This document shows, one piece after another, positions 1 through 64,000 of a stretch of 64,000 nt of DNA. The position numbers were made by a program, and so were the translations under genes. Under the pieces are notes generated by a model. That model worked only from the letters and a program-made list of their open reading frames with translations. It was not told where the DNA came from and did not search any database. Each line of letters starts with the position of its first letter. Within the stretch, counting starts at the first letter, position 1. The DNA lies in the NCBI GenBank assembly GCA_041389925.1, contig JAWKQX010000006.1, positions 279,837 through 343,836 of the forward strand, read 5' to 3'. Source of the stretch: Kofleriaceae bacterium. Its GTDB lineage: Bacteria; Myxococcota_A; Polyangia; Haliangiales; Haliangiaceae.

Positions 1-3000
1 GGCACCGAGGCCGGCGTGACCACGCCGAGCGCGGGGACCAACGTGGGCGCCGGCCGCTTCATCCCGGACGCCGATCCGAGCACCACCACCGACCCGTACA
101 ACCGAGACACCGATGACGGCGGGGTGCGCGACGGCGCGGAGGATCCGAACCACAACGGGCGGATCGACGCGGAGGAGCTCGATCCGAACAACCCCGCGGA
201 CGACGTCAGCCCGCTCGACACCGACGGCGACGGCGTGCCCGACGCCGAGGAGGAGGCCATCGGCACCGACCCGAACGATCCGGATAGCGACGACGACGGC
301 GTCCTCGACGGCGCGGAGCCGAGCTTCGCCGACGACAGCGATGGCGACGGCCTGATCAACGCGCTCGATCCCGACTCGGATGACGACGGTCTCTACGACG
401 GCACCGAGCTCGGCGTGACCACCGCCGGTCCGGGCACGGACGTCGCCGCGGGGCACTATGTCCCCGACGCCGATCCGAGCACGACCACCAACCCGCTCGC
501 CTACGACACCGACGGGGGCGGCGTCCACGACGGCGGCGAGGATCTCAACCGCGACGGCGCGGTGGACGCCGGCGAGCGCGATCCGCGGGCGCCCGGCGAC
601 GACACCACGCCGCCGAACGTCGACAGCGACGGCGACGGGCTCCCCGACGCCGCGGAGCTCGCGCTCGGCACGGATCCCAGCGACGCGGACACCGATGACG
701 ACGGCGTGCTCGACGGCGCCGAGGACAACTACGCCGATGACACGGACGGCGACGGCGTGATCAACGCGCTCGATCCCGACTCGGACAACGACGGCCTCTT
801 CGATGGCACCGAGCGCGGCATCGTGACGCCCGGGCCGGACACCGACGTCGGCGCGGGGCACTTCCGCGCGGATGCCGATCCGACGAGCGGCACCAGCATG
901 GTCGATCCGGATAGCGACGACGGCGGCGTGCCCGACGGCATCGAGGACGCGAACCGGAACGGTCGGGTCGACGGGACCGAGACGGATCCGAACGTCGGGT
1001 CCGACGACAACCTCGACGGCGATCAGGACGGCGACGGCATCCGCGACCTCGATGAGGGCGCCGGCGACACGGACGGCGACGGCACGCCGGACTTCCTGGA
1101 CACCGACTCCGACGACGATGGGATCTCCGACGCCGACGAGGCCGGTGACGCCGATCTGTCGACCCCGCCGGTGGACAGCGACGGCGACGGTGTCCCGAAC
1201 TTCCGCGACCTCGACTCGGACAACGACCTCCTGGCCGACGCCGACGAGGCCGGCGACCGCGACGTCGGGACGCCGCCGGTGGACAGCGACGAGGATGGCG
1301 CGCCGGACTACATCGATCTGGACTCCGACGACGACACCATCTCCGACGCCGACGAGGCCGGTGACTCGGACCTGTTCACGGTGCCGGTCGACACCGATGA
1401 GGACGGCACCCCGGACTACCTCGACAGCGACACGGACAACGACGGCCGGCCCGACTCCGAGGAGGCGGGAGACTCCGACCTGAACACGCCGCCGGTGAAC
1501 ACCGACGGCGAGGACGAGCCGGACTGGCGCGATCCCGACTCCGACAACGACGGCGTCGACGACGCGGTGGACAACTGCCGCCTGGTGGGAAACGGCGATC
1601 AGACGGACACGAACTCCGATGGCATCGGCGATGCGTGCCAGGACGACGTGGATGGCGATGGCGTGCTCAATATCCAGGACAACTGTCCGCTGGTCGCGAA
1701 CCCCGACCAGATGAACAGCGATGGCGCTGACGACGGCGGCGACCTGTGCGACGGCGACGACGACGACGACCTGGTCGACGACGAGGTGGACAACTGCCCG
1801 GTCGACGCCAACGCCGATCAGCTCAACACCGACGGCGCCGATGATGGCGGCGACGCCTGCGATCTCGACGACGACGACGACGGGATCGCGGACGCCTCCG
1901 ACAACTGTCCGATCAACGCCAACGCCGGCCAGGAGGACCTCGACGGCGACGGCGTGGGCGACCTGTGCGACCTCACCAACGACCTCGACACCGATCACGA
2001 TGCGACGCCGGACGTCGCCGACAACTGCCCGGAGACCGCGAACCCCGATCAGCGGGACGCGGACCGGGACGGCCTGGGCGACGCGTGCGACCCCGACGAC
2101 GACAACGACGGGTTCGACGACGACCTGACCGTCGCGGGGGGCGGGTGCTCGACCAGCGGGTCGCCGGGCGGCCTCACGGCGCTCTGTGCCCTGACGCTCC
2201 TGGCGCTGCTGCGGCGTCGGCGCCGGCGCGTCGCGGTGACCGCGGCGGGCGTCGCGGGCCTCGCCGTGGCCACCGCCGCGGCGCCCGCGGTGGCGCAGAC
2301 CCTCGCCGAGAGCCAGGACTTCCCAGCCGAGCGATTCCAGCTCTCCTCCTCACGCGATGGCGTGCTCAACGTGGAGGCGGCCACGATCCGCAGCGTCGGC
2401 GCCTGGGACGTCCACCTGTGGCTCGGCGACGCCAACGATCCGATCACGATCTCCCACGTCGACACTAACGGCGACACGCAGCGCGTCGGCTCGCTGATCA
2501 AGAACCGGTTCGGCGGCGAGCTCGGCGGCAGCGTCGTGGTGCTGCCGATGCTCTCCCTGGCCATCGATCTGCCCCTGGTGCTCGCGCAGGATCGCGACAG
2601 CTCCATCTCGGGCGTGTCATCGATGCTCTCGGACCTCGGCGGCGTCGGGCTGGGGGACCTCCGGCTGTCGCCCAAGCTGCGCGTCCTGCACCGGGCGCAG
2701 CACGGCGTGGACCTCGCCGTGCGCGGGCAGCTCACGCTGCCCACCGGGGCGGCGACCAACTATCGCGGCGAGGACGGTGTGAGCTTCTCTCCGTCGGTGA
2801 TGCTGTCGAGCCGGAGCGGCCCAGGGCGCTGGGTCGTGGATCTCGGCTACCTGATGCGACGCGAGTCCCAGGTCGCCGATCTGATGGTGGACGACGAGGT
2901 TCGCTTCCAGGTCGGAGGCGCGTACCGGGTGGCGAAGCCCGCCGAGCTCGGCGCGACGCTCTCGCTGGCGACCGCGGCCAACGACCTCTTCGGGAGCTCC

Positions 3001-4134
3001 TCGCGCAACCACTCCGAGCTCAACGCCGGGCCGACGTTCGAGGTCGGCGACCAGTGGGTGGTGTTCGCGGCCGCGGGGCTGGGGCTGCAGAACGGCTACG
3101 GCACGCCGGACTGGCGCGCGCTGGCCGGCCTGCGCATCGGCCGCCTCGGCGACGAGGCCGGCGCGGATGAGGCCGACGGCGACCGCGATCGGATCTTCGG
3201 CGCCGCCGACCGCTGCCCGGGTGAGCCCGAGGACTTCGATCAGTTCCAGGACGACGACGGCTGCCCGGATCCGGACAACGATCAGGACGGCATCCCGGAC
3301 GTCGCGGACCGCGCGCCGATGGAGCCGGAGGACAAGGACGGCTTCCAGGACGAGGACGGCGTGCCCGATCTCGACAACGACGGCGACGGCATGCCCGACT
3401 CGAGCGATCAGTGCGCCAACGAGCCGGAGACGCTCAACGGCTACCAGGACGACGACGGCTGCCCCGATCAGGCGGATCGCGACGGCGACGGGATCCCCGA
3501 CGCCTCCGACGGGTGCGCCGACGCCGCCGAGGACGTCGATGGCTTCGAGGACACCGACGGCTGCCCGGACACCGACAACGACGGCGACGGCGTGCCGGAC
3601 GCGAACGATCGCTGCCCGCTGGAGAAGGGGGTCGCGGAGAACGCGGGGTGCGTGGACACCGACGGCGACGGCGACGGCGTGGTGGACCGCCTGGACAACT
3701 GCCCCACGCAGAAGGGCGTGATGAAGTACGCCGGGTGCACCTCGGCGCAGGTGGTCACGCTCGACGGCAGCCAGCTCGGGCTCGTCGATCCGGTGTACTT
3801 CCAGACCAACCGTGACGTCATCCAGCGGCGCTCGTATCGGCTCCTCGACAACGTGGCCGCGGTCGTCTCGGCGCACCCCGAGGTCGGCAAGGTGACCGTC
3901 GAGGGCCACACGGACTCCGACGGCGACGACACCTCCAACCTGGAGCTGTCGCAGCGGCGCGCCGAGGCGGTGGTCGCGTACCTGGTCCGCAAGGGCGTCG
4001 ATCCCAGCCGCCTGATCGCCAAGGGCTACGGCGAGACGCAGCCGGTGACGACCAACGCGACCGCGAAGGGACGCGCCACCAACCGTCGCGTGGTGTTCAA
4101 GATCGCCGGGATCGAGTCGCGGAGCCCGCAGTAG
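1..4134 (+). CDS. Very large TSP3 (thrombospondin type-3, DxDxDGxxDxxD) Ca-binding repeat protein with a C-terminal OmpA-like domain. 5' partial, since the ORF is open to the window edge. Internally it carries a MYXO-CTERM-like sorting motif followed by a signal-peptide-like segment, so it is probably a fusion or frameshift of two genes.
   Basis: Continuous ORF 16..4134 with no upstream stop. Dozens of D-x-D-x-DG-x-x-D repeats. C-terminus 'TVEGHTDSDGDDTSNLELSQRRAEAVVAYLVRKGVDPSRLIAKGYGETQP...NRRVVFKI' is an OmpA/MotB peptidoglycan-binding signature. GC3 very high. Confidence 0.8.
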   Translation, partial: GTEAGVTTPSAGTNVGAGRFIPDADPSTTTDPYNRDTDDGGVRDGAEDPNHNGRIDAEELDPNNPADDVSPLDTDGDGVPDAEEEAIGTDPNDPDSDDDGVLDGAEPSFADDSDGDGLINALDPDSDDDGLYDGTELGVTTAGPGTDVAAGHYVPDADPSTTTNPLAYDTDGGGVHDGGEDLNRDGAVDAGERDPRAPGDDTTPPNVDSDGDGLPDAAELALGTDPSDADTDDDGVLDGAEDNYADDTDGDGVINALDPDSDNDGLFDGTERGIVTPGPDTDVGAGHFRADADPTSGTSMVDPDSDDGGVPDGIEDANRNGRVDGTETDPNVGSDDNLDGDQDGDGIRDLDEGAGDTDGDGTPDFLDTDSDDDGISDADEAGDADLSTPPVDSDGDGVPNFRDLDSDNDLLADADEAGDRDVGTPPVDSDEDGAPDYIDLDSDDDTISDADEAGDSDLFTVPVDTDEDGTPDYLDSDTDNDGRPDSEEAGDSDLNTPPVNTDGEDEPDWRDPDSDNDGVDDAVDNCRLVGNGDQTDTNSDGIGDACQDDVDGDGVLNIQDNCPLVANPDQMNSDGADDGGDLCDGDDDDDLVDDEVDNCPVDANADQLNTDGADDGGDACDLDDDDDGIADASDNCPINANAGQEDLDGDGVGDLCDLTNDLDTDHDATPDVADNCPETANPDQRDADRDGLGDACDPDDDNDGFDDDLTVAGGGCSTSGSPGGLTALCALTLLALLRRRRRRVAVTAAGVAGLAVATAAAPAVAQTLAESQDFPAERFQLSSSRDGVLNVEAATIRSVGAWDVHLWLGDANDPITISHVDTNGDTQRVGSLIKNRFGGELGGSVVVLPMLSLAIDLPLVLAQDRDSSISGVSSMLSDLGGVGLGDLRLSPKLRVLHRAQHGVDLAVRGQLTLPTGAATNYRGEDGVSFSPSVMLSSRSGPGRWVVDLGYLMRRESQVADLMVDDEVRFQVGGAYRVAKPAELGATLSLATAANDLFGSSSRNHSELNAGPTFEVGDQWVVFAAAGLGLQNGYGTPDWRALAGLRIGRLGDEAGADEADGDRDRIFGAADRCPGEPEDFDQFQDDDGCPDPDNDQDGIPDVADRAPMEPEDKDGFQDEDGVPDLDNDGDGMPDSSDQCANEPETLNGYQDDDGCPDQADRDGDGIPDASDGCADAAEDVDGFEDTDGCPDTDNDGDGVPDANDRCPLEKGVAENAGCVDTDGDGDGVVDRLDNCPTQKGVMKYAGCTSAQVVTLDGSQLGLVDPVYFQTNRDVIQRRSYRLLDNVAAVVSAHPEVGKVTVEGHTDSDGDDTSNLELSQRRAEAVVAYLVRKGVDPSRLIAKGYGETQPVTTNATAKGRATNRRVVFKIAGIESRSPQ
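2146..2238 (+). other. Internal MYXO-CTERM-like tripartite motif (GGCSTSG Cys motif, hydrophobic helix LTALCALTLLALL, then RRRRRR). It is immediately followed by a signal-peptide-like h-region ending AVA|QT, and by a GTG whose TGA (+1 frame) forms a GTGA overlap at 2236-2239.
   Basis: Translation of 2146-2300 reads CSTSGSPGGLTALCALTLLALLRRRRRRVAVTAAGVAGLAVATAAAPAVAQTL. The TGA at 2237-2239 lies in the +1 frame. Confidence 0.5.
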
Positions 4135-4230
4135 CGGCGCGCGCCTCGGGCGCGCCGCGGTCGGACCTTCGCGACGACGAAGGCCGATGCGGCAGTGGCG
4201 GAGCGGGCGCGTCGCTGCCAAACTAGGCCG

Positions 4231-4989
4231 ATGGTGCGCACCGACCGCGAGGGTCCCGTCACGATCGTGACCCTGGACCGCCCGGCCGTCCGCAACGCCG
4301 TCGACCGAGACACCGCCGCCGCGCTCGCGGCGGCGTTTCGCGCGTTCGAGGCGGACGACACGGCCTCGGTGGCGGTGTTGACCGGAGCCGGTGGGACGTT
4401 CTGCGCCGGCGCCGATCTCAAGGCCATCGCGGAGGGCCGCGGCAACCGGGTGGAGGCCGACGGCGACGCGCCGATGGGCCCCTCCCGCATGCTGCTGTCC
4501 AAGCCGGTGATCGCCGCGATCGCCGGCCACGCGGTGGCGGGCGGCCTGGAGCTGGCGCTGTGGTGCGACCTGCGCGTCGCGGAGGAGGACGCCACCCTCG
4601 GCGTGTTCTGCCGCCGCGTCGGCGTGCCGCTCATCGACGGCGGGACGGTGCGCCTGCCTCGCTTGATCGGGCTGTCGCGAGCGCTCGAGCTCATCCTCAC
4701 GGGGCGGCCCGTGGCGGCGCAGGAGGCGCTGGCGATCGGGCTGGTCCACCGCGTGGTGCCGAAGGGCGAGGCGCGAGCCGAGGCGATCGCGCTGGCACGC
4801 CAGCTCGCCGCGCTGCCGCAAGCGGCGCTCCGGGGGGATCGGCTCAGCGCCTACCAGCAGCACGAGCTCCCCCTGGCGGAGGCGCTGCAGCTCGAGCTGG
4901 ACCATGGGCGGCGCGCGCTGGCGGAGGGCGTCTCCAACGCGCAGCGCTTCGCCGCCGGGGCGGGGCGCCACGGACGCGAGCTGTCGTGA
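4231..4989 (+). CDS. Enoyl-CoA hydratase/isomerase (crotonase family)
   Basis: ATG at 4231. 'VTLDRPAVRNAV...VAVLTGAGGTFCAGADLKA' is crotonase-fold oxyanion-hole region. Length about 252 aa. Confidence 0.8.
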   Translation: MVRTDREGPVTIVTLDRPAVRNAVDRDTAAALAAAFRAFEADDTASVAVLTGAGGTFCAGADLKAIAEGRGNRVEADGDAPMGPSRMLLSKPVIAAIAGHAVAGGLELALWCDLRVAEEDATLGVFCRRVGVPLIDGGTVRLPRLIGLSRALELILTGRPVAAQEALAIGLVHRVVPKGEARAEAIALARQLAALPQAALRGDRLSAYQQHELPLAEALQLELDHGRRALAEGVSNAQRFAAGAGRHGRELS

Positions 4990-5291
4990 TCCGCGCGTCG
5001 GCCCTGCTGCTGGCGCTGGCGCTGGCCACCTCATCGTGTGCGCTGATCCGCGTGTTCACGGGCAACCGCGTCACCGGCACCTGCGACGGCGCCTGCGCGC
5101 ACTACATCGACTGCAAGCCGGGCGCGACCGTCGCCGATCGCCAGCGATGCGATCTGGAGTGCCCGCAGGTATTCGCGGATCGCAGCTCGCTGAGCATGTT
5201 CGAGCGCCTGACTTGCCCCGACGCGGTCAGCTACGTCGACGGAGATCCGCCCACCACTGCTGACACGCGGGTGCCGGCGCCCGCGCGCTGA
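4985..5291 (+). CDS. Small Cys-rich secreted lipoprotein, hypothetical
   Basis: GTG at 4985 overlaps the TGA of the crotonase gene (GTGA). Signal peptide with lipobox 'LALATSSC'. 8 Cys in about 100 aa. Confidence 0.5.
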
Positions 5292-5456
5292 GCCGCTGCT
5301 CCCGAACGAAGCAGGTGCTGCGAGGCGGCGCGTCGCCATGGAGCAGCCGTGGCGAGGGCAGCTCCAACCGCCCGGAACTCTTGCACAGCCAGCCTGGCAT
5401 CGCGCGTGCTTTAGCGGTAGCTCGCCGCGAAACGCGGCTTCGCAACAGGAGGCCTC

Positions 5457-6299
5457 ATGTCCAGTCCCTTGACCATTCGATTCTTTGGCGTGCGTGGCTC
5501 GGTCGCCACGCCGGGTGCGGCGTTCGCGGGCGTCGGCGGCAACACCGCCTGCGTCGAGGTCTCGGCCGGTGAGACGCGCATCGCGCTCGACGCCGGGACC
5601 GGGCTGCGCGCGCTCGGCGACGAGCGGATGCGCGCCGGGCTGCGCGAGCACACGATCCTGCTCTCCCACCTGCACTGGGATCACCTCCAGGGGCTGCCGT
5701 TCTTCACGCCGGTGTACGTCCCGGGGCACCGGGTGAACATCCTCTCGGGGCCGACCGGCGCGAAGCCGCTCACCGAGGCGCTGCCCTCGCTGTTCTCGGC
5801 GCCGTTCTTCCCGGTGGAGTTCGGCGTCGTCGCGGAGCAGATCACCCTCCGCGAGCTGCGGTCCTCGGAGCGCTTCACCGTTGGGGAGCTCTCGGTGACG
5901 ATGGCGCGGCTCAACCATCCGGATCCGGTCTACGGGTTTCGCCTCGAGGCCGGTGGGCGCTCGGTCGTGTACGCCACCGACACCGAGCACTACGCGTGCG
6001 TGGACCCGACGCTCGCGCGCCTCGCGGCCGACGCCGACGTGCTGATCTACGACTGCCAGTACGCACCGGAGGAGTACCCGACGCGGGTGGGGTGGGGCCA
6101 CTCGACGTGGCAGGCCGGCGTGGAGCTCGCGCGGGCGGCGCGCGTCTCGCAGCTCGTGTTGTTCCACCATGATCCGATGCGCACCGACGAGCAGGTCGCG
6201 GAGCTGGAGCGTCACGCGCGCGCCGCGTTCCCCGGCGCGATCGCCGCGCGAGAGGGGTTGGTGCTGGTCCCCGGAGAGGCGGAGCGTGTCGCCGCCTGA
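5457..6299 (+). CDS. MBL-fold metallo-hydrolase (beta-lactamase superfamily)
   Basis: '[17 protein letters not shown]' HxHxDH motif plus downstream His/Asp ligands. 280 aa. Confidence 0.8.
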
Positions 6300-6387
6300 G
6301 CCACACGTCGGGGCGCTCGGGTGGGGGATCCCGGCGGCGCAGGTCGACGAGGGCCGGCCTCCCGCACGCGCGGGGCGATCTCGCAGT

Positions 6388-7944
<1,557 letters not shown>

Positions 7945-8018
7945 CGCCGCGCACGGCGCGCGGAGAATCCCGGCGCGCAAATTGGCGAGGTCCCCGAACG
8001 CGCGGTACGGTCGGCGCC

Positions 8019-8582
8019 ATGCTGACGCACGTACGCACCCTCCGCACAGTCGCAGCCACGGTCGCGCTCGCGGCCGCGCCGTTGACCGCCGCGCGCGACG
8101 CCGCGGCGCAGCCCGCAGGCGAGGAGGAGGAATCCGCCAGCGATCGCCTCGAGCGCGGCGCCGAGAAGGGGACGTTCGGCATCGGGCTCTACATCGGCGA
8201 GCCGATCGGCGTCACCGCGAAGCTGTATCTCGAGGATGATCGCGCGGTGCAAGGCGCGATGGGCTTCGCGTTCGCCGGAGACGGCTTTCAGATCCACGGC
8301 GACTACGTGCTCCACCCGTACATCCTCCAGGACAAGGAGGAGTTCACGATGCCGGTGTACGTGGGCCCTGGCGTCAGGTTCATCCAGTACCGCGCGGGGC
8401 GCGACGGCGACCGCTACGTCGCGGTCGGCGCCCGCGCGGTCGCGGGCTTTCTGTTCGACTTCAAGGAGATCCCGCTCGACGCGTTCCTGGAGGTCGCCGG
8501 CGTGATCGAGTACGGCTTCGCGGATCGGGCGGGCTTCGGGCTGACGCTCAACGCCGGCGCCGGCGCCCGCTACTACTTCTGA
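8019..8582 (+). CDS. Small outer-membrane beta-barrel protein (signal peptide, C-terminal aromatic residue)
   Basis: Signal peptide 'VAATVALAAAPLTAARDAAAQ'. Alternating hydrophobic beta-strand pattern. Ends '...GAGARYYF'. Confidence 0.65.
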   Translation: MLTHVRTLRTVAATVALAAAPLTAARDAAAQPAGEEEESASDRLERGAEKGTFGIGLYIGEPIGVTAKLYLEDDRAVQGAMGFAFAGDGFQIHGDYVLHPYILQDKEEFTMPVYVGPGVRFIQYRAGRDGDRYVAVGARAVAGFLFDFKEIPLDAFLEVAGVIEYGFADRAGFGLTLNAGAGARYYF

Positions 8583-8607
8583 CGTCGCGGCTGGACGCGC
8601 GGGGCGC

Positions 8608-9033
8608 TCAGGCCGCGGCGACCAAGCGGAGCAGCTCATCGGAGCGCGCGAGCCCGAGCTTCTGGGCGGCGACCCGGCCACCGCGGACCACCACAAACGT
8701 CGGCACGCTCGTGATCCCGTAGCGCGACGCGATCGCCGGGAGCCGATCGATGTCGACCTCGACGACCGCGGCGCGACCGGCGAGCTGACCGGCGGCGCGC
8801 GCGACCTCGGGCGCGGCCATGCGGCAGGGACCGCACCAGGCAGCGGAGAAGTCGACGAGGATCGGCACGGGCGCCTCGCGCACCAGCTCATCGAAGGACG
8901 TCGCGTCGGCGATCTTGATCGTCGAGGAGGCCGCCGGAAGCGCGGTCTTGCACCGGCCGCAGCGCGCCTCATCGGCGACGCGGCGAGCCGGGACGCGGTT
9001 GGTGGCGCCGCAGGTTGGGCAGGTCCGGTTCAT
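8608..9033 (-). CDS. trxC: Thioredoxin, Trx2-type with N-terminal zinc-finger extension
   Basis: 'CPTCGATN...CGRCK' Zn-finger followed by the 'WCGPC' active site. 141 aa. Confidence 0.85.
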   Translation of the reverse strand: MNRTCPTCGATNRVPARRVADEARCGRCKTALPAASSTIKIADATSFDELVREAPVPILVDFSAAWCGPCRMAAPEVARAAGQLAGRAAVVEVDIDRLPAIASRYGITSVPTFVVVRGGRVAAQKLGLARSDELLRLVAAA

Positions 9034-9074
9034 GGCGACAACCTGGACACGCCGTGCGCCCTGTCAAGGTGCCT

Positions 9075-9300
9075 GCCGTGCACGTGGCGCGTTGCCGTGC
9101 ACGTGGTGCACCGCGGTCCGTGTGTCCCGCCGTGCACCTGGGGCCCGTGGCACACAGGTGCTCCTCGGTGCCCGTGGCACACGTGGCGCACGTGGCACAC
9201 GTGGCGCACGTGGCACACGTGGCGCACGTGGCGCACGTGGTGCACGTGGTGCACGCAGTTCACGCGGTCCCCCACCGTGCACCTGGTGCACGTGGCGCGC
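9075..9300. repeat. Array of 12 or more CACGTG-containing 9-bp units (CACGTGGCG/CACGTGGCA/CACGTGGTG), 9 of them perfectly tandem at 9174-9254. Lies in the divergent intergenic region between trxC and the S8 protease gene.
   Basis: Direct reading: gtggcacacgtggcgcacgtggcacacgtggcgcacgtggcacacgtggcgcacgtggcgcacgtggtgcacgtggtgcacgc, plus flanking degenerate copies at 9082, 9106 and 9282. Confidence 0.9.
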
Positions 9301-9456
9301 AGCACTCGTGCAGGTGGTGTACGGCAGAGCACGCGAGCGAAAAAAACAGCCGCGCTGTCCAATCGCTCCGGCCACTCGCGTAGGTCGAGTTGTCGCGCGG
9401 CCTCGCTCCCTCGCTGGATGAGGCGCGCTTGATGCCACTCACTTTTGGGGGATGCC

Positions 9457-11442
9457 ATGTCTCGTTCTCGTGCTGCAGTTTCACGTCTCGGGCTCACCTG
9501 CTCGTTGTTGAGCGTCGGACTCTTGGGTTGTAACGGAGAGCCCGCCGACGTCGGCAGGGTCGGGGCGAGGAGCGCCGTCGCTCACGCGCTCACCAGCGGC
9601 GACGATCCGCTGGACGCTCCCCAGGAGCTCCTCGATGCCGCGCGCGAGCTGCTCGGCGCGCGGCTCGGTCAGGATCCGGCGACCCTCGTCATCACCAACG
9701 CCGCGCCAGTGACGTTCCCGCTGCTGCAGCGCAGCCTCTATCGGTTCAAGGCGCTCGATGGTCGCGGCGACGTCCAGTCGATCGCGCTCAACAACAACGG
9801 GACGCGCGAGGAGGACTTCGAGGCGCTTGAGGGGCTCGAGGCCTCGCTGTACCAGCAGGATCACGGACAGCTCACGCCCGATCTGGCCGAGCAGCTCGCG
9901 GTGCTCCCCGACGAAGAGGAGATCGAAGTCGCGATCCAGGCGCTCGTTCCGCAGGGTGACTCCGGCGGGCCCATGCGCCCCGATCCCTCGACGAACCTCT
10001 CGGACTCGGAGGTGGACGCCTTGTACACGGCGGTGGACGCGCACCGCTCCGAGGTCGCGCGGGTGCTGACCGCGCCGATCAAGCAGCGGCTCGGAGGTCT
10101 GGGCTATCAGGGGGAGGCGGACGCGCTCGCGCCGATCGTGCACGTCAAGCTCCCCGTCCACCTGATCCGAGAGGCGGCGCGCTGGAATGACGTCAGCAAG
10201 ATCTTCGCGTCCGCGACCTACGAGTCGACGATGAACGTCGCGCGCGCGACCGTCGAGGCGGACGTCGTGAACTCGCGAGGCATCACGGGGACCGGGGTTC
10301 GCGTCGCCGAGATCGAGGTCGGCGGCATGCTCCCTGCGGCCAACCCGTTCCTCGCGGGGACGACGCAGGATCCGGTGTCCGCGTGCTTTCATCCTCACGC
10401 GACCTGGGTCGCGGGCACGATCCGCAGCACGCACGCGACCATCCGCGGGGTCTCGCCCGACGTCAACCTGCGCGTGGGCGGCTCCTGCGCGGGCTCCGGT
10501 TCGCAGCTGGTCAGTCGCTCCACCGCGGCGTCGAGCTGGGGCGCGCGCGCGTTCAACTTGAGCTTCGGGAGCAACGCGGGCACGCAGCCCGGCGCGCTCG
10601 ACAACTACTACGACGACCTGGTGCAGAACGGCTGGCGTACGGTGGTGGTGTCCGCGGGCAACTCGGGTCCGTCGGCGATCGTCGGCAGCCCGGGGCGGGC
10701 CTACAACGTGCTGACGGTCGGCGCGATCGATGATCACAACACGATCCCGTGGCTCGGCGACACGATGAGCACGTTCTCGAGCTCGCTTGATCCCGTGTCG
10801 TTGCACGGCGATCGCGAGAAGCCGGAGGTGGTGGCGCCGGGCACGAGCATCACGACGACGTCGCCGACGTCGCCGTGGGTGGGCGCGACGGTCTCCGGCA
10901 CGAGCTTCTCGGCGCCCATCACCACGGGCTCCGCGGCGCTGCTCATGCGGCGGTCGTCCGGATTGCAGGTCTGGCCAGAGGCGGTGAAGGCGATCTTGAT
11001 GGCCACCGCGGTCCACAACGTCGAAGGCGCGACGCGCCTGAGCGAGCGCGACGGCGCGGGGGCGATCGTCGACGGTCTCGCGGACGACATCGCCCACGGC
11101 GTCAGCGGGAACTGGGGAGGGCGCGCGTACTCCTGCGGGGTCCCGACGATCCAGAACGTCACGACCATGTCGCTCGTCTCCAATCGCGTCACGCGAGTCG
11201 CGGTCACGTGGGACACCAACCCGAGCTACAACCAGTATGCCGGCCAGCCGAGCGCCGATCTCGATGTCACGATCCTCGGTCCCTCGGGTGCCGTCGTCGC
11301 GGGCTCGGGGAGCTGGGACAACCCGTACGAGATGATCGAGTTCACGGCGCCGGTGACCGGCACATACACCGTGCGCGTCCACAAGTACCGCTGCAGCCTG
11401 ACCCCGAAGTGGCTGGGCTGGGCGTGGTACCAGAACTACTGA
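9457..11442 (+). CDS. Secreted subtilisin-like serine protease (peptidase S8) with lipoprotein-type signal peptide and C-terminal beta-rich domain
   Basis: Lipobox 'LLGC'. Asp/His/Ser triad contexts: 'VRVAEIEVGG' (D), 'HATWVAGT' (H), 'GTSFSAPITTGSAALL' (S). GGGGGA SD-like sequence 8 bp upstream of ATG 9457. A TTG at 9445 is also possible. Confidence 0.85.
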   Translation: MSRSRAAVSRLGLTCSLLSVGLLGCNGEPADVGRVGARSAVAHALTSGDDPLDAPQELLDAARELLGARLGQDPATLVITNAAPVTFPLLQRSLYRFKALDGRGDVQSIALNNNGTREEDFEALEGLEASLYQQDHGQLTPDLAEQLAVLPDEEEIEVAIQALVPQGDSGGPMRPDPSTNLSDSEVDALYTAVDAHRSEVARVLTAPIKQRLGGLGYQGEADALAPIVHVKLPVHLIREAARWNDVSKIFASATYESTMNVARATVEADVVNSRGITGTGVRVAEIEVGGMLPAANPFLAGTTQDPVSACFHPHATWVAGTIRSTHATIRGVSPDVNLRVGGSCAGSGSQLVSRSTAASSWGARAFNLSFGSNAGTQPGALDNYYDDLVQNGWRTVVVSAGNSGPSAIVGSPGRAYNVLTVGAIDDHNTIPWLGDTMSTFSSSLDPVSLHGDREKPEVVAPGTSITTTSPTSPWVGATVSGTSFSAPITTGSAALLMRRSSGLQVWPEAVKAILMATAVHNVEGATRLSERDGAGAIVDGLADDIAHGVSGNWGGRAYSCGVPTIQNVTTMSLVSNRVTRVAVTWDTNPSYNQYAGQPSADLDVTILGPSGAVVAGSGSWDNPYEMIEFTAPVTGTYTVRVHKYRCSLTPKWLGWAWYQNY

Positions 11443-11614
11443 TCAAACGACGCGAGCGCCCACCTGCTCCGCGAGGCCAGGCCTCGCTAGCGGGTCGCTG
11501 CCTGCGAGGAGGCCCGACGAGCCGCGAAAGCTCGGCGGGCGAGGGCGTCGCTGGCGCAGGTCGCGGCGGGCACCTGCCCGCGCCGCTCCGCGCGCGAGGC
11601 CTGGCGTCCGCGGC

Positions 11615-12760
11615 TCAGCCGTCGAGGCAGGTGCCGTAGCGGATGCTCTGCACGCGCGCGCTCCCGACCGCCCGGGCGAAGCCGCCCCAGAACGAGAAGT
11701 TCGTCCCGTAGGTGTGGACGTGCACCCTGGTGGTCAGGAATGACGAGCTCGCGTGATGGAAGGAGCAGGTGCTCGTCACCGTCGTGGGGCGGTTGTCGAA
11801 GAGATAGCCGAACGGGATCCAGCGATCGAGCACCGGCGTGGTGCAGCTCGCCACCCGCCGGCCCGAGTCGAAGGTCTCGATGGTGACCGCCACGCCGCTG
11901 CCGACGTAGGAGAGCTGCCAGAGAAATAGCTCCGCGAAGTTGGACGGGAGGCTCACGGTCGCGGTCACCACGGTCGTGCCCGCGCCCGCCGGCGGGATGT
12001 TGTCCGCGCGCACCCAGCCGCCGACGCCGGACGCGCCGATGAGGACGTTCGACTCGGAGCGGATCGTCCCGTTGCGGCTGACCGCGGGGAGGTTGGCGGA
12101 GTTGACCCCCCACCACCAGTTGCCGGCCTGGAAGTACGGCGGGAAGGGCTCGAACTCGAAGCCCGTCGAGCAGCCCGCGCGCGTCTGCGGCCCGCCCTGC
12201 GTCACCCCCCGCGGCTCGGGCGGCGGCGCGTCTCCAAACGCGACCCGGCGCACCTCTTCGCTGAGGGCCTCCGACGTCGTGCCCATGTAGTCCATCGCCT
12301 TCTGGATGAGCGGGCCTCGCTCCTCGCCGAAGCGCTCGAGCGCGACGTGGATCTCCTTGGAGTCGGCGAGCTTGCTGATCTCCACGATCTCCGCCTGGAG
12401 ATCCGCGTAGCTGAGGCCGGACGTCTCGCGGAGCGCGAGATCGAGCTGCGGCGCGATCTTCTCGTCGACGTACTGCTGCGCGCGCGCGCCGGCGGCGATG
12501 AGGTCGGCGGTGAACTCCGGCGGCGTCTCGCTCGGCGGATCTTCGACGCGCAGCGCGCTCACCTCGGCGGCGCCGAGCGGCGCGCTCGCGGGCTCGGCCT
12601 GGACCGTCGGGGTGTCCGACGTGACGCCGTCGCTCTCGGCACACGCGCCGAAGCCCAGGCAAGCGGTCAACGTCAGCGCGAGCGCTCGGGCGGCGCGACC
12701 GCGGGACTGGGGAGGCGACGTAGGACGCGACGTAGATAGATGGAACTCGACCTTGCTCAT
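11615..12760 (-). CDS. Hypothetical secreted lipoprotein
   Basis: ATG at 12760 (MSKVEF...). Lipobox 'LTACLGFGAC'. No recognisable catalytic motif. C-terminal half is Trp/Gly/Thr-rich and beta-like. Confidence 0.6.
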   Translation of the reverse strand: MSKVEFHLSTSRPTSPPQSRGRAARALALTLTACLGFGACAESDGVTSDTPTVQAEPASAPLGAAEVSALRVEDPPSETPPEFTADLIAAGARAQQYVDEKIAPQLDLALRETSGLSYADLQAEIVEISKLADSKEIHVALERFGEERGPLIQKAMDYMGTTSEALSEEVRRVAFGDAPPPEPRGVTQGGPQTRAGCSTGFEFEPFPPYFQAGNWWWGVNSANLPAVSRNGTIRSESNVLIGASGVGGWVRADNIPPAGAGTTVVTATVSLPSNFAELFLWQLSYVGSGVAVTIETFDSGRRVASCTTPVLDRWIPFGYLFDNRPTTVTSTCSFHHASSSFLTTRVHVHTYGTNFSFWGGFARAVGSARVQSIRYGTCLDG

Positions 12761-13032
12761 GATGGTTGTCCTCGAAAGTGCCAGGGCAGCGAGCAGCGCA
12801 GCCCCTGAGCCGCTCACGTGCATTCGCGAGCCGGCTGGCTGTCGAGAAACAAGGCGACGCGTGCGACGTCGCGTTACACGCAGACGCGAAGAAATCGGCA
12901 AGTCGCCGTGAGATCTGGTCCCTGGCGACCGGCGGGCGATCAGGGGGGCCGGGCGTGGCGACGGGTCGTCACGCGTGCGCGCGGCGGCCGTGGCTAGCAC
13001 GGGTCAGCGCGAGTCGCTGCGCCGCGCCTTCG

Positions 13033-13257
13033 TCAGGCCTCGGCTTCGTCGTCGCGCGCCGGGGGCTTCTCGAAGTCGGTGCGGTTGTGCGACCCATCGC
13101 AGATGGGCGCGCTGGCGGTGTGCCCGCAGCGGCAGAGCAGGACTCGCGTGCGGCCCTCGAGATCGATGAGGTTGCCATCGAGCCCGTACAGCTCGCACGG
13201 ACCGGCCAGCTCGACGGCGAGGGGGCCGCGCGCCTTGGGGCGGATGCGCACGCTCAC
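13033..13257 (-). CDS. CDGSH-type iron-sulfur domain protein (mitoNEET-like [2Fe-2S])
   Basis: 'CRCGHTASAPICDGSHNRT' is the canonical C-x-C-x(8)-C-DGSH motif. GTG start at 13257-13255 overlaps the TGA stop of the upstream globin gene (GTGA). Confidence 0.75.
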   Translation of the reverse strand: MSVRIRPKARGPLAVELAGPCELYGLDGNLIDLEGRTRVLLCRCGHTASAPICDGSHNRTDFEKPPARDDEAEA

Positions 13258-13895
13258 GTCGGTGCTCCCGCCAGGGCGCTCGTGCTGGCGTCGCTCGCGG
13301 CGGCCTCGTCGTCGACGCCGGTCGCGTGCGCGCACGCGCTACAGCGCGTCTCGCCGGTGCGCAAGTGATACCAGGCGGTGGCGTCGATCTCCACGATCGC
13401 GGCGCAACGATCGCAGATCCCGCCGGCGCTCATCGCGGTCGCCTTCCACCCCTCGAGCGGCATGGCCACGCCGTTGCGCTTGCGCGGGAACGGGGCGCTC
13501 TTGACGATGTTGGCGCGGAAGGACTCGTCGATCCTGCGGAAGTCCGCGATCAGGGCCTCGCTGAGGCCGTGCTCGCGGAGCACCTGCGCCATCAGGGCCT
13601 CGCGGTAGTCGAAGAGCTCGTTGGAGATGACCATCCAGTGGTGCGCGTTGCGCGGGCGGTCTCCGAAGTAGCAGTCTTCGCCGGTGAGGATCTGGCGGAG
13701 GAACGCGTATTGATGATCGATCGCCCACGCCTTGGTGGTGTTCACGAAGAACGGCGCGAGACGCGGATCTCGATACACGCGCTCGTAGAACTCGATCAGG
13801 ATGGTGCGAAGCAACGCGCCGCGATCGAACGCCTCCCAGAGCGCTGGGTGGGGCTCGAGCGCGCGCCGACGAGAGTGGGCCTCTGTTGCGCTCAT
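13254..13895 (-). CDS. Truncated haemoglobin (trHb/2-on-2 globin) with C-terminal CxxC...CxxC zinc-ribbon extension
   Basis: 'FYERVYRDPRLAPFFVNTTKAWAIDHQYAFLRQILTGEDCYFG...NAHHWMVISNELFDYREALM' matches the trHb B/E/F-helix pattern. C-terminal 'CDRCAAIVEIDATAWYHLRTGETRCSAC'. Confidence 0.7.
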   Translation of the reverse strand: MSATEAHSRRRALEPHPALWEAFDRGALLRTILIEFYERVYRDPRLAPFFVNTTKAWAIDHQYAFLRQILTGEDCYFGDRPRNAHHWMVISNELFDYREALMAQVLREHGLSEALIADFRRIDESFRANIVKSAPFPRKRNGVAMPLEGWKATAMSAGGICDRCAAIVEIDATAWYHLRTGETRCSACAHATGVDDEAAASDASTSALAGAPT

Positions 13896-14349
13896 GCCTC
13901 CAGGCTAGCACCGCACCTCGAGGACCCTCAGCGCCAAATCGGGTTGCCGTCGGGTAGCGCGGCAAGGGACCGCAGCCTCGCCGCCGCAGCGGGTGTGCTC
14001 TCCGAGGCAGCCCTCGGCGTTCTTCGCGCGAACCGAGAGGTCCTCCGTGTGCCGCCCGCGCAGCTTGTGTGCGCGGCACCGACGCGCGACCACGATGATC
14101 TCGGGAGCCGCGCGTGCGATGTCCAAGCTCGGTCCGTCGTCGTCCCGTTGCTCGCGTCGCCCCGCGGGCCAGGGCTCCTCGCAGGGGGCGGCTTCTTCGC
14201 CGACGACTTGCGGGGCCGGCGCGCGCGCGCTCGCTGAGAGGACTGGCCACGTGGCGCGAGCGTCGGCGCGGCGTGCTACTACCGCGTCCGTGAGCGAGCG
14301 TGCGCACGGCTACCCCGCTGCGGAGTCCTGGGGCTTTGATCGCCGCGCC

Positions 14350-15033
14350 ATGGTTGCGCTGGGGCGTGAGCGCGCCGCGCAGTATCGCGACGCGCAGCCG
14401 TATCCGCACGTGGTAGTCGACGGCCTGCTGGGCGACGCGCGATCGGCGGCGCTGGCGGGAGCCTTCCCGCGACCGGACCACCCGGGCTGGAAGCGACGCG
14501 ACTACGCGGAGCAGGCCGGGCGGCTGGGGCAGCTCCAGCGCAGCGGCTTCGACGGCGTGGCGGCCGGTCTGCGCGTCCTGCTCGCCGAGCTCTGCGGGAT
14601 GGCGTTCCTCGATTTCCTGGCCGCGCTGACCGGGCGTCGCGACCTGATCGCGGATCCGCACTATACCGGCGCGGGGCCGATGGCCACGCTGCCCGGCGGA
14701 CACCTGGCGTTGCACACGGACTTCAACCGGGACAGCGCGCGCCGTCTGGACCGAGCCGTCACGGCGCTCTACTACGTGCCGATCTCCTGGGACGAGGACT
14801 GGGGCGGTGAGCTCGAGCTGTGGGACCGCGCGCGCACGCGCTGCGAAGTGAAGATCGCGCCGGTGCGAGACCGGCTGGTCGTGATGGCCTACGGCGAGGA
14901 CCACTGGCACGGCCATCCGTCACCGCTGCGCTGCCCGGACAGCGAGCTGCGCGCGGTGGTGGCCGCGTACTACTACGCGGCGCGCGCCAACCCCGAGGAC
15001 GAAGCGCGCGCACACGGCGCGATCTGGACCTGA
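14350..15033 (+). CDS. 2OG-Fe(II) oxygenase family protein (PhyH/prolyl-hydroxylase-like)
   Basis: HxD...H ligands 'HTDFNRD' and 'HWHGHP'. 'HVVVDGLL' N-terminal motif. Start ambiguous: ATG 14350, or GTG 14290 or further upstream. The long antisense ORFs here are artefacts. Confidence 0.6.
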   Translation: MVALGRERAAQYRDAQPYPHVVVDGLLGDARSAALAGAFPRPDHPGWKRRDYAEQAGRLGQLQRSGFDGVAAGLRVLLAELCGMAFLDFLAALTGRRDLIADPHYTGAGPMATLPGGHLALHTDFNRDSARRLDRAVTALYYVPISWDEDWGGELELWDRARTRCEVKIAPVRDRLVVMAYGEDHWHGHPSPLRCPDSELRAVVAAYYYAARANPEDEARAHGAIWT

Positions 15034-15150
15034 GCGTCGCGGCCGTTCGCGCAACGGCCGCAATGGGGCGCGCCGCGCGGCGTCAAACTCGCGCAGATCG
15101 CTGCGCGACGCGGATGAGTCGCGCAGCGGCGCTGTCCGGTCGCGGCTCGT

Positions 15151-17520
<2,370 letters not shown>

Positions 17521-17681
17521 GGCCGCGGACCATACCCCAGGTGTCGTGCCGCGCCGAGTCATACGATGTCGAAAGCTGGCCGCGCGCCGGTGGCTGGACC
17601 GCTGGACGTCTCCTAAGTGGGCTCAAGCTCGAGAGATCGTGCCGGGGAGTCGACCGACGGCGGAGAATCCTACGCCGGGCC

Positions 17682-19688
17682 ATGGGCGGCATGAGTTCGA
17701 CGGGTACTGTCCACGCCGATGATCTGCCCCGGTCCCGCCGCCATCCCTCTCGCTCCCCGCGTGCGCTCATGACCGCCGAGCGCGTGCGTCCTTCAGGCGT
17801 GCCCGCCGAGGCGTGGTGGTCTCCCTCGGACAACGAGTGGGTCCTTGGCGCCAAGGACGCGGAAGGTCGTCTCCACGGCGAGGTCACGTACTGGCGACCG
17901 GACGGCTCGCTCGTGTGCAAGTGCGATCACGTCGCGGGGAAGCCGCACGGGGTCTCCCGCCGCTTCCACGAGAGCGGCGAGGTCTCGCAGCACTGCTACT
18001 TCGAGGACGGCAAGCTGCACGGCGTGCGCTCCTGGTTCATGACCGACGCCGCGACCACCGAGCGGCCCCGCGCCACGGGGTTAAACGAGCGCGTGTGGCG
18101 CGGCGAGCTCGACTACGTGCGCGGGGCGATCGTCGGGTTTCGCTACTACGATCGCGCGGGCAACCCGGTCGGCACCAACGGTGAGCCGCTGCCGGCGCGG
18201 CCGCCGAACGTGCCCTCGGACGCCAACCGCAACAACGCGGGGCGCTGGGTGCAAGGGCGCTGGGGCGAGGACGGGAAGCCCGCCGGCCCGCGGCGGTTCT
18301 GGAGCGCCGACGGCGCGCTCGAGACCGAGGAGCACCACGAGGGCGGCGAGGTCCGCGTCACGCACTTTCACCCCGACGGCGCGCGGCGAGTTTGGTACGC
18401 GCTCCGCGACGAGGAGCTCGTCGGCGAGGCGGCGGCGTGGCGCCGCGACGGCACGCCGCGGGTGCGCGCGACGTTCGGTGAGCGCACGACGATCGAACAC
18501 CTGGCGGCGGACGGCGCGGTCGTGCGCGCGGCGACGTACGACCCAGCGCCGGAGGCGTCCACCGCCCCCGCGGACCTCAGCGAGGACGAAGCGCTCGCCC
18601 TGCTGCATCTCGAGGACGATGAGGCCGAGGCGATCGACCCTGCGATGACGTGGTCCCCGGCGGGGCTGGGCCGGGTGATCGGCCTCGGCTGGGGCGGCGA
18701 CGACGATCGCGACGCGGCGGCGGCGCGCGCGGCGCGCGGCGTGGCGCTCAAGGTGGCGCCGGCGTCGCTGGCGGAGCGGCTCGTCGCGCTCAAGCTCGAT
18801 CGCGCGCCGCGCCTGCAGACGCCGCAGCGCGTGGCCGCGGTGGTGCGCGAGCTCGCGGCGGATCCCGCGGTGGACGGCGACGTGCTCCGCAACGAGTTCA
18901 TCTTTGCCGGAGGTCCTGGTGGGCTGCTGGCCCTCTCCGATCCCAAGCTCGCGCCTACGTACCTCAGGTCGCGCTGCCCCAATGACACGCTCCAGCTCGC
19001 CGATCTGGGGCTCACCGAGCTGCCGCCGTGCCTGGGCCGCTTTCACGACGTGGCGCGGCTGTACGCCGAGGGCAACCGGCTCACCACCGTGCCAAGTGAG
19101 GTGGGCGACATGTTCCAGCTCGCGTGGCTGAACCTGGCGCGCAACCGGATCCAGTCGCTGCCGGCGACGCTCGCGTGGCTGCCGAGCTTGCGAACGTTGT
19201 ACCTCTCCGACAATGCGTTGACGTCGATCCCGTCGACGGTCTTCGAGCTGCAAGAGCTGTGCGACCTCGCGCTCGGCGACAACCAGCTCACCGAGCTGCC
19301 CGAGGCGATCGGGGACCTGCCGTGCCTGCGGCAGCTCTGGTTGACCGGCAGCCCGCTCCCTTCGCTGCCGGCCAGCCTCTCCAAGCTGCCGCTGAGGTTC
19401 CTGCACCTCGGCGGTCACGCATGGGAGGAGCCGCCGGAGGTGCTGGGCGACTGCGTGCACCTGGAGACGCTGTGGATCGCCTCGCGCGCGCTCAAGCGGC
19501 TGCCGGCGGCGATCTGCAAGCTGCCCAGGCTGCGCGAGCTGATCCTCTGGTACTCGAGCGTGACGGAGCTCCCCGAGGAGCTCTACGAGATGAAGCAGCT
19601 CACCGAGCTGCGCATCAAGCACAACCCGCTGCCCGACTCCGTCTACGCCCGGCTCGCGGAGGCGCTGCCGTCGACGCGGATCTCCTAG
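17682..19688 (+). CDS. MORN-repeat + leucine-rich-repeat (LRR) protein. No NTPase domain visible.
   Basis: N-terminal 'GRLHGEVTYWRPDGSL...GKPHGVSRRFHESGEV...GKLHGVRSWF' MORN-like units. C-terminal about 230 aa of LxxLxLxxNxL repeats ('LYAEGNRLTTVPSEVGDMFQLAWLNLARNRIQSLP...'). Start ambiguous: ATG 17682 preceded by GGAGAA, or ATG 17769. Confidence 0.7.
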   Translation: MGGMSSTGTVHADDLPRSRRHPSRSPRALMTAERVRPSGVPAEAWWSPSDNEWVLGAKDAEGRLHGEVTYWRPDGSLVCKCDHVAGKPHGVSRRFHESGEVSQHCYFEDGKLHGVRSWFMTDAATTERPRATGLNERVWRGELDYVRGAIVGFRYYDRAGNPVGTNGEPLPARPPNVPSDANRNNAGRWVQGRWGEDGKPAGPRRFWSADGALETEEHHEGGEVRVTHFHPDGARRVWYALRDEELVGEAAAWRRDGTPRVRATFGERTTIEHLAADGAVVRAATYDPAPEASTAPADLSEDEALALLHLEDDEAEAIDPAMTWSPAGLGRVIGLGWGGDDDRDAAAARAARGVALKVAPASLAERLVALKLDRAPRLQTPQRVAAVVRELAADPAVDGDVLRNEFIFAGGPGGLLALSDPKLAPTYLRSRCPNDTLQLADLGLTELPPCLGRFHDVARLYAEGNRLTTVPSEVGDMFQLAWLNLARNRIQSLPATLAWLPSLRTLYLSDNALTSIPSTVFELQELCDLALGDNQLTELPEAIGDLPCLRQLWLTGSPLPSLPASLSKLPLRFLHLGGHAWEEPPEVLGDCVHLETLWIASRALKRLPAAICKLPRLRELILWYSSVTELPEELYEMKQLTELRIKHNPLPDSVYARLAEALPSTRIS

Positions 19689-19719
19689 CGTCTCGACCGG
19701 GACCGGGATCCAGGAGGAG

Positions 19720-20277
19720 CTAGGAGCCGCGGCGCGGCAGCTCGCCCTCGGGATCCGGCAGCGCCTCCACGCGCGCGAGGACGTACTCGACCAGCGGCTC
19801 CGCGAGCTCTTCGGCCGGCGACGGGATCGCGAAGTACGGGCCGCCCTGCGCGGCGCGAAACGCCAGGAAGTGATGCACCGGATCTTGCTCGATCGCGTCG
19901 CCGTGCTCGGCGCGGTAGCGCTCCACCGCGTCCGCCAGGCGCGCGAGCACCTCGGCGTTCTCGATGGCGCCGATCGCGTCGAACGCCGCGGCGTAGCGTC
20001 GCGTGGCCTCGGCGCCGTGGTTCCACGCGACCTGATCGAGGCCGCCGTTGGCGAGGTCTCGATCGATCGCGCGCTTGGCGTGCACCGCGTCGATCGCGCC
20101 CTGCGGGAGCAGCGGCACGGCGAAGGTCGGCGCGGCCGCCGCCAACCTCAGCACGTCGTCCAGCGAAGCCTCGTACGGGTCGCGCAGCGAGTACAGGGCG
20201 GCCCGGAGCTCGACCTCGGCAAAGCCGCCCGCGTCGCGTCGCTCGTCATCTTGATCGGCTGAGTCGTCGGCCATCGC
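19720..20277 (-). CDS. Hypothetical protein (acidic N-terminus, about 185 aa)
   Basis: ATG at 20277 (MADDSADQDDERRD...). Good GC3. No motif I can name with confidence. Confidence 0.5.
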   Translation of the reverse strand, partial: AMADDSADQDDERRDAGGFAEVELRAALYSLRDPYEASLDDVLRLAAAAPTFAVPLLPQGAIDAVHAKRAIDRDLANGGLDQVAWNHGAEATRRYAAAFDAIGAIENAEVLARLADAVERYRAEHGDAIEQDPVHHFLAFRAAQGGPYFAIPSPAEELAEPLVEYVLARVEALPDPEGELPRRGS

Positions 20278-20490
20278 TCCCTCGCGTTCGTGGCGGCCCG
20301 CGCCGCTCGCTGCACGGGCGAGGCGAGACCGAGCCGACTGTATCCTCGGCGAAGGGCGCACGCCAGGCGGCCGCGCGCCTCTGGGGCGCTCCCCAGGTGC
20401 TCGCCCGTGGTGAGCGAGGTGCCACGGAGGCGGTCAGGCCTCTTCGGCGTCTGTCCTATCCCGAGCCACGGCGCCGCGATACCATGCGGC

Positions 20491-21552
20491 ATGGCGGAGC
20501 GGCGGCGGACAGGTCCTGCGCAGCGTGTGACCTCGAGCAGGCTCCTCGGGATGCTCGATCGCTTCTACGATCTCGAGGCCGATGACGTCACGTGGATGCG
20601 CGGGCTCGCCGAGGCGATCGGGCCGCTGGTGGACTGCGGCGCGGGCGTGTTCACGTGCGCGGTGGGGACCGTCCCCGAGGCCGAGCCCTTGTTCCTCAGC
20701 CGCGACTACGACTGCACCGCGATGTGGCGGCGGCTGCAGGCCGTCGTGCCCCAGTGGGTGTTCGTCGAGGTCATGCAGCAGATGCCGATCAGCAACACCG
20801 ACATGGCCGCGCCGCACCTTCGGCGCTTCGCGTCCACGACGCATCGAGCGATGGGGATGTATAGCTGCTCGGGGATCAACGCGGCGCGCGCGGACGGCGT
20901 GCTCACGGTGAGCATCCCCGCGCCGACGCGTGGAATCGTTTTCTGGCCCGAACAGGATCGCCAGCTCTGGGATCGCATCGCGGCGCACCTAAGCGCCGCG
21001 TTTCGGCTCCGGGGCAACCGCGACCCGCGTCCGCGGCTGGTGTTCGACGAGCGGGGGCGGCTCTTGCACGCGGAGCCGGACGTCGCGCGCGATCGGTCCC
21101 TGCCGTCGCTGCGCGACGCGGCAGAGGCGGTGGCGCGCGCGCGCAACCGCCGGCTCCCGCCGGCCAAGGTGCTGGCGGCGTGGCGGGCGCTGTACCAGGG
21201 CGACTGGTCGATCGTGGAGTCGGTGCAGCGCGACGGCCGCCGCTTGCTCCTGGCGCGGCCGAACGCGCCGCTGGCGCTCTCTCGCTCGAGCGGGCCCGGC
21301 TCGCCTCCGAGCCCGGGGGGCGGGTCGCCGCCCCGACCGGCGCTGTCCCCAACGGAGCGCCGGGTGCTGGCGGCGCTGGCGAGCGGTCACTCCAACAAGG
21401 CGATCGCGTATCAGCTCGGCCTCGCGGACTCCACGGTCAGCACGCTGCTGGCGCGGGCGGCGCGCAAGCTCGGCTGTCGCAACCGCGTCGAGCTCACCGT
21501 GGCGGCGCGCGCGGCGCGGGCGGGCGACGCGCCGCCGGACCCCGACGCGTGA
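20491..21552 (+). CDS. LuxR-family transcriptional regulator (GerE-type C-terminal HTH, about 270-aa N-terminal domain of unknown function), paralogue A
   Basis: C-terminal 'LSPTERRVLAALASGHSNKAIAYQLGLADSTVSTLLARAARKLGCRNRVEL' is a LuxR/GerE HTH. ATG 20491 (MAERRRTGPAQ). Confidence 0.75.
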   Translation: MAERRRTGPAQRVTSSRLLGMLDRFYDLEADDVTWMRGLAEAIGPLVDCGAGVFTCAVGTVPEAEPLFLSRDYDCTAMWRRLQAVVPQWVFVEVMQQMPISNTDMAAPHLRRFASTTHRAMGMYSCSGINAARADGVLTVSIPAPTRGIVFWPEQDRQLWDRIAAHLSAAFRLRGNRDPRPRLVFDERGRLLHAEPDVARDRSLPSLRDAAEAVARARNRRLPPAKVLAAWRALYQGDWSIVESVQRDGRRLLLARPNAPLALSRSSGPGSPPSPGGGSPPRPALSPTERRVLAALASGHSNKAIAYQLGLADSTVSTLLARAARKLGCRNRVELTVAARAARAGDAPPDPDA

Positions 21553-21651
21553 TCGCGGCCGGGACTCCTGGCGTGCTGGTGGCCGGCGGCCCGCCGCGCC
21601 CGCAGATAGGGATCGCCCAAGGAACGTCCGTTGCGGTATGGTGGCGCTGAC

Positions 21652-22719
21652 ATGGCGGAGCGGCGGAGGAAAGGCCCTGCGCAGATCGTGACCTCGGGGC
21701 GGCTCCTTGCGCTCCTCGATCGGTTCTACGACATGGACGTCGATGACCTGACGTGGATGCACGGGGTCGCCGAGGCCATCGAGCCGCTGGTGGACTGCGG
21801 GGCGGGGGTGTTCGCGAGCGCCATCCCCTCGGTGCCGGGGTACACGATGAGCGTCGCCAATCGCGGGTATGACGGCGAGGCTGCGTGGGGACGGGTGGGG
21901 GACCTCTTGCCGAGGTCGATCGTCACGCGCCTCGTGCGCCAGATGCCGATCAGCAACGCGGACAAGAGCCCCGCGCCGGACATTCGACGCCTCGGGCCGA
22001 TCGTCCATGGGATCATGGGAGTGCATAGCTGCTCGGGCATCACGGCCTCACGCGCGGATGGGTTCTTCGCGATCAGCATCCCCGCGCCGACGCGCGGGGT
22101 CGTGTTCTGGCCCGAGCACGATCGCCCGCTGTGGGATCGCATCGTGGCGCACCTCAGCGCCGCGTTTCGGCTGCGCCGCGACCGCGACCAGCGGCCGCGG
22201 CTGGTGTTCGACGCGCGGGGGCGCCTCTTGCACGCGGAGCGAGACGTCGTCGCCGATCCCACGCTGCCGACGCTGCGCCAGGCCGCCGGGGCGGTGGCGC
22301 AGGCGCGCAACCGGCGGGGCTCGCCGGCGAAGGTGCTGGCGGCGTGGCGGGCGCTCTACCAGGGCGACTGGTCGATCGTGGAGTCGGTGCAGCGCGACGG
22401 CCGCCGGCTGCTCCTGGCGCGGCCGAACGCGCCGCTGGCGCTCGCCGAGCAAGGCGCGCCGGCGCCGCGTCCGCGGCAGGAGCCTGCGCCGTCGCCGGCT
22501 CGCCCGTCGCTGTCGCCGGCGGAGCGGCGGGTGCTCGAGGCGCTGGCCAGCGGTAGCTCCAACAAGGCGATCGCGTATCAGCTCGGCCTCGCGGACTCCA
22601 CGGTCAGCACGTTGCTGGCGCGGGCGGCGCGCAAGCTCGGCTGTCGCAACCGCATCGAGCTCACCGTGGCAGCGCGCGCGGCGCGAGGGGACGACGCCCC
22701 GCTGGGGCGTGAGCCGTGA
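21652..22719 (+). CDS. LuxR-family transcriptional regulator, paralogue B (tandem duplicate of 20491..21552)
   Basis: Same architecture. N-terminus 'MAERRRKGPAQIVTSGRLL'. The 3' half is near-identical to paralogue A at nucleotide level (e.g. gtgctggcggcgtggcgggcgct...gactggtcgatcgtggagtcggtgcagcgcgacggccgcc). Confidence 0.75.
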   Translation: MAERRRKGPAQIVTSGRLLALLDRFYDMDVDDLTWMHGVAEAIEPLVDCGAGVFASAIPSVPGYTMSVANRGYDGEAAWGRVGDLLPRSIVTRLVRQMPISNADKSPAPDIRRLGPIVHGIMGVHSCSGITASRADGFFAISIPAPTRGVVFWPEHDRPLWDRIVAHLSAAFRLRRDRDQRPRLVFDARGRLLHAERDVVADPTLPTLRQAAGAVAQARNRRGSPAKVLAAWRALYQGDWSIVESVQRDGRRLLLARPNAPLALAEQGAPAPRPRQEPAPSPARPSLSPAERRVLEALASGSSNKAIAYQLGLADSTVSTLLARAARKLGCRNRIELTVAARAARGDDAPLGREP

Positions 22720-23117
22720 GCCGTCCGTCGCGGCGGCCGGTCAGCCCGCGCGGCGGCCCGGCGAAGCGCGCCGGTACCGGACCCGCGCGTCGTCGTGCCG
22801 TCGCCACGCCGCGCGGCGGCGCGTCCGCGCGCTTGGACCAGGAGCCCGTGCTGCCCGCGGGGCTCTCCGTGGAGGCCGTGGAGCTGGCCGGCGAGACGTT
22901 CTTTCTGTTCTCGTTCGAGTCACCCGGGGCCAGCGAGCTCCCGCCGCTCACGGAGGCGGAGCAGCACGTGATCGAGCTCGTGCTGCAGGGCCTCCGTACC
23001 CGGGAGATCGCGACGGTGCGCGGCTCGAGCCACGCGACGGTGTGCTCCCAGCTTCAGTCGATCTACCGCAAGCTCGGCGTCGTGTCGCGCGGCGAGCTGG
23101 TGGCCCTGTTCGCCTGA
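22716..23117 (+). CDS. Small LuxR/GerE-type HTH protein translationally coupled to paralogue B
   Basis: GTG 22716 overlaps TGA 22717-22719. 'LTEAEQHVIELVLQGLRTREIATVRGSSHATVCSQLQSIYRKLGV' is a LuxR HTH. The true start may be further downstream. Confidence 0.6.
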   Translation: MSRPSRRPVSPRGGPAKRAGTGPARRRAVATPRGGASARLDQEPVLPAGLSVEAVELAGETFFLFSFESPGASELPPLTEAEQHVIELVLQGLRTREIATVRGSSHATVCSQLQSIYRKLGVVSRGELVALFA

Positions 23118-23383
23118 GCGTCACGCGCGTGCCGCCGCGAGCGCCGTGGCAGCGGCCCTTGTAGTCGAATTGATGATAGCGAGGCGCCCCTGAATCGTGG
23201 GATTCCTCTTCAGGAAGGTCATCGCGCGTCGAGGGGATGGATGGGGAGCTGTCGTCCGGGCAGGAACGATTCGACGTGGCGTGGCGCTTCAGGGTGGCGG
23301 GGTGGTGAGGATCTTCACACGGCGCCACACAGGCGCCGTGCGCTTGCGGAGCAGTTGGGGGGTGGCGTTGCGCGAGGAAGGGA

Positions 23384-24577
23384 TCAATCGTTGGGGCACA
23401 GCTTCTTGCGATCCGAGAACGACGCGATCCACTCGCGGGTCTGGTCGTCGTCGCGGACCCGCACCTTGAGGCCGTCGAGCATCCACCTCGCGCCGACCTC
23501 CACGCCATCGACGAGCTTGCCGCCGGTCTTGCTCGCCGCGACCTCGGACACCAGGTTGCTCTTCACGCCGAGGATCGCGACGTGGGTCTGGCTGCCGCGG
23601 GTCTCGTACACCGGCTCCGCGCAATATTGCGCTGCGTAGGTCGCGGCCGCGCCGAACGCGTGGTCGAGGGCGTCGGTCACCAGCCGCTCGCCGGCGTTGC
23701 CCAGGAGCACCGCGCTGCCGGGCGCGTAGTGCGACGGCGCGAGGAGCGCGCGCAGCACCGCCTCGGTCTGGGCGCGCGGCCCCTCGCGTAGGGCGCGGTG
23801 GACAAACCGCGCGAGGTCCTCGGCGCTGGCGAACTCCGGGATCGAGACGCTCGGCCGCTGCGCGGCGGCGGCCTTCGCCTCGAGCTCGGCCACCTGCTGC
23901 GCCAGCCGCGGCATCTTGGAGATCTGGTCCGCGGTGTACTTGGTCCGGCCGAGCGGCTCTCGCTTCGCGGGGGACACCAGAAAGCCGGTCCACTTCCCCT
24001 TGAAGTCCTCTCGGTAGAGCCGGACGTCCAGGGTCACCGCGACCGTCTCGAGCTCGGTGTAGCTCGCCACCTGCTCGACCTTGGCGACCATCGCGAACGA
24101 GACCGACTTGGGATCGTGCCAGATCCACTTGGGATCGGCCGCGAGCGTGGGCTCCTCGACGATCTTCACGATCGTGTTCGCGAAGCCCTCGCCGAACTGC
24201 TTGACGCGATCGGTTGCCAGGATCGCCTCGATCTCGGCCGGAGTGGGGTTGGGGATGCCATCGTAGCGGTTCTCGGCGACGCGGAACTTCCAGTAGGTGA
24301 AGCGGCCCCGACTGACGCGCTGATAGACGGCGTCGCCGATGACGCGCAGCTTGATGCCGGGGTACTCGCTCTGGCGGACGATCTCCGCGCGGCGCACGTA
24401 CTCGTAGTTGAGGGTGTCGGTGTTGGCCTGCACCGTGCCTCGGCCGACCAGCTTGATCGAGATCGTGCCCTTGGCGGTCAGGTCCTTCTTGATCTGCCGG
24501 TCGCTGGGCTGGGCCGCGACCGAGGTCGCGGTGGCGGCGACGACGGCGAGGGCGAGGAGCAGGCGGGAGCGCATCAT
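23384..24577 (-). CDS. Hypothetical secreted protein (signal peptide, about 397 aa)
   Basis: 'MMRSRLLLALAVVAATATSVAAQ' signal peptide. Lys-rich, well-balanced composition, unlike the surrounding antisense frames. No catalytic motif recognised. Confidence 0.6.
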   Translation of the reverse strand: MMRSRLLLALAVVAATATSVAAQPSDRQIKKDLTAKGTISIKLVGRGTVQANTDTLNYEYVRRAEIVRQSEYPGIKLRVIGDAVYQRVSRGRFTYWKFRVAENRYDGIPNPTPAEIEAILATDRVKQFGEGFANTIVKIVEEPTLAADPKWIWHDPKSVSFAMVAKVEQVASYTELETVAVTLDVRLYREDFKGKWTGFLVSPAKREPLGRTKYTADQISKMPRLAQQVAELEAKAAAAQRPSVSIPEFASAEDLARFVHRALREGPRAQTEAVLRALLAPSHYAPGSAVLLGNAGERLVTDALDHAFGAAATYAAQYCAEPVYETRGSQTHVAILGVKSNLVSEVAASKTGGKLVDGVEVGARWMLDGLKVRVRDDDQTREWIASFSDRKKLCPND

Positions 24578-24744
24578 GGGAGTCGACCAAAGCAAGCGCC
24601 GGACCGCGCCTTGGCTCAGGCTCCACAGGGACTTGGCCGCCGGCGGCTCCGCGCCGAACCTGCGCTCACGCCGAATCGGCGCGCCCGGGCGGCGTGCGGT
24701 TCGGCGCGCTCCCGCGGCGCAGCGATGACGCGTCGTCGAGGCGC

Positions 24745-25491
24745 CTACCGCCGGGGGGCGCCTGCGCCCAGCTCGCGCGCGGCGAGCGTGGCGCCCACGG
24801 CGCCGATGCCGAGCGCGAGCAGGTTGACGAGGGGGATCATCATCAAACCGGTGACCCCCAGGCCGAGCCCGAGGGTGCGGGCGCGGTGCGCGCGCAGGAA
24901 CGCGAGCTTGTCGCGGTAGGGCCACGCGCGTCGCGCGAGCACCGCGTCGTAGCAGTCGTACGCCGTGGCGACGGCGGTGTACCAGACGCCGACCACGACG
25001 GCGAGCACCGCGCCGAGGCCCGGGATGAAGGAGACCGCGAGGAGGAGCAGCGCGACCGCCAGCGAGGCGAGCAGGCGGCGCAGCGAGTGCACGAGGCCGA
25101 CGAGCGCCTCGCGAAGGAAGGCGCCGAGCCGGAACGGCTCATCGGCGCGGCCGTCGAGCCTGGCCTCCACGGCCTCGGAGAGCAGCTCGCAGAATGGGCC
25201 GGCGAGGGCGCTGGCGAGGGCGGCGAACATCACCCACGCCACCACCACGATCGCGAGCACGATCAGGGCGGTCAACGCCCACCCGGCGAGGCTGTTGAGC
25301 CAGCTCGGCAGGTGCGCGGTGGCGGAGGCGACGAGCCCGGAGGAGATGCGAGCGACGAGCAGGACGAGCGCGACGAGCACCGCGGCGGTCACCGCGGAGG
25401 GAGCGAGCACGAGCGGCCACAGGCCGCGGTGGCGGCCGAGGAAAGAGAGGCCGCCGCGGAGGTCGGTGATCCCTCGGGTGAGGTTGCGCAT
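24745..25491 (-). CDS. EI24/CysZ-family membrane protein
   Basis: 'LAGPFCELLSEAVEARLDG', 'FIPGLGAVLAVVVGVWYTAVATAYDCYD...RRAWPYRDKLAFLR' and 'MIPLVNLL' align with CysZ conserved blocks. ATG 25491 (MRNLTRG). Only the C-terminal 249 aa of the 914-aa ORF are real. Confidence 0.7.
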   Translation of the reverse strand: MRNLTRGITDLRGGLSFLGRHRGLWPLVLAPSAVTAAVLVALVLLVARISSGLVASATAHLPSWLNSLAGWALTALIVLAIVVVAWVMFAALASALAGPFCELLSEAVEARLDGRADEPFRLGAFLREALVGLVHSLRRLLASLAVALLLLAVSFIPGLGAVLAVVVGVWYTAVATAYDCYDAVLARRAWPYRDKLAFLRAHRARTLGLGLGVTGLMMIPLVNLLALGIGAVGATLAARELGAGAPRR

Positions 25492-25722
25492 GGAGGCAGA
25501 GTACCTTGAGCCCAACGAACCAAACGTGATCGTTGGGTGCGTTACATCGGGCCGGTTGGCTCGCCGGATGTCCACCGGCCGGCCGCGCCCGATGGGCCGC
25601 GTCGTGACCGAGATCTCGCGGCGGGGTTTGCTCAAGGGAATCGATCCCTTGCCGATCTCCCGGGAGGTTCCGAGCACTTCCATCGGTCCGGGGCTGTCAG
25701 GGGGGGCCCGTAGGCTGCGCAG

Positions 25723-26931
25723 GTGCAGTGCACTTTGCCGTTCGAAGGCTTCGCCGAGCCGCGCCCTAGCACCCCGCCTGGTGGCGGCACGAGCACAGAG
25801 CCCAAGCGTCGGCGTGGGCGCAGCGCGTCGGGGCCGGTGAAGGCGCCCGCACCCGCGGTCGCGTTGGTCGAGCTGATGGCGCCGGCCTCGCGCGACGATG
25901 CTACGGCCGCGACGACCGGTCCCGCGATCGACGTAGCCGAGGTCGCCCCACCCGACCGCGAGGTCGCGCCACCCGGCCACGAGATCGCGGCGACCGGCGC
26001 TACCGTGGGAGCTCCACGCGCACCGGCGACGGTTGCGTCCGCGGCACACCTCGCACGCCCCGACCTGGACTCGCTGCGTGTGATGGTCTTCGACGTCGAG
26101 ACCACGGGCACCGACCGCCGCAACGATCAGGTCATCGAGCTGGGGATCCAGCTCGGCCTCGGCGGAGCCGCGGAGAGCCGGACCTGGCGCTTCCGCCCCG
26201 AGGTGCCCATTCACCCGGGGGCGCAGGCGGTCCACGGCATCTCGCTCGAGGATCTGGAGGGCTGTCCGGCCTTCGCCGCATGCATCGACGAGATCTCGTC
26301 TCTCTTCGAGGGGGTCGAGGTCATCATCGGCTACAACATCGCCTTCGACATCGACATGCTCAGCGCGGAGTTCGAGCGCCTCGGGCGCAAGCCGCTGGAC
26401 TTCTCGGGCAAGACGATCGTCGACGCGTTTCGCCTGTGGCAGCAGTTCGAGCCGCGCAGCCTGCAGCACGCGCACCAGCGCTTCGTGGGTGATCGCTTCA
26501 CCGAGGCGCACAGCGCGTCCGCCGACGTCGCGGCGACCGGGCGGGTGTTGACCGGCATGCTGCGGGCGTTCGGGCTTGAGCAGCAGGACTGGAGCGCGAT
26601 CGCCGGGCTGTGCGACCCGCAGCGCGCCACGTGGATCGGCCCGACGCGGCACCTGCGCTGGGAGAGCGGCACCGTGGTGCTCGGGTTCGGCAAGCACGCG
26701 GGCGCGCCGCTGCACAAGATCGCGGCGGGGCCCGATCGCAGCTTCCTGCGCTGGGTGCTCGACCGCGACTTCCCGCTCCACGTCGTCGAGGTGTGTCGCG
26801 TCGCGCTCGACTTCGCGGCGCGGGCGCCGGCCGGCGCGGTCGACGCGGCGGCGGAGTCGATCGCCGAGTGGGTGCGCGAGAAGTTCGGCGCGCCGGCGAC
26901 GCCCGGCGCAGCGGCGGCGGCGGTCCACTGA
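25723..26931 (+). CDS. DnaQ-like DEDD 3'-5' exonuclease with ExoX-like C-terminal domain and a low-complexity N-terminal about 120 aa
   Basis: Exo I 'VFDVETTG'. Exo II/III regions ('GYNIAFDIDML', 'HSASADVAAT'). C-terminal 'WESGTVVLGFGKHAGAPLHKI' block. GTG 25723; start uncertain. Confidence 0.7.
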   Translation: MQCTLPFEGFAEPRPSTPPGGGTSTEPKRRRGRSASGPVKAPAPAVALVELMAPASRDDATAATTGPAIDVAEVAPPDREVAPPGHEIAATGATVGAPRAPATVASAAHLARPDLDSLRVMVFDVETTGTDRRNDQVIELGIQLGLGGAAESRTWRFRPEVPIHPGAQAVHGISLEDLEGCPAFAACIDEISSLFEGVEVIIGYNIAFDIDMLSAEFERLGRKPLDFSGKTIVDAFRLWQQFEPRSLQHAHQRFVGDRFTEAHSASADVAATGRVLTGMLRAFGLEQQDWSAIAGLCDPQRATWIGPTRHLRWESGTVVLGFGKHAGAPLHKIAAGPDRSFLRWVLDRDFPLHVVEVCRVALDFAARAPAGAVDAAAESIAEWVREKFGAPATPGAAAAAVH

Positions 26932-26979
26932 GCACGAGGAGGCAGCCTTGAGCGGGTCGAACTCTCCGGAGCGGGCCTG

Positions 26980-27381
26980 ATGGAGGCCTCGGCGCTGCTG
27001 CTCGATGAGCAGCTCGACGGCGCGGGGACGCCGCGGCGCACGGTGCTCCGCGTGGAGGCGGGTGGCGGGGTCGCGGTGGAGCACGACGGCGCGGTCGTCG
27101 GGCGCCTGCCCGCCCTGGCGGTGCGCACGGTGATGGCGCGCTACGGCCGGCCGCTCGACGAGGAGATCGCGCTGGAGGGGCCCGCGCTCGCGCTGGGGGA
27201 GGAGCGCCTCCGCCGGCTGCGCTGGCGGGCCGCGGTGGACGCGCTCGCGCGCGACTACCTGGTGTGGGAGTCGCCGGGCGCGGCGCCGCTGGCCGCGCTG
27301 GGCGTGTCGGTGGCGGCGGCGCTGCGGCACCTCGCGGCGGCCGCCACGCGGGCGGCCGCGACGAGCCGCGAAACGGAGTGA
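26980..27381 (+). CDS. Hypothetical protein (133 aa)
   Basis: ATG 26980. GC3 above 90% with no rare codons. No motif. Confidence 0.45.
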   Translation: MEASALLLDEQLDGAGTPRRTVLRVEAGGGVAVEHDGAVVGRLPALAVRTVMARYGRPLDEEIALEGPALALGEERLRRLRWRAAVDALARDYLVWESPGAAPLAALGVSVAAALRHLAAAATRAAATSRETE

Positions 27382-27422
27382 GGCGGTTGCGGCGGCGGCG
27401 TGGGCGCGCGAAGCTCCCGGCG

Positions 27423-29306
27423 ATGTCGCCGCCAGGATCTGCGCTCGCCTTCGCCCCGCACGCCGCGCCTCGTCGCGGGGCCTGGTCATCCGCCGCGGTG
27501 CTCGTCGCGGCGGCCGCCGCGCTCGGCGTCGCCTGCTCCGGCGCGTCGCCGAACGCGCACGTGCTGGCGCTCGCCGGCGCCATGCCCGCCACGCTCGAGC
27601 CGAGCGTGACCGCGGTGGACGAGCCGCGGATCGCCAAGGTGAGGGTGTGGGCCGACGAGGGCGTGCGCGCGCAGCCGCGCTGGCGCGAGCAGCTCCTCGA
27701 ACAGATCGACACCGCGTCGCAGTACTGGGCGCCGCTCTTGGGGGTCCGCCTCGAGGTCGTGGGCGTCCGCGAGTGGAAGCGCGCGGCCGCGCCGCACGTC
27801 GCGCTCGCCGAGCTGGCGGAGCTCGACCCCGGGGAGGACGTCGCCTGGGTCCTCGGCTACACCGGTGCCGACGGCACGGCGAGCATCGCGATGTCGGAGC
27901 TCGGCAGCGCGAGCCTGCTCCGCAAGCACGTGGTGGTGCACGACTGGTCGCCGGTCCCGGAGGCGTCCAAGCTGGAGAGCCAGCTCAAGGCGCTCAAGCC
28001 CGAGGAGCGCACCGAGGTGCTCGCCGCCCATCGGCGCCACAAGCAGACCGTCGTGCTCCTCTACTACCTGCACCTCTCGGCGGGCGCGATCACCGAGCAG
28101 GATGAGTCCTGGATCGGCAGCCGGGGGTACTCGCCGTCGCTGCGCACCATCTCGGAGCGCAACCGCGAGGTGCTCGCCGTCTCGATCAAGAGCCGGCTCG
28201 ACGAGGAGGCGCTCGGCGCGAGCGCGAGCCGGGTCATCGATGAGATCGAGCGCGCCGAGTCCCCGGGCTGGGTCGCGTCGGAGCGTGACAGCACCGTCGC
28301 GCAGCTGCGCGCGCTGGTGCAGCTCGGCAAGGCGGGCGAGGTCGCCAAGGACGTGCCCACCGCCGCGCTCACGCAGCTCCAGCGCGCGCAGGCGCTGGTC
28401 AAGGCCGGCGACGTCGCGGGCGCGATCGCGGAGCTGGAGCCGCTGCTGGCGGCGTATCCGTCTAGCGCGGCGCTGCACCAGGCGCGCTGCGACGCGCTCC
28501 TGCTCAAGCCGGGCGTCGCCGACGAGGCGACGCAGTCGGCTTGCCAGCGCGTCAGCGAGGTCGCGCCGGCCGAGCCGCAGCCGCACGTGGCGCTGGCGCA
28601 GGCCTGGGAGGCCGCCGGCGAGCGCGCCAAGGCCCGCGCGGAGCTCGAGCAGGCGACCGCCAAGGCGAAGGCGCTGTCCGCCTCGGCCGAGGCGCGCTCC
28701 GCCGAGGCGTTCGAACGCATCCTCGGGCAGTATCGCGCGATGGGCGCGCTGACCTGGACGGAGGACGTCGTGGCAGCGATGCCGCCGCAGGAGGCGCCAC
28801 CGCCGGCGGCGCAGTGGGCCTCAGGCGTGCGCGTCCGCTACGGGGTCCCGCGCGGTGGCACGTTCGTCGCGCCCGAAGAAGAAGGCGAGCTCGTCGCGGA
28901 GCTGCGCGCGAGCCTCGATGAGGTGTACGCCGACAAGTACGCGGACGCGACGCAGCGGCTGGCGCGGTTGGCCAAGCGCTGGCCGAAGGCGCCGGGGATC
29001 CCCGCGGTCCGGTGCGATCTGGCGCTGCGCCGCGAGCAGATCGCCGAGGCGAAGCGGCAGTGCGCGGCCGCGCTCCGCGCCGAGGAGGGGCAGTCGTGGG
29101 CGCAGTATCTTTCCGGCATCCTCGCGCTGCGCGGCACCGACAGCGCGCGGGGTTTGGCCCACCTGCGCAAGGCGATCGAGCTCGATCCCGGCCTCGCGCA
29201 GGCCTGGCGCGCGCTCGGCAAGGCGCTGCAGCGCCGGGGCGACCAGGACGGGCGCGCCAAGCTCGCGGTGGAGTACCAGGCCCGGTTCGGGCAGCCACTG
29301 CCCTGA
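27423..29306 (+). CDS. TPR-repeat lipoprotein
   Basis: Lipobox 'LGVAC'. Multiple Ala-rich helical TPR-like units ('AALHQARCDALLLKPGVADEA...', 'AQAWRALGKALQRRGDQDGRAKLAVEY'). Confidence 0.6.
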   Translation: MSPPGSALAFAPHAAPRRGAWSSAAVLVAAAAALGVACSGASPNAHVLALAGAMPATLEPSVTAVDEPRIAKVRVWADEGVRAQPRWREQLLEQIDTASQYWAPLLGVRLEVVGVREWKRAAAPHVALAELAELDPGEDVAWVLGYTGADGTASIAMSELGSASLLRKHVVVHDWSPVPEASKLESQLKALKPEERTEVLAAHRRHKQTVVLLYYLHLSAGAITEQDESWIGSRGYSPSLRTISERNREVLAVSIKSRLDEEALGASASRVIDEIERAESPGWVASERDSTVAQLRALVQLGKAGEVAKDVPTAALTQLQRAQALVKAGDVAGAIAELEPLLAAYPSSAALHQARCDALLLKPGVADEATQSACQRVSEVAPAEPQPHVALAQAWEAAGERAKARAELEQATAKAKALSASAEARSAEAFERILGQYRAMGALTWTEDVVAAMPPQEAPPPAAQWASGVRVRYGVPRGGTFVAPEEEGELVAELRASLDEVYADKYADATQRLARLAKRWPKAPGIPAVRCDLALRREQIAEAKRQCAAALRAEEGQSWAQYLSGILALRGTDSARGLAHLRKAIELDPGLAQAWRALGKALQRRGDQDGRAKLAVEYQARFGQPLP

Positions 29307-29326
29307 GGCGAGGTCGCGTCCGTCGC

Positions 29327-30538
29327 TCAGGCGACGTCGACGTCGGTGCCGTCGATGCGGAGCTGATCGCCGCGGATGAGCTGCACCGGGACGGCGCCCA
29401 GCGGCTCGCCGCCGAAGCGGACCTCGCGCGCGGTGGTCGCGGCGAGCATCGGCCGGCCGTCGCGGAACGAGACCGACACGCCGAGCTCCGCGGGGGCGAG
29501 CGAGATCGCGACCTGCTCGGGGGCCGCGAGCAGGAGCGCGCCGCGATCGAGGCCTCCCTGGATCTGCAGCCGCAGCACGCGCCCGGCGCCTTCCGGCTCG
29601 TCGGCTTGCACGAAGTCGAAGTGGATGAGGCACTCGTCGCCGAGCCCGAACGCGCCCGCGCCGGTGAGCGGGATGCGCCCGGCCAGCGGCATCCCTCCCA
29701 GGGTCGTGCCGTTGCGCGAGCCGAGGTCGTGCAGCACGTAGCGGAGCGGGTCCGCCGCGACCTCGATCTCGGCGTGCTGGCGCGACACGCCGCCGGAGCG
29801 CAGCGCGAGATCGCAGAGTGGATCGCGTCCGAGCATGACCCGCTTGACCGCGCACACCACCAGCGGCTGTCGCCCGCGCACCAACAGCTCCACGCGCCCG
29901 CCGGTGATGAGCTTGGCCTCCAGCACGTCGAGCAGGCGTCGGTACTCGGCGCTGGTCGCGGCGTGGCTGATGCAGCGCTGGAGCTCCGCGCGCGCTTCGT
30001 CGCGGCGCCCGATCGCCAGGTTCGTCTTGTACTCGGCGAACGCGTCTCGCTCGGCGTGCGCGCGCTGCTGGTCGTCGTCGTCCTTGGCGAGCGCCGCCTC
30101 CATGAGCTCCACCAGCCCGCCGGCGGAGTACAGGTTCGCCGCGCCGAGGTGATCGCCGATGCTGGCCAGCGCCTCGCCGGCGCGCTGGTGCTCGCCGCCG
30201 GTGGACAGCAGCGCCGCGGCCTCGCGGACGCGCTCGTGATCGCGCTGGGTGGCGATGCCCTGCGCCTGCGCCGTGGACAGGAGCACGCTACCCAGCGCGG
30301 CCGCCGGGCGGCGCTGCAGCTCCGGATCATCGCCAGCCCAGCGGAGCGCGTCGCGCAGCGCGGCGATCTCCAGCGCCCGCGACTCGGCGCGCGCGGCGCG
30401 CTGGAGGTGCATCCGCACCGCGGCCTCGCGCTCGCCTGCGAGGCCGAAGGACTCGGCCGCGCGATCGAGATCGCCCGCGGCCTCCGCGGCGACCGCCCGG
30501 CGGTAGTCGGCGGAGAGCAGGCGGCGCAAGAAGCTCAC
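29327..30538 (-). CDS. FHA-domain protein with N-terminal TPR-like helical region
   Basis: 'VMLGRDPLCDLALRSGGVSRQHAEIEV...YVLHDLGSRNGTTLGG' is a canonical FHA core (GR...SRxH...NGT). GTG start at 30538. Confidence 0.8.
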   Translation of the reverse strand: MSFLRRLLSADYRRAVAAEAAGDLDRAAESFGLAGEREAAVRMHLQRAARAESRALEIAALRDALRWAGDDPELQRRPAAALGSVLLSTAQAQGIATQRDHERVREAAALLSTGGEHQRAGEALASIGDHLGAANLYSAGGLVELMEAALAKDDDDQQRAHAERDAFAEYKTNLAIGRRDEARAELQRCISHAATSAEYRRLLDVLEAKLITGGRVELLVRGRQPLVVCAVKRVMLGRDPLCDLALRSGGVSRQHAEIEVAADPLRYVLHDLGSRNGTTLGGMPLAGRIPLTGAGAFGLGDECLIHFDFVQADEPEGAGRVLRLQIQGGLDRGALLLAAPEQVAISLAPAELGVSVSFRDGRPMLAATTAREVRFGGEPLGAVPVQLIRGDQLRIDGTDVDVA

Positions 30539-30657
30539 GCGGCGAGTATAGCCCGGAACTCCACCACCGCCGGCGGCGGGCCGCGGCCTCGTGGGCGCCG
30601 GGCACGTTGCGCGCGTCGCCTCGCGACGGGCCGGGCCGCCATCGGGTACAAAGAGTC

Positions 30658-32115
30658 ATGGCCGACGCACGCTCCTGGTGGCAACGCCTGCTGGGGTGGC
30701 CCGCGGCGGGGCGGGGGCCGTCGTTCACCTCGGACCTCCCCGATGAGTTGCCGGAGGCGCGCGCTGCGCCGAGCAGCGACGCCGAGACGTTCCTGACCGA
30801 GCTGGTCGCGGACCTCGCGGACGGCAAGCGCCGCGACGAGCTCGCGAGCCCGACGACCCTGGCCAAGGTGGACGAGCTCTGGCGCGCCGGCAACGAACGC
30901 CTGGCGATCGAGTGGCTGGAGAAGCTGCTCTCGGTGCCGGGCGTCGCCGATGCGGACGCGCTCGCCCTGCGCGCCGCGCTCGTCGAGCGCTACGATCAAC
31001 GCCGCGAGCTCGAGCACGCGCTCGAGCACCTCGCGCGGCTCGCCGCCGAGGAGGCCCACGCGCTGCGCGCCCACTACCTGCTGGCCGAGCACTTCCGCCG
31101 CGCCGGGGACGAGCTGGCGGCCCTGCGGCACTACGAGGCGGTGCTGGGCCGCGACATGGCCTACCCGAACGTGCGCGCGCGCGTGGAGCGGCTGCGCCAG
31201 AGCGTGGGGCGCGGCGCCCCGGTTGGCGGTGAGACGATCGCGGGCGTGCAGGTCGCGGGCCTGCAGGTCGGTGTGCGCTATCAGCTCGTGCGCGAGCTCG
31301 GCCGCGGCGCGACCGGGGTCGTCTACCTGGCGCGCGACGTGGAGCTGGCGCGCGACGTCGCGGTGAAGCTCCTGCACCCGCACCTCGCGGGCGCCGAGAG
31401 CTCCGGCGCGATCGCGCAGTTCTTCCACGAGGCGCGCGTGATGGCGTCGCTGCGCCACCCCAACATCGTGGCGGTGCTCGATCTCGACGAGGCGTCGCGG
31501 CGCATCGTGATGGAGCTCGCTGGCGGCGGCACGCTGCGCGAGCTGCTCCGTGATCGTGGCGCCCGGCCGCTGCGCCGCTCGCTGGAGCGTCACGTGCAGA
31601 TCCTCTCCGCGCTCGCCGCCGCGCACCGCCGAGGCATCATCCACCGCGATCTCAAGCCCGGCAACCTGATGTTCCGACGCGATCCCGATCTGCCGGGCAT
31701 CGAGGTGATGCTCGGCGACTTCGGGGTCGCGCACCTGCCGGAGACCCAGGCCTCGTCGCCGGCGCGCCCCGAGGTGGCGGGCACGCTGGCCTACATGGCG
31801 CCGGAGCATCGGCGCGGCAACGCGGAGCCGGCGTCCGATCTCTTCTCCGCTGCGGTGGTCTTCTTCGAGATGGTGACCGCGCGCGCGCCGTGGCCGTGGA
31901 CCGAGGTGCTCGCCGGCAAGCGCGCGCGCGAGGACTTTCGCCTGCCGCCGGAGGTGCTGCGGTCCGCGCCCGACGTCGCAGACGACCTGAACGAGCACCT
32001 GATGTCGCTCGGTGATCCGGATCCCGCGCGGCGGCCGTCCACGCGCGAGGCGCTCGAGCAAGCGCAGCGCCTGCGCGAGCGCGTGATGGCGGCGGGCGTC
32101 GACGGCGCGCCCTGA
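30658..32115 (+). CDS. Ser/Thr protein kinase (Hanks-type) with N-terminal TPR-like region
   Basis: 'LGRGATGVVY..VAVK' (subdomains I-II), 'HRDLKPGNLMF' (VIb), 'DFGVA' (VII), 'APE' (VIII). AAGAG SD before ATG 30658. Confidence 0.85.
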   Translation: MADARSWWQRLLGWPAAGRGPSFTSDLPDELPEARAAPSSDAETFLTELVADLADGKRRDELASPTTLAKVDELWRAGNERLAIEWLEKLLSVPGVADADALALRAALVERYDQRRELEHALEHLARLAAEEAHALRAHYLLAEHFRRAGDELAALRHYEAVLGRDMAYPNVRARVERLRQSVGRGAPVGGETIAGVQVAGLQVGVRYQLVRELGRGATGVVYLARDVELARDVAVKLLHPHLAGAESSGAIAQFFHEARVMASLRHPNIVAVLDLDEASRRIVMELAGGGTLRELLRDRGARPLRRSLERHVQILSALAAAHRRGIIHRDLKPGNLMFRRDPDLPGIEVMLGDFGVAHLPETQASSPARPEVAGTLAYMAPEHRRGNAEPASDLFSAAVVFFEMVTARAPWPWTEVLAGKRAREDFRLPPEVLRSAPDVADDLNEHLMSLGDPDPARRPSTREALEQAQRLRERVMAAGVDGAP

Positions 32116-32117
32116 CG

Positions 32118-32362
32118 GTGGCGGTGACGGAGGCGGTGGCGGCGGCGGAGACGGAGACGGAGACGGAGGCGGTGGCGGAGGCGGTGGCGGTGGCGGCGGC
32201 GGAGACGGAGGCGGTGGCGGAGACGGAGGCGGTGGCGGCGGCGGTGACGGTGACGGCGGCGGAGGCGGTGGCGGAGACGGTGGCGGAGACGGTGGCGGTG
32301 GCGGTGGCGGTGGCGGTGGCGGTGGCGGTGGCGGTGGCGGTGGCGGTGGCGGTGACGTGACC
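32118..32362. repeat. Simple-sequence tract of GGCGGTGGC/GGAGAC 9-mer and 6-mer units (about 245 bp) directly after the kinase stop, in a convergent intergenic region
   Basis: ...ggtggcggtggcggtggcggtggcggtggcggtggcggtggcggtggcggtgac. Encodes poly-Pro on the opposite strand, which is an artefact ORF. Confidence 0.85.
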
Positions 32363-32626
32363 GAGGCTCGCGAGGTCGCTCCCGCGCTTGCTGTGGGTCT
32401 CGGGTCCGGGCGTTTGCCACACGAGGGCCTTCCCTCGTATGAGGCCACGCGAGGTACGTGCGGAGCCAGGTAGGGCCTACCTTCATACAAACGCCGGACC
32501 GAGCCCACGAGCTCGCGCGGGGCGCGCTACGCGAAGAGGTGGTGCCTGGGAACGCGGGCTGGTCTGAACGACCAGGTTGAACCCCAGCCTCACCGGGGGC
32601 GGGGGACGGAGGCCGGTGTCGGGCGC

Positions 32627-33984
32627 TCAGCCGGCGTCGATGTCCGCGAGCGCGCGCCGCCAGCCGGCGAGCTTGTCCTCGGTCTCGACGAGCTCCGCCG
32701 CCGGGTCGGAGTCCGCGACGATGCCGCCGCCGACGTGGAGGCGCAGCTCGCTGGAGGTGAGCACGCCGACGCGGATCGACAGCGCGAGATCCAGATGGCC
32801 GGCGCCGAAGTATCCGAAGGCGCCGCAGTACGGGCCGCGACGCGCGACCTCCAGCTCATCGATCAGCTGCATCGCGCGGACCTTGGGCGCGCCGGTGATC
32901 GATCCGCCGGGGAACGTCGCGCGCAGCAGGGCGCGATGATCGACGCCGGCGGCGAGCTTGGCGCTGATCCGCGAGACGCGGTGGAGCACGGTCGCGAACT
33001 CGACCACGTACCCGAGCGCGTCGACGGTGACGGTCCCTCCCTCGGCGACGCGGCCGAGGTCGTTGCGCTCCAGATCGACGATCATCAGGTGCTCGGCGCC
33101 GTCCTTCTCCGCCTCCGCGAGGTCGCGGGCGGCAGCCAGATCGCGCGGCTCGTCGTGGAGCCGCGGGCGCGTGCCCTTGATCGGGCGGGTCTCCAGCTTG
33201 CCGGCGTGGAGGTGGAGGAAGCGCTCCGGCGAGCTCGACAGCAAGGTGACGCTGTCGGTCTCGAGCAGGCCGCCGTAGGGCGCAGGGGAGCGGCGCGCCA
33301 GCGCGGCGTAGAGCGCGAGCGCGTCGCCGGGCGCGCGCTGCCGCGCGACGTGGCGCCGCGCGAGGTTCACCTGGTAGACGTCGCCCGCCGCGAGGTACTC
33401 CAGGACGCGCTCGACGCGCGCGCGGTGGTGGTCGCCGCTGTCGTCGGCGACGAGCGGGCCGAACCGCGGCGCGAGGGCGGGCGACGGGGGCCCGTGCTGG
33501 AGGGACTCGGCGAGCTGCGCGCGCGCCGGGGCCGCGCCCAACAGGCGGGGGCCGCGAGCGTCGTAGCGGACGATCGCGTCGTACGCCCCGAGCCACACCT
33601 CGGGGCAGTCGTCCCCGAGCGCGGGGCCGCGGTCGAGCGCCTCGATCGCTCTCGCCAGATCGTAGCCGAGGTACCCGAGCACGCGGGGGCGGGGCTCGTC
33701 GTCCTCGGGCGCGGCGAGCCCGGCGCCGTGCTCCTCGAGGAAGTCCGCGATGGCGTCGACGGGATCTCCGCTCCAGCGCCGCGCCGGCCGCCCCTGGGGA
33801 TCGAGGCGCAAGAGCGAGCGGCCGCGGGCGATGAGGGTGTCTCGCGGGGCGGCGGCGACGAAGCTCGCCGCGCCGAGCTCGTCGTCGTCGCGCGCCGAGT
33901 GCAAGAGCGCGCGACCGCGCAGGCCGCGCAGGCGGGCGCAGGCCGCGAGCGGATCGGGGGGCAGCTCGCCGCTCTCGGTCACGC
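32627..33984 (-). CDS. pabB: Aminodeoxychorismate synthase component I-like (chorismate-binding enzyme, PabB/TrpE family)
   Basis: 'SSPERFL...LETRPIKGTRPR' (PIKGT Lys is typical of PabB), 'GGSITGAPKVRAMQLIDELE', 'RGPYCGAFGYF'. GTG 33984 overlaps the upstream TGA (GTGA). Confidence 0.75.
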
Positions 33985-35472
33985 AGGTGGGCCGTGGCCG
34001 CCGTGGGACTCCGGGCCGAGCGGGGGCGCGGGCGGCGCGGCCGACTCGACGAGCACGACGCCCTCCCCCGTGCACTCCACGCAGACGTCGACGAACGGAT
34101 CCTGCGGCCCGGGCATCACCGCGCGCGGTACCACCCGGCCGATCCAGCCCGCGAGCGCGCGCGCGTGGACGACCATGGTGCCCGAGGCGGGGAGCTTGAT
34201 CGAGGTCAGCGCGCCGACGGTGCGGAACGCGACCGCGCCGTCGCCGCGGAACTGCACGACCGGCACCTTGCCGCGCAGCCCCGGGATGTGTCCGTTCTCC
34301 CAGCGAAGCGTGCTGGAGAACGCGAAGACCCTCTCTTCGCGCAGGTAGAGGATATCGTCGTCGAGATAGACGGCGGTGAAGCGCCCGCCCTCGGGGAAGG
34401 CCACCAGGTAGCCCTGTCCGCTGATCGCGGAGAGCGGATCGCCGCCGTGGTCGAAGCGGTCCTGCGAGTTGGTGCCGCGAGATCTGCGATAGGCGGGGTC
34501 GCGCTGGAGCGCGCCGCCGGCGGCGTACACGCCGCTCATGCGGCAGTACACGCGATCCGTCACCCGCACGACCAGCGCGCCGCTCGGGCTGACCTCGAAG
34601 GCGTGGTCGCCTTCGTCGGGGCGGACCAGCGCGTGCGTGGCCAGCTCGGAGAGCGGCTGCGGTGGCGAGTGCCCGGTGCTCACCTTGGTGCCGGCCTCGC
34701 GGCCCGAGGTCGCCGGCGAGGCGCTCGCGACCGCGCGCGTGATCGCGCCGCCATCGGGCGCTTGCTTCGGCACCGCCTCGGAGGGGCTCGGCGCAGGGCG
34801 CGCGCCGCTGTGGCTCTCCGGCGCCTGGGTGACGAAGCGCTGCGACGGCGAGGCGGTCGCGGGGCGGCGGACGACCCCGCCCATGCCGATGTTGCGCTCG
34901 GTGCGGCGCTCCTTGGGCCCCGCGGGCCGTCGGCCGGCGGGCGCGGCGGTCGCGGGTGCGGGCTCCGCGGGCGCGCCGCCCAGCTTGAGCAACACCCGGC
35001 TGCGCTCTTCGTCGGCGAGGTTCGGCTCGATCTCCATCGCGAGCTCGCCCTGGCCGGCGATCAGGAAGGCCTCGTAGGCGTCGGCGTAGCGCCCGGCGCG
35101 CGCGTACGCCAGGCCGAGGTAGTTGACGGCGCGGCCCTGGCTGGGATCGAGCCCGCGGCTGGCCTCCAGCGCCTCGATCGCTCCTTCGGTGTCTCCCAGC
35201 TTGAGGCGGACGAGCCCCAGGTTGAGACGGTGCGAGGCGTCGGTCGGCAGGCGGGCGCAGAGCTCCTCGTAGATCGGCCGCGCATCGGTGAACTGGTTCG
35301 CGCGGAAGTAGGACAGGCCGAGCAGCGCGAGCGCGCGCACGTTCTCCGGATCGACCTGAAGTGCGGCGAGGAAGGTGCGCTGCGCCTCGAGGAGGTTGCC
35401 GGCGCGCAGGAACTCGTTGCCGCTGACGATCGCGCGCTCGAACGCCTCGTGGGCCGCGGGGCTAGGCGGCAT
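33979..35472 (-). CDS. TPR-repeat protein with C-terminal AIM24-like (DUF124-type) beta domain
   Basis: N-terminal TPRs ('ALALLGLSYFRANQFTDARPIYEEL'). Central Pro/Ala-rich linker. C-terminal 'GYLVAFPEGGRFTAVYLDDDILYLRE...VVHARALAGW' resembles the AIM24 family. This assignment is tentative. Confidence 0.55.
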   Translation of the reverse strand: MPPSPAAHEAFERAIVSGNEFLRAGNLLEAQRTFLAALQVDPENVRALALLGLSYFRANQFTDARPIYEELCARLPTDASHRLNLGLVRLKLGDTEGAIEALEASRGLDPSQGRAVNYLGLAYARAGRYADAYEAFLIAGQGELAMEIEPNLADEERSRVLLKLGGAPAEPAPATAAPAGRRPAGPKERRTERNIGMGGVVRRPATASPSQRFVTQAPESHSGARPAPSPSEAVPKQAPDGGAITRAVASASPATSGREAGTKVSTGHSPPQPLSELATHALVRPDEGDHAFEVSPSGALVVRVTDRVYCRMSGVYAAGGALQRDPAYRRSRGTNSQDRFDHGGDPLSAISGQGYLVAFPEGGRFTAVYLDDDILYLREERVFAFSSTLRWENGHIPGLRGKVPVVQFRGDGAVAFRTVGALTSIKLPASGTMVVHARALAGWIGRVVPRAVMPGPQDPFVDVCVECTGEGVVLVESAAPPAPPLGPESHGGHGPPA

Positions 35473-35634
35473 GCGGCCCCGAGCGGCGCGGCCCGGCTGC
35501 GCTCATCGCGCCGGTCGGAAGACGGAGGGACAGGACGACGTGCGGACAAGCTCCCACCGCGCCATTACACCTCAAATTCGCCGCCGCTGCACCGATCTGG
35601 TGGGGATTGCGTCGCGCGGCGTGGCTCCGCGCGG

Positions 35635-38601
35635 TCAGGGCCGCGCGACGCGCAGCGCCCCACGCGGCGAGAGCTCCACGATGATCGCGCCGCCGAGATC
35701 GGTGCGCAGCACGCGGGCGCCGCCGCGCTGCCACCGGCTCACCACGTCGAGGTCGGGGAAGCCGAAGCGGTTGCCGCGGCCGCACGAGATGACGGCGAGC
35801 TCGGCGCCGGTCGCGGCGAGCAGCCCCGGCGTCGACGAGGTCGGGCTGCCGTGGTGCGGCACCTTGACGACGTCGGCGCGGAGCCGCCCGGAGGCGGCCT
35901 CGACGAGGACGTCCTCGCCCTCCAGCTCGAGGTCGCCGAGGAAGAGCGCGCGCCGCCCGGCGTACGCCACCATCGCCACGGCGGAGTTGTCGTTGATCGA
36001 GCGGACCGGGTCGGCGGCGAGCTGCGTCGCGGCGTCGCGGCTGGGCTGGTAGCGCGGCGCCAGCAAGGAGAGGCGCGCTCCTTCGGCGCTGCGCCGCCCC
36101 AGCGGCGGCGGCGCGCGCACGACCGTGCCGGCGCGGCGGAGCTCGGCGACCACGTGCGCGAAGCTCGGCGCGGCGCGCGCGTCGCTCGCGGGCCGCCGCG
36201 GCGCCTCATCGAGGAAGCCGGGCGGGATCCACAGCTCACCGATCGGGACGCGCCCCGCCAGCGCGAGCAGCCCGAGGTAGTGGTCCGGGTGCGGGTGCGA
36301 GATGACCGCGACGTCGATGCGGCGGCGACGCGCGAGCTCCAGGTACGAGGCGATCGCGCGGCCGGGCGCGGCGGCGCCTTCTGGGGTCTTCGCGCCCGGC
36401 GCGCCGCCTGCGTCGATCAACCACAGCTCGGTGCGCGTCTCGACCAGCGCGGCGTCGCCCTGACCGACGTCGAAGAAGGTGACGCGGACGCCGTCGGGCG
36501 CGGGCAGCGGCGCCGCGAGCCACAGCGCGCACACCGCGGCCCACGCGCTCACCTCGAGCCAGCGCCGGCGCGGACGCGCGCACAGCGCGGTCCCGAGCGC
36601 CCACAGCCCGGTCGCGACCCACGGCGAGGCGATCGCGACGACGCCGACCGGGCACAGCGGCGCCAGGCGCGCCGCGACGGCGTCGGCGAAGGTGAGGATC
36701 GCCGCGGCCAGCTCGAGGAGCGCGGCGCCGAGCCCCGCCGACAGCTCGCCGAGGGACAGCCCCAGGAGCCCCAGCGGCAGGGCCGCCAGCTCGACGAGCG
36801 GTGTGACGAGCGCGTTGCCCAGCACCCCGCCCGGCTGCACCTGATGGAAGTGATAGGCGGTGATCGGCGCGGTCGCCAGGGTCAGCCACGCCGAGGTGGT
36901 GGCGGCGCGCGCGAAGTACGCCAGCGCGCGTCCGCGCCAGGTCCGCGCGCTCGTCTTCGGGCGACCTGCCTGGGCGATGAGCGCCAGCGCCGCTGCGAAG
37001 GAGAGCTGGAAGGACGGCTCCCAGAGCTGACCAGGCGCCCACGCCAGGAGCAGGACCGAGGCGAGCGCGAGCGCGTCGAGCAGGCGCAGCGGGCGGCCCA
37101 GCGCGGCGGCCATCATCCAGAGGAGCGCGAGCACGAGCGCGCGCAGCGTGGCGATCTGCGCTCCGGTCAGCATCGTGTAGCCGATCGCGAGCAGCGCCGC
37201 CGGGCCGGCGGCGAGCGCGGCGGGGTCGGTGCGGGTACCCAGCGCGGCGGCGGCTCGACGCAGCCCGGAGAACACGAGCAGCGCGACGACGGCGAGGTGC
37301 AGCCCGCTGACGCTCAGCACGTGGTAGATGCCGATCGCGCGCCAGCGCTCGTTGAGCTCCTCCGGCACGTCGGCGCGGACGCCGAGGGTGACGCCGGCGA
37401 GCACGGCGCGCGCGGCTGCGTCGGTGTCGGCGGTTGCGGCGGTCGCGCCTGGGGGGGCGACGACGGTGGCGGTCGTGGGTGCGTCGTCGGGGGGCGCTGC
37501 ATCGTTGGCGACGGTGGCAGTGGCGGGTGCGGTGGCGGAGGCGGAGGCGGGCGCCGCGACGGAGGCGGTAGCTGGTGCGGCGACGGTATCGGTGGCGGGT
37601 GCGGTGGCGGCGACGGAGGCGGAGGCGGTGGCGGCGACGGAGGCGGTGGCGGAGGCGGGTGCGGTGGCGGCGACGGTGGCGGTAGCGGGTGCGGCGACGG
37701 TGGCGGTGGCGGCGACGGCGACGGCGACGGTGGCGGTAGCGGGTGCGGTGGCGGAGGCGGTGGCGGTGGCGGGTGCGGTGGCGGAGGCGGTGGCGGTGGC
37801 GGTAGCGGGTGCGGTGGCGGGTGCGGTAGCGGGTGCGGCGACGGTGGCGGTAGCGGGTGCGGTGGCGGTGGCGGCGGCGGTGGCGGCGACGGAGGCGGCT
37901 GCGGGTGCGGCGACGGTGGCGGGAGCGGCGACGGCGTCGGCGTCGGTGGCGGGAGCGTCGTCGGCGATGCGCGTGATCCGCGCGAGCCAGCGCGCACGCA
38001 GCCGAGCGACGCCGCGCCACGCCGTCAAGCGCACGTCGCGGTCCCGGCCGAGCACCTCGAGCTCCTCCGCGGTGAGCTCGCCGGTGATGCCCTCGGCGCG
38101 GAGCGAGGCGGCGCGATCAGGGCTGCCTGGGTTGCGGGCGCCTCGCGGGGGCCGCAGGCGCCCGGTGAGGCGGACCTCGTCGCCGGGCCAGGCCGTCACC
38201 GGCGCGCGGACGCGCAGCGCGCCGACGGCGGTCTCGACGACGAGGCCGTAGTCGCCGGCGCGCCGGGGCTCCGCCGGACGCGTGACGACGCCGCGCAGCT
38301 CCACTGCAGCGCGGGGCGCGGGCGGCTCGTCGGCGTTCCTCGAGCGCTCGGCCGGACCGCGCACGCCGTAGGCGAGCGCGCCGAGGGTGAGCGCCGCGAG
38401 GCCCCACGCCAGGCGCTGCGCGGCGCGGCGCCCGCTGCGGCGCGCGGCGACGGGGAGGAAGGCGGCGATGAGCGCGGCGGCGAGCGCGCAGAGCGGCGCG
38501 CCCACGCCGCGCCCGGCGAGGACGCCGAGCGCGAAGGCCACCGCGAGCTGGGGAGGGCTCGGGAGCGCCTCGCGAGGAGAGCGGGCGGGGGAGGCGGGCA
38601 T
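35635..38601 (-). CDS. comEC: DNA internalization-related competence protein ComEC/Rec2 with C-terminal MBL domain. Contains an about 180-aa Ala/Thr/Pro low-complexity insertion.
   Basis: Competence domain TM helices. C-terminal 'VTFFDVGQGDAALVE...ISHPHPDHYLGLL...HHGSPTSS' MBL motifs. ATG 38601. Insertion 'ATAPATATVAAPATAPATAPATATATASATAP...' is encoded by repeats at 37430-37990. Confidence 0.85.
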   Translation of the reverse strand: MPASPARSPREALPSPPQLAVAFALGVLAGRGVGAPLCALAAALIAAFLPVAARRSGRRAAQRLAWGLAALTLGALAYGVRGPAERSRNADEPPAPRAAVELRGVVTRPAEPRRAGDYGLVVETAVGALRVRAPVTAWPGDEVRLTGRLRPPRGARNPGSPDRAASLRAEGITGELTAEELEVLGRDRDVRLTAWRGVARLRARWLARITRIADDAPATDADAVAAPATVAAPAAASVAATAAATATAPATATVAAPATAPATAPATATATASATAPATATASATAPATATVAVAVAATATVAAPATATVAATAPASATASVAATASASVAATAPATDTVAAPATASVAAPASASATAPATATVANDAAPPDDAPTTATVVAPPGATAATADTDAAARAVLAGVTLGVRADVPEELNERWRAIGIYHVLSVSGLHLAVVALLVFSGLRRAAAALGTRTDPAALAAGPAALLAIGYTMLTGAQIATLRALVLALLWMMAAALGRPLRLLDALALASVLLLAWAPGQLWEPSFQLSFAAALALIAQAGRPKTSARTWRGRALAYFARAATTSAWLTLATAPITAYHFHQVQPGGVLGNALVTPLVELAALPLGLLGLSLGELSAGLGAALLELAAAILTFADAVAARLAPLCPVGVVAIASPWVATGLWALGTALCARPRRRWLEVSAWAAVCALWLAAPLPAPDGVRVTFFDVGQGDAALVETRTELWLIDAGGAPGAKTPEGAAAPGRAIASYLELARRRRIDVAVISHPHPDHYLGLLALAGRVPIGELWIPPGFLDEAPRRPASDARAAPSFAHVVAELRRAGTVVRAPPPLGRRSAEGARLSLLAPRYQPSRDAATQLAADPVRSINDNSAVAMVAYAGRRALFLGDLELEGEDVLVEAASGRLRADVVKVPHHGSPTSSTPGLLAATGAELAVISCGRGNRFGFPDLDVVSRWQRGGARVLRTDLGGAIIVELSPRGALRVARP
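37430..37990. repeat. GCGGTGGCGGAGGCG-type simple-sequence tract inside comEC, same repeat family as 32118-32362
   Basis: ...ggcggtggcggaggcgggtgcggtggcggcgacggtggcggtagcgggtgc... repeated about 35 times with variation. Confidence 0.85.
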
Positions 38602-38634
38602 CGCGCGGCTCTCGGCCGGGGGCGCCGGCGGTTG

Positions 38635-38800
38635 CGCGTCGTCGCGCGGTCCGCGGGCGAGCGTCTGCGGGCGCGAGCGGCGAGGCGTCGTCGCGCGGTC
38701 CGCGGGCGAGCGTCTGCGGGCGCGGGCGGCGAGGCGTCGTCGCGCGGTCCGCGGGCGAGCGCCGAAGGCGCCGGCTGCGTCGCCGCGCGGTCCGCGCACC
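38635..38800. repeat. Tandem direct repeat, 50-bp unit x about 3.3, in the intergenic region just upstream of comEC
   Basis: gcgtcgtcgcgcggtccgcgggcgagcgtctgcgggcgcgRgcggcgag at 38635, 38685 and 38735 (third copy diverges after 28 bp, with a partial fourth). Confidence 0.9.
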
Positions 38801-38820
38801 GCGCCAGAGGTCGGCGGAGG

Positions 38821-40749
38821 TCAGCGCATCAGGTCGCGCAGCAGCTTCATCGGCGGCGCGCCGTAGCTCAGCACGCGGTCGTGATAGGCGCGCTCGGAGA
38901 AGCCCGGGGCCTGCTCCGCGCTGGCGCGCAGCTTCATGAACTCCGCGAAGCCGTAGTAGTACGTGGTGAGCTGCGCGCTCGACAGGCGCGCGCGCTTCCA
39001 CTTGCCGACCGCCTCGCCCTCTTCCTGGAAGGCCTCGCCTTGCATCAGCGCGAGCGCTTGCTTCTCGTCCATCTGGCCGGCGTGGATCTCATGGTCCAGG
39101 ATCGCGTTGGCGCACAGCCGCAGCACCATCTTCTGGCGCTGCAGCCGGACCTTGGGGCCGCCCATGCCGTACTTGGCGAGCAGCCACTCGCCGTACACCG
39201 CCCAGCCCTCGACGAACGGGCCGCTCGAGTAGAGTGCCCGCAGCTTCGAGGGGAAGCGGTTGTTGTGCATCGCCTGCAGGAAGTGACCGGGCATCGCCTC
39301 GTGGATGGTCAGCTCCACGAGCATGCTGCGGTTGTACTCCTTGTAGAACGAGGCGACCCGGGCCTTGTCCCAGTCCTTCGGCGTCGGGGCGATCGCGTAG
39401 TACGTCTCCGGCTTCTGCTCGAACGGCCCGGACGAGTCGCAGTACGCCACCGCCACGCCGCGGCGGTACTCCGGCATCTCGATCACCGCGCACGGTTCGT
39501 CCGGGACGCGGACGAGGTCGCGCTCACGCACGAACGCGGTGACGCGGTCCAGCATCTGGCGCGCCTCGGCCACGATCGTCGCGTTGGTGGGGCGGTCGGT
39601 GGCGACCTCGTCGAGCACGCGCTTGACCAGCGCGCGCTTGGCGGCCGGGGTGTCGTGCCGCGGCGGGCGCGCGCCGCGGAACAAGGTGGGCCACAGCTCC
39701 AGTGAGGTGGCCACCATCTCCTCGCGCGTGGCGGCGAGCAGCGCCCGAGCGCCGGCGGCGACCTCGTCGATGTCGACGTCATCGCCGAGCTCGTAGCGCA
39801 GCTTCTGCTCGAAGCGGGCGCGGCCCAGGCGGAAGTCGCCGTCGCTGCGCGGCGCGAGCTCCTGCTCGAAGAAGGTGATCAGCTCGCCGAGCGCGGCGCT
39901 GGCGATCGCCGCGGCGGCCTCGACCTCGGCGCGCTGCGCCGGCGCCTTGGCCAGCGCGTCCTCGAGGCCGTGCGTGGTGACCTCCAGCAGGCCGCGCGCC
40001 TGCGCGATCGCGGTCTCCGTGAAGATCTTCGGCGGGCGCGCCAGGCGCGCGCGCGCCGCGGCGACCACCGCCGGGATGCCCCGCAGGCGCGCGGCCAGGT
40101 TCGTCATGCGCTCCTCGATCGGCGCGAAGTCGCGGGTCAGCAGCGGGTCGAGCCCATCGCCGAGCAGGCCTACGTACGCCAGCGGGTTCCGCTCGAGCGG
40201 GCGCAGCTCGTCGATGGTGAACAGGGCGTAGGCGAGCTGCTTTTGCAGGATCTGGCGATCCACGCGGTTGGTCTCGTCGAGCTCGGCCTCATCGAACGCC
40301 GCCACCGCGGCCTGCGTCTCGGCGTAGAGCGCGCGGAGCTTGGCCGTGCCCTCGACGCTCACGTCCGGCCAGCGGCCGTCATGGCGGTGCTCGCCCGCCT
40401 GCGTGGCCTGTCCCGGCTCCAGCGCGAACAGGTCCCGGAGGTAGCGCTCGGTGAGGTCGCGGAAGCGCTGGTTTGCGTCCGGCGCCGACGGCGCCGCGGC
40501 GCTGCCGGTGGCCTCGGCGGCGGTGCGGGCGACCGGGCTCGCGGGTGGCTGGCTCGCGGACGAGCAAGCGAGCAGCGCGCCGGCGAGCAGCGCGGCCCGC
40601 GCGGCGGTCGGGAGGCGAGGGCGGGACGAGGATGATCGAGGGAGGGGCGCGTTCACCCCCCGGGTGTACCGCACCTGGCCGGCGGCGCGGCGCTCGTCGC
40701 GCGAACCTGGCCGGGCCGCGCCGCACCGCGCTGCGCTGCGCCACGCCAC
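38821..40749 (-). CDS. DUF885-family protein (putative lipoprotein/metallopeptidase-like)
   Basis: '[13 protein letters not shown]' matches the DUF885 HExxPGHH motif. Lipobox 'LLAGALLAC'. Start uncertain because of a long pre-signal region. Confidence 0.65.
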
Positions 40750-40859
40750 GTCGCGGCGATTTTCGGCAGGCGGACTCGGATCCCCACGCTCGGGACCAGA
40801 TAGATGCGCGCCAGGCCCCTCGCGTCGCGCCAGGTTCGCTACGATCTCGGGATCTCCGG

Positions 40860-42467
40860 ATGTCGATCGCGCTAGGCATTGACCTCGGCACCACCAACTC
40901 CGTCGCCGCGATCGCGACCGCGACGGGCGTGGAGTTCGTGCTCGGGCCGCGCGGCGAGCGCATCCACCCCTCGGCGGTGGCGGTGCCCTCGGGCGGCGGC
41001 GTGCTCGTCGGCGCGGAGGCCCGCCTGCAGCGGCTGGCCGAGCCGGACAGCGTGATCTCCTCGGCGAAGCGCTTCATCGGGCAGAACCTGCGCTCCCCGC
41101 TGGTCCAGGCGGCGAGCTCCGCGGCGGGGTTCGTGCTCGAGGAGGGAGCCAACCAGCAGCCGATCGCCGTGCTGCGCGATCGCCGGATGACGATGCCGGA
41201 GGTGTCGTCGCACATCCTGCTCTACCTCAAGCGGAACGCCGAGCGGCAGCTCGGCTCGCGCGTCAGCCACGCGGTCATCACCGTCCCGGCGAACTTCACG
41301 GATGGGCAGCGCCAGGCGACCAAGGAGGCCGGTCGGCTCGCCGGCCTGGAGGTGCTGCGCCTCATCAACGAGCCCACCGCCGCGGCGCTGGCCTACGGCT
41401 TCGGCAAGCGGCTCGACGAGCGGATCTGCGTGTTCGACTTCGGCGGCGGCACGTTCGACGCCAGCCTGCTGCGCGTGGAGCACGAGCTGTTCGAGGTGGA
41501 GGCCTCCGAGGGCGAGTTCTTCCTGGGCGGCGACGACATCGACCGCGCGCTCGCCGAGCACCTCGCGGACGACTTCGAACGGCGCTTCGGCGTCGACCCG
41601 CGCGGCGACGCGCTCCTGATGATGAAGCTGCAGATGAGCGCCGAGAGCCTGAAGTGCCACCTCTCGGAGCACGACGTGGCGGAGGGCGAGATCGACGGCC
41701 TCGATCTCCCCGCCGGCGGCGTCGCGACGCTGCCGTTCCGCCTGACCCGCGCGCGCTTCGAATCGATGATCGCCGGCTTCCTCGATCGCGCGATCGCGGT
41801 CACCGAGCGCACGCTCGCCAACGCCGGCGTCTCCCCGGCGGACGTCTCGGAGGTGCTGTGCGTCGGCGGCACGACGCGGATCCCCGCGGTACGCGAGCGC
41901 CTCGCCGAGCTTTTCGGGCGCGAGCCGAACGTGCGCATCGACCCGGAGGAGGTGGTCGCGCAGGGGGCGGCGATCCAGGCCGGCAGCCTGCTGGGCAGCC
42001 TCAGCGCCGGCACCGGCATGGCGGTGCGCGACGCGGTCGCCACGACGGCGCTCTCGCCGCTGTCCCTGGCCGGCCGCACCATCGAGCTGATCGCCCCGTC
42101 CCGTCCGCTCTTGCTCGACGTCACCCCGGCGACGCTCGCCATCCAGACCGCGGGAGGTTTCACCGAGATGTTGCTGGAGAAGAACCTCCCCATCCCCATC
42201 GAGCGCTGTCGCACGTTCACCACGCTGCGCGACAACCAGACGCGCGTGGAGATCCACTGCTGCCGCGGCGAGGAGAAGCGCTACGCCGACAACGAGCCCA
42301 TCGGCATGCTGGTCCTCGAGGAGCTGCCGGAGCGGCTGCGCGGCGACTTGCACATCGAGGTGACCTTTCGCGTCGACACCGACGGCATCCTGCACGTGCG
42401 CGCCCGCGACGTCGTGTCGGGCGTCAAGCGCGAGGCGCGCCTCAACATCCTCGGGGCCCCGGCATGA
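40860..42467 (+). CDS. hscC: Hsp70-family chaperone lacking the C-terminal helical lid (HscC-like)
   Basis: 'IDLGTTNS', '[10 protein letters not shown]', '[21 protein letters not shown]' and '[13 protein letters not shown]' are Hsp70 NBD signatures. Protein ends after the SBD-beta at 535 aa. Confidence 0.8.
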
Positions 42468-43171
42468 GCGACGTGCTCACCTGGGCGCGCCGCTGGGCGC
42501 GCCGGTCGGACGCCTCGGACCACGAGCTGCTCGAGCTGCCTCGGCACGCGACGCTCGAGGACGTGCGTCGCGCGTATCACAAGCTCGCGCGCTTCGCCCA
42601 CCCGGATCTCCATCGCGCGACGCGGTCCACGCAGGAGCTCGAGGAGATCACCCAGACGTTCGCGCGCGCGAGCAACGCGTACGCGGTGCTCACGGCGCGG
42701 CTGCGCAAGGCGGCCGTCGCGGCCAAGGCGAGCGCCGACCGCGCGCCGCAGGCGCCCCACGCGCCGCGCCGCGAGGACGGCCCGGGCACCGCGCCGCGCC
42801 CGACGGGGAGCCGCCCCGCGTCGCCCGCGTCGCCGCCCGCCCGCGCGACGGCGAGCCCGCCGCCCGCACCGACGAGGAGCACCGGGGCGCCTGGCCCGTC
42901 CTCGGGGACGCCCGCGCGCGCGACGGCGAGCCCCGAGCCCGCTCGCGCGGACTCACCCTCCTCCGCACCTGGAGGCACGCCGGCGCCGTTGCCCATTGGT
43001 CCATCCAATGCCATGTCGCCGAAGGCGCTGGTGCACTACCGGCGCGCGGAGCTCAGCATGCGGCGCGGCGCGGTGGCGGAGGCGCGGCTCCACCTCAAGC
43101 TCGCGGCGGCGACCGATCCGCAGTCGGCGTTCCTGCGCAAGGTCATGGCCGATCTCGCCAGCGGAAGCTGA
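42464..43171 (+). CDS. J-domain protein (DnaJ-like co-chaperone) with Pro/Ala-rich linker
   Basis: ATGA overlap with the Hsp70 stop. '[13 protein letters not shown]' contains the HPD motif. Confidence 0.75.
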
Positions 43172-43286
43172 CGTCCGCGCGCGTCCTCGAGGACGTGCAT
43201 TCGCGCCACCGTGCGTCAAAGTAGAAGACCCGCGGCCTCGCCGCGGGCGCTTGCCTCCCGGCAAGTCAACCAGCTATAGGTGCAGC

Positions 43287-44420
43287 ATGTCGCCGAGGAA
43301 CACTACGGGAACCGCGATCACTGGCTCAGGGGTGTGGCATCCAGAGCACGCGTTCACCAACGAAGCGCTGTGCAAGGCGTTCAACGAGTTCGTTCGCCGT
43401 GACAACGAGAAGCACGCCGCGGAGATCGCGGCGGGGACGCGCGCGGCGCTGCAGGAGTCCTCCCCGGAGTTCATCGAGCGCGCCTCGGGCATCAAGCAGC
43501 GCTACGTCCATGATCACGTCGGCGTGAGCGACCCCGACCGCATGTGTCCCATCGTGGCGCCGCGCTCAGAGGACGAGCTCTCGCTGCAGGCCGAGTTCGC
43601 CGTGCGCTCCGCCGAGAAGGCGCTCGCCGCGGCCGGGCGCACGGGCGAAGACGTCGATCTCGTCGTCCTCGGCGCGTCGAACCTGCAGCGGCTCTACCCG
43701 GCGATCGCGATCGAGGTGCAGCACGCGCTTGGCGCGCGCGGGTACGGGTTCGACATCTCGCTCGGGTGCTCGGCGGCCACCGGCGCCGCGCAGCTCGCCT
43801 GTCAGGCCGTCAGCACCGGCGCCGCCCGGTGCGCGCTCGTCGTGGTCCCCGAGATGACCACCGGACACATGAACTGGCGCGATCGCGACAGCCACTTCAT
43901 CTTCGGCGACGCCTCGGTCTCGCTCGTCATCGAGCCGGTCGAGCGCGCCAAGCCGGGCGCGTTCGAGATCCTGTCCGTCAAGATGATGTCGAAGTTCAGC
44001 AACAACATCCGGAACAACGCGGGCTACCTCGATCGCTGCGAGCCCCCGCCGAAGGAGCCGGGCGACAAGCTCTTCCATCAGGCCGGCCGGCGCGTCTTCA
44101 AGGACGTGGTGCCGCTGGCTTCGCAGTTCATCTCGGATCACCTGGCCGCGCACGAGCTGCCGCCGACCTCGGTGGCGCGCTACTGGCTCCACCAGGCCAA
44201 CGTCAACATGAACGACCTCATCGCGCAGCGCATCCTCGGCCGCTCGGCCACGCCGCAGGAGGCGCCGCTCATCCTCGATGAGTACGGCAACACCGCCTCG
44301 GCGGGCTCGCTGATCGCGTTCTCGCTGCACCACGCGGACCTCGCCGCGGGAGCGTACGGCGTGATGGCGTCGTTCGGGGCGGGGTACTCGCTGGGCTCGC
44401 TGCTGTTGCAGCGCATGTAG
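43287..44420 (+). CDS. Beta-ketoacyl-ACP synthase III-like condensing enzyme (FabH/KAS III family)
   Basis: Active-site Cys 'GCSAATGA', His 'WLHQANVNM', Asn 'GNTASAGS'. N-terminal region carries an unusual about 40-aa insertion. Confidence 0.75.
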   Translation: MSPRNTTGTAITGSGVWHPEHAFTNEALCKAFNEFVRRDNEKHAAEIAAGTRAALQESSPEFIERASGIKQRYVHDHVGVSDPDRMCPIVAPRSEDELSLQAEFAVRSAEKALAAAGRTGEDVDLVVLGASNLQRLYPAIAIEVQHALGARGYGFDISLGCSAATGAAQLACQAVSTGAARCALVVVPEMTTGHMNWRDRDSHFIFGDASVSLVIEPVERAKPGAFEILSVKMMSKFSNNIRNNAGYLDRCEPPPKEPGDKLFHQAGRRVFKDVVPLASQFISDHLAAHELPPTSVARYWLHQANVNMNDLIAQRILGRSATPQEAPLILDEYGNTASAGSLIAFSLHHADLAAGAYGVMASFGAGYSLGSLLLQRM

Positions 44421-44541
44421 CGCGCGGCCTTCGACGCGCGTCGCGGAGCTGGCGCGCGGGACGCCGCGCGGGGACACGCGCGGACCCGCGGTCGTCGCCG
44501 CCCGCGGGTTGACTTGCGAGGAGTCGCCTGATACTGAACGT

Positions 44542-45177
44542 ATGTTCATGTCAAAGATCCTCCCGTTCCAGCCGCCCGATCCCGCCTTGCGCGACGCCAC
44601 CGAGTCCTTGCCCGGGCCGCTTCGCGACGTGGTCGAGCTGTTTCGCGGCCAGCTCGTCGCGGTGTCCTTCCCCGACGTCGACGCCGAGGTGCTGCTCCGC
44701 GGCGCCGAGGAGGTCGCCGCGCGTCGGCGCGCGGTGGACGAGGCCCGCGAGCAGCTCGATCACGCGACGACGGCGCTGGCGGCCGAGCTCCAGCAGCTCA
44801 CGACGCTGGCGGAGCGCGGCCTCGCGTACGCTCGCATCTACGCGGCGGCGCACCCGGAGCACGCCGCGCTCACCGCGGGGCTCGCGCAGCTCGAGGTGGA
44901 CAGCGCGGCCCTCGGCGCTGGGGCGGTCCCGCGGCGCGGCCGTCGGCGCGCGGCGCGTCCCGAGCTGCCGTTCGCGGCTTCGTCGGACGCCGTGGAGGAC
45001 GAGGCGCTCCTCGCCGACCGCGTCGCGCCCGCGCCGGCGGACGAGGCGCCGGCGGAGCCCGTCGAGGCCGTCGCGTCTGCGGTCAGCTCCGTCGCGCCTG
45101 CGCCGGCAGACGAGGCGCTACCGATCGCGCCCGTCGCTAGCCCGGCTTCGCCGCGCGCGCGTCGTCACGCTCGGTGA
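44542..45177 (+). CDS. Hypothetical protein (Ala/Pro-rich C-terminus)
   Basis: ATG 44542 or 44548. Coding-like GC3. No motif. Confidence 0.4.
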   Translation: MFMSKILPFQPPDPALRDATESLPGPLRDVVELFRGQLVAVSFPDVDAEVLLRGAEEVAARRRAVDEAREQLDHATTALAAELQQLTTLAERGLAYARIYAAAHPEHAALTAGLAQLEVDSAALGAGAVPRRGRRRAARPELPFAASSDAVEDEALLADRVAPAPADEAPAEPVEAVASAVSSVAPAPADEALPIAPVASPASPRARRHAR

Positions 45178-46366
45178 GGCGTCGGCCCAGCGCGACCATC
45201 GGCGCCTCGAGGAGGTGGTACGCGGCGACGGCCGCGGCCGCGGAGAGCGCGAAGAACGCGAGCACCGACACCGCCACCGAGCCGGGCTGCCAGAGATCGT
45301 AGACGACGTACAGGCACGGCACGTGGAGCAGGTAGAGGCCGTACGAGTATGTGGCGACCTTCTGCGCGACGTGGTTCGGGCCGGCGAGATCGCAGTCGGA
45401 GAAGAGGTGGATCGACAGGCCCAGGAGGAGCGCGTAGAGCCAGCCCAGCCAGTACACCAACCCGCCCCGATCCAGCTGCAGGTAGCAGTAGCCGAGCACC
45501 ATCGCGACGACGAAGATCGGCCACGCGCGCCCGGGGAGCCGCCGCCGCGTGCGGTGGCGCAGCGCGTAGGAGAGCACGCCGGCCAGGAAGCACGGCACGT
45601 AGCCCGCGAGGTTCATGTGCCCGCCGTCGAGCTTGTACAGCGCGTAGGCGCCGAAGTACGAGCCCACCAGCGCGCCGCCGATGAGCTCCGCGCCCCGCTG
45701 CCGCCGCGCGAGCAGGAACAGCGCCGGCAGCACGACGTACATCTCCACCTCGTACGGCAAGCTCCAGAGCGGCACCAGCACGCTCTGCCCGGTGAAGAGG
45801 TTCTGCACGAGCAGGAGGTTGGCCGCGATGACCGAGGGCGTCGGCGAGGTGGGGGCGCGCCAGGTCGCGTCGGGGAGCCCGGCGAGGAGCACCAAGGCGA
45901 TGCACGCGATCGCCAGCGGGTAGATGCGAAACGCGCGGCGGAGGTAGAACCTCGCGGGGACGCCGTCCGCGCGCTGCGCCCGCATCCGCTCCAGGGAGTG
46001 CATCAGCACGAGGCTGGTGTGGACGAAGAACGCGAGCACGCCCGCGTGGCCAATGTTCTCGGTCAGCTCGCGCAGGAGCAGGGGGACGGGGACGCCGTGG
46101 TACACCAGCGTCGGCACCAGGTGATCGATCAGCACCGTCAGCACCGCGACGGATCTCAGGTGATCGAGGTTCGCGACGTTCGTGCTCCCCCTCACGTCAC
46201 GAGCTCCCAGCCCTCCCCGCGGTCGCCGGCCGAGCGCCGCGCCGCGACCTCCGGCGAGCGAGAACGACCTTGAACCGTCTGCGGGGACGTTGCGGGAGAC
46301 CAGGCCGCCACGTGCGCAGTATCGGACATCGGCGCGCGGCGCAGGAGCACGGCGCGCCGATTTCAC
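45137..46366 (-). CDS. Acyltransferase family 3 (OafA-like) integral membrane protein
   Basis: 'LRSVAVLTVLIDHL', 'AFFVHTSLVLMHSLERM' and 'FRIYPLAIACIAL' motifs. The true start is probably an internal GTG near 46198. Confidence 0.7.
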   Translation of the reverse strand: MKSARRAPAPRADVRYCARGGLVSRNVPADGSRSFSLAGGRGAALGRRPRGGLGARDVRGSTNVANLDHLRSVAVLTVLIDHLVPTLVYHGVPVPLLLRELTENIGHAGVLAFFVHTSLVLMHSLERMRAQRADGVPARFYLRRAFRIYPLAIACIALVLLAGLPDATWRAPTSPTPSVIAANLLLVQNLFTGQSVLVPLWSLPYEVEMYVVLPALFLLARRQRGAELIGGALVGSYFGAYALYKLDGGHMNLAGYVPCFLAGVLSYALRHRTRRRLPGRAWPIFVVAMVLGYCYLQLDRGGLVYWLGWLYALLLGLSIHLFSDCDLAGPNHVAQKVATYSYGLYLLHVPCLYVVYDLWQPGSVAVSVLAFFALSAAAAVAAYHLLEAPMVALGRRLTERDDARAAKPG

Positions 46367-46384
46367 GCGCTCCGCGGCCGCGCC

Positions 46385-47680
46385 TCAGACGAGGACCTCG
46401 ACCTCGTCGAACCCCGCGGTGAGCTGGTTGTCGATCTCTCGGCTCGCGGCCACCTCCTCCAGGCAGCGGCGCAGCTCCGGGATGGCGGCGAGCAGGCGCT
46501 CGACGTACTCCTGCGCCAGGAACAACACGGTCGCGTGCTCGACCGCCGTCACCGTCGCGGTGGTCACGCCGCCGCGCAGCAGGGCGATCTCGCCGAACAC
46601 GTCGCCGATCGACAGCGCGCCGAGCTCGACGACTCGGTCCCCGACGCAGCGCGACGCCTCGAGCTGACCGGAGAGCACGACGAACAGGCCGCGGCCGGGC
46701 TCGCCCTCTCCGATGATCACCGCCCCGGGCGTCACGTCGTGGCTGGTGAACCGGCGCAGGAGCTCGCGCCGCTGACCGCTGTCGAGCGCGCGGAACAGCG
46801 GGCTCGAGACCATGACGTTGCTGAGCAGGCGATCGCGGGTGAAGTGGTGCAGCGCGAGCGCGACCCCCTCGATGTTCTGCGCCAGCGCGGCCAGCGAGCT
46901 GCGGCCGAGCTCCAGGAGATCGACCTCGCCGACCGCCCGCGCCGTGGCGGACCGCGGGCGCGCGGTCAAGAGCGCCATCTCGCCGAAGATCGCGTTCTCG
47001 CCCAGCCGGGCGAGCTCCTGCGTCGCCCCGCCGGCCTCGCGGGTGATCGCCACCTCGCCAGAGGCCACGAAGAAGAACGACGAGCCCTCGTCGCCCTGGC
47101 GAAACACCAGCGCGTCGGAGGGCAGTCGTCGCAGCAGCACGGTGTCGAGCACCCTGCGGAGGGCGCTCTCGGAGAGCTCCGAGAGCAGCGGGATCGGGTG
47201 CAGCGCCTCGGGCCACTGCGCGAAGGCGTCGGTCGCGTGCACCGCGCGTGTGGCGGCCTGGGCGAGCGCCGCCGGCGAAGGCTCGCGCTGGAGCTCGGGC
47301 GCGGGGATCTCCGTCGAGGGTGCGGGGCTGGCGACGCGCGCGGCGAGCTTCCCCAGCTTGCCGGAGCCCTGGCCGTACGTGGCGACGAGGCCCTCCACGA
47401 GCCCGCTCGCGTCGCGGCCGTGCGCCTGCAGCAAGCGGGCGCACACCACCGCGGCGAGGGGGTGCCCCGAGCGCAGCGCGTAGCCGTGGACGGCGCGGTA
47501 GATCGGCTCCGCCGCGTCGAGGTCGCCGAGCTGCAGCAGGCAGTCCGCGACGCGGGTGCGGGCCTCGAAGTCGAGCGGCGCCGCCGCGACGATCGCGTCG
47601 TAGAGCTGCACCGCCACCTCGGGGTGCCCCGCGCTGTACTGGCGCGCAGCGGCCTCGCGCAGCTCCGACAACTTCGGCAT
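46385..47680 (-). CDS. Protein with N-terminal TPR-like region and two cyclic-nucleotide-binding (cNMP) domains
   Basis: Two copies of 'F..GE.AL.....R.ATV.A' ('FGEMALLTARPRSATARAV' and 'FGEIALLRGGVTTATVTAV'). ATG 47680. Confidence 0.75.
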   Translation of the reverse strand: MPKLSELREAAARQYSAGHPEVAVQLYDAIVAAAPLDFEARTRVADCLLQLGDLDAAEPIYRAVHGYALRSGHPLAAVVCARLLQAHGRDASGLVEGLVATYGQGSGKLGKLAARVASPAPSTEIPAPELQREPSPAALAQAATRAVHATDAFAQWPEALHPIPLLSELSESALRRVLDTVLLRRLPSDALVFRQGDEGSSFFFVASGEVAITREAGGATQELARLGENAIFGEMALLTARPRSATARAVGEVDLLELGRSSLAALAQNIEGVALALHHFTRDRLLSNVMVSSPLFRALDSGQRRELLRRFTSHDVTPGAVIIGEGEPGRGLFVVLSGQLEASRCVGDRVVELGALSIGDVFGEIALLRGGVTTATVTAVEHATVLFLAQEYVERLLAAIPELRRCLEEVAASREIDNQLTAGFDEVEVLV

Positions 47681-47828
47681 CCGTCTACGGTAGCCCATTC
47701 CCGAGTGGGCGACCGCTCGGTGCCAACTGCAGTGCGCAGTCGCGTACGCGGGCACAACGTTGTTCGCGCGGGAGAACCCACCTATACTCGACGCACTTCG
47801 CGGCGAGTCGAGCGCGAAAAGGGGCCCA

Positions 47829-49628
47829 GTGAAAAAATGCGTTCAATGCACGAAAGATCTCCCCGACGCCGCTCATCATTGCGTGTTCTGCGGCTCTAAG
47901 CAGCCCGCGCAGGCGCCCGCGGAGATCGCCCGCACGGTGATGGGCTACTCCGCCAACCAAGTCCGCGACCACGCCGCCGCCGCCGCGGCGATGGCCCCTC
48001 GTCATCCGCCGAGCGCGCCGCCGCCGATGGGCGGCCCTGCGGTGGGGCCGGCGATGTCGGCGGGGCGGCACCCGCCGAGCGCGCCGCCGCCGATGGGCGG
48101 CCCCGCGGCGGGGCCGGCGATGTCGGCGGGGCGGCACCCGCCGACCGCGCCGCCGCCGATGGGCGGCCCCGCGGCAGGGCCCGCGATGTCGGCGGGACGT
48201 CATCCGCCGACCGCGCCGCCGCCGATGGGCGGCCCCGCGGCAGGGCCCGCGATGTCGGCGGGACGTCATCCGCCGAGCGCGCCGCCGCCGATGGGCGGCC
48301 CTCCGAACCCGGCGTTCGGCGGGCCCGGCTTCGGCGGCCCCGGTGCGCCGGGCGGCTATCCGGCTGCCCCGAGCGCGCCCGCGTTCCCACCTCCGGCCGC
48401 GGCGAACGCCGCGACGATGTTCGCGCCGTCGAGCGGCGGCCCTGGGCCGCAGCCGCAGTCCCCCGCCGCCGGGGGCAGCGCGGCGTCCCCGGCGCCGCTG
48501 GCCGCGACGATGGCCGCGCCGCTGCCCGTGTTCCCCGCCAGCACGGCAGGGGCGTATCAGGCGCAGCCGTCGGGGCCCTCGGGGTATCCGCCTGCGGGCG
48601 CCTCGTATCAAGCCGGCGCGTACCACGCGCAGGGCGGTGGCTACGGCGCCCCCGGCGGCGGTGGCTACGGCGCGCCCGGCGGCGGTGGCTACGGCGCCCC
48701 CGGCGGCGGTGGCTACGGCGCGCCCGGCGGCGGTGGCTACGGCGCCCCCGCGGGAGGCTACGGCGCCCCCGGCTACGCGTCTGGACCGTCGACGCCGATG
48801 CACCAGCCGGCGTACCTGGCCTCGGAGACCGCGGATCGCGCCGCGCGCCCGATCGACCCTTACCGCGATGGCCTGCGCCTGGTGCTCTTCGCGTTCGGCA
48901 TCCTGCTCCTCGGCGCGTTTTGCACCCCGCTGTCCAACGATCTCACCTTCCACTGGAACGTCGTGATCGACGCACCCACCACCGCGAAGGTCGCGTCCCT
49001 GCTGCTCGCCGTCGTCGGGGCGCTCTCGATCATCCTGGCCTCGACGCCGCTCGCCAGTCCGCTCCGCGGCGGCCTGGCCGCCGGGCTCGGGCTGCTCGGC
49101 CTCATCGCGCCGCTGGCCTTGGCGAAGGTCTCCGAGTGGCGGCTGCTCGTCGCCGCCTTGGTGCCCATGCTCCTGATCCCCGGGTTGCTCCTGCGCCAGG
49201 AGTATCGCGAGCAGCTCCTGCCGCGCCTCTTGGCCACGCTCGGCGTGCTCGGCGCGCTGGCGATCTGGCTCGTGCCGAGCGGCGACGCGCTGCCGCTCGT
49301 CGCGACGGTCAAGGCGGTCGTCGACGCCAGCGGCGTCGGGAAGGTCCCGCACCTGCTGGAGCTCGTGCACCTGGTGGTCATCGTGCTCTGCCTGCTGGTC
49401 TGGCTCCCCGCACCCTCGGGCGCCGGCGCCAAGCTCCTGGCCTGGCTGCTCATCTTCTGGGCCGCGCTGATGCACTTCCAGATGCTGATCCTCTCGGAGA
49501 ACCTGGGGGAGCAGCTCAAGGCGACGCCCTTCGATAGCGCGATGTCCTGGGCGCCGGGCGTCGCGTACCTCGCGCTCCTCGGCTACGGCCTCGCGGCGGC
49601 GCTCGGCAAGCAGCTCGAGACCGCATGA
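47829..49628 (+). CDS. Zinc-ribbon protein with Pro-rich 20-aa repeats (x5), GGGYGAP repeats (x5) and a C-terminal multi-pass TM domain
   Basis: GTG 47829 in an AT-rich context (gtg aaa aaa tgc gtt caa tgc acg aaa gat). 'CVQCTKDL...HHCVFCG'. DNA repeats: 60-bp x5 at 47990-48300 and 15-bp x5 at 48640-48760. About 6 hydrophobic helices C-terminally. Confidence 0.65.
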   Translation: MKKCVQCTKDLPDAAHHCVFCGSKQPAQAPAEIARTVMGYSANQVRDHAAAAAAMAPRHPPSAPPPMGGPAVGPAMSAGRHPPSAPPPMGGPAAGPAMSAGRHPPTAPPPMGGPAAGPAMSAGRHPPTAPPPMGGPAAGPAMSAGRHPPSAPPPMGGPPNPAFGGPGFGGPGAPGGYPAAPSAPAFPPPAAANAATMFAPSSGGPGPQPQSPAAGGSAASPAPLAATMAAPLPVFPASTAGAYQAQPSGPSGYPPAGASYQAGAYHAQGGGYGAPGGGGYGAPGGGGYGAPGGGGYGAPGGGGYGAPAGGYGAPGYASGPSTPMHQPAYLASETADRAARPIDPYRDGLRLVLFAFGILLLGAFCTPLSNDLTFHWNVVIDAPTTAKVASLLLAVVGALSIILASTPLASPLRGGLAAGLGLLGLIAPLALAKVSEWRLLVAALVPMLLIPGLLLRQEYREQLLPRLLATLGVLGALAIWLVPSGDALPLVATVKAVVDASGVGKVPHLLELVHLVVIVLCLLVWLPAPSGAGAKLLAWLLIFWAALMHFQMLILSENLGEQLKATPFDSAMSWAPGVAYLALLGYGLAAALGKQLETA

Positions 49629-50290
49629 CGCGCGGCCGCGAGGTCGTCGTCGGCACGAGCGCGCTCGGACGGCCGATCGAGGCGGTGTGCTTCGCCGCGC
49701 CGAGCTACGCGCGGCCGCGCCCGCCGGCGCTGTTGTTCGGCGCGATCCACGGAGATGAGCCTGCGAGCGCCATGATGCTGGAGCGCCTCGCCGACGAGCT
49801 GGTGGAGCGTCCACCCGGACGCGAGACCTGGATCATCCCGTGCGTGAACCCCGATGGCGTGCTCGCGGGCAGCAAGAACAACGCGCGCGACGTGGACCTC
49901 AACCGCAACTTCGCGGCGAAGAACTGGTCGGCTGCGTACGCCGCCGGGTACAACCCCGGCGCGGCCCCGGAAGATCAGCCCGAGACGCGGGCGCTCGTCG
50001 AGCTGATCGCCAGCGTCGGCGCCGAGCGGCTCATCGCCGTGCACGCGACCTTCCGCGTGGTCAACTGGGACGGCGCGGGGCGCGGGCTCGCGGAGGAGAT
50101 GGCCGCGCGCTGCGGCTATCCGGCGAGCGGCGACCTCGGCTACCCCACGCCCGGGTCCTTCGGCTCCAAGTACGGCGTCGACCTCGGCCTGGAGGTGATC
50201 ACCCTCGAGGTGCCCTACCTGGACGTCGATGAGCGCGCGTGGACGGAGACGCGCTCCGCGCTGCGCTGGACCGTCGATCTGCCGGCGTAG
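49625..50290 (+). CDS. M14-family zinc carboxypeptidase-like protein (MpaA/gamma-D-Glu-DAP amidase-like), translationally coupled
   Basis: ATGA overlap with the upstream stop. 'HGDEPAS' HxxE zinc ligands. 'NRNF' motif. 221 aa. Confidence 0.6.
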   Translation: MTRGREVVVGTSALGRPIEAVCFAAPSYARPRPPALLFGAIHGDEPASAMMLERLADELVERPPGRETWIIPCVNPDGVLAGSKNNARDVDLNRNFAAKNWSAAYAAGYNPGAAPEDQPETRALVELIASVGAERLIAVHATFRVVNWDGAGRGLAEEMAARCGYPASGDLGYPTPGSFGSKYGVDLGLEVITLEVPYLDVDERAWTETRSALRWTVDLPA

Positions 50291-50306
50291 CTCCCCCCGC
50301 TCGGCG

Positions 50307-51587
50307 CTACCAGCCCGCGTACTGCATCAGCCAGAGCATCGCCAGCGACGCCGCCAGGCACGGCACCGTGACCTTGGCGCCGATGATGATGAAGCGGCGG
50401 ATCGACAGGCCGATGCCATGGCGCCGCAGCATCGAGATCCACATCAAGCCGGCGAGCGAGCCGATCGGCGCGAGGCGCGGGCCGAGGTCCCCGCCGATGA
50501 GCCCGGCCAGCACCAGGTGCATGTCGCCCCCGGCGCGCTCCGCGGCGAGGGTGCCGAGCATCGCCATCGGGTGGTTGTTGATCGTCGCGGCGCCCAGCGC
50601 CGACACCACCCCCACCGTCGGCAGCGCGGTGGCGCCGTCGTGGTAGAGCCTGGCGAGCACGTCGACCACGCCGGCCCTGGCGAGGCCGCTCGCGAGCAAG
50701 AGCACGGCCGCGAGCAGCGGGAGCAGGTCCCAGCTCACGTCGCGGCTGATCGAGCGCGCGGCCTCTCGGCGCCCCGCAGGCGCGGTCACGCCGAGCGCCG
50801 CGACCACGCCGACGCTGGCGCCTGCGGCCGCGACGGCCCAGAGCGGTCCGTCGAGGAACGAGATGATCGGGTAGGCCAGCATCACGCCGGCCATCGCGAT
50901 CAGCATGAGCAGCCCGCCGGTGCCGAGGCGCGCGCGGGCCTCCGGCCACGCGCCGATCGCGGGCGCCTCATCCTCCAGCTCGGCGGCGAACTCGCGGGCC
51001 AGGAAGTAGTACGCGATGAGCCAGCCCACGAGCGCGATCGGGATCATGCGCAGCGCGTAGGCGTTGAACGCGATGCCGGCGTGGCTCGCCACCACCACGT
51101 TCATCGGGTTCGAGGTCACCAGCGGCGCGACGCCGGCGGCGTAGAACACCGCGAAGGAGAACGCGAGGGTGAACTTGCCGTGGCGGCGCGGGTACACGGT
51201 GCGCAAGAGCGCGATGACGGTCGGCGTGAGCACCAGGATCGCCGCGTCGTTGGACAACAGCGACGCGGTGAGCGCCGAGAGCGCGAACACCACCGCGAAC
51301 GCGCGCCGCACCGGTCCGCGCGTGTACGGCTCGACGACCTCCGCGAACACCGAGAAGAGCCCCACGTGGCGGGCGCAGGCGGTCATCAACATGACGGAGG
51401 TGATGGTCACCAGCGGTCGCCACATCACCGACACCGTCGTGGTGACGTCCGCGGCGGTGATGAGCCCGCCGGCCGCGAGCACGGCGGCGCCGCACGCCGC
51501 GCCGACCACCGCGTGGAGGCGGTGGGTCCATCCCAGGGTGATCCCGAGCATGACCGCGAGCCCGGTCGCCGACAACGCGATGTTCAC
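50307..51587 (-). CDS. ArsB/NhaD-superfamily permease (arsenite/anion transporter-like)
   Basis: Alignable by eye to the ArsB N-terminus ('[17 protein letters not shown]' vs ArsB 'ANDGAALILTPIVIAML'). Start set at the GTG that matches the ArsB N-terminus; the upstream ORF extension overlaps the cyclophilin gene. Confidence 0.65.
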
Positions 51588-51798
51588 CGCGGCCAGGATA
51601 CGACGGATGCTCGGTCGACTGGCCGCGAAGGCGCCGCAAAGGGCCCCGCGGAGACGCGCGGCGCGCGTCGCAGGCGTCGGGCTGGTCGCGCCGTGCTCGG
51701 ACGACGCGGCGCGCCTCGCTGACACGCTCCACGGCCGCGGCGTTTCAGCGCGCGCCGATCCGACGCAAGGTGACGGGCTCTGTGGTAGGAATGCGGCC

Positions 51799-52317
51799 AT
51801 GGCCAATCCGACCGCGACCTTCGAGACCTCGCTGGGGACCTTCACCGCGGAGATCTTCCTCGAGCAGATGCCGACCACCGCGACCAACTTCATCAAGCTG
51901 GCGCAGTCTGGCTTCTACAACGGGCTGCACTTCCACCGCGTGATCCAGGGCTTCATGGTGCAGTTCGGCTGTGAGCACTCCAAGGATCCGAACAGCGGTC
52001 GCTGCGGCACGGGTGGCTCGCCGCTGGGGCGCATCCAGGACGAGCACCCGCCCGCGCACAAGATCTCCAACCAGCCGGGCACGCTGTCGATGGCGAACAC
52101 CGGTCAGCCCAACTCGGGCGGCGCGCAGTTCTTCATCAACACCGTCGACAACGCGCGCCTCGACTGGTTCACGCCGGGCCCGTCCAAGCACCCGGTGTTC
52201 GGCAAGGTGATCTCGGGGATGGACGTGGTGACCAAGATCGAGACCACGCCCACCGGCGGACAAGATCGCCCCAAGACGCCGGTGAAGATGATCCAGGTGA
52301 CCATCTCCGGCGTCTGA
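51799..52317 (+). CDS. ppiB: Peptidyl-prolyl cis-trans isomerase, cyclophilin type
   Basis: '[13 protein letters not shown]', '[17 protein letters not shown]' and 'HPVFGKV' are cyclophilin signatures. Confidence 0.9.
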
Positions 52318-52448
52318 ATCGGCGATAACTATACAAAAGTACTGCATTTTGTTCTCCTCGTCGGGTCCGCCGCGCCCCCCCCCGGGCGCGTGCGCCGCGC
52401 GCCGAGGTCGCCATTGACCTCGTGCCGCGCTTTGTCGGATCCTGAGCC

Positions 52449-53012
52449 GTGCCTTCGTTCCGCTCGCTCGGGTTGTCCCTCGCCGCGTCCCTGGTGATCG
52501 CCCTCGCCGCGTGTGACGGCGACGGCGCCCCCGACGACGCCCAGCTCGGCATGGGCAGCGGCGAGCCGGCGGAGCTGGCCGGCACGCTCATCGCGCACAA
52601 CCAGGTTCGCCAGCAGGTAGGGCTGCCGCCGCTAACCTGGGATCCGGCGCTCGCCGCGATCGCCAAGGCGTGGGCGGCCAAGTGCGTGGACGTGGAGGAC
52701 CCGATCGGCCTCATCGATCACAACGCTGGTCGCAGCAGCGGCCAGAGCGGCCCGGTCGGTGAGAATATCTACGGCGCGAGCTCGGGCGCGACGGGGCCGG
52801 CGGCGGTCAACTCGTGGGCGTCGGAGGCGGCGAACTACAACTACGCGTCGAACCAGTGCAGCGACGTCTGTGGACACTACACGCAGCTCGTCTGGCGCGA
52901 GACCGAGCGCGTCGGCTGCGCGCTTCAGGAGTGCCCGGCGCTGCGCTTCGGCAGCACCGTCGTGTGCGACTACTCACCGGCGGGCAACGTGAACAACCGC
53001 CGTCCGTACTGA
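52449..53012 (+). CDS. CAP/SCP/PR-1 domain lipoprotein
   Basis: Lipobox 'LAAC'. 'HNQVRQ', 'GHYTQLVWRETERVGCA' and 'VVCDYSPAGN' are CAP motifs. GTG 52449. Confidence 0.8.
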   Translation: MPSFRSLGLSLAASLVIALAACDGDGAPDDAQLGMGSGEPAELAGTLIAHNQVRQQVGLPPLTWDPALAAIAKAWAAKCVDVEDPIGLIDHNAGRSSGQSGPVGENIYGASSGATGPAAVNSWASEAANYNYASNQCSDVCGHYTQLVWRETERVGCALQECPALRFGSTVVCDYSPAGNVNNRRPY

Positions 53013-53039
53013 CGGGCCGCGGCCGCCGGCGCGTCGAGC

Positions 53040-53172
53040 ACCGTTGAATTTTCGACACGTGGCCAGAGCTGGCAGAGCGTAGCAGGTAGGGCCTGGAGTG
53101 TTGCCTGATGGGTCCTTCTCTGGCATGGTCCGCCCGATCCTCATCTCCTGTCGACGATGAGGCGGAGGACAG
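53040..53172 (+). promoter_or_regulatory. Lower-GC leader/promoter region upstream of the inositol-phosphate synthase gene, with GGAGG SD
   Basis: cgttgaattttcgacacgtggccagagctggcagagcgtagcaggtagggcc...ggcggaggacag ATG. Confidence 0.35.
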
Positions 53173-54492
53173 ATGGCTCTCAAAAAAGGTGTCGAAGTTC
53201 AGAACGCGACCGGCAAGCTCGGGATCCTGCTCCCCGGGCTCGGCGCCGTGGCAACCACCTTCATCGCCGGGGTGTTCGCCGCGCGTCGCGGGCTGCACAA
53301 GCCGATCGGCTCGCTCTGTGAGCTCGCGACGATCCGGCTCGGCAAGCGCACGGACAACAACTCGCCGCGGATCCGCGACTACGTGTCGCTGGCCACGCTC
53401 GACGACCTGTGCTTCGGCGGCTGGGACATCTTCCCGGAGAACTGCTTCGAGGCGGCCACCAAGGCCGGCGTCCTCGACGCCGCGCTCCTCGAGCAGCTCA
53501 AGCCCGAGCTGAGCGCGATCCGCCCGATGCCGGCGGTGTTCGAGCAGGCGTGGGTCAAGAAGCTCAACGGGCCCAACGTCAAGAAGGGCAAGAACAAGAT
53601 GGACCTGGCCGAGCAGCTCATCCAGGACATCGAGAACTTCAAGCGCGACAACAACTGCGCGCGCCTCTCCATGGTGTGGTGCGGCTCGACGGAGGTCTAC
53701 CGGCAGGCGACGGACGTCCACACCACGCTCGCCAAGTTCGAGGCCGGGCTGCGCAACAACGACGACAACATCGCGCCGTCGCAGATCTACGCCTACGCGG
53801 CGCTCAAGTGCGGCGTGCCGTTCACCAACGGCGCGCCCAACCTGACCGTCGACTTCCCGGCGATGCAGGAGCTGGCCAAGAACACCCAGACGCCGATCGC
53901 CGGCAAGGACTTCAAGACCGGCCAGACGCTGATGAAGACCGTGCTGGCGCCGATGCTCAAGGCCCGCATGCTCGGCCTCGAGGGCTGGTACTCGACGAAC
54001 ATCCTCGGCAACCGGGACGGCGAGGTGCTCGACGATCCGGAGTCCTTCAAGTCCAAGGAGGTCTCCAAGCTGGGCGTGCTGGAGCACATCCTGCAGCCGG
54101 ACAAGTATCCGGAGCTGTACAAGGACTTCTGCCACGTCGTGCGCATCAACTACTACCCGCCGCGCGGCGACAACAAAGAGGGCTGGGACAACATCGACAT
54201 CCGGGGCTGGCTCGGCTACCCGATGCAGATCAAGGTCAACTTCCTCTGCCGCGACTCGATCCTGGCCGCGCCGATCGTCCTCGATCTGGCGCTGTTCATG
54301 GACTTCGCCAAGCGCGCCGGCATGCACGGCATCCAGGAGTGGCTCTCCTTCTACCTCAAGAGCCCGATGACGCCCGAGGGCCTCTACCCCGAGCACGACC
54401 TGTTCATCCAGCTCATGAAGCTCAAGAACACGCTGCGCTACACCAAGGGTGACGAGCTCATCACCCACCTGGGCGCCGAGTACTACGACTAG
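53173..54492 (+). CDS. ino1: myo-Inositol-1-phosphate synthase (inositol-3-phosphate synthase)
   Basis: GGAGG SD 4 bp before ATG 53173. Family blocks 'GILLPGLGAVATTFIAG', 'NGAPNLT' and 'SKEVSKLGV'. 439 aa. Confidence 0.8.
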   Translation: MALKKGVEVQNATGKLGILLPGLGAVATTFIAGVFAARRGLHKPIGSLCELATIRLGKRTDNNSPRIRDYVSLATLDDLCFGGWDIFPENCFEAATKAGVLDAALLEQLKPELSAIRPMPAVFEQAWVKKLNGPNVKKGKNKMDLAEQLIQDIENFKRDNNCARLSMVWCGSTEVYRQATDVHTTLAKFEAGLRNNDDNIAPSQIYAYAALKCGVPFTNGAPNLTVDFPAMQELAKNTQTPIAGKDFKTGQTLMKTVLAPMLKARMLGLEGWYSTNILGNRDGEVLDDPESFKSKEVSKLGVLEHILQPDKYPELYKDFCHVVRINYYPPRGDNKEGWDNIDIRGWLGYPMQIKVNFLCRDSILAAPIVLDLALFMDFAKRAGMHGIQEWLSFYLKSPMTPEGLYPEHDLFIQLMKLKNTLRYTKGDELITHLGAEYYD

Positions 54493-55961
54493 CCGCTCGC
54501 GGGCGTCGCGCCGCGTCTGCGCGGCATCGTTGCGGCCATGCGTCGCACCGCCTCGTCGAGCTCTTGCTCGGTGCAGGCGGCAAAGCCCAGGCGCACGTGG
54601 TGCGTCGCCCCGCCGTCGAGCGCGAACCGCGGGCCCGGCTGGAAGCTCACGCCCACCGCGCGCGCGCGCGTGGCCCAGGTGACGGCATCGACGCCGGGCG
54701 CCCGACCCCACACCGCCATCCCGCCGGGCGGCGTGGTGAAGCGCAGCTCGGGGAGCTGGCGGCGCAGCGCCTCGATCAGCGCGTCGCGCCGCTGCCGGTA
54801 GGCGCGCCGCGCACGTCGGATGTGCCGGGCGATGGTGCCGTCGGTGATCAGGTTCGCGATCGCGCGCTCCAGGACGTGATCCCCTTGCTGGTCGACGGCC
54901 TCGCGATAGGCGACCACGCGCTCCACCACGTCGCGCGTCGCGGACAGGTAGCCGATGCGCAGCCCCGGCGCGAGGACCTTGGCCAGGGTGCCGACGTACA
55001 CGACGTTGCCATGGGGATCGGCGGCGGTGAGCGGCAACACCGGGCGCCCGTCGTACTGGAACTCGTGATCGTGATCGTCCTCGATGATCGGCAGGCGTCG
55101 GCGCCGCGCCAGCTCGAGCAGGCGGAGCCGTCGCGCCGCGCTGAGCGTCACCGTGGTCGGCACCTGGTGGTGCGGGATCACGTAGATCGCGCGCACGTCC
55201 TCTTGTGCGCACAGCTCCTCCAGCGCCGCGACGTCGAGGCCCTCGCGATCGAGCGCGACGGGGACGGGCTCGACGCCGGCGGCGCGAAACGCCGCCAGCG
55301 CGGCGGGGTAGCTGAGCGCCTCGACGGCGACGCGGTCGCCGGGGCGCAGCAGCACACGCGCCAGCAAGTAGAGCGCCTGCTGGCCGCCGCGGACCACCGC
55401 GACGGTCTCCTCGGTGCACGCCAGTCCGCGCGTGCCGCGCAGCATGTCGGCGAGCGCGACGCGGAGCTGCGCGTCGCCCTGGCCGTCGCGGTAGTCGAGG
55501 AGCCGCGCGCCGTCGCGGCCGGCGAGCACGCTGCGGTAGGCGCGGCCCACGGCGAGCTGCGGGACGAAGCGCAGCTCGGGCACCCCGCCGAGCAGGAGGA
55601 GCTGCCTGGGCGGCCGCCCCAGCGGCGGCGCGTGGGCGAGCGCCACGCCGCGCAGCTCGAAGCCGGCGCGCGTCGCGGGGTGCCGCTCCCGCGCGCGCCG
55701 CGGGGAGGCGGGCACGTCGGCGACGACGCGCGCGGTCCGCCCGGCGGACAGCGCGATCCAGCCCTGGCTGGCGAGCTCGCGATAGGCGGCGGTCACGGTC
55801 TTGCGGTGCACGCCGAGCTGCGCGGCGAGGTCCCGCGTCGATGGCAGCGGGTCGCCGGCGTGGAGGCGACCGCGCGCCACGTCCGCGGAGAGCGTCTCCG
55901 CGAGCTGCAGAAACTTGGGCCGGGAGTCCGCGGGATCGAGCGCGAGCACCGGCTTCCACAT
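54489..55961 (-). CDS. MocR/GntR-family regulator (N-terminal GntR HTH fused to class I aminotransferase-like domain)
   Basis: HTH 'LPSTRDLAAQLGVHRKTVTAAYREL'. PLP-fold body with 'GTLAKVLAPGLRIGY' (Lys). Confidence 0.8.
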   Translation of the reverse strand: MWKPVLALDPADSRPKFLQLAETLSADVARGRLHAGDPLPSTRDLAAQLGVHRKTVTAAYRELASQGWIALSAGRTARVVADVPASPRRARERHPATRAGFELRGVALAHAPPLGRPPRQLLLLGGVPELRFVPQLAVGRAYRSVLAGRDGARLLDYRDGQGDAQLRVALADMLRGTRGLACTEETVAVVRGGQQALYLLARVLLRPGDRVAVEALSYPAALAAFRAAGVEPVPVALDREGLDVAALEELCAQEDVRAIYVIPHHQVPTTVTLSAARRLRLLELARRRRLPIIEDDHDHEFQYDGRPVLPLTAADPHGNVVYVGTLAKVLAPGLRIGYLSATRDVVERVVAYREAVDQQGDHVLERAIANLITDGTIARHIRRARRAYRQRRDALIEALRRQLPELRFTTPPGGMAVWGRAPGVDAVTWATRARAVGVSFQPGPRFALDGGATHHVRLGFAACTEQELDEAVRRMAATMPRRRGATPASG

Positions 55962-56202
55962 GCGCCCCAGGGTAGCGCAACTGGACTACTCAATATTTCG
56001 AAACTGGCGCGGGGTGTGGGGTCCAGTTATCAGCCCGCGCTCGCCGTTGGATAGGTATGCGCTGTCACAAGACTTCCGTGCGCGCCGCGCGGATAGGGGA
56101 GCGCGGGTTTCGACGCGTTGCGACGTGGGGTGAGGCTGGCGGTTCCCGCCATGTAAGATGAGGTAGGGGTGGCGAGCGCTCGCGCCTCGCTAGGTTGTCG
56201 CC

Positions 56203-57813
56203 ATGACGACCAAGATGTTCAAGAGATTGCCATGGCTTGGGCTCACGGGGTTGCTGGTGGGGCTGCAGGGGTGCGCAGCGCTCGATGAACCCGCGGAGCC
56301 CGGCGTCGCGGCGGCGACCCCCACGGAGACCACGACCTCCGAGCTAGGCACGCCGCAGGCCATCCAGCTCGGCGCCAACCTCGCGGTGCTGGGCACCACG
56401 GAGGACGGCTACGCCCTCTACTGGGACGCGGGCGTGGTGTACGCCACCGCGCTGCAGCCCGGCGCGGCGCGCACGCGGGTCACCCGGGCGGCCGCTCCAC
56501 CGCTGACCATGACCTCCGGCCGGGTCGCGCTGGTCTGGCCCGACCAGGCGTTCTTCGGTCCGCTCGCTCCGAGCTCGCTCGTGGTGTGGACCGCCGCGGG
56601 CGGCGCGCACCGCGCGGCGGACTCCTCGATGCCGCCGGCGCTGTCCGCCATCGCCGCCTCCACCGCGGTCAGCCCGGACGGCCGTGAGGTCATCTTCACC
56701 GCCAACGTCGCGGCCGACGGCAGCACCGGCGACATCGTGCGCGCCAACGCCGACCTCTCGCGCGCCACCATCCTCGTCCGCGGGGCGCTGGTCAGCCCGT
56801 TCAGCGGGTGCCCGCCGCACGTCGGCTTCGACGCCGATCGCGCGTGCCACGGGCCGCGCTGGTACTGGCACGCCGACGAGACCGACGCCACGCTCCGCAG
56901 CCGCCGCGCCAACGCCGTGGTCGCCTCGTGCGACGCCTCCGGCGCGCCGTCGCTGGCGCGCTGGGTGGGCGGCGCGCGCTCGGAGCTCACCACGAACCTG
57001 GGCTCGACGGTGTGGTCCACCGACCGCTTCGGCGCGCACCTGCTCACCACCGCCGGCGACGGCTCCACCGTCGCGTACACGCGCGACGGCGCCAGCCTGG
57101 TGGTGAACCCCGACCCGAGCCTGGCGTGGATCACCCCGGGCGGCGCCGCCTTCACCCTCTCGCGGCGCGATCCCACCACCGTCACGCTGCAGCGGACCAC
57201 CTTCGGCGCCGCCGTGCGCACCGAGCGCGTGATGGACGTCGGCGAGACCCTGGGCGTCATGTTCGCGAACCACCTGGCGCAGGGCGCGCCGCACTACAAC
57301 ATCACGCCCAACCCGATGTCGCCGGATCAGCAGTTCTTCGGCGGCTTCAACACGGTGGACCCGAACACCGGCCTGACCAACGCGATCCTCGTCGACGCGG
57401 GGCGCCGCCGGCTGCGGGCGGCGTCGGCCAACGCCAACGCGCTGCCCTCCGTCGAGATCGCCACGCGGGACTCGAGCCACATGCTGCACTACCAGCTCGA
57501 GCCCGACGGCACGTTCGCGATGTACGCGACCGCGCGGACCGGCGGCACGCGGCGGCTCTCCCAGGGCGCGACCGGCCTCGAGCACTACGGGATCGCCGGC
57601 GGCGTGGTGGCGTTCTCGGACAACTTCCAGGGCAACCCGGCGGACCTCCTCTCGACGACGGACATCAAGCTCGTCGATCTGGCCGCCGGCACCGCGCCGC
57701 GCGTGCTGACGCGCGCCGCCCACGCGACGTTCTTCACCGCGCGCCGCCGGAGCGTCGTGGTGTACTCCACCGAGCAAGGCCGCCCGGGCCTGTACGTCAC
57801 GCGCGTGCGCTGA
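56203..57813 (+). CDS. Hypothetical lipoprotein (about 536 aa, beta-rich)
   Basis: Signal peptide with lipobox 'LVGLQGC'. Coding-like composition. Confidence 0.6.
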   Translation: MTTKMFKRLPWLGLTGLLVGLQGCAALDEPAEPGVAAATPTETTTSELGTPQAIQLGANLAVLGTTEDGYALYWDAGVVYATALQPGAARTRVTRAAAPPLTMTSGRVALVWPDQAFFGPLAPSSLVVWTAAGGAHRAADSSMPPALSAIAASTAVSPDGREVIFTANVAADGSTGDIVRANADLSRATILVRGALVSPFSGCPPHVGFDADRACHGPRWYWHADETDATLRSRRANAVVASCDASGAPSLARWVGGARSELTTNLGSTVWSTDRFGAHLLTTAGDGSTVAYTRDGASLVVNPDPSLAWITPGGAAFTLSRRDPTTVTLQRTTFGAAVRTERVMDVGETLGVMFANHLAQGAPHYNITPNPMSPDQQFFGGFNTVDPNTGLTNAILVDAGRRRLRAASANANALPSVEIATRDSSHMLHYQLEPDGTFAMYATARTGGTRRLSQGATGLEHYGIAGGVVAFSDNFQGNPADLLSTTDIKLVDLAAGTAPRVLTRAAHATFFTARRRSVVVYSTEQGRPGLYVTRVR

Positions 57814-58189
57814 GCCAGGCCGCGCGCGGGCGCGAGGCTCGCCGGGCGTTGCTCCGCGGCGCGCCCGTGCGCTCGCGTGGTGGCTGCCCGCGGCCCCGTG
57901 GAGCTGGAACGGGCGGCCTCAGCCAGGCGCGTCCAGCGGGTGACCGAAAAAACGTGCGCACACCGTCGCGAAAGCCCGCCAGGCTGGCGTCGGTGAAGGC
58001 GTCGAGGCAGGCGCGCGCGAGGTCCGCGACGATCGCGTAGCCTCGCCGCGTGAAATCGAGGAGCCGGGGCATGCGCGCAGCGTAGCGCGCCGCTCCGCGA
58101 GGTGGGCGATCTCGAGCGGCTCGGCGCTCGCGGCTTGGGGGCCGGAGCAGGCGCGGATTCGGCAAGGCCTGCGGTCGCGCTCGTGGGCG

Positions 58190-59980
58190 CTACCCAGCGC
58201 GGAGCGCGGGCTCGAGCCGCGCGCGCGCCTCGGCGTAGACCTCGCGCACGAAGAAGGTGAAGTCGGCGTTGCCGCTCATCGTAGGATGCAGGCCGCGAAA
58301 GGCGAGGATCGCCTCGGCGACGTCGGTGGTGTCGATCAGGCGCACGATCGAGGCGACCAGCGCGCGCGCGCCGGCGGCGAGCGGCCGGGCGCGGCGCTCG
58401 AGGCGGCGGCCGAGGCGGCGAAAGGTGAGCGCGAGCAGCACGTGCTCTTTCTCGAAGGTGAACAGCCGCGGCGGCCAGCCGTTGTCGTGCTCGAGGAAGC
58501 TCTCGAGGGCGTCCGCGTCGACGAGCGCGAGCGCGAGATCCGCGCGATGGCGCAGGCGCGCGAGGCGGTTGTCGCTTGGCAGCCGCGCCAGCGCGCCGCG
58601 CACGCGCTGGATCGCCGGGAGCGCAGCGGCGCCGCCCGAGGCGCCGAGGGCGAGGCAGGCAAGCCCCGCCTCCGCGAGGTCGACGCTGTAGCGCTCGGTC
58701 TCGGGGTTGATGATCCGCTCGGGCAGCGGCCCGGGCTCGCGAGCGAACGGCAGCACGGCCTCGGCGATGGCGGGGTGCTCGAAGAGGGCGAGGAGCCGCA
58801 ACAAGGACCCCGGCGACGGCGTCGCGTCCGACCGCGGCAGGCCATACGCCGGGCGCCGCGCCAGGGGCAGCGCGGCGACGAGCTGGTCGACGAGGTCGTC
58901 GCGATCGGCCGCGGCGAGCGTCCACGCCGTGTAGCGGAGCTGCACCTCGGCGGGCCGCTCCAGCGTCGCGACCGCGACCCGGCCGGTCGCGAGCGCTTCG
59001 GCGTCGGTCGGGCTGTTCAAGCGCCGCGCGGGGTCGGCGGGGTCGGCTGGGTCGGTCGGGCGCAGCGCGCCGTCGGCGCCGGCGGTGAACCGCGTCAGCG
59101 CCTCCGCCGGGACGCCTCGTCCGAGCCGCGCCAGGGCGGCGAGCGCGGGGAGCGAGCTCTGGTCGCCGAGCCGCGCCAGCGCGGCCAGCGCGTCGAGGTA
59201 GGAGCCGTCGACGTGCTCGATCAGCGCGCGCGCCGCCGCCTCGCGCACCTCGCGCGGCAGGTCGGCGCGCGTCAGCGGTCGCAAGACCTCGCGGGCGTCG
59301 GCCGCGGCGAGCGGGACGCGCCGCGCCAGCTCGACGTGGCGCGGCTGCGCGGCCGCGCCGTCGGCGCGCAGCCTGCGGAGCAACAGCGGCGTCGCCAGCG
59401 CGCAGCCCAGCGGCGCGAGCGCGTCGAGCAGCGCCACGGCGACCTCGTCGTCCACGTTGTCCACTATCGGCGCGAGCCAGCACTCCGCGTCGCGCCCGAG
59501 CTGGGCTACCAGCGAGTGCACCGCGGCGGCGCGCACCGCGGGCGCCAGGTCGCCGAGGTGAGCGGCCACGGCGCGCGCCTCCGCTTCGGCGAGGTCGCGC
59601 GGCGCGCGCGAGACGGCGCGCAGCTGGCCGAGCGCGGCGATCGCCGCGAGCCGCACGGTCAGCTCCGGATCGTCGACGGCGCCGCGCAGCTCCGTTGCGC
59701 CGCGGACCGCGAGCTCGGCGAGGGGCCGCGCGGGCGGCCAGTCGTCGACGAGGTGCAGCGTCGCCAGCTCGCCGAGCGCCGCGCACCCCAGCGCGCGCAC
59801 GCTCGGCGCGGCGTCGCGCACCAGCGCCAGGACCGCCGCGCCGTGCGCGAGCACCTCGGGGGCGAGCGCATCGGCGACTTCGACCTCGAGGTCGAACGTG
59901 GCGAGCGCGAGCACCTGGCGGGCGGCTTCCTCGCGGAGCGCGACCTGGGGAGCTGACAACCGCTCGGCGAGGGAGGACAT
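58190..59980 (-). CDS. HEAT/PBS-lyase-type repeat protein
   Basis: Repeated 'A..AL..LG....ALP.L...L.D.....VR..A..AL' units throughout. ATG 59980. Confidence 0.65.
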   Translation of the reverse strand: MSSLAERLSAPQVALREEAARQVLALATFDLEVEVADALAPEVLAHGAAVLALVRDAAPSVRALGCAALGELATLHLVDDWPPARPLAELAVRGATELRGAVDDPELTVRLAAIAALGQLRAVSRAPRDLAEAEARAVAAHLGDLAPAVRAAAVHSLVAQLGRDAECWLAPIVDNVDDEVAVALLDALAPLGCALATPLLLRRLRADGAAAQPRHVELARRVPLAAADAREVLRPLTRADLPREVREAAARALIEHVDGSYLDALAALARLGDQSSLPALAALARLGRGVPAEALTRFTAGADGALRPTDPADPADPARRLNSPTDAEALATGRVAVATLERPAEVQLRYTAWTLAAADRDDLVDQLVAALPLARRPAYGLPRSDATPSPGSLLRLLALFEHPAIAEAVLPFAREPGPLPERIINPETERYSVDLAEAGLACLALGASGGAAALPAIQRVRGALARLPSDNRLARLRHRADLALALVDADALESFLEHDNGWPPRLFTFEKEHVLLALTFRRLGRRLERRARPLAAGARALVASIVRLIDTTDVAEAILAFRGLHPTMSGNADFTFFVREVYAEARARLEPALRAG

Positions 59981-60197
59981 GGTGCCGAGAGTGTAGCGCC
60001 TGCGAGGGCGCCGCCGTGGCCTCGCCCGCGGCCCTGCGCGCCCGCGCGCCCGCGCGGCCCGCCTCGCCGCGTCGCGCTTGTGCTCCTTCGCTCAAGCTGG
60101 GACACTGCGCAGCGTGTCCAGCGGCTGGTCGATCGTCGTCGATGCGCACGGCCAGCTCGCGGCGCTGCCGCCGCGGCCGACCTTCGCCGCGCACAGC

Positions 60198-60866
60198 ATG
60201 GATACCCACTGGTACGTCGTCGATCGCGACGGCCAGGTGGCGCGCGCGTGGTCGGACCTGGAGGGCGCGGTGCCGTGGACGGCGTACGTCGAGGCCGGAG
60301 GCCCGCTGGTCGCCGACCTGCTCGCCCTACGCGTCGCGCGTGAGCGCGAAGAGGCGCCACCGAGCTCGCGCGAGCTCGCCTGCGCGCGGCGACGCAGCCT
60401 CGTGCACGTCCAGCCGTGGGAGCTGCCCTGGCAGTGGACCGGCGTCCTGCAGTTCGCCAGCGACGACTACCTCGCGGCGTTCCGCGACGAGTTCTACCCG
60501 CGCGCCGACGACTACTTCTGGCGGATCCCCTTCGGCGGCGCGCTGGCCGCGGCGCTGCCGCGCACCGTCGTGGCCCGGGAGATCCCCCGCGCCGGCTTCA
60601 CCGACTACTGGGATGCCGGCGCGATCGAGGCCGCGCTCTGGATCGATCACTGCAGCCCCGCCGACGTGGGGCTCTATGAGTACGGCTGCGAGTTCTCCGG
60701 CCCCTACCGCCGGCGCGTCGTCCCTGGCGTGCCGCTGCTCCTGCACGAGCTCCCCGCCGAGGTGCAGCGGCTGCTCGGCGGCGCGCGCGTGCGGTTCGCG
60801 TTTCACGACCAGCCCGCGTTCGATCCCGAGGAGCAGCTCGGCGATTGCCGGCGCTACGGACGATGA
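60198..60866 (+). CDS. Hypothetical protein (Trp-rich). A TTG start at 60078 is possible.
   Basis: 'WELPWQWTGVLQFASDDYLAAFRDEFYPRADDYFWRIPFGG'. Ends with a TGA overlapped by the ATG of a 34-codon ORF. Confidence 0.5.
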   Translation: MDTHWYVVDRDGQVARAWSDLEGAVPWTAYVEAGGPLVADLLALRVAREREEAPPSSRELACARRRSLVHVQPWELPWQWTGVLQFASDDYLAAFRDEFYPRADDYFWRIPFGGALAAALPRTVVAREIPRAGFTDYWDAGAIEAALWIDHCSPADVGLYEYGCEFSGPYRRRVVPGVPLLLHELPAEVQRLLGGARVRFAFHDQPAFDPEEQLGDCRRYGR

Positions 60867-60967
60867 CCGCGGTGCCCGAGCAGCTCGCGTCGCGGCCCAT
60901 CGCGCAGCTCGCCGCAAGGGAGTCGGAGGGGAGCGCTCTGGCAGCCGAGCTGGGGGCGGCCTCATGA
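60863..60967 (+). CDS. 34-codon ORF (MTAVPEQLASRPIAQLAAREGSEGSALAAELGAAS) with ATGA overlaps to both the upstream gene and the downstream radical SAM gene. Putative small coupling or precursor peptide.
   Basis: GC3 about 88%, in-genome style. ATG 60863 overlaps TGA 60864-60866. Its TGA 60965-60967 overlaps ATG 60964 of the rSAM gene. Not in the ORF track because it is shorter than 60 aa. Confidence 0.3.
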   Translation: MTAVPEQLASRPIAQLAARESEGSALAAELGAAS

Positions 60968-61743
60968 CGTTGGCCCTCGAGCGGCTGTCGATCGAGCTGC
61001 ACGACCGCTGTCGCAAGGCGTGCTGGTTCTGCTACAGCCACAGCGGGCCGGAGGGCGCGGCGGCGTGGCAGCCCGACGACGTCGTGGCGCTGGTGCGCGA
61101 CTGCGCGGCGCGCGGCGTGGCCGCGGTGTCGTTCGGGGGCGGCGAGCCGCTCGAGTACCCGGGGCTCTTCGCCGTCCTCACCGCGCTGCGCGGCCGGCTC
61201 TATCGATCGATCACCACGAGCGGCCTCGACCTGGACGCCCAGCTCGACCGCCTCGCGGCGTGCGCGCCGGAGCGCGTCCACGTCTCGATCCACGCGCCCG
61301 GCAACGCCGGCGAGGTGGCGCGCGTGCTTCGCCAGGTCGCGGCGCTGCGCGCGGCCGGCATCCCCAGCGGCGTCAACCTGCTGGTGCGCGCGTCGCAGCT
61401 TCCAGACGCGCGCGCGGCGGCGGCGCAGCTCCGCGCCGCCGGGATCGGCAACGACCGCATCGCGTACCTGCCCATGCGTGGCCAGGACACGCCGACGCCC
61501 GCGCAGCTCGGCGCGGTCGCCGGCGGCGCGCCGTTTCAGTCGATGACCTGCCTGGCCGCGTGCGGCAAGAGCCCGCGCTTCGCGTCGCTGGACAGCCAGG
61601 GGCGCGCGGCGTGGTGCTCGTACACGCGGACGCGGGCGCCGCTGGGCTCGCTCACCTTCGACGGCCTGGTCCGCGCGCTCGCGCCGCTGGGCGTCGAGCC
61701 GTGCGCGCGGCCCCCCGCGCGCGCGCGGCCGCTCCTGCCTTGA
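60964..61743 (+). CDS. Radical SAM domain protein (small, about 259 aa)
   Basis: 'CRKACWFCYS' is CxxxCxxC at residues 15-22. 'GGEPL' glycine-rich SAM motif ('SFGGGEPLEYPG'). Confidence 0.7.
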   Translation: MTLALERLSIELHDRCRKACWFCYSHSGPEGAAAWQPDDVVALVRDCAARGVAAVSFGGGEPLEYPGLFAVLTALRGRLYRSITTSGLDLDAQLDRLAACAPERVHVSIHAPGNAGEVARVLRQVAALRAAGIPSGVNLLVRASQLPDARAAAAQLRAAGIGNDRIAYLPMRGQDTPTPAQLGAVAGGAPFQSMTCLAACGKSPRFASLDSQGRAAWCSYTRTRAPLGSLTFDGLVRALAPLGVEPCARPPARARPLLP

Positions 61744-61777
61744 GCTGCGCGCCGCGAGGCGAGGCGCGCCGTCGCGG

Positions 61778-63604
61778 TCAGGCCGACGCGCGCGAGGCCG
61801 AGGCGTCCTTGACCGCGCCCTGCGGCACCGCGCGCAGCTCCTCGATCACCTCGCGCGCGGCCTGGAGGAACTCCTCGATAGCCTCCATCGGCATGTCGCC
61901 CATGTTCGCGACCTGGAGGAAGCGGTTGGCCAGCACCTCCTTGCACCCGTAGACGATGAAGCCGCGCTTCTTGAGCCGCGTGTACAGCTCGTCGAACTGG
62001 ATGCCTTCGGGGACGCCGCAGGTGATGACCGAGTTGGATTCCTTGCCGGTGCGGGTGAACGGCACCATGCCGAGCGCGGCCAGGCCGTGGCGCAGCCGGC
62101 GGTTGCGCGCGCGGTACATCGCGAAGCGCTTGGCGTGGCCGTCGGCGAGGAACTCCGAGCACGCGACGTCCAGCGCGAAGTACGCCGACACCGCGGGCGT
62201 GAAGGGCGTCTGCGCGAGATCATCGATGTACTTGCGATAGCGCTTGAGGTCCAGGTAGTAGCTGCGGGGCTTGGTGTTGGCGATCTTGGGCCAGGTGCGC
62301 GGCGACACGCACACGAAGCTGACGCCGCTGATCGCGTGCAGGCACTTGTTGGCGCTGCCCCAGCACACGTCGATGTTGTCGCGGACGACGTCCAGGTCCT
62401 CGGCGCCCAGCGCGGACACCGCGTCGACGAGGAACAGCGCGTCGTGTCGGCGACAGAGCGCGCCGATCTCGGTGGCCGGGTTGAGCAGGCCGACCGAGGT
62501 CTCGTGGATGGTCATCGCGACCACCTCGATGTCCGGGTGCTCCGCGAAGGCGCGCTCGACGTCCGCGACGTCGACCAGATCGCCCCACGCGTAGCGCAGC
62601 CGCACGACCTCCATCTCGTGGAGGCGACAGATCTCGTAGAGGCGCTCGCCGAACGCGCCGTTGTCGATCACCAGCACCTTGCGGTCGTACGGCACCGTCG
62701 AGGTCAGCGCGGCCTCCATCGCCGCGGTGCCGCTGCCGGTGATGCAGCAGACGGTGTGCTCCGGCGTGCCCTGAAAGACGCGTCGCAGCTTGCCGGAGAG
62801 CGAGACCATCAGCTCGCTGAAGTTCGAGTCGCGGTGGCACACGTCGTGGTGCACCATCGCCGCCTTCACCGCCGGCGTCGTGTTGACCGGACCCGGGTTC
62901 ATCAGCACGTAGCTCGGGTGCGACTTGCTCGACAGGATCGCGTTGACCGGCGTGTGGACGTCGGCGCGCGGCGGCAGGCCCCAGGGCCAGGCCAGTCGCC
63001 CGGCGCGCGCGCGCACGCGCCCGGCGCTGGCCCACATCGCCAGCGCGTCCTCCATCGAGGGGTTGTTGAAGCCCGCCAGCGCGTCGATGAGCTCCCGCGA
63101 CGCCAGCATGTGCCCGGTGAACACCGCGTCGAAGCGGTCCATGTCGAGGCCGATCTGGGTGATCTCACCGCCCTTGCCGACCCGGACCTTGACCTCGTGG
63201 CCCAGATCGCCGCTCGGCGGCGCCGCGATGGTGACGATCGCGCTCGCGTCGTGGAGCTTGGCACCGGCGAGATCCGCGAGGGACTCCGGATCGAGCGGAC
63301 GATCGCCGCGCAGCACCAGGCACGGTCCGCTCGCGGCCGCGAAGAACTCGCGCGCGAGCAGGATCGCCGAGCCGCTCTCCCGGCGCCACGAGCGGTTCGC
63401 CAGCACCTCGATGCGCATCCCGGACAGCTCCGCGATGCTGAGGAAGTTGCGGAGCTCGGCGGCGTGCTCTCCATCCACCACGCACACGTCGGTCACCCCG
63501 ATCTTCGCCAGGGAGATCAGCGTGCGGGTGAGCAGCCCGAGGCTCGGGGACCCGCCGCCCTCGAAGACCAGGCGGTTGGCGACGACGATGGCGTGTTGAA
63601 TCAT
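61778..63604 (-). CDS. phnW: Fusion protein: N-terminal nucleotidyltransferase-like (PntC/LicC-like, P-loop degenerate) domain plus C-terminal 2-aminoethylphosphonate:pyruvate aminotransferase (PhnW-like, class V)
   Basis: C-terminal half aligns block-by-block with PhnW: 'LMNPGPVNTT', 'DNGAFGER', 'HETSVGLLNP', 'SANKC', 'GFIVYGCK'. The N-terminal 230 aa has a 'VVDGEH...GMRIEVLAN' NTase-like fold but lacks the GxGxRL motif. Confidence 0.75.
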   Translation of the reverse strand: MIQHAIVVANRLVFEGGGSPSLGLLTRTLISLAKIGVTDVCVVDGEHAAELRNFLSIAELSGMRIEVLANRSWRRESGSAILLAREFFAAASGPCLVLRGDRPLDPESLADLAGAKLHDASAIVTIAAPPSGDLGHEVKVRVGKGGEITQIGLDMDRFDAVFTGHMLASRELIDALAGFNNPSMEDALAMWASAGRVRARAGRLAWPWGLPPRADVHTPVNAILSSKSHPSYVLMNPGPVNTTPAVKAAMVHHDVCHRDSNFSELMVSLSGKLRRVFQGTPEHTVCCITGSGTAAMEAALTSTVPYDRKVLVIDNGAFGERLYEICRLHEMEVVRLRYAWGDLVDVADVERAFAEHPDIEVVAMTIHETSVGLLNPATEIGALCRRHDALFLVDAVSALGAEDLDVVRDNIDVCWGSANKCLHAISGVSFVCVSPRTWPKIANTKPRSYYLDLKRYRKYIDDLAQTPFTPAVSAYFALDVACSEFLADGHAKRFAMYRARNRRLRHGLAALGMVPFTRTGKESNSVITCGVPEGIQFDELYTRLKKRGFIVYGCKEVLANRFLQVANMGDMPMEAIEEFLQAAREVIEELRAVPQGAVKDASASRASA

Positions 63605-63639
63605 GGGGGCGCTGCATCCTGCAGCAAGCCTCGTACCTT

Positions 63640-63725
63640 GACATCTATATAAGAATTACAAATACTTACACTGGAAGTGGTTGGAAACTGACACCTGGAG
63701 TGGTGAATCGTCACCTGCGCGGCGC
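63640..63725. promoter_or_regulatory. AT-rich island (about 40% GC against about 70% background) immediately upstream of the phnW-fusion gene; candidate promoter
   Basis: cttgacatctatataagaattacaaatacttacactggaagtggttggaaactgacacc. The TTGACA / TATAAG / TACTTA hexamers cannot be assigned unambiguously. Confidence 0.4.
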
Positions 63726-63811
63726 CAGCCCGGCGCACGATCGTCACGTTTTGACCGGCCCGGCCTGCGCTCGCGTCCCGGGCAAGGCGGGCGCACCCGT
63801 GCGCCAAGATC

Positions 63812-64000
63812 AGGGGCGAGGCATCAGCGTGGGGCCGAGCTCGCGGAGCAGCTTCTCCGCGTGGCCGTGGGCCAGCGGGGTGTCCACGTCGACCCAGACC
63901 GCGTCGCCCACGTCGACGACCCGCATCTTGCCCTGCGCGGCGAGCTTGGCCATGCCCTGCGACAGCGAGCAGCCCGCCGGTCCCTCGACCTCCTCGAGCG
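63812..64000 (-). CDS. 3' end of a gene running off the window: C-terminus of a nucleotidyltransferase-like protein (partial)
   Basis: Reverse translation '...LEEVEGPAGCSLSQGMAKLAAQGKMRVVDVGDAVWVDVDTPLAHGHAEKLLRELGPTLMPRP*'. High GC3. Confidence 0.45.

What the first reader, a model, noticed from the sequence alone, without database searches (positions are those of the whole stretch)
1..4134. A MYXO-CTERM-like sorting signal and a fresh signal peptide sit in the middle of a 1372-aa ORF. Two surface-protein genes appear fused.
At nt 2146-2300 the single ORF reads ...GGCSTSGSPGGLTALCALTLLALL-RRRRRR-VAVTAAGVAGLAVATAAAPAVA|QTL. The first part is a Cys motif plus TM helix plus Arg cluster, which is the architecture of the myxobacterial MYXO-CTERM C-terminal sorting tag. 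That tag should terminate a protein. The Arg cluster plus the following hydrophobic stretch and AxA site look like a textbook Sec signal peptide that should begin a protein. A GTG whose TGA lies in the +1 frame (GTGA, 2236-2239) sits exactly at the junction. So two genes may have been welded by a 1-nt indel or in-frame deletion: a TSP3-repeat surface protein, and an OM protein with TSP3 repeats and an OmpA domain. Alternatively this is an assembly frameshift. Either way the annotation as one giant protein is probably wrong or evolutionarily recent.
Basis: partly seen in the sequence, partly recalled or inferred. Interest (0 to 1): 0.55.

Follow-up and report, generated by a model that had tools for sequence, protein, structure and literature searches.

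The report
Conserved fused adhesin–outer-membrane protein gene
The mid-protein "end-of-protein" sorting tag followed by a "start-of-protein" signal peptide is real, but it is not an assembly error: it is an old, widespread gene fusion in myxobacteria of a surface adhesin with its outer-membrane partner, a design already noted once in Myxococcus xanthus.

Summary
Observation confirmed. One frame-1 ORF, open at the window's left edge, runs to the stop at 4132-4134. At nt 2137-2295 it reads GGGC, a TM helix, RRRRRR, an Ala/Val-rich hydrophobic stretch, then AVA|Q. The tag passes NCBIfam MYXO-CTERM models.

In 16 independent MAG loci the same junction sits in one continuous ORF of 1046-2628 aa. 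Among the 150 best 50%-identity cluster representatives of the barrel domain, 108 are long and at least 106 show the same tag plus signal peptide. AxA|Q is kept in 99 of 125 long proteins. Two loci have no in-frame start codon at the junction, and none has a Shine-Dalgarno-like motif. One relative (L017) keeps two genes with an ATGA overlap, like traA/traB.

Most likely this is an envelope polyprotein. The Arg cluster would serve as both the cytoplasmic anchor of the tag and the n-region of an internal signal peptide. Signal peptidase I would free the barrel/TSP3/OmpA protein, and myxosortase would free the adhesin half. Processing is inferred, not shown.

Guo, Haft & Wall (mBio 2025) described this architecture for MXAN_5598. 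This is a new member of a known kind.

The parts
1..2136 (+). Adhesin-like N-terminal half. It is 5'-truncated by the window edge, acidic and rich in TSP3 repeats, with internal 405-bp and 108-bp tandem units.
   Evidence: PF02412 TSP_3 at 96.5 bits and PF18884 at 44.3 bits. Best NCBIfam matches are MtsC (201 bits, below its 350 cut-off) and CglD. Tandem repeats. 67% identical over 692 aa to the same part of L004.
2137..2229 (+). Internal MYXO-CTERM-type tripartite tag. GGGC motif at 2137-2148 (Cys at 2146-2148), Ser/Gly spacer, TM helix GGLTALCALTLLALL at about 2167-2211, and Arg cluster RRRRRR at 2212-2229.
   Evidence: TIGR03382 at 23.2 bits isolated and 17.0 in context (cut-off 15.85). TIGR03901 at 20.7 bits isolated and 15.3 in context (cut-off 20). 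9 of 10 homologous junction tags pass TIGR03901.
2212..2295 (+). Internal Sec-type signal peptide. The n-region is the same RRRRRR cluster, the h-region is VAVTAAGVAGLAVATAAA, the c-region is PAVA, and the predicted signal peptidase I site is A765|Q766 (nt 2295|2296).
   Evidence: Read directly from the sequence. AxA|Q is present in 17 of 18 loci examined and in 99 of 125 long family members. 95 of 125 linkers carry at most one charged residue. Stand-alone homologues have an ordinary N-terminal signal peptide ending at the same alignment position.
2236..2239 (+). GTGA. An in-frame GTG overlapping a +1-frame TGA. It may be a relic of an ancestral stop/start overlap, or it may be chance.
   Evidence: No Shine-Dalgarno-like motif lies upstream. 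A start-type codon lies within 0-5 residues after the Arg cluster in 8 of 18 loci, but none is present anywhere in the junction of L010 and L013.
2299..3150 (+). Outer-membrane beta-barrel domain of COG4313/FapF type, about 284 aa.
   Evidence: PF13557 at 32.4 bits (cut-off 22). AF2 model is all-beta with pLDDT 69 and pTM 0.72. Foldseek against PDB finds FapF 5o68 (E 2e-10, TM 0.64/0.72) and the COG4313 channel 4rl8 (TM 0.68/0.72).
3151..3795 (+). Periplasmic linker of TSP3-like Cys/Asp repeats (99-bp and 201-bp tandem units at 3223-3610).
   Evidence: PF02412 at 28.7 bits. Tandem repeats. The TraB model NF033763 matches this part together with the OmpA domain only (profile positions 317-498).
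3796..4086 (+). OmpA-like peptidoglycan-binding domain.
   Evidence: PF00691 at 84.4 bits, residues 521-617 of the translation that starts at nt 2236.
4132..4134 (+). Stop codon of the fused ORF.

Best explanation
The ORF is a genuine, conserved fusion of an adhesin-type MYXO-CTERM surface protein with its TraB-like outer-membrane partner (12-strand-type barrel, TSP3 linker, OmpA domain). It is translated as one envelope polyprotein.

Proposed pathway, all steps inferred:
1. An N-terminal signal exports the adhesin half through Sec. This signal is a lipoprotein signal in 10 of the full-length relatives (L023 has a plain signal peptide) and lies outside the window here.
2. The tag's TM helix stops transfer, and the Arg cluster stays in the cytoplasm.
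3. The hydrophobic stretch after the Arg cluster re-initiates translocation, with the Arg cluster as its n-region. The tag helix and this stretch would form a helical hairpin.
4. Signal peptidase I cuts at AVA|Q. This releases the barrel/OmpA protein for BAM insertion and peptidoglycan binding.
5. Myxosortase (MrtX) processes the Cys tag, so the adhesin half goes to the cell surface through the type II secretion system.
6. A hairpin of about 45-50 aa is left over.

The net effect is obligatory 1:1 co-production. This is the same outcome that the 4-base translational overlap gives in traA/traB.

Shown here: the fusion, its conservation, the identity of the tag, the signal-peptide features, and the absence of an independent translation start. 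Inferred: every processing step.
For: - The continuous ORF with the same junction is present in 16 of 20 related genome loci, including paralogue pairs within one MAG.
- L004 is collinear with both halves: 67% identity over 692 aa and 74% over 606 aa.
- Census with a barrel profile against 1.84 billion representatives gave 6408 hits. Of the best 150, 108 have the barrel starting at residue 75 or later, and at least 106 show G-x-C, a TM helix, an R/K cluster, a hydrophobic linker and small-x-small.
- AxA|Q occurs in 99 of 125 long proteins. The linker median is 21 aa (range 12-43). 123 of 125 have at least 3 R/K within 7 residues.
- 9 of 10 homologous tags pass TIGR03901, and the window's tag passes TIGR03382.
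- L010 and L013 have no in-frame ATG/GTG/TTG between the Arg cluster and the cleavage site. No Shine-Dalgarno-like motif precedes any junction start codon in the Arg-cluster-to-cleavage segment of the fused loci examined (L022's junction proper fell outside the scanned window). The two-gene locus L017 has AGGAAGGGG before its ATG.
- Stand-alone homologues carry a normal N-terminal signal peptide that ends at the homologous position.
- The barrel fold requires an outer-membrane location.
- Literature: MXAN_5598 has the same architecture, and its authors propose that the N-terminal part is processed. MrtX cleaves MYXO-CTERM. Sorting tags work when internal (PMC11980579). MXAN_5598 was found in OMVs (PMC4158809).
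Against: - There is no experimental evidence of cleavage for this protein or any fused member.
- SignalP and DeepTMHMM were not available. The signal-peptide call rests on rule-of-thumb features and conservation.
- The h-region is Ala/Val/Gly-rich and only moderately hydrophobic.
- The N-terminus of the window's protein is not in the window, so its own export signal is unseen.
- Neither myxosortase nor a type II secretion system was looked for beyond the 7 neighbouring ORFs scanned.
- TIGR03901 falls below its cut-off when scored within the 745-aa N half (15.3 versus 20).
- A start-type codon close after the Arg cluster in 8 of 18 loci leaves room for some internal initiation.
Confidence: 0.68

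Rival explanations
1. Assembly or sequencing frameshift, or a very recent 1-nt indel, artificially welded two genes that are really separate with a GTGA overlap.
For: GTGA at 2236-2239 sits 2 codons after the Arg cluster. One relative (L017) really has two genes with an ATGA overlap, and traA/traB overlap by 4 bases.
Against: The same in-frame junction occurs in 16 independent assemblies made by different sequencing projects, and in at least 106 of the 150 top cluster representatives. The closest relative L004 (about 70% identity) is fused in the same way. The start-type codon near the Arg cluster is seen in only 8 of 18 loci, and GTGA occurrences are not position-conserved. No Shine-Dalgarno-like motif is present.
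Confidence: 0.02
2. The fusion is real but is not cut on both sides. The protein might stay as one polypeptide tethered to the inner membrane by the helical hairpin. Alternatively only one cleavage might occur, either by myxosortase or by signal peptidase, so the two halves remain physically linked or one half stays anchored in the inner membrane.
For: No cleavage data exist. Hairpin-anchored bitopic proteins are common. The h-region is only moderately hydrophobic.
Against: A COG4313/FapF-type barrel must be assembled in the outer membrane, which is hard to reconcile with a covalent inner-membrane tether. AxA|Q is far better conserved than the surrounding linker sequence. Homologues with the same mature N-terminus, (D/N)F(S/P)VERF, exist as ordinary secreted proteins. 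The tag keeps its HMM-detectable Cys motif in 9 of 10 relatives.
Confidence: 0.2
3. The C-terminal half is mainly produced on its own by internal translation initiation at the GTG/ATG just after the Arg cluster. The read-through fusion would then be a minor or non-functional by-product.
For: An in-frame start-type codon lies 0-5 residues after the Arg cluster in the window (GTG 2236) and in L004, L005, L007, L018, L019, L022 and L023.
Against: L010 and L013 have no such codon. In L006, L008, L009, L011, L012 and L014 the first start-type codon lies 5 or more residues into the hydrophobic stretch. No Shine-Dalgarno-like motif precedes these codons. A product starting at GTG 2236 would lack a charged n-region. 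The upstream reading frame has no stop codon, so the fusion protein is made in any case.
Confidence: 0.08

Closest known systems
MXAN_5598 of Myxococcus xanthus (internal MYXO-CTERM protein; Guo, Haft & Wall, mBio 2025, PMC11980579)
   Same: The architecture matches as described: a large N-terminal adhesin region, an internal MYXO-CTERM motif, then an OM beta-barrel and an OmpA cell-wall-binding domain. The authors interpret it as a fusion of two genes analogous to TraA plus TraB and propose that the N-terminal part is processed and surface-anchored.
   Different: Sequence relatedness could not be tested because the MXAN_5598 sequence was not obtainable here. MXAN_5598 lies next to ftsA/ftsZ. 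No FtsZ motif is present in the window or in the 20-kb flanks of the related loci, and the window's downstream genes are unrelated. The passages I retrieved by term search describe this as a rare, atypical case and contained no mention of an internal signal peptide. Here the fused form dominates the family (at least 106 of the 150 top representatives) and has a conserved AxA|Q site.
TraA/TraB outer-membrane exchange pair of M. xanthus (Pathak et al. 2012, PMC3325183)
   Same: A MYXO-CTERM surface receptor is followed by an OmpA-domain partner. The genes are translationally coupled by a 4-base overlap. The two-gene relative L017 has exactly this ATGA arrangement, with a DUF4215 Cys-repeat upstream protein. 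Some fused relatives (L014, L019) carry TraA-like DUF4215 repeats.
   Different: The window protein fails the TraB model (213.7 bits versus a 700 cut-off), and that match covers only the TSP3 and OmpA parts. The visible part of the N half has TSP3 repeats rather than Cys repeats, and no PA14-like domain is seen. In the window the two reading frames are fused rather than overlapping.
MtsC / CglD (TSP3-repeat MYXO-CTERM or lipoprotein adhesins of M. xanthus)
   Same: These are the best NCBIfam matches for the N half (MtsC 201 bits, CglD 109 bits). They share acidic TSP3 repeats, and MtsC also ends in a MYXO-CTERM tag.
   Different: Both scores are below the curated cut-offs (350 and 400). Neither protein is described as continuing into a barrel/OmpA module.
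Signal-peptidase-processed polyproteins with internal signal sequences (HCV core-E1 junction, PMC5402940; from my own knowledge, the Bradyrhizobium FbcH cytochrome b-c1 precursor)
   Same: The logic is the same. A membrane-embedded segment in mid-polypeptide acts as the signal peptide for the downstream protein and is cut by signal peptidase. The upstream product is then released by a second intramembrane protease: signal peptide peptidase in HCV, myxosortase proposed here.
   Different: The proteins and hosts are unrelated. The parallel is mechanistic only, and no processing has been shown here. FbcH could not be checked in the paper library.
Internal tripartite sorting signals processed by sortase or archaeosortase (Navarre & Schneewind 1994; Abdul Halim et al. 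2017; cited in PMC11980579)
   Same: These are precedents that a C-terminal-type sorting tag is still recognised when more polypeptide follows it.
   Different: In those cases the downstream sequence is not a second exported protein carrying its own signal peptide.

Membership tests
MYXO-CTERM sorting domain (TIGR03901 / TIGR03382) | Short signature motif with an invariant Cys | tested here: met
   GGGC at aa 713-716 (nt 2137-2148). The HMM alignments start at this motif.
MYXO-CTERM sorting domain (TIGR03901 / TIGR03382) | Hydrophobic TM helix followed by an Arg-rich cluster | tested here: met
   GGLTALCALTLLALL followed by RRRRRR. Across the family the median maximum Kyte-Doolittle score over 12 residues is 2.76, and at least 3 R/K occur within 7 residues in 123 of 125 proteins.
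MYXO-CTERM sorting domain (TIGR03901 / TIGR03382) | HMM score at or above the curated cut-off | tested here: inconclusive
   TIGR03382 scores 17.0 bits in context and 23.2 bits isolated, against a cut-off of 15.85, so it passes. TIGR03901 scores 15.3 bits in context (fails) and 20.7 bits isolated (just passes the cut-off of 20). Tags of relatives score 24-32 bits on TIGR03901.
MYXO-CTERM sorting domain (TIGR03901 / TIGR03382) | Located at the extreme C-terminus of the protein | tested here: not met
   634 codons follow the Arg cluster in the same frame before the stop at 4132.
MYXO-CTERM sorting domain (TIGR03901 / TIGR03382) | N-terminal signal peptide on the same protein, and myxosortase plus a type II secretion system in the genome | not testable with these tools
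   The N-terminus lies outside the window. 10 full-length relatives start with lipoprotein-type signals (...AAC|). The rest of the genome is not available.
Sec (signal peptidase I) signal peptide | Positively charged n-region, uncharged hydrophobic h-region, and small residues at -3 and -1 | tested here: met
   RRRRRR / VAVTAAGVAGLAVATAAA / P-A-V-A|Q. AxA|Q occurs in 99 of 125 family members. No SignalP run was possible.
Sec (signal peptidase I) signal peptide | Located at the N-terminus of the translated product | tested here: not met
   It is preceded by at least 737 in-frame codons. There is no conserved start codon or Shine-Dalgarno-like motif.
TraB (NF033763, outer membrane exchange protein) | Full-length HMM score at or above 700 bits | tested here: not met
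   213.7 bits. The match is limited to profile positions 317-498, which cover the TSP3 and OmpA parts.
MtsC (NF047638) | HMM score at or above 350 bits | tested here: not met
   201.1 bits for the N half.
MXAN_5598-type fused adhesin / internal MYXO-CTERM / barrel / OmpA protein | Domain order: adhesin region, internal MYXO-CTERM, OM beta-barrel, OmpA domain | tested here: met
   compared with the description in PMC11980579.
MXAN_5598-type fused adhesin / internal MYXO-CTERM / barrel / OmpA protein | Sequence homology to MXAN_5598, and a location beside ftsA/ftsZ | tested here: inconclusive
   The MXAN_5598 sequence could not be retrieved. No FtsZ signature is present in the window or in any related locus. 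The side upstream of the window is unseen.
OmpA family (PF00691) | Pfam score at or above the gathering threshold | tested here: met
   84.4 bits against a threshold of 27.2, at nt 3796-4086.
COG4313 / Phenol_MetA_deg OM barrel (PF13557) | Pfam score at or above the gathering threshold, and a barrel fold | tested here: met
   32.4 bits against a threshold of 22. The AF2 model matches 4rl8 (TM 0.68/0.72) and FapF. Model confidence is only moderate (pLDDT 69).

The most novel reading that the evidence does not exclude
Fused adhesin/MYXO-CTERM/signal-peptide/barrel-OmpA proteins may be the prevailing form of this family in Kofleriaceae, Haliangium and relatives, rather than a rare oddity.

They would be true bacterial envelope polyproteins. 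A single helical hairpin with one shared Arg cluster would be cut on one side by myxosortase and on the other by signal peptidase I. This would deliver two proteins in fixed 1:1 stoichiometry to two different destinations, the cell surface and the outer membrane/cell wall.

The fused and two-gene states are one small indel apart and both should give the same mature products. Lineages may therefore have switched repeatedly between them. The minimum is 25 state changes on a rough neighbour-joining tree.
Probability: 0.55. Interest if true: 0.5.

Novelty: new member of a known kind. Interest (0 to 1): 0.36.

Why it matters
For annotation: the single giant ORF should be kept. It should not be split or flagged as a frameshift. 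Mid-protein hits to MYXO-CTERM models next to a barrel/OmpA module are a recognisable, legitimate architecture.

For biology: the family offers a natural test of whether a C-terminal sorting tag and a Sec signal peptide can share one Arg cluster and work back-to-back. It also offers many natural variants (fused, overlapping, separate, reversed order) for asking why surface adhesins in myxobacteria are so tightly coupled to a TraB-like barrel/OmpA partner. The general idea was already published for MXAN_5598, so the added value is breadth and junction detail rather than a new principle.

Tried and rejected
1. A second homologous-protein search used a 23-sequence barrel profile (A3), aiming to reach M. 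xanthus and MXAN_5598. It returned only 12 hits and none was named Myxococcus, so homology to MXAN_5598 stays untested.
2. The supplement of PMC11980579 was searched for MXAN_5598. Nothing is held there.
3. All loci and the window were searched for the FtsZ signature GGGTG[ST]G, to find a syntenic MXAN_5598 orthologue. None was found.
4. The DNA for P0006 was not retrievable because the sample file is too large. Its tag-plus-signal-peptide N-terminus is known only at the protein level.
5. Metagenome contigs L002 and L003 are cut 20-100 nt upstream of the barrel. L003 shows only the end of the signal peptide. The first 60 nt of L002 do not read as a TM helix plus Arg cluster in frame. This may be a chimeric contig end, so neither was used as evidence.
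6. The literature was searched for bacterial internal-signal-peptide polyproteins and fbcH. Only viral examples were found. FbcH is cited from memory.
7. The window was checked for other MYXO-CTERM ORF ends that could serve as an in-genome control. None was seen.
8. Long antisense ORFs over the region (for example 2617-5034 on the minus strand, 805 aa) were considered. They were rejected as high-GC artefacts, because only the + frame-1 ORF passed the GC3/GC2 coding-frame filter for positions 1-4134.
9. Stand-alone relatives L024-L026 were examined to test whether stand-alone genes always follow a MYXO-CTERM gene. They do not. The contexts vary: divergent adhesin gene, reversed gene order, or an unrelated upstream gene.

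Full report
**What is in the window.** Frame 1 of the + strand is open from nt 1 to the stop at 4132-4134. The ORF runs off the left edge, so the protein is longer than the 1372 aa counted from the first GTG.

Its coordinates are:
- Tag Cys: nt 2146-2148.
- Arg cluster: nt 2212-2229.
- AVA|Q site: nt 2295|2296.
- GTGA: nt 2236-2239, with GTG in frame and TGA in the +1 frame.

The window is 73% G+C. Of all ORFs overlapping 1-4134, only this one has the GC3/GC2 pattern of a coding frame. The long antisense ORFs are composition artefacts.

**Domain identities.**
- The isolated 45-aa tag passes both NCBIfam MYXO-CTERM models (TIGR03382 23.2 bits versus 15.85; TIGR03901 20.7 versus 20). Within the 745-aa N half only TIGR03382 passes (17.0), and TIGR03901 drops to 15.3.
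- The N half is a TSP3-repeat, adhesin-like region (PF02412, 96.5 bits). It is closest to MtsC and CglD but scores below their cut-offs.
- The C half has a PF13557 (COG4313-type) barrel, TSP3-like repeats and an OmpA domain (PF00691, 84.4 bits). It resembles TraB only over the TSP3 and OmpA parts (213.7 bits versus a 700 cut-off).
- An AF2 model of the barrel domain (pLDDT 69, pTM 0.72) is all-beta. Its best matches are the FapF secretion channel and the COG4313 channel 4rl8, with TM-scores of 0.64-0.72.

**Is the fusion an artefact?** No.

A protein search found a Kofleriaceae fragment (P0003, 55% identity) with the same in-frame junction. A scan of one genome per species with a barrel-domain profile returned 20 loci. 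Their states were:
- 16 loci have the barrel in one continuous ORF of 1046-2628 aa. The junction is GG(G/A)C, a TM helix, R3-6, 17-33 hydrophobic residues, then AxA|Q/E.
- L006 is cut by the contig end but shows RRRRR plus a signal peptide in frame.
- L020 and L021 are stand-alone genes.
- L017 has two genes. The upstream MYXO-CTERM gene ends ...YRRRRKEADDTLNETQEGATR*, and its TGA overlaps the ATG of MNIKKIDIAIAMTAVVVVLSGDAQA|QSQ (ATGA overlap).

Three MAGs each carry two loci. In two of them both paralogues are fused (L004/L005 and L007/L010); in the third, L019 is fused and L006 is cut by the contig end. L004 is collinear with both halves of the window protein, at 67% identity over 692 aa and 74% over 606 aa. 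NCBI annotates the L005 product as a single 1818-aa protein.

**Census.** A profile of the barrel domain was searched against 1.84 billion cluster representatives. It gave 6408 hits at E<=1e-3 and 641 at E<=1e-30.

Of the best 150, 108 have the barrel starting at residue 75 or later. Of these 108, 89 pass a strict tag/signal-peptide regular expression, and 17 of the other 19 visibly have the same junction. Among the 42 short hits, most start with an ordinary M...AxA|Q signal peptide. A few are truncated gene calls that still show tag relics.

Over 125 long proteins (the census hits plus the window and locus ORFs):
- AxA|Q occurs in 99.
- The linker median is 21 aa (range 12-43).
- 95 linkers carry at most one charged residue.
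- 123 have at least 3 R/K within 7 residues.

Nine of ten tags taken from relatives pass TIGR03901 at 24-32 bits.

**Can the second half be made on its own?** Not in general.

L010 and L013 have no in-frame ATG, GTG or TTG between the Arg cluster and the cleavage site. In several other loci the only candidates lie inside the h-region. No Shine-Dalgarno-like motif precedes any start codon in the Arg-cluster-to-cleavage segment of the fused loci examined, whereas L017 has AGGAAGGGG before its ATG; L022's junction proper fell outside that scan.

A start-type codon 0-5 residues after the Arg cluster is present in 8 of 18 loci: the window's GTG 2236, plus L004, L005, L007, L018, L019, L022 and L023. 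It may be a relic of the ancestral start, or it may allow minor internal initiation. In either case the upstream frame has no stop codon, so the fusion protein is made.

**Most likely mechanism (inferred).**
1. The full-length relatives begin with an export signal, a lipoprotein signal in 10 of them, so the N half is exported by Sec.
2. The tag helix stops transfer, with the Arg cluster on the cytoplasmic side.
3. The following hydrophobic stretch, with the same Arg cluster as its n-region, restarts translocation.
4. Signal peptidase I cuts at AxA|Q. This frees the barrel/TSP3/OmpA protein for outer-membrane insertion and peptidoglycan binding.
5. [quoted passage not shown] MrtX has been shown to cleave MYXO-CTERM in TraA (PMC11980579).

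The result equals what the translationally coupled traA/traB pair achieves with its 4-base overlap (PMC3325183), but with fixed 1:1 stoichiometry. The logic parallels viral polyproteins such as the HCV core-E1 junction, which is cut by signal peptidase and then by signal peptide peptidase (PMC5402940). From my own knowledge it also parallels the Bradyrhizobium FbcH cytochrome b-c1 precursor.

**Variation in the N half and in gene context.** The N halves differ between loci. L012 has cadherin-like, Big_9 and DUF11 domains, L014 and L019 have DUF4215 Cys repeats, and the window has TSP3 repeats. The tag, signal peptide, barrel and OmpA module stays constant.

On a rough neighbour-joining tree of 173 barrel domains, the fused (122) and stand-alone (35) states are interspersed, with a Fitch minimum of 25 changes. 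This is suggestive only, because the tree is neighbour-joining and metagenomic gene calls may be imperfect.

Stand-alone genes occur in several contexts: divergent from an adhesin gene (L024), ahead of an adhesin gene (L025), or after an unrelated gene (L026).

[quoted passage not shown] They describe MXAN_5598 as an N-terminal adhesin, an internal MYXO-CTERM, then an OM beta-barrel plus OmpA. They suggest a fusion of two genes like TraA plus TraB, and propose that the N part is processed and surface-anchored. They cite precedents for internal sorting tags. MXAN_5598 was detected in OMVs (PMC4158809).

The window's gene is therefore a new member of a kind already described. Two points go beyond the passages I retrieved by term search: the conserved internal signal peptide that shares the Arg cluster, and the finding that the fused form is the majority among the closest family members.

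I could not test sequence homology to MXAN_5598. The ftsA/ftsZ neighbourhood is not seen here.

**Verdict.** The reading that two genes were joined is right as evolutionary history. The reading that the one-protein annotation is wrong, recent or a frameshift is not supported. Interest is moderate to low. This is a tidy and widespread architecture with a plausible dual-cleavage mechanism, but its principle is already in the literature and all processing steps remain inferred.

Noticed in passing
window 63-990, 1059-1565, 1677-1932, 3223-3610: The gene is built from long in-frame tandem DNA repeats: 405 bp x2.3, 108 bp x4.7, 111 bp x2.3 and 99/201 bp x3.7/1.8, at 70-77% identity. These encode the TSP3-type acidic modules on both sides of the junction.
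   Followed up: partly
L005, L008, L009, L012, L013, L014, L015, L018, L019, L022 (N-termini of the fused ORFs): Ten full-length fused relatives start with a lipoprotein-type signal (for example MRKFFALLAAMAIAAC|). The adhesin half would therefore be lipid-anchored at its N-terminus as well as carrying the Cys tag at its C-terminal end. L023 instead has a plain signal peptide.
   Followed up: no
L022:8423-11563: This fused Polyangiaceae relative keeps a complete second signal peptide with its own Met and n-region directly after the tag (RRRRR-MQTKPLGGARSRRFIGFLLGMLMLFLTPKFAWA|E). It looks like a less streamlined or independent fusion.
   Followed up: partly
L024:1639-7414; L025:715-8208: Other arrangements of the same two components exist. 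In L024 a 1232-aa DUF11/DUF4215 adhesin gene is divergent from a stand-alone barrel gene, and the OmpA part of that gene is called as a separate overlapping ORF (5605-6636 and 6593-7414). In L025 the barrel-OmpA gene comes first, and an adhesin gene of at least 2437 aa starts 4 nt later.
   Followed up: no
L002:1-100: In this 75%-identical metagenome contig, the 60 nt upstream of the signal-peptide h-region do not read as a TM helix plus Arg cluster in the gene's frame, and there is a TGA in another frame at nt 5-7. This may be a chimeric contig end or a different junction state.
   Followed up: no
window 2299-3150 (barrel domain model): The best structural matches of the barrel are the FapF amyloid-subunit secretion channel (5o68, 5o65) and then the COG4313 hydrophobic-molecule channel 4rl8. 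This raises the untested possibility that the TraB-like partner is a channel rather than only an anchor.
   Followed up: no
window 20263-21552 and 21610-22719 (+ strand): Two adjacent ORFs end in nearly identical C-termini (GLADSTVSTLLARAARKLGCRNR[V/I]ELTVAARAAR...). They look like a tandem duplication of a LuxR-type HTH regulator.
   Followed up: no
window 4195-11439: The genes downstream of the fused ORF are unrelated to it: an enoyl-CoA hydratase, an MBL-fold protein, a GAF/sigma-54 activator, an unassigned 217-aa ORF, a thioredoxin 2 (minus strand) and an S8 subtilase with a PPC domain. There is no conserved synteny with L004 or L005.
   Followed up: partly

Follow-up and report, generated by a model that had tools for sequence, protein, structure and literature searches.

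A 9-bp tandem repeat between divergent thioredoxin-2 and S8 protease genes of a Kofleriaceae bacterium is probably a slippage-generated minisatellite

Results

The array lies between divergent thioredoxin-2 and S8 protease genes

We analysed a window of 64,000 nucleotides (64 kb; the whole stretch of DNA under consideration) in which an array of 9-bp repeats sits in a 423-bp spacer between divergently oriented genes for a thioredoxin-2 (minus strand) and an S8 protease (plus strand). The intergenic position and the two flanking genes were as given in the preliminary description of this DNA. The features of the region are the following:

8608 to 9033, minus strand: thioredoxin-2 gene, N-terminal zinc ribbon plus thioredoxin domain (P0113, 100% identity, Kofleriaceae MAG)
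9075 to 9087, plus strand: 13-mer box GCCGTGCACSTGG, copy 1, from a box scan of the window
9094 to 9106, plus strand: 13-mer box, copy 2, same scan
9097 to 9295, no strand: whole degenerate 9-bp array, about 22 copies according to TRF (70% match, 8% indels)
9129 to 9141, plus strand: 13-mer box GCCGTGCACCTGG, copy 3, same scan
9173 to 9249, no strand: 18-bp superperiod CGTGGCACACGTGGCGCA, 4.3 copies according to TRF (96% match)
9174 to 9254, no strand: perfect tandem core of nine head-to-tail GTGGYRCAC units (81 bp), with the variants in the order GCA GCG GCA GCG GCA GCG GCG GTG GTG
9175 to 9226, plus strand: three sigma-54-like sequences TGGCACACGTGGCGCA at 9175, 9193 and 9211, with −24/−12 spacing (9.6 bits each with an approximate matrix)
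9274 to 9286, plus strand: 13-mer box, copy 4, one mismatch, same scan
9356 to 9382, plus strand: bipartite motif TGTCCAA-N16-CGTA (full form CTGTCCAATYGC-N12-GCGTARG, extending to 9384), common to the homologous loci L061 and L066
9457 to 11442, plus strand: S8 (subtilase) lipoprotein protease gene, Peptidase_S8 plus PPC domains, signal peptide ending in LLGC

The first repeat box lies 42 bp from the thioredoxin-2 start codon. On the other side of the spacer, the S8 ATG at 9457 has a Shine-Dalgarno-like GGGGGA just upstream. Like the thioredoxin, the S8 protein is 100% identical to an NCBI protein from a Kofleriaceae MAG. In the public annotation, the S8 protein (639 aa, P0001) begins at 9523, that is, 22 codons late, and thereby loses the lipoprotein signal peptide MSRSRAAVSRLGLTCSLLSVGLLGC. 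To the left of the thioredoxin-2 gene lie a 187-aa gene without an assigned function and, at 6169-7944, a gene for a GAF-AAA+-HTH_8 sigma-54 activator, which is directly preceded by a gene for an MBL-fold hydrolase (5457-6299).

Two further elements were noted in and around the spacer. A perfect 13-bp inverted repeat (AGCGCGCCTCATC at 8961-8973 and GATGAGGCGCGCT at 9417-9429) brackets the entire intergenic region, with one arm in the zinc-ribbon codons of the thioredoxin gene and the other 28 bp ahead of the S8 ATG. This inverted repeat could be the product of chance, and no recombinase gene was found near it in the annotated stretch 1-15033. At 9338-9360, close to the S8 −35 box on its upstream side, an A7/T7 run lies beside a weak hairpin of 5-7 bp; the run is highly unusual for a genome of 72% GC and is terminator-like on the minus strand.

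The array consists of a perfect core with decayed edges

The sequence CACGTGGYR occurs exactly 20 times in the 64-kb window compared with an expectation of 3.8 ± 2.0, and none of 100 dinucleotide-preserving shuffles reached 20, which confirms the earlier statement that the array is not random sequence. Eleven of the 20 exact matches lie at 9081-9297, and units with one mismatch at 9144, 9171, 9280 and 9311 bring the total to 15 units with a span of 9081-9319. The count of at least 12 copies in the preliminary description therefore holds when near-copies are included (15) but not for exact copies (11). Its nine perfect head-to-tail copies at 9174-9254 were recovered exactly in the register GTGGYRCAC; counted as CACGTGGYR, the perfect units number eight (9180-9251). 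Outside the array, 21 CACGTG sites are spread over approximately 63.7 kb, with approximately 23.6 expected for the whole window, and the hexamer is thus not enriched there.

The 18-bp superperiod within the core stems from the alternation of GCA and GCG units and shows that the array has partly grown in two-unit steps. The succession of variants, (GCA GCG)x3, GCG, GTG GTG, implies at least three separate duplication events. The core is flanked by decayed units with 1-5 mismatches that are still in register (9126-9173 and 9252-9269), and copies that are frame-shifted by indels occur further out. Because the perfect core grades into decayed edges in this way, slippage or unequal recombination is favoured as the source of the array. 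Each unit contains the palindrome CACGTG, which overlaps with GTGCAC in the GTG units, and neighbouring units could pair.

Copies 1 and 2 of the 13-mer box are parts of a 19-bp duplication (family D5), and the box was not found elsewhere in the 64-kb window, save for one match with one mismatch that is at the level of chance. Among the repeats in the window with a TRF score of at least 70, the array is the sole non-coding one, with 92% of the window being genic according to a crude GC3-based gene call. Young tandem repeats within called ORFs were observed at 38636-38761 (49 bp, 2.6 copies, 98% identity) and at 48006-48301 (66 bp, 4.5 copies, 96% identity). Because a period of 49 bp is not divisible by three, either the gene call is wrong at the former position or the reading frame is shifted by the repeat.

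Several known classes of repeats and elements were considered and rejected. A coding function, which would yield a His-Val-Ala repeat peptide, does not fit the base composition: because the GC3 of the ORFs that cross the array (0.54-0.79) falls below the value of 0.90 in the real genes next to it, the array is non-coding. A structured (leader) RNA or a cruciform was discarded because folding was no better than that of shuffled sequences, with z-scores for single-strand folds (DNA or RNA, either strand) of −0.29, −0.51 and −1.14, and because every match in an Rfam search of the array region was far under its gathering threshold. CRISPR arrays need repeats of 23-50 bp with unique spacers of similar length, and the units of the array are contiguous 9-mers without spacers, so the exclusion of CRISPR in the preliminary description stands. 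The possible terminal inverted repeats of a MITE at 9073-9083 and 9317-9327 largely derive from the palindromic repeat itself, and the window contains no second copy of such an element. The 16-bp palindrome parS (TGTTNCACGTGNAACA), which is bound by ParB, shares a central CACGTG with the array, and parS sites can cluster; however, the 9-bp period of the array leaves no room for the GTT and AAC arms, and none of the 32 CACGTG sites in the window has these arms.

Assemblies of the same organism break within the core

The window derives from a short-read MAG, and its assembled copy number is provisional. Exact-protein look-ups retrieved only two Logan assemblies, both of the same organism (SRR28338160 and SRR28338158). 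Their contigs have flanks identical to the window and, on either side of the array, terminate within the 18-bp periodic core. Because a graph with k=31 is expected to break at such a place, these contig ends are uninformative with regard to copy-number variation. A metagenome scan for the left junction of the array found no other strain.

That contigs from two runs end within the periodic core on both sides would also be expected if the array, its copy number or the joining of the thioredoxin and S8 genes had been made by the metagenome assembler. We regard such an artefact as very unlikely. Both Logan flanks reach 30-50 bp into the same periodic sequence with an 18-nt overlap, which fits a single locus that was collapsed at k=31. 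Moreover, the periodic stretch (~58 bp) and the core (81 bp) are shorter than the reads and hence resolvable, and the degenerate outer copies are unique and identical across all assemblies.

The 9-mer array recurs in unrelated genomes without promoter bias

We scanned one genome per species, covering 185,579 species, with a query of 2.7 units; the source genome is outside this set. GYRCACGTG-type arrays of this length were detected at 55 loci, mostly in Actinomycetota and additionally in Chloroflexota, Proteobacteria, Planctomycetota, Acidobacteriota, Bacteroidota, a Polyangia MAG and a Sorangium. A metagenome scan with a threshold of at least 4.7 units yielded 12 loci, some of them on contigs of 44-47% GC, and the occurrence of arrays on such low-GC contigs means that the 9-mer repeat is not confined to high-GC bacteria.

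Approximately half of the arrays from the genome scan were located inside ORFs according to crude GC3 gene calls, and the intergenic arrays occupied convergent, tandem and divergent spacers. At least seven (L010, L016, L020, L033 and L052-L054) lie in convergent (3′-3′) spacers and for that reason cannot be promoters. Flanking the longest arrays (L005, L016, L020, L021, L038 and L046) were genes unrelated to one another, which encode SHMT, an ECF sigma factor, a class I tRNA synthetase, an M50 peptidase, a sortase, a hydrolase, kynureninase, PurK and a histidine kinase. Overall, the 9-mer array is a rare, recurrent simple repeat with neither a promoter bias nor a common neighbourhood, and the arrays in unrelated phyla arose independently. 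Dispersal of this kind, with no positional bias to promoters, is the outcome that the preliminary description had named as speaking against its reading; here it was observed across genomes rather than within the source genome.

Two actinobacterial MAGs, LS2_sbin.26 (L001, L027 and L055) and MFD02840.bin.2.33 (L002, L014 and L032), contain several (GTGCACGTG)n arrays each, and these arrays have similar flanks, being followed, for example, by GCACCGCAC repeats. This suggests that these two MAGs hold a dispersed repeat-element family, unlike the single locus in the window. In the metagenome Ga0126342 (L071, L075 and L077; GC 0.44-0.47), we observed long (CACGTGGCA)n arrays on contigs that are possibly eukaryotic.

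The putative S8 promoter lies outside the array

The bipartite motif at 9356-9384 occurs once in the 64-kb window, 100 bp downstream of the tandem core. Copies of it are present upstream of two S8 homologs at non-syntenic loci, at approximately 3891-3919 in L061 and 3907-3935 in L066. In all three loci, the motif TGTCCAAT(C/T)GC-N12-GCGTA(A/G)G has the same spacing, and the sequence of the spacer differs. Relative to the start codons, CTGTCCAAT(C/T)GC-N12-GCGTA(A/G)G is located at −99 in the window, −110 in L061 and −94 in L066. The architecture of TGTCCAA-N16-CGTA resembles that of the ECF41 promoter TGTCACA-n16-CGTC (PMC3426412), and the motif displays the characteristics of ECF-type promoters, namely, a CGT in the −10 element, a spacer of approximately 16 nt, conserved boxes and a variable spacer sequence. 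With its conserved boxes and unconserved spacer, the motif resembles the ECF-sigma promoter of a small protease regulon, and judging from its sequence, it is probably the ECF-sigma-type core promoter of the S8 gene. A scan for sigma-70-like promoters in 8900-9600 found no promoter-like site.

Neither L061 nor L066 has a CACGTG or GTGCAC in the 500 bp upstream, and their upstream spacers are shorter (231 and 203 bp, respectively, versus 423 bp in the window). Because these two loci share the motif and lack the array, the array represents extra length that is outside the conserved regulatory unit of the protease family. The preliminary description had placed the array in the shared promoter space of the two genes, a claim that we could not sustain, as the putative S8 promoter lies downstream of the array and two homologs possess the motif without it; the array is located outside both the ORFs and the core promoter motif at 9356-9382. 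More distant S8 homologs (L060 and L082-L084) have neither motif nor array. Upstream regions (500 bp) of the S8 homologs L060, L061 and L066 and of the thioredoxin homologs L068 and L069 contain 0-1 CACGTG and no GTGCAC.

No syntenic orthologous locus was found among the S8 homologs (68-48% identity; L060-L067 and L082-L084) or among the thioredoxin-2 homologs (L068 and L069; nearest at ~60%, with two Kofleriaceae MAGs among the closest). The gene neighbourhoods of the closest S8 homologs (68, 59 and 60% identity) are unrelated to that of the window. Because the homologous loci are non-syntenic, the intergenic region cannot be aligned.

Discussion

The array has TRF periods of 9 and 18 and nine perfect units, and its unit count was matched in none of 100 shuffles. 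In our view, the array is probably a minisatellite that is specific to this lineage, was generated by slippage and lengthens the spacer between the thioredoxin-2 and S8 genes, most likely without a dedicated function; both the slippage origin and the neutrality are what we infer from the anatomy of the repeat. A GYRCACGTG 9-mer would have been multiplied by repeated replication slippage or unequal recombination. An older set of copies, including the 19-bp duplication, would then have decayed and now occupy 9075-9170 and 9252-9320, and a recent re-expansion in steps of 18 and 9 bp would have generated the perfect 81-bp core. In this process, the array would have inserted approximately 200 bp between the thioredoxin-2 start codon and the S8 promoter at 9356-9382. 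At most, its copy number may alter the distance and the helical phase between the element that drives thioredoxin expression and sequences on the far side.

Bacterial intergenic minisatellites or VNTRs such as mycobacterial MIRU-VNTR likewise consist of short head-to-tail units that lie in non-coding spacers of high-GC genomes, with a perfect core, decayed edges and an origin by slippage or recombination. In contrast to MIRU-VNTR, the unit of the array is only 9 bp (18 bp for the superunit) and self-complementary, and as far as is visible, the array is a single locus rather than a dispersed family. Some observations are less comfortable for a functionless minisatellite. Genes take up 92% of the window, and the array has no second non-coding tandem repeat beside it there; it sits in a divergent regulatory spacer, in which expression could conceivably be under selection to be tunable; and the four same-strand 13-mer boxes could be operator sites instead of decayed units. 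One sequence, moreover, cannot show neutrality.

These boxes are one reason to consider an iterated operator, in which a dimeric regulator of the CACGTG/GTGCAC palindromes or of the 13-mer GCCGTGCACSTGG would coat the region and control the thioredoxin gene, the S8 gene or both. Four 13-mer boxes on the same strand and 15 nine-mer units are packed into 250 bp, only 0.8 chance matches to the 13-mer are expected in the whole window, and every unit offers two overlapping palindromes. However, no orthologous locus with a conserved motif was found, S8 homologs with the same core promoter are entirely without it, and the 64 kb contain no second site. The 9-bp period sets successive palindromes approximately 51 degrees apart, which is unfavourable for the regular cooperative stacking of dimers, and a perfect core with decaying edges is the product of mutation and slippage and not of selection on single sites. 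We found no bacterial factor with CACGTG specificity in the literature, where the 9-mers led only to primers and to papers on the eukaryotic E-box. The CACGTG E-box is the site of eukaryotic bHLH and bHLH-ZIP factors, and we know of no such factor in Myxococcota; the array has only the hexamer in common with it, a resemblance of strings. An operator array is thus unlikely, and the proposal of a cooperative binding platform at E-box-like sites finds no backing in syntenic conservation, in enrichment elsewhere in the window or in the E-box family, which is eukaryotic. More faint still is the case for a triplicated sigma-54 promoter, a reading that we judge highly improbable, in which the GCA/GCG alternation yields three phased TGGCAC-N5-GCGCA sequences directed toward S8 and the 13-mer boxes serve as upstream activating sites. 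The window has just three TGGCAC-N7-GCW matches, all of them within the array and correctly spaced (GG-N10-GC), a GAF-AAA+-HTH_8 activator is encoded 1.1 kb away (6169-7944), and the boxes are located 50-130 bp upstream. The −24 element TGGCAC and the spacing are therefore as in sigma-54 promoters, but the −12 element is GCGCA and not TTGCW, the TT being missing, and the score does not stand out: with a PWM that approximates the published sigma-54 consensus, the three TGGCACACGTGGCGCA sites (9.6 bits) rank approximately 17th-19th in the window, the overlapping site TGGCGCACGTGGTGCA at 9229 scores 10.1 bits (approximately 11th), and a stronger site, TGGCATCGCGCGTGCT at 5395, reaches 12.9 bits. 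Furthermore, the leader would run for 230-280 nt, the S8 gene already has the conserved ECF-like promoter motif, and the three matches amount to one event copied by the repeat, so we judged them to be coincidental. A structural DNA element, a Z-DNA- or cruciform-prone sink for negative supercoils between divergently transcribed genes, is the most improbable of the readings considered here. The 9-mer alternates between purines and pyrimidines over nine bases, interrupted solely at the GG step, and between these divergent genes the array shows the highest alternation among all 84-bp stretches of the window (0.89 versus a mean of 0.55). Yet this alternation follows automatically from the sequence of the unit, the blocks are just 9 bp long with an out-of-alternation junction in each unit, hairpin stems measure only 6 bp and single strands fold like shuffles, and equivalent arrays in other genomes also lie outside divergent spacers.

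A functionless minisatellite also has to be weighed against a contingency or rheostat repeat, in which slippage alters the number of units and thereby tunes the expression of thioredoxin-2, S8 or both via spacing and phasing. The nine perfect units with their 18-bp superperiod form an intrinsically unstable tract, and in this respect, namely, its slippage-prone nature, the earlier idea of a hotspot was sound. The array is also well placed, upstream of both the thioredoxin gene (by 42-270 bp) and the S8 −35 element (by 100-280 bp). In Neisseria, upstream tracts of repeats act in this contingency mode, and to our knowledge, copy-number contingency loci have so far been described almost only from host-adapted bacteria. 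The host of the array is a free-living myxobacterium without known contingency loci. Variable promoter repeats have been described in M. tuberculosis, likewise a high-GC bacterium, where tandem repeats of promoter elements at dop, lpdA and cysG have a phase-variable copy number, the dop unit being 57 bp (PMC12817950). These repeats are like the array in that they lie in tandem upstream of genes in a GC-rich bacterium and could change expression via copy number; they differ from it in that the array has a unit of 9 bp and an identifiable S8 promoter outside its limits. Contingency tracts of the Neisseria meningitidis type lie in ORFs or core promoters of host-adapted bacteria and have units of 1-7 bp (PMC5084427). 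The array shares with them a perfect tract of short units near the 5′ ends of genes, but its unit is 9 bp, it is outside the one recognisable core promoter, and it resides in a free-living soil or sediment myxobacterium. No copy-number variation was seen in the two Logan assemblies, both of which are broken in the array, and no other strain was found; the putative S8 core promoter is outside the array; and the same repeats occur elsewhere in 3′-3′ spacers and within ORFs. A contingency function is consequently rather unlikely. We consider it quite unlikely that the array is a selected, copy-number-tunable module that multiplies a sigma-54-type element or a CACGTG/GTGCAC operator upstream of the S8 lipoprotein protease and thioredoxin genes. 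Overall, we found no evidence for the array as a protein-binding platform or a switch.

Apart from the array, the sigma-54-like site TGGCATCGCGCGTGCT at 5395-5410 (plus strand) has the GG-N10-GC spacing. It lies in a spacer of 467 bp, with 62 bp between it and the MBL-fold gene downstream, and is followed by a good ribosome-binding site. This site is more likely than the array to be a target of the activator, and the genes for the MBL-fold hydrolase and the GAF-AAA+-HTH_8 protein may form an autoregulated operon.

As it stands, the minisatellite is one more intergenic tandem repeat of little import, and it marks a break point of short-read assemblies at which the copy number is uncertain. If the array were a tunable module after all, slippage in steps of 9 or 18 bp would give a free-living myxobacterium a heritable and reversible expression rheostat; a copy number that varied and affected expression would mean that a predatory or social soil bacterium tunes its expression through repeats. 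Analysis of the array also brought to light an ECF-like promoter motif that is conserved in a clade of S8 lipoprotein proteases from myxobacteria.

Follow-up and report, generated by a model that had tools for sequence, protein, structure and literature searches.

The locus analysed here lies in a 64,000-nucleotide stretch of DNA (the window) from a Kofleriaceae MAG (Myxococcota, Haliangiales), and about 100 related loci were compared with it. It comprises three genes, which ORFs and gene calls place where the initial annotation had located them. On the minus strand, 46385..47680 encodes a 431-aa protein with a TPR-like segment and two cyclic-nucleotide-binding (CNB) domains, supported by its ORF and by Pfam and PDB matches. 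A divergent intergenic region of 148 bp (47681..47828), carrying the promoter of the plus-strand operon, separates it from an ORF for a 599-aa protein (47829..49628, plus strand) with a zinc ribbon, a tether predicted to be disordered and eight transmembrane (TM) helices. The third gene (49625..50290, plus strand; ORF, Pfam, NCBIfam and PDB support) encodes an M14 peptidase of 221 aa, and its ATG overlaps the TGA of the membrane gene in an ATGA, as described initially. The ORF of the cNMP gene is readable back to 47755; orthologs and independent gene calls begin at the ATG at 47680, the exact 431-aa product is called in two independent assemblies, and the orthologs share this start Met. The membrane gene begins at the GTG first quoted for it, in agreement with the V/M-KKC start of its orthologs.

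An AAGGGG Shine-Dalgarno-like run lies 5' of this GTG, preceded by the operon promoter with a −35 TTGTTC (47760-47765) and, after a 17-nt spacer, a −10 TATACT (47783-47788). An equivalent TTTGCA-N17-TATA[GC]T pair, at 8 or more of 12 matches, occurs in 71 of 86 orthologous upstream regions compared with 29 of 430 shuffles. On this sequence conservation, the hexamer previously flagged only as −10-like is identified as the −10 of a promoter conserved across the membrane-protein family. The generic promoter scan did not call TTGTTC-N17-TATACT owing to its weak −35 match. The AT-rich start pointed out earlier is also real: the first 33 nt of the membrane gene have a GC content of 0.39 against about 0.72 locally, with a family median of 0.52.

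The membrane protein matched no Pfam, NCBIfam or PADLOC model and no PDB fold, whether of a transporter or of any other whole domain. Its family comprises at least 320 clusters (50% identity, E<=1e-3); the database copies are all named 'hypothetical protein', and P0016 is this protein called from a wrong start. Members share a skeleton of a Cys4 ribbon, a KTVMGY motif, several A-T-M-F-type motifs, an 8-TM bundle and a ...GKQLE end. The ribbon, CVQCTKDLPDAAHHCVFCG (47838..47894, plus strand), is supported by the family alignment and by AF2 (pLDDT ~90): C4, C7, C18, C21 and G22 are invariant among 40 diverse members, and the Cys4 pattern is found in 86/86 full-length members, in accordance with the N-terminal zinc ribbon originally proposed. 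Matches to Pfam DZR and Zn_Ribbon_1 were below threshold only. The linear motif ARTVMGY follows (47928..47948, plus strand), of a KT[VM][ML]GY type present in 85 of the 86 members, and then a short helix (residues 42-54 in the AF2 model).

The tether, rich in Pro, Ala, Gly, Gln and Tyr, is predicted to be disordered (AF2 pLDDT 38-55) and ranges from 140 to 364 aa across the family, with lineage-specific repeats. In the window, TRF detected two tandem arrays, both far above chance. The Pro-rich array (48006..48301, plus strand) has 4.5 copies of a 66-bp unit encoding the 22-aa PPSAPPPMGGPAAGPAMSAGRH (score 494, 96% matches), and the GY array (48633..48773, plus strand) has about six copies of a 24-bp unit encoding the 8-aa GGGGYGAP (score 240, 92% matches), in two alternating variants. 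Both arrays had been noticed initially, with incorrect dimensions (five 60-bp, 20-aa Pro-rich repeats and five 15-bp GY repeats). The Pro-rich consensus written out in the initial annotation was itself 22 residues long. A recent expansion, in line with the suggestion made there, is supported because identity among the repeat units reaches 96-100%, other repeats occupy the same positions in relatives with 60-69% identity in the TM domain (NNSGGGYG, NNSPQGGY or SPMGGGMG at that of the GY array), and one locus, L024, has a single-copy 'RHPPTAPPPM' precursor at the position of the Pro-rich array. Many family members have no repeats. Two short-read assemblies made independently (SRR28338158 and SRR28338160) match the window at 100% identity; both break off some 25-30 nt inside the first 66-bp unit (~48029 and ~48035), and the SRR28338158 assembly restarts at 48721, within the 24-bp array. 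Since both match the window and break or resume inside the arrays, the repeats are real and not the assembly artefacts against which a check had been advised; the copy numbers given are those of the window's own assembly alone.

Between the arrays lie the conserved mid-tether motif AATMFA (48408..48425, plus strand), of an A[APK]TMFV type present in 73/86 members, and AATMAAP (48501..48521, plus strand), a third copy of this motif type that is kept as A[AKR]TMAAP within the window's clade. T[MV][FMA] motifs are 6-fold enriched, with 2.26 per tether versus 0.37 in shuffles. Because this low-complexity region sits between a signal-less Cys4 ribbon and TM1, it is probably cytoplasmic and not surface-exposed.

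A conserved pre-membrane segment, PAYLASETADRAARPIDPY (48807..48863, plus strand), has the family consensus PPYLASQTAxRxxRPI(D/E)P(W/Y), and the simple patterns PPY[LM] and RP[ILV][DE]P[WYF] occur in 53 and 57 of 86 members, respectively. The helical domain that follows (48864..49625, plus strand), with its conserved, putatively cytoplasmic tail ...GKQLE(+TA), had been recognised as a membrane domain of six helices; the confident AF2 model (pLDDT 87-98) has eight long hydrophobic ones, probably arranged as a 4+4 bundle. Conservation within the helices falls on Gly, Pro, Trp and Leu, plus a single polar invariant, and conserved charged residues are found in short loops (PRG, LRxEYR..LPR, WLPAPS..GAK and GKQLE). 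These loops would be cytoplasmic under an N-in topology, which is suggested by the lack of a signal peptide, by the Cys4 ribbon and by a positive-inside bias of modest size.

The downstream protein is an M14-type metallopeptidase, as first annotated (Pfam Peptidase_M14, 60.4 bits), and the same sequence occurs as P0163 in a Kofleriaceae MAG. Its best NCBIfam match is MpaA (107.9 bits), and it is colinear over its full length with the PDB structures of MpaA 5hxd (E 4.9e-23) and 4axv (E 1.4e-12). No signal peptide was found in its sequence. On the plus strand, HGDE (49748-59) is conserved in 70/70 orthologs, DLNRNF (49895-912) and GSFG (50150-67) in 68/70, and the His motif (50036-53) and LEVP (50204-15) in 68-70/70. 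By these sequence criteria, the protein is a full-length, signal-less homolog of MpaA, the gamma-D-Glu-meso-Dap murein tripeptide amidase, with every catalytic motif intact; its score falls under the NCBIfam equivalog cut-off of 157, so the tripeptide is only its putative substrate. MpaA is a cytoplasmic carboxypeptidase/amidase whose substrate is the free murein tripeptide (PMC9527704, PMC11980594).

In the divergently encoded protein, the two cNMP_binding domains reported initially score 134.9 bits in Pfam, and the top PDB matches are the tandem CNBs of PKA and PKG regulatory proteins (5j3u, E 1.2e-20). The phosphate-binding cassette of CNB-A, FGEMALLTARPRSATA (46940..46987, minus strand), has the canonical Glu and Arg, within a FGEMALLxAxPR[ST]A stretch common to all aligned orthologs. 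That of CNB-B, FGEIALLRGGVTTATV (46550..46597, minus strand), retains the Glu and has Thr in the column of the phosphate-binding Arg of PKA R (5j3u), both here and in 13/13 aligned orthologs. The conserved Arg/Glu cassette, whose loss had been named as evidence against cNMP binding, is therefore complete in CNB-A and reduced to its Glu in CNB-B. The description as a TPR protein is less secure: in the segment at 47492..47641 (minus strand), kept in orthologs, TPR_19 barely exceeds its Pfam cut-off (25.9 against 25 bits) and TPR_16 falls under it (29.5 against 32.7). The conserved TPR-like N-terminal region spans about 150 aa, which qualifies the earlier statement that no effector domain is present.

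Adjacency was assessed in 14 GTDB species genomes and 80 metagenome loci. Wherever the flank is long enough (~90 loci), the M14 gene is found 0-100 nt 3' of the membrane gene without exception, the pair is kept down to 32% TM-domain identity, and the junctions are overlapping or near-overlapping stop and start codons. The cNMP gene, which encodes a cAMP-receptor-like protein, is divergent in ~85% of loci, mostly 9-165 nt away as measured between tblastn hit edges, and is not adjacent in about nine, where the tether motifs persist; its link to the unit is looser than that of the peptidase. M14 identities of 61-82%, compared with 32-68% for the membrane partner, indicate that the peptidase evolves much more slowly. 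Flanking genes vary, with S8/PTPS at some loci and AcylT3/ArsB or Metallophos at others. This is an order-specific conserved gene unit of Haliangiales/Kofleriaceae. It appears not to have been described previously, as had been supposed: the membrane protein matches no family, and a literature search found no paper joining the relevant terms.

We tentatively propose that the membrane protein is a scaffold facing the cytoplasm, expressed together with a murein-peptide amidase, and that cNMP-linked control of the two is probable. Its 8-TM bundle would anchor the membrane protein in the inner membrane, with the ribbon and the 140-364-aa tether in the cytoplasm, and its role would be that of a scaffold, not of a transporter or enzyme. 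A scaffold is preferred to a transporter because no family or transporter fold was matched, and because the conserved TM residues are Gly, Pro, Trp and Leu, with charges in the loops. The ribbon, the several short A-T-M-F-type motifs and the invariant ...GKQLE end would be protein-docking sites, and the variable repeats would merely set tether length and valency. A precedent is the membrane protein GltJ of M. xanthus, whose cytoplasmic N-terminal zinc ribbon works with a linker motif as a switch for protein binding (PMC11135422). Together with the cytoplasmic MpaA-like amidase, to which it is tightly or translationally coupled, the scaffold may act in cell-wall peptide turnover on the cytoplasmic side of the membrane, and the TPR-like/CNB/CNB protein, whose cNMP site is canonical in CNB-A and degenerate in CNB-B, would be a probable cNMP-dependent regulator or binding partner. 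We infer the topology, the scaffold role, the amidase substrate and any association with the cNMP protein, be it physical or regulatory. Several points weigh against this proposal. The tether motifs have low pLDDT, and AF2 hints at no docking onto the ribbon or TM domain; the link of the membrane protein to peptidoglycan is indirect; the rate gap is what would be expected of a housekeeping enzyme merely sharing an operon; and the cNMP gene is missing at some loci that retain the tether motifs.

A dedicated uptake system (MppA/Opp) supplies the MpaA pathway, and this would accord with the 8-TM domain being an unrecognised permease for murein-derived or other gamma-glutamyl peptides that feeds the amidase, with the ribbon and tether as a regulatory appendage. 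Strict operon coupling to a cytoplasmic peptide amidase and a possible 4+4 internal repeat, frequent among transporters, also fit; we regard a permease as unlikely. Similarly doubtful is an operon shared without a direct mechanistic link, in which the M14 protein is the lineage's housekeeping MpaA and the membrane protein an unrelated cytoplasmic-face organiser. A GltJ/ZitP-like polar or envelope scaffold and a membrane-anchored condensate are examples of such organisers. The very different evolutionary rates of the two genes, the recruitment of proteins by ZnR-linker-TM switches during gliding motility (PMC11135422) and the suitability of Tyr/Gly/Gln/Pro-rich multivalent tethers with repeated motifs for a hub or condensate all agree with this, but adjacency in all ~90 loci, despite changing flanks and TM identities as low as 32%, does not, and the start/stop overlaps point to selection for co-translation.

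The initial annotation had envisaged a cNMP-responsive regulator controlling a low-complexity 'sticky' membrane protein whose repeats are cleaved by the dedicated M14 enzyme. The unit is indeed conserved, CNB-A is canonical, and the tether and peptidase, both predicted to be cytoplasmic, could meet. However, M14/MpaA enzymes act at the free C-terminus of small substrates (PMC9527704) and, being exopeptidases, would not cut internal repeats; the repeats are also wholly different among close relatives and absent from many members, an ill fit for an enzyme that recognises them and is 61-82% identical throughout. With the tether probably not extracellular either, we consider such processing very improbable. 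Hardly credible is a cNMP-based anti-phage system of the Pycsar type, in which the CNB protein would be the sensor and the membrane protein the effector: PADLOC Pycsar-effector models do match (E ~1e-16), but only in the CNB domains, neither a TIR nor a TM effector is fused to the CNB protein, the neighbouring genes that were examined include no cyclase, and vertical inheritance, a fixed position order-wide and the 61-82% M14 identity are unlike patchy defence islands.

Compared with known systems, the likeness to Pycsar CNB-domain effectors is confined to a cNMP-binding domain matching PADLOC models; here there is no fused effector domain, no cyclase was seen, and conservation is vertical and order-wide. 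The PKA regulatory subunit shares tandem CNB-A/CNB-B domains alignable throughout (5j3u, 1rgs and others), a non-CNB protein-interaction region N-terminal to them and the lack of an enzymatic or DNA-binding domain, whereas the protein here has a TPR-like N-terminus in place of the dimerisation/docking helix bundle, lacks the phosphate-binding Arg of CNB-B in all orthologs and has no evident kinase partner. The peptidase resembles MpaA of E. coli (5HXD) and Vibrio (4AXV) in size (~220-240 aa), cytoplasmic location, whole-length colinearity, HxxE and His zinc ligands, NRNF substrate-binding motif, GY-TPGSFGS and catalytic Glu; it differs in its score under the equivalog cut-off, which leaves its substrate putative, and in its constant coupling to a zinc-ribbon/tether/8-TM gene, a context unreported for MpaA. 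With GltJ of the M. xanthus gliding machinery and the related ZitP, the membrane protein has in common a cytoplasmic N-terminal Cys4 ribbon, a motif-bearing disordered linker and a membrane anchor. It has no GYF domain, and its ribbon matched neither the MJ0042-type NCBIfam model nor Pfam ribbon models above threshold. Its anchor is an 8-TM bundle where theirs is a single-pass segment with a periplasmic domain, its tether is far longer and repeat-rich, and its partner gene encodes an M14 amidase.

The three genes studied here form a real, conserved and unannotated unit, and our literature search found no paper covering the locus. In the window, where the region has a GC content of about 72%, the gene for a 431-aa cNMP protein (46385–47680, minus strand) is divergent from a GTG-initiated gene for a 599-aa protein consisting of a zinc ribbon, a tether and an 8-TM domain (47829–49628, plus strand). 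The TGA stop codon of this second gene and the ATG start of a third, which encodes a 221-aa M14 protein (49625–50290, plus strand), overlap as ATGA. Pfam assigned the flanking genes to Acyl_transf_3 (45137–46366, minus strand) and to an ArsB/CitMHS-type permease (50307–51896, minus strand). Elsewhere in the window, a 1903-aa ORF (33994–39705, plus strand) has no Pfam family and is overlapped by an opposite-strand 1054-aa ORF (35635–38799); it may be a spurious high-GC ORF.

Gene context was compared using exact-protein look-ups, GTDB species genomes (14 loci), metagenomes (80 loci) and a tblastn analysis. All 14 GTDB loci come from Haliangiales, Kofleriaceae or 'Myxococcales' MAGs, Kofleriaceae being placed in Haliangiales, Polyangia, Myxococcota. 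The M14 gene lies 0–100 nt downstream of the membrane protein gene in every locus with enough flank, and its product shows 61–82% identity across loci versus 32–68% for the TM domain. The cNMP gene is divergent in most loci, with a gap of 9–165 nt between tblastn hit edges, and is absent beside about nine, in five of which a membrane-anchored subtilase (Peptidase_S8 + DUF5942) replaces it. Given the constant adjacency of the M14 gene and these absences, the invariant core is a two-gene operon, to which the cNMP gene is a common but non-essential addition. Most Haliangiales loci have the subtilase after the cNMP gene, and often a PTPS/QueD-like gene after that; the outer flanking genes vary by clade. 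The subtilase, found for example in the homologous loci L002 (4231–6084, minus strand), L004, L005, L010 and L011, among others, is anchored in the membrane at its N-terminus and carries a multi-TM DUF5942 domain at its C-terminus; the 64-kb window does not contain it.

The membrane protein represents a new family of a familiar architectural type, namely ribbon, tether and membrane anchor. The full protein matched no Pfam or NCBIfam model. With the TM domain as query, a word-indexed search retrieved 14 relatives, an exhaustive profile search yielded 320 clusters (50% identity) at E ≤ 1e-3 and 261 at E ≤ 1e-10, and a profile search of a larger database returned 62 proteins, all unnamed or labelled 'hypothetical protein', one of them from 'Haliangium sp.'. 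Start-codon miscalls shorten the N-termini of many database entries, including P0016, where the window's protein is annotated as starting from an internal GTG; the counts given below are based on 86 distinct full-length sequences re-derived from the loci.

The N-terminal Cys4 zinc ribbon proposed in the initial annotation was borne out, with CxxC-x10-HCxxCG present in 86/86 members, four invariant Cys, an AF2 pLDDT of about 90 and a family N-terminus of V/M-KKCxxCxKDLPDxAxHCVFCGxKQ. Curated models did not recognize it: DZR scored 17.3 against a required 27.3 bits and Zn_Ribbon_1 14.6 against 25, and neither the MJ0042 ribbon nor any other NCBIfam model matched. A KT[VM]MGY motif follows the ribbon in 85/86 members, A[APK]TMFV occurs mid-tether in 73/86, and the segment before TM1 has the family consensus PPYLASQTAxRxxRPI(D/E)P, simple patterns of its two halves being found in 53/86 and 57/86. 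An anti-sigma factor was considered and set aside: zinc-binding anti-sigma domains carry the motif HxxxCxxC, the ribbon reads CxxC...HCxxC, no Pfam family was assigned and the annotated neighbours include no sigma-factor domain. For the membrane domain, AF2 predicted eight long hydrophobic helices instead of the six first counted (pLDDT 87.4 and pTM 0.85 when modelled by itself; pLDDT 87–98 within the full-length model), and hhalign of its halves pointed weakly to a 4+4 duplication (probability 73%, E 3e-5).

The protein ends exactly in ...GK[QKN]LE in 70/86 members (49605–49625 in the window), and the window's clade adds one or two residues after LE (TA in the window; RA, PV, HA or HT elsewhere). 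Members differ by synonymous changes in the codons of the tail (GAG/GAA, CTC/CTG, CAG/CAA), and selection therefore acts at the protein level. This invariant free C-terminus directly adjoins a carboxypeptidase gene. We infer that the tether is cytoplasmic, since the protein lacks a signal peptide, a Cys4 site requires a reducing compartment and the Arg-rich pre-TM1 segment fits the positive-inside rule; with eight TM helices, the C-terminal tail would then also be cytoplasmic.

The tether is rich in Pro, Ala, Gly and Gln and spans 140–364 aa in the 86 members (median 186; 312 in the window), and residues 60–330 of the window's protein are predicted to be disordered (pLDDT 38–55, full-length AF2). 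Both tandem arrays described initially are real, although not as 60 bp x5 and 15 bp x5: the tandem-repeat scan identified a 66-bp unit repeated 4.5 times (48006–48301, plus strand; 96% matches, score 494), which encodes the 22-aa unit PPSAPPPMGGPAAGPAMSAGRH, and a 24-bp unit repeated about six times (48633–48773, plus strand; 92% matches, score 240), which encodes GGGGYGAP in two alternating variants. Whether the arrays are assembly artefacts was checked in two independent short-read assemblies, SRR28338158 and SRR28338160, which match the window exactly. Both stop about 25–30 nt into the opening unit of the 66-bp array, and that of SRR28338158 resumes within the 24-bp array; the repeats therefore exist, while their copy number is unconfirmed. 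Relatives with 60–69% TM-domain identity differ in the repeats that occupy these two tether sites: QQAYQPP x7 (locus L024), AAPAFSPPP x7 (locus L009) or APSYSPPA x6 (database protein P0290) at the first, and NNSGGGYG, NNSPQGGY or SPMGGGMG x3 at the second. L024 also holds a single-copy 'RHPPTAPPPM' that is precursor-like to the window's 22-mer. These differences between close relatives indicate that the window arrays are recent and lineage-specific and not conserved functional elements, in line with the very recent expansion first suggested.

Motifs of the T[MV][FMA] type occur 2.26 times per tether, compared with 0.37 in composition-matched shuffles. In full-length AF2, intramolecular docking of the tether motifs gave no confident contacts, the motif pLDDT being below 50. 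Loss of the motifs was looked for in loci without the cNMP gene, and they were retained, so this comparison gave no evidence for a link between motifs and cNMP protein. In the tethers of loci L019 and L092, the A-T-M motif lies inside a tandem repeat (GPGPGAAAFPPAATMPAPSAY x3), and expansion can thus multiply a putative docking motif, beyond a spacer. In locus L008 (about 5170–6000 of JADJJK010000001.1, a long-read MAG), the ribbon and TM domain are normal and the tether is an Arg-rich nonsense frame (RRWVRRPPRPRR...), probably produced by frameshift errors of that assembly in a low-complexity region.

Pfam agreed with the M14 assignment of the downstream gene (PF00246, 60.4 bits; gathering score 21.6). 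The 221-aa protein is 100% identical to a protein of a Kofleriaceae MAG, lacks a signal peptide and is colinear with MpaA structures from E. coli (5hxd, E 4.9e-23) and Vibrio (4axv), its HGDE, DLNRNF, AVH and LEVP aligning to the MpaA zinc ligands, N-R substrate anchor and catalytic Glu. HGDE, DLNRNF, GSFG and the catalytic Glu are kept in 68–70 of 70 distinct orthologs, and the distal His in at least 90%. The top NCBIfam match is also MpaA (PRK10602), covering profile positions 20–219 of 237, at 107.9 bits against an equivalog cut-off of 157, and JGI labels the orthologs 'protein MpaA'. Judged by its sequence, the protein is an ordinary MpaA-like amidase.

The cNMP protein is an ordinary tandem-CNB protein with one degenerate site. 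Pfam recovered both expected cNMP_binding domains (PF00027 in two stretches, 134.9 bits, above the gathering score), and the nearest solved structures are the tandem CNB-A/CNB-B of PKA/PKG regulatory subunits (5j3u, E 1.2e-20). The presence of the Arg/Glu cassette, on which the initial reading had been made to depend, held for one domain only: the CNB-A cassette is canonical (FGEMALLTARPRSATA in the window; FGEMALLxAxPR[ST]A in a 13-ortholog alignment), whereas that of CNB-B (FGE[MI][AS]LLRxxxT[TAS]ATV in the same alignment) retains the Glu and has Thr in place of the phosphate-binding Arg in the window and 13/13 orthologs. The N-terminal ~150 aa are conserved and weakly TPR-like (TPR_19 25.9 against a cut-off of 25; TPR_16 29.5 against 32.7; TPR_14 below cut-off).

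Upstream of the zinc-ribbon gene, the 'tatact' hexamer proved to be the -10 element of TTGTTC-N17-TATACT (47760–47788). The equivalent TTTGCA-N17-TATA[GC]T, at a score of at least 8/12, was present in 71/86 orthologous upstream regions versus 29/430 shuffles; generic promoter and terminator scans gave no matches, and the promoter was recovered solely by comparing these regions. The AT-rich gene start is likewise a family trait (GC 0.39 over 33 nt in the window; family median 0.52), and its nucleotides, GTGAAGAAATGCGCTAGCTGCACCAAGGA, are almost invariant family-wide. This near-identity covers the first ~33 nt (47829–47861 in the window), though the TM domains are 32–68% identical, and includes the rare A/T-ending codons AAA, GCT, GTT and CAA in a genome of 70% GC; possible reasons are a need for little mRNA structure at the gene start or a superimposed signal for the divergent gene. 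An RNA element was rejected, as an Rfam search of the leader and conserved 5' gene end gave no match at E ≤ 1 and the short GC-rich inverted repeats of the leader were indistinguishable from background. The leader (47787–47818) holds two overlapping 6-bp inverted repeats, CTCGAC/GTCGAG and TTCGCG/CGCGAA, the latter directly before an AAGGGG Shine-Dalgarno-like run and also present in the closest relatives (L008, L009 and L024). On the other strand, a conserved TANNNT-type hexamer (TACCGT, TACGGT, TACATT) lies 5–15 nt before the cNMP gene ATG in orthologous loci (47681–47700, minus strand, in the window, upstream of the ATG at 47680), a position suggesting that the mRNA has a very short leader or none. 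In one clade, where about 45 nt separate the two genes, it overlaps the opposite-strand -10 of the zinc-ribbon promoter.

What the unit does we infer from these features. They are consistent with a membrane scaffold that faces the cytoplasm and is co-expressed with an MpaA-like amidase, the cNMP receptor being a likely regulator or partner. There are two rival readings of the operon. The membrane protein could be a new type of permease supplying the amidase; its predicted fold had no PDB match and no whole-domain similarity to solved transporters, conservation within its helices falls on Gly, Pro, Trp and Leu, and conserved charges lie in short loops on the N-terminus side. Alternatively, the two genes may be co-expressed without any mechanistic link. 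The initial proposal of a 'sticky' protein whose repeats are cleaved by the peptidase finds poor support, the peptidase being there but of a class, M14, that consists of exopeptidases, and the repeats being neither conserved nor, on the predicted topology, extracellular. A Pycsar-like or other defence system is also poorly supported and was rejected: PADLOC did return matches, but these are confined to the CNB domains, with no TIR/TM effector fusion and no cyclase among the examined neighbours.

A more ambitious version of the scaffold reading, which we regard as improbable, would make the unit a bacterial counterpart of membrane-anchored second-messenger hubs (AKAP/PKA-R). The zinc-ribbon/tether/8-TM protein would be a multivalent, possibly condensate-forming, cytoplasmic scaffold whose repeated A-T-M-F motifs and strictly conserved ...GKQLE-COOH tail dock, or are processed by, the co-translated M14 protein and also dock the TPR-like domain of the PKA-R-like cNMP receptor, so that cAMP or cGMP would gate a membrane-tethered peptidase activity. 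In one version of this reading, the M14 protein would trim either the one or two residues that the window's clade has after ...LE or the final Glu, and would thus serve specifically to process the C-terminus of its partner membrane protein.

If the pairing is functional, it would show how one myxobacterial order links a cytoplasmic amidase for cell-wall peptides to the membrane, and perhaps also to cyclic-nucleotide signalling; we know of no membrane or cyclic-nucleotide link described for MpaA. The membrane protein also sets up a family that is sizeable (at least 320 clusters at 50% identity), lacks annotation and has an 8-TM fold predicted with confidence, and its tether offers a clean natural experiment in disordered-region evolution, in which a short-motif skeleton stayed fixed while lineage-specific tandem expansions repeatedly rebuilt the spacers. 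Except for one 'Haliangium sp.' record, the known carriers are uncultured MAGs, which limits practical impact until a tractable host is found.

Among known systems, MpaA acts in the cytoplasm, where it cleaves the gamma-D-Glu-meso-Dap bond of free murein tripeptide (PMC9527704, PMC11980594), and the window's M14 protein, colinear with it in sequence, scores below its NCBIfam equivalog cut-off. Pycsar combines a CNB sensor fused to a TIR/TM effector with a dedicated cyclase; here the CNB protein has no such fusion, and the neighbours examined include no cyclase. The nearest mechanistic precedent for the ribbon-tether membrane protein is GltJ of M. xanthus, whose zinc ribbon, N-terminal and cytoplasmic, forms a protein-binding switch together with a linker motif (PMC11135422). 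The GltJ class is, however, defined by a GYF domain, whereas the window protein has none (no Pfam family; residues 60–330 predicted to be disordered), and its ribbon matches no curated model.

Follow-up and report, generated by a model that had tools for sequence, protein, structure and literature searches.

At the end of the 64,000-nucleotide stretch of Kofleriaceae DNA analysed here (the window), a single gene joins a nucleotidyltransferase (NTase)-like domain to a domain resembling 2-aminoethylphosphonate (AEP) transaminases (AEPTs). A sequence-only reading had taken this combination as the signature of a phosphonate pathway, and the question is whether the locus makes or uses phosphonates at all or serves a different chemistry. 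The features discussed below are collected in Table 1.

Table 1 Coordinates of the features at the locus. Positions are those of the window, except for L001, a sequence that overlaps the window and extends it.
Feature	Position	Strand	Evidence
Fusion gene, 608-aa ORF (pseudo-NTase + class V PLP aminotransferase)	61778..63604	-	ORF list, GC3
N-terminal NTase-fold domain, aa 1-226 (predicted inactive)	62927..63604	-	alignments, structure model
Aminotransferase domain, aa ~229-590	61835..62920	-	profiles, alignments, Foldseek
Intergenic region, 205 nt, with AT-rich island 63611-63709	63605..63809		sequence, GC scan
Stand-alone NTase, 3' end (last 62 codons + stop)	63810..64000	-	243 aa in extension L001
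Stand-alone NTase in L001	4749-5480 (L001)		PF12804, IPCT domain model
[quoted passage not shown]

The fusion gene is a real gene. Its GC3 of 0.94 is what genuine genes show in the window, where GC is 73%, its product is an exact match to an NCBI entry ('MAG: Kofleriaceae bacterium'), and full-length homologues with 58–85% identity to it make up more than 120 clusters. The AF2 model of the protein reached a pLDDT of 84 and a pTM of 0.82. Pfam Aminotran_5 spans residues 248–551 (E 7e-21), and the top NCBIfam model is TIGR03301 (PhnW-AepZ), aligned with residues 233–586. Because this match runs over positions 1–354 of the model's 355, the block-for-block resemblance of the C-terminal part to AEP transaminase that had been pointed out before is real. 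Profiles, tblastn and Foldseek also agree on the presence of an NTase and an aminotransferase in one polypeptide, as known from PntC-AEPT fusions. The best Foldseek match of the AF2 model is indeed the PntC-AEPT Tde1415 of Treponema denticola (6PD1/6PD2; PMC6697681), in which a LicC/MobA-like NTase fold likewise precedes a class V aminotransferase; the two structures align over 624–636 columns (E 1e-43, 23% identity), with 6pd1 (624 columns) as the top PDB match, and the PLP Lys, the Asp and SANKC-type motifs are held in common. A sequence search aligns 6pd1 to the C-terminal domain of the fusion alone. In Tde1415, the cytidylyltransferase site is active and binds two Mg, the anchoring Arg is present (FRIANIGD) and the gene sits in a ppm-ppd cluster, whereas the fusion has neither the GxGxR/Lys loop nor WxDxD, carries Gln564 and has no ppm (PEP mutase) or ppd (phosphonopyruvate decarboxylase) gene nearby.

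The C-terminal domain is predicted to be a competent class V aminotransferase, with the PLP lysine K420 (SANKC) and D394 kept and both invariant among 34 homologues. PhnW/AepZ (TIGR03301, TIGR02326; 1M32, 7E7G, 9KK8) is the nearest curated family and has the same fold (TM 0.92 to 1m32, 7e7g and 9kk8, rmsd 2.1 Å, 28–31% identity), but the fusion differs from it in Gln564 and Phe318 in place of Arg and Tyr, in clade and in gene context. Gln564 (FLQVANMGD), also invariant in the 34 homologues, is aligned with an Arg in 2dr1, 7e7g, 1m32, 6pd1 and 9kk8; this Arg of the C-terminal F-R-[IV]-[GA] motif is presumably the anchor for the phosphonate or carboxylate of the substrate. Phe318 takes the place of the AEP-transaminase Tyr. 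All curated AEPT models scored the protein below their cut-offs, namely TIGR03301 with 312.1 bits (cut-off 360.8), NF010006 with 235.2 bits (296) and TIGR02326, the profile by which an AEP transaminase had been expected to reveal itself, with 220.4 bits (400.8).

A single bipartition of the NJ tree sorts 130 of 134 representatives into a Gln/Phe and an Arg/Tyr group, a split that was judged on unrooted bipartitions and that midpoint rooting of the tree broke up on the Gln/Phe side. The Gln/Phe clade is defined here by a Gln (in rare cases His, Ile or Leu) where the anchor Arg would stand, by Phe318 and by the side of the tree. Showing the pattern QPHF, the fusion fits this definition, and by its sequence it belongs to this clade, sister to the AEP transaminases. 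Its aminotransferase domain is 51% identical to that of P0125 versus 35% to Arg-type AEPT domains. TIGR03301 separates the two types as well: all five Gln-type proteins scored 288–329 bits, below the cut-off, and all four Arg-type NTase fusions used as controls 394–433 bits. As the Gln/Phe clade does not yet include a characterised enzyme, the substrate of the fusion is a guess from context. With the carboxylate/phosphonate-binding Arg lost, an amino-acid donor would have to bind differently, and the reaction may not be a classical transamination.

The N-terminal ~226 residues gave weak matches to IPCT and GlmU profiles (E 1e-4) and to no other family; the neighbouring NTase was matched by tblastn (E 6e-7). 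Identity is 24% to this upstream NTase and 25–28% to the intact N-domains of the P0123 and P0125 fusions. The nucleotide-binding loop, described as degenerate in the sequence-only reading, proved to be deleted in the alignment: GxGxR(L) and the PK lysine loop are missing (VVA----NRLVFEGGGSP), and WPWG is found in place of WxDxD (WxDVD). P0186, P0188, P0162 and the neighbouring NTase still carry both motifs, and the fused N-domain is without them throughout the clade. Residues 13–18 have a pLDDT below 50 in the AF2 model. Asp101 of GD(R)PL and Lys139 of EVKV are kept, and 19 residues of the domain are invariant among the 34 Haliangiales homologues. Since the nucleotide-binding loop is degenerate, a non-catalytic role, which had been suggested earlier, is the best reading, and the fused N-domain is predicted to be catalytically dead.

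A similar arrangement, with a degenerate NTase-fold domain before a class V aminotransferase, is found in the MetRS tandem of Mycoplasma penetrans (9OS7; PMC13215547; Foldseek E 5e-32, only 17% identity). Unlike the fusion, that tandem is joined to a tRNA synthetase, and its AGAT-like aminotransferase produces Met and other amino acids (PMC13215547). It offers a precedent for reading the fusion as a common type of amino-acid aminotransferase (alanine/serine-glyoxylate/pyruvate) that carries a regulatory N-domain, in which case the nearness to inositol genes would be due to chance. The best PDB sequence match, PH1308 (186 bits), was moreover deposited as 'serine aminotransferase', and NCBI names for relatives refer to the alanine-glyoxylate aminotransferase family. 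However, the PhnW-AepZ model reaches 312 bits compared with 127–177 bits for the BhcA and pyridoxamine-pyruvate models; with BhcA at 127 bits, the C-terminal domain stands apart from the serine-glyoxylate aminotransferases, a grouping that would have spoken against the earlier reading. The fusion also lacks the carboxylate-binding Arg of the class (Arg360 in AGT), and across phyla its kind keeps NTases, CDP-OH transferases or GlpK as linked genes. We thus assign a low probability to a function in amino-acid metabolism.

The second NTase-like gene noticed upstream, ending at 63810, encodes an intact NTase. It scored 53 bits with PF12804 and 124 bits with the IPCT domain model, retains the motifs AAGKGERL...PKPL, and is 44–45% identical to the NTase domains of the Gln-type fusions P0125 and P0131 (E 1e-60). 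Judged from these features, it is presumed to be the active partner of the fusion. Between both genes lies the island previously described as an AT-rich promoter. Its AT-richness is exceptional, with 33% GC at 63634–63693 (60 nt) as the lowest 60-nt value in the window and 63611–63709 as the sole region of ≤40% GC across 64 kb, but its designation as a promoter found no support: no sigma-70-like promoter matched on the strand of the fusion gene, and the only such match sits on the + strand (63638–63666). A terminator, looked for alongside, was not found. The island is possibly the fusion gene's own promoter or a regulatory site.

L001 is 100% identical to positions 54393–64000 of the window over 9608 nt and reaches 5289 nt further. 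Beyond position 64000, it encodes a methyltransferase, a MOP flippase, an LRR protein and a beta-helix protein; neither ppm nor ppd, which had been anticipated just past the window, is present in these 5289 nt. Neither the Ppm motif EDKxxxxxNS nor the ThDP motif turned up in a six-frame scan of the window and L001, both of which were also free of Ppm and Ppd homologues, and no Ppm/Ppd motifs or homologues were detected in 14 further Haliangiales loci (within the series L003-L018) or in the Gln-type loci L020-L023. The tblastn queries were real Ppm and Ppd proteins from L025, with the positive controls L024 and L025 being detected, and outside these controls the L025 Ppm matched only via its fused NTase half. 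In the Arg/Tyr group, P0196 carries a fused PEP mutase and P0175 a fused Ppd, genes adjoin ppm-ppd in L025 and ppd in L024, and Arg-type fusions from the same searches have phosphonate genes adjacent in two of two loci. No ppm or ppd was found beside Gln/Phe members in about 19 loci with 4–20 kb of context.

AEP biosynthesis or tailoring of the PntC-AEPT type would accordingly need ppm and ppd elsewhere in the genome, with CMP-AEP from the neighbouring NTase decorating a glycan or lipid. Several observations speak for such a pathway: PhnW-AepZ is the top HMM (312 bits), 6pd1 the top structural match over both domains, the SANKC and HETS.GLLNP motifs are common to the fusion and AEPTs, and the upstream genes include those for a MOP flippase and a methyltransferase. 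In addition, Burkholderia phosphonolipid clusters are likewise built around an NTase, an AEPT and a CDP-OH transferase (PMC8942020). Nevertheless, we consider it unlikely, given the scores under all three curated AEPT cut-offs, the Gln at the anchoring-Arg site, the lack of ppm/ppd in the 5.3 kb past the window, and the contrast between about 19 Gln/Phe loci without these genes and the Arg-type enzymes, which have them adjacent in both loci and in some cases fused. Very improbable is a catabolic PhnW-type enzyme breaking down environmental AEP. The anchoring Arg is lost, and phnX, phnA, phnY or an AEP transporter are not nearby. Besides the similarity to the AEPT family, this idea could draw on the HAD hydrolases beside the fusion in some relatives, but the HAD protein matched only phosphoglycolate-phosphatase-type models and was rejected as the phosphonatase PhnX.

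The genes that do accompany the fusion relate to inositol phosphate and CDP-alcohols. The window's MIPS (NAD_binding_5 332 bits, Inos-1-P_synth 122 bits) is located 7.3 kb from the fusion gene, with unrelated genes between, and is 79% identical to the MIPS beside the fusion in L003 and L007. Among 15 Haliangiales loci, for which all counts rest on MAG contigs of uneven length, an IPCT-like NTase is adjacent to the fusion in 14, GDPD is near it in 10, MIPS lies within 10 kb in seven (directly abutting in L010), and a CDP-OH phosphatidyltransferase, a HAD phosphatase and a MOP flippase occur in four each. From this recurrence we infer a functional association of MIPS with the fusion. A CDP-OH transferase and HAD stand beside the fusion in the relatives L003, L007, L008, L013, L017 and L018; tblastn and the motif DxxDGxxAR...GxxxDxxxD revealed no CDP-alcohol phosphatidyltransferase or HAD in the window or L001, and no GDPD was found in the window or the 5.3-kb extension. 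Similarly, the Gln-type loci L020, L102, L106 and L078 contain two CDP-OH transferases and a phosphoesterase, and L023 a CDP-OH transferase and a methyltransferase. In at least 22 loci, as well as in Ihubacter massiliensis, stand-alone Gln-type members have a GlpK-family kinase as neighbour, which suggests a small phosphorylated amine resembling glycerol. Further metagenome loci were gathered by a DNA pattern for FQVANMG, of whose 120 matches 56 carried an aminotransferase match and the rest were treated as due to chance; P0128, on a short contig, added nothing on context. Altogether, with scores below the AEPT cut-offs, Gln564, a sister clade nowhere found with ppm/ppd and an inositol-phosphate/CDP-alcohol neighbourhood, the phosphonate signature initially attributed to this locus is not supported.

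Two other leads were discarded. Synteny with radical SAM/BATS and Cob_adeno_trans was rejected as part of the system, the radical SAM protein being BioB (378 bits), and no RtxA-type DHAP aminotransferase is among the representatives, P0149 being a tandem aminotransferase and RtxA a literature analogy only. Literature searches on the PhnW Arg, aminopentanetetrol, and serinol with glycerol kinase returned nothing usable.

The set of MIPS, NTP transferase, CDP-alcohol phosphatidyltransferase and HAD that recurs around Haliangiales fusions corresponds to a putative alternative inositol-lipid cluster (CDP-inositol, Kennedy-type) described for Bacteroides vulgatus and Prevotella (Heaver et al. 2022, PMC9246714). 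That cluster, whose own functions still await confirmation, was described without an aminotransferase; the window shares MIPS and the NTase with it, whereas the CDP-OH transferase and HAD were not found in the window or L001. Ceramide phosphoinositol is reported from Myxococcus xanthus (PMC9246714). As in the IPCT/DIPPS pathway, by which hyperthermophiles make the solutes di-myo-inositol phosphate and glycero-phospho-inositol, an IPCT-like NTase, MIPS, IMPase/HAD phosphatases and, in L007, a DIPPS/AIPS-like CDP-OH transferase domain occur together here. However, this pathway has no aminotransferase, the hosts here are mesophilic Myxococcota, and all IPCT/DIPPS-type scores are far under the equivalog cut-offs.

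Such a context could also suggest that the substrate is a ketone derived from inositol (inosose or its phosphate, possibly CDP-linked), from which the enzyme would make an aminocyclitol head group, with inositol phosphate or CDP-inositol bound by the dead IPCT-like domain. MIPS recurs as a neighbour and abuts the fusion in L010, IPCT and GlmU are the only family matches of the N-domain, and the lost anchor for an anionic group fits a bulkier, differently anchored substrate. Yet a conserved inositol dehydrogenase is missing from the neighbourhoods, MIPS is not near Gln-type enzymes outside Haliangiales, and the inosose aminotransferases known so far are DegT-family enzymes, so that we see little chance for an inosose substrate.

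Instead, we propose that the two genes form a split bifunctional NTase/aminotransferase pair, in which a competent aminotransferase with a decayed N-domain and a separate active NTase make a CDP-activated amino-alcohol phosphate; we put the chances of this at about even. The proposal builds on the architecture, the motif losses, the clade and the neighbourhoods, from which we infer the substrate, the direction of the reaction and the role of the dead domain. The N-terminal domain would be what is left of a cytidylyltransferase-like NTase that remains active in sister enzymes, the active NTase being encoded separately and immediately upstream. The aminotransferase would convert a small phosphorylated carbonyl, most likely of the triose- or glycolaldehyde-phosphate type, to an amino-alcohol phosphate, with serinol phosphate, 1-amino-glycerol 3-phosphate or phosphoethanolamine as candidate products. 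The stand-alone NTase might then use CTP to activate this product or inositol 1-phosphate, and CDP-alcohol phosphatidyltransferases together with a phosphatase would build a phosphodiester head group or solute; these enzymes would be encoded elsewhere in the genome here and next to the fusion in relatives. In Haliangiales, the product may be coupled to myo-inositol phosphate, and the dead NTase domain could act as a scaffold, a ligand-binding or a partner-docking module.

A more specific and rather speculative idea, to which we give only a small chance of being correct, is that Haliangiales and other Gln-type lineages make an undescribed zwitterionic phosphodiester. An amino-glycerol/serinol-type phosphate would be joined to myo-inositol or a lipid and serve as a compatible solute or as a head group in membranes, on a route from transaminase over cytidylyltransferase and CDP-alcohol transferase to phosphatase, with the dead NTase docking the active one or binding the CDP-alcohol. 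If true, many metagenomic 'PhnW' calls would represent this enzyme and be unrelated to phosphonate.

Automated pipelines label the 608-aa protein and thousands of its relatives as 2-aminoethylphosphonate-pyruvate transaminase. Because these relatives fall in a separate clade without phosphonate context, counts of phnW-like genes in metagenomic surveys may be inflated, and with them phnW-based estimates of phosphonate catabolism and synthesis; the Gln/Arg and Phe/Tyr positions provide a simple annotation filter. The locus is also an example of a domain decaying to a conserved pseudoenzyme once its activity had presumably moved to a duplicated, separate copy. Finally, the two contexts of the Gln/Phe clade, with GlpK-family kinases in anaerobes and with an NTase and CDP-alcohol transferases elsewhere, suggest that a small amino-alcohol-phosphate metabolite has gone unrecognised, and with it perhaps a new polar head group or solute.

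The fusion gene encodes a protein identical to an NCBI aminotransferase record ("MAG: Kofleriaceae bacterium"), and its third-position GC of 0.94 is usual for genuine genes here, the window being 73% GC. The N-terminal ~226 aa give only weak IPCT/GlmU nucleotidyltransferase (NTase) matches (E ~1e-4, NCBIfam) and are homologous to the upstream stand-alone NTase (tblastn E 6e-7). The remainder of that gene was read from a Logan contig (SRR28338160; L001), which is 100% identical to window positions 54393–64000 over 9608 nt and reaches 5289 nt past the window end. The two genes are 205 nt apart, and an AT-rich island in this spacer is the sole stretch of ≤40% GC in the 64 kb. Based on the ORF call, domain matches, contig extension and GC scan, the sequence-only reading had described the fusion, the neighbouring NTase and this island correctly. 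Inside the island lies the only sigma-70-like match in 61500–64000. Neither flanking gene shares the strand of this match, which may be a chance occurrence or point to antisense or divergent transcription.

Features of the fusion locus and of related loci (window positions unless a locus or aa is named)
Feature	Position	Strand	Remarks
MIPS (myo-inositol-1-phosphate synthase)	53161–54489		
MocR-type regulator, 490 aa	54489–55961	−	GntR HTH + Aminotran_1_2; ends where MIPS ends
536-aa protein	56203–57813	+	weak PD40 match
596-aa protein	58190–59980	−	weak HEAT-repeat match
250-aa protein	within 60114–61743	+	first of three packed genes; no family match
34-aa ORF	60863–60967	+	second of three packed genes
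Radical SAM protein, 259 aa	60964–61743	+	third of three packed genes
Fusion ORF, 608 aa	61778–63604	−	ORF call + GC3
Aminotran_5 domain	aa 248–551 of fusion protein		Pfam
AT-rich island	63611–63709		
Sigma-70-like match	63638–63666	+	TTGACA-17-AATACT, 10/12
Stand-alone NTase, 243 aa	ends at 63810, remainder in L001		upstream of fusion; intact AAGKGERL...PKPL and WVDVDTP motifs
Beta-helix protein, small LRR protein, MOP flippase, SAM methyltransferase	L001		farther upstream than stand-alone NTase
644-aa protein	L007 4193–6127	−	two CDP-alcohol phosphatidyltransferase domains
Stand-alone Gln-type aminotransferase next to GlpK-family kinase (Ihubacter massiliensis)	L147 6457–9083		gene order AraC, GlpK, aminotransferase

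The top NCBIfam model for the fusion protein was TIGR03301 (PhnW-AepZ), spanned end to end (aa 233–586); however, the score of 312 bits stays below the cut-off of 360.8, and the protein likewise falls short of both PhnW equivalogs (235 bits for a cut-off of 296, 220 for one of 400.8). The PLP lysine K420 (SANKC) and Asp394 are invariant among the homologues aligned. Every solved relative compared (PH1308, 2dr1; the 2-aminoethylphosphonate (AEP) transaminases 7e7g, 1m32 and 9kk8; Tde1415, 6pd1) carries F-R-[IV]-[GA] at a site where the family of the window fusion reads F-L-Q-V-A-N-M-G, with Gln564 invariant. The arginine of this motif binds the substrate carboxylate in class V aminotransferases and the phosphonate in PhnW. 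A plain amino-acid aminotransferase appears improbable. Searching 1.84 billion representatives exhaustively gave 136 usable matches. Their alignment shows two residue patterns: Phe318 combined with Gln (in rare cases His, Ile or Leu), and Tyr318 combined with Arg. A single bipartition of a quick NJ tree sorted 130/134 sequences correctly into these groups. TIGR03301 scores were 288–329 bits, under the cut-off, for five of five Gln-type proteins and 394–433 bits for four of four Arg-type NTase fusions. The window domain shares 51% identity with that of the Gln-type fusion P0125 vs 35% with Arg-type domains. Judged by its sequence, the window aminotransferase is not a PhnW: the block-for-block resemblance noted earlier is real, but all three cut-offs are missed, Gln564 replaces Arg and the domain falls in the Gln/Phe clade.

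Among the loci examined, it is Arg-type and not Gln-type enzymes that phosphonate genes accompany. PEP mutase (Ppm) is fused to the Arg/Tyr representative P0196 and phosphonopyruvate decarboxylase (Ppd) to P0175, and two Arg-type NTase fusions have such genes immediately upstream, namely ppm(-NTase) and ppd for P0162 and a ppd for P0186. With these as positive controls, scans for the Ppm motif and for Ppm and Ppd homologues found none in the 64-kb window or L001, in 14 further Haliangiales loci (≤10 kb each side) or in the Gln-type loci L020–L023. The earlier guess that ppm and ppd may lie just past position 64000 does not hold over the following 5.3 kb, where L001 carries neither. A phosphonate role with both genes elsewhere in the genome is unlikely, and a catabolic PhnW is highly improbable.

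The degenerate P-loop noted earlier in the N-domain was borne out by an alignment of 21–33 full-length homologues (58–85% identity), neighbouring stand-alone NTases and NTase domains of related fusions. Throughout the Haliangiales members aligned, a deletion (VVA----NRLVFEGGGSP) has removed both the G-x-G-x-R-L loop and the P-K lysine after it, WPWG stands in place of the W-x-D-V-D motif, and the GD(R)PL aspartate and E-V-K-V lysine are kept. Nineteen N-domain positions are invariant among 34 sequences; the domain is evidently not drifting. The AlphaFold2 model of the fusion protein (pLDDT 84, pTM 0.82) has its sole low-confidence N-domain segment at residues 13–18, the expected loop site. Its best Foldseek PDB match is the PntC-AEPT fusion 6pd1/6pd2 over both domains (624 columns, 23% identity, E 1e-43), and the M. 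penetrans MetRS NTD-AGAT tandem 9os7 is also among the matches. The stand-alone NTase shares 44–45% identity with the intact NTase domains of the sister fusions P0125/P0131 (E 1e-60), 24% with the window's own N-domain and 23–26% with PntC-type domains. In the simplest history, the NTase of an ancestral bifunctional NTase-aminotransferase would have been duplicated; the free upstream copy would have retained the chemistry, and the fused copy would have decayed into a conserved, non-catalytic pseudo-NTase.

Across 15 distinct Haliangiales loci carrying the fusion, an IPCT-like NTase adjoins it in 14, a convergent glycerophosphodiester phosphodiesterase (GDPD) lies downstream in 10 and MIPS is found within 10 kb in 7, with a CDP-alcohol phosphatidyltransferase, a HAD phosphatase and a MOP flippase nearby in 4/15 each. 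For example, MIPS directly abuts the fusion in L010, and L018 holds, within 8 kb, HAD, NTase, flippase, CDP-OH transferase, NTase, an unknown gene, fusion and MIPS. The 644-aa protein of L007, which adjoins an IPCT-like NTase and MIPS, is DIPPS/archaetidylinositol-phosphate-synthase (AIPS)-like in one half and phosphatidylserine-synthase (PssA)-like in the other. CDP-alcohol transferase, HAD and GDPD genes were not found within the 64-kb window. The Haliangiales neighbourhood is the gene set of the alternative, CDP-inositol-based inositol-lipid pathway proposed by Heaver et al. (PMC9246714), where ceramide phosphoinositol is noted in Myxococcus xanthus and no aminotransferase is mentioned.

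The MocR-type regulator beside MIPS may control inositol-phosphate genes. The 536-aa and 596-aa proteins between fusion and MIPS are without firm family, and since their genes are absent in L010, they look like an insertion. Convergent to the fusion, the three tightly packed genes at 60114–61743 (+), with overlapping stops/starts, could form a small peptide-modifying cassette.

Outside Haliangiales, Gln-type enzymes with intact NTase domains occur in operons with two CDP-alcohol transferases and a metallophosphoesterase (L020, L102, L106) or beside an LCP protein, a YfhO-like protein and a methyltransferase (L022). One with an N-terminal extension accompanies two CDP-alcohol transferases and a PHP phosphoesterase (L078), and a stand-alone enzyme on an archaeon-like contig (L023) is flanked by a methyltransferase and a CDP-alcohol transferase. 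In anaerobic Firmicutes, a GlpK-family kinase adjoins stand-alone Gln-type enzymes in at least 22 metagenome loci (among L027–L134), frequently accompanied by an AraC regulator plus either an amino-acid-type permease or a TRAP transporter; such a transporter is also near the Ihubacter massiliensis genes. The JGI label of these GlpK-linked proteins is AEP-pyruvate transaminase. Context and label together suggest an uncharacterised route for the catabolism of a glycerol-like amine, and systematic mis-annotation. An inosose-type substrate, like a plain amino-acid aminotransferase, appears improbable.

NTase-aminotransferase fusions (Tde1415, PMC6697681) and a degenerate NTase ahead of an AGAT-like domain (M. 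penetrans MetRS, PMC13215547) were already known. What appears to be new is an uncharacterised Gln/Phe sister clade of AEP transaminases that is large and coherent, is routinely annotated as PhnW and lacks phosphonate context; the same holds for its linkage to CDP-alcohol/inositol genes or GlpK and for the split-and-decay NTase arrangement at the window locus. The recurrent set comprises a transaminase with a relative that acts on a phosphonate aldehyde of two carbons, a cytidylyltransferase-type NTase, CDP-alcohol transferases and a phosphatase; where the setting is catabolic, the latter three give way to a paralogue of glycerol kinase. The best explanation for this set and its GlpK variant would be a small amino-alcohol phosphate as transaminase product or substrate. 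Serinol phosphate, 1-amino-glycerol 3-phosphate and phosphoethanolamine are candidates, to any one of which we commit far less than to the general pathway. We give about even chances that, instead of phosphonate metabolism, the genes serve a CDP-alcohol/inositol-phosphate pathway in which the NTase is split and its fused copy dead. In such a pathway, CDP activation of the amino-alcohol phosphate would precede its incorporation as a phosphodiester head group, jointly with inositol phosphate in the case of Haliangiales.
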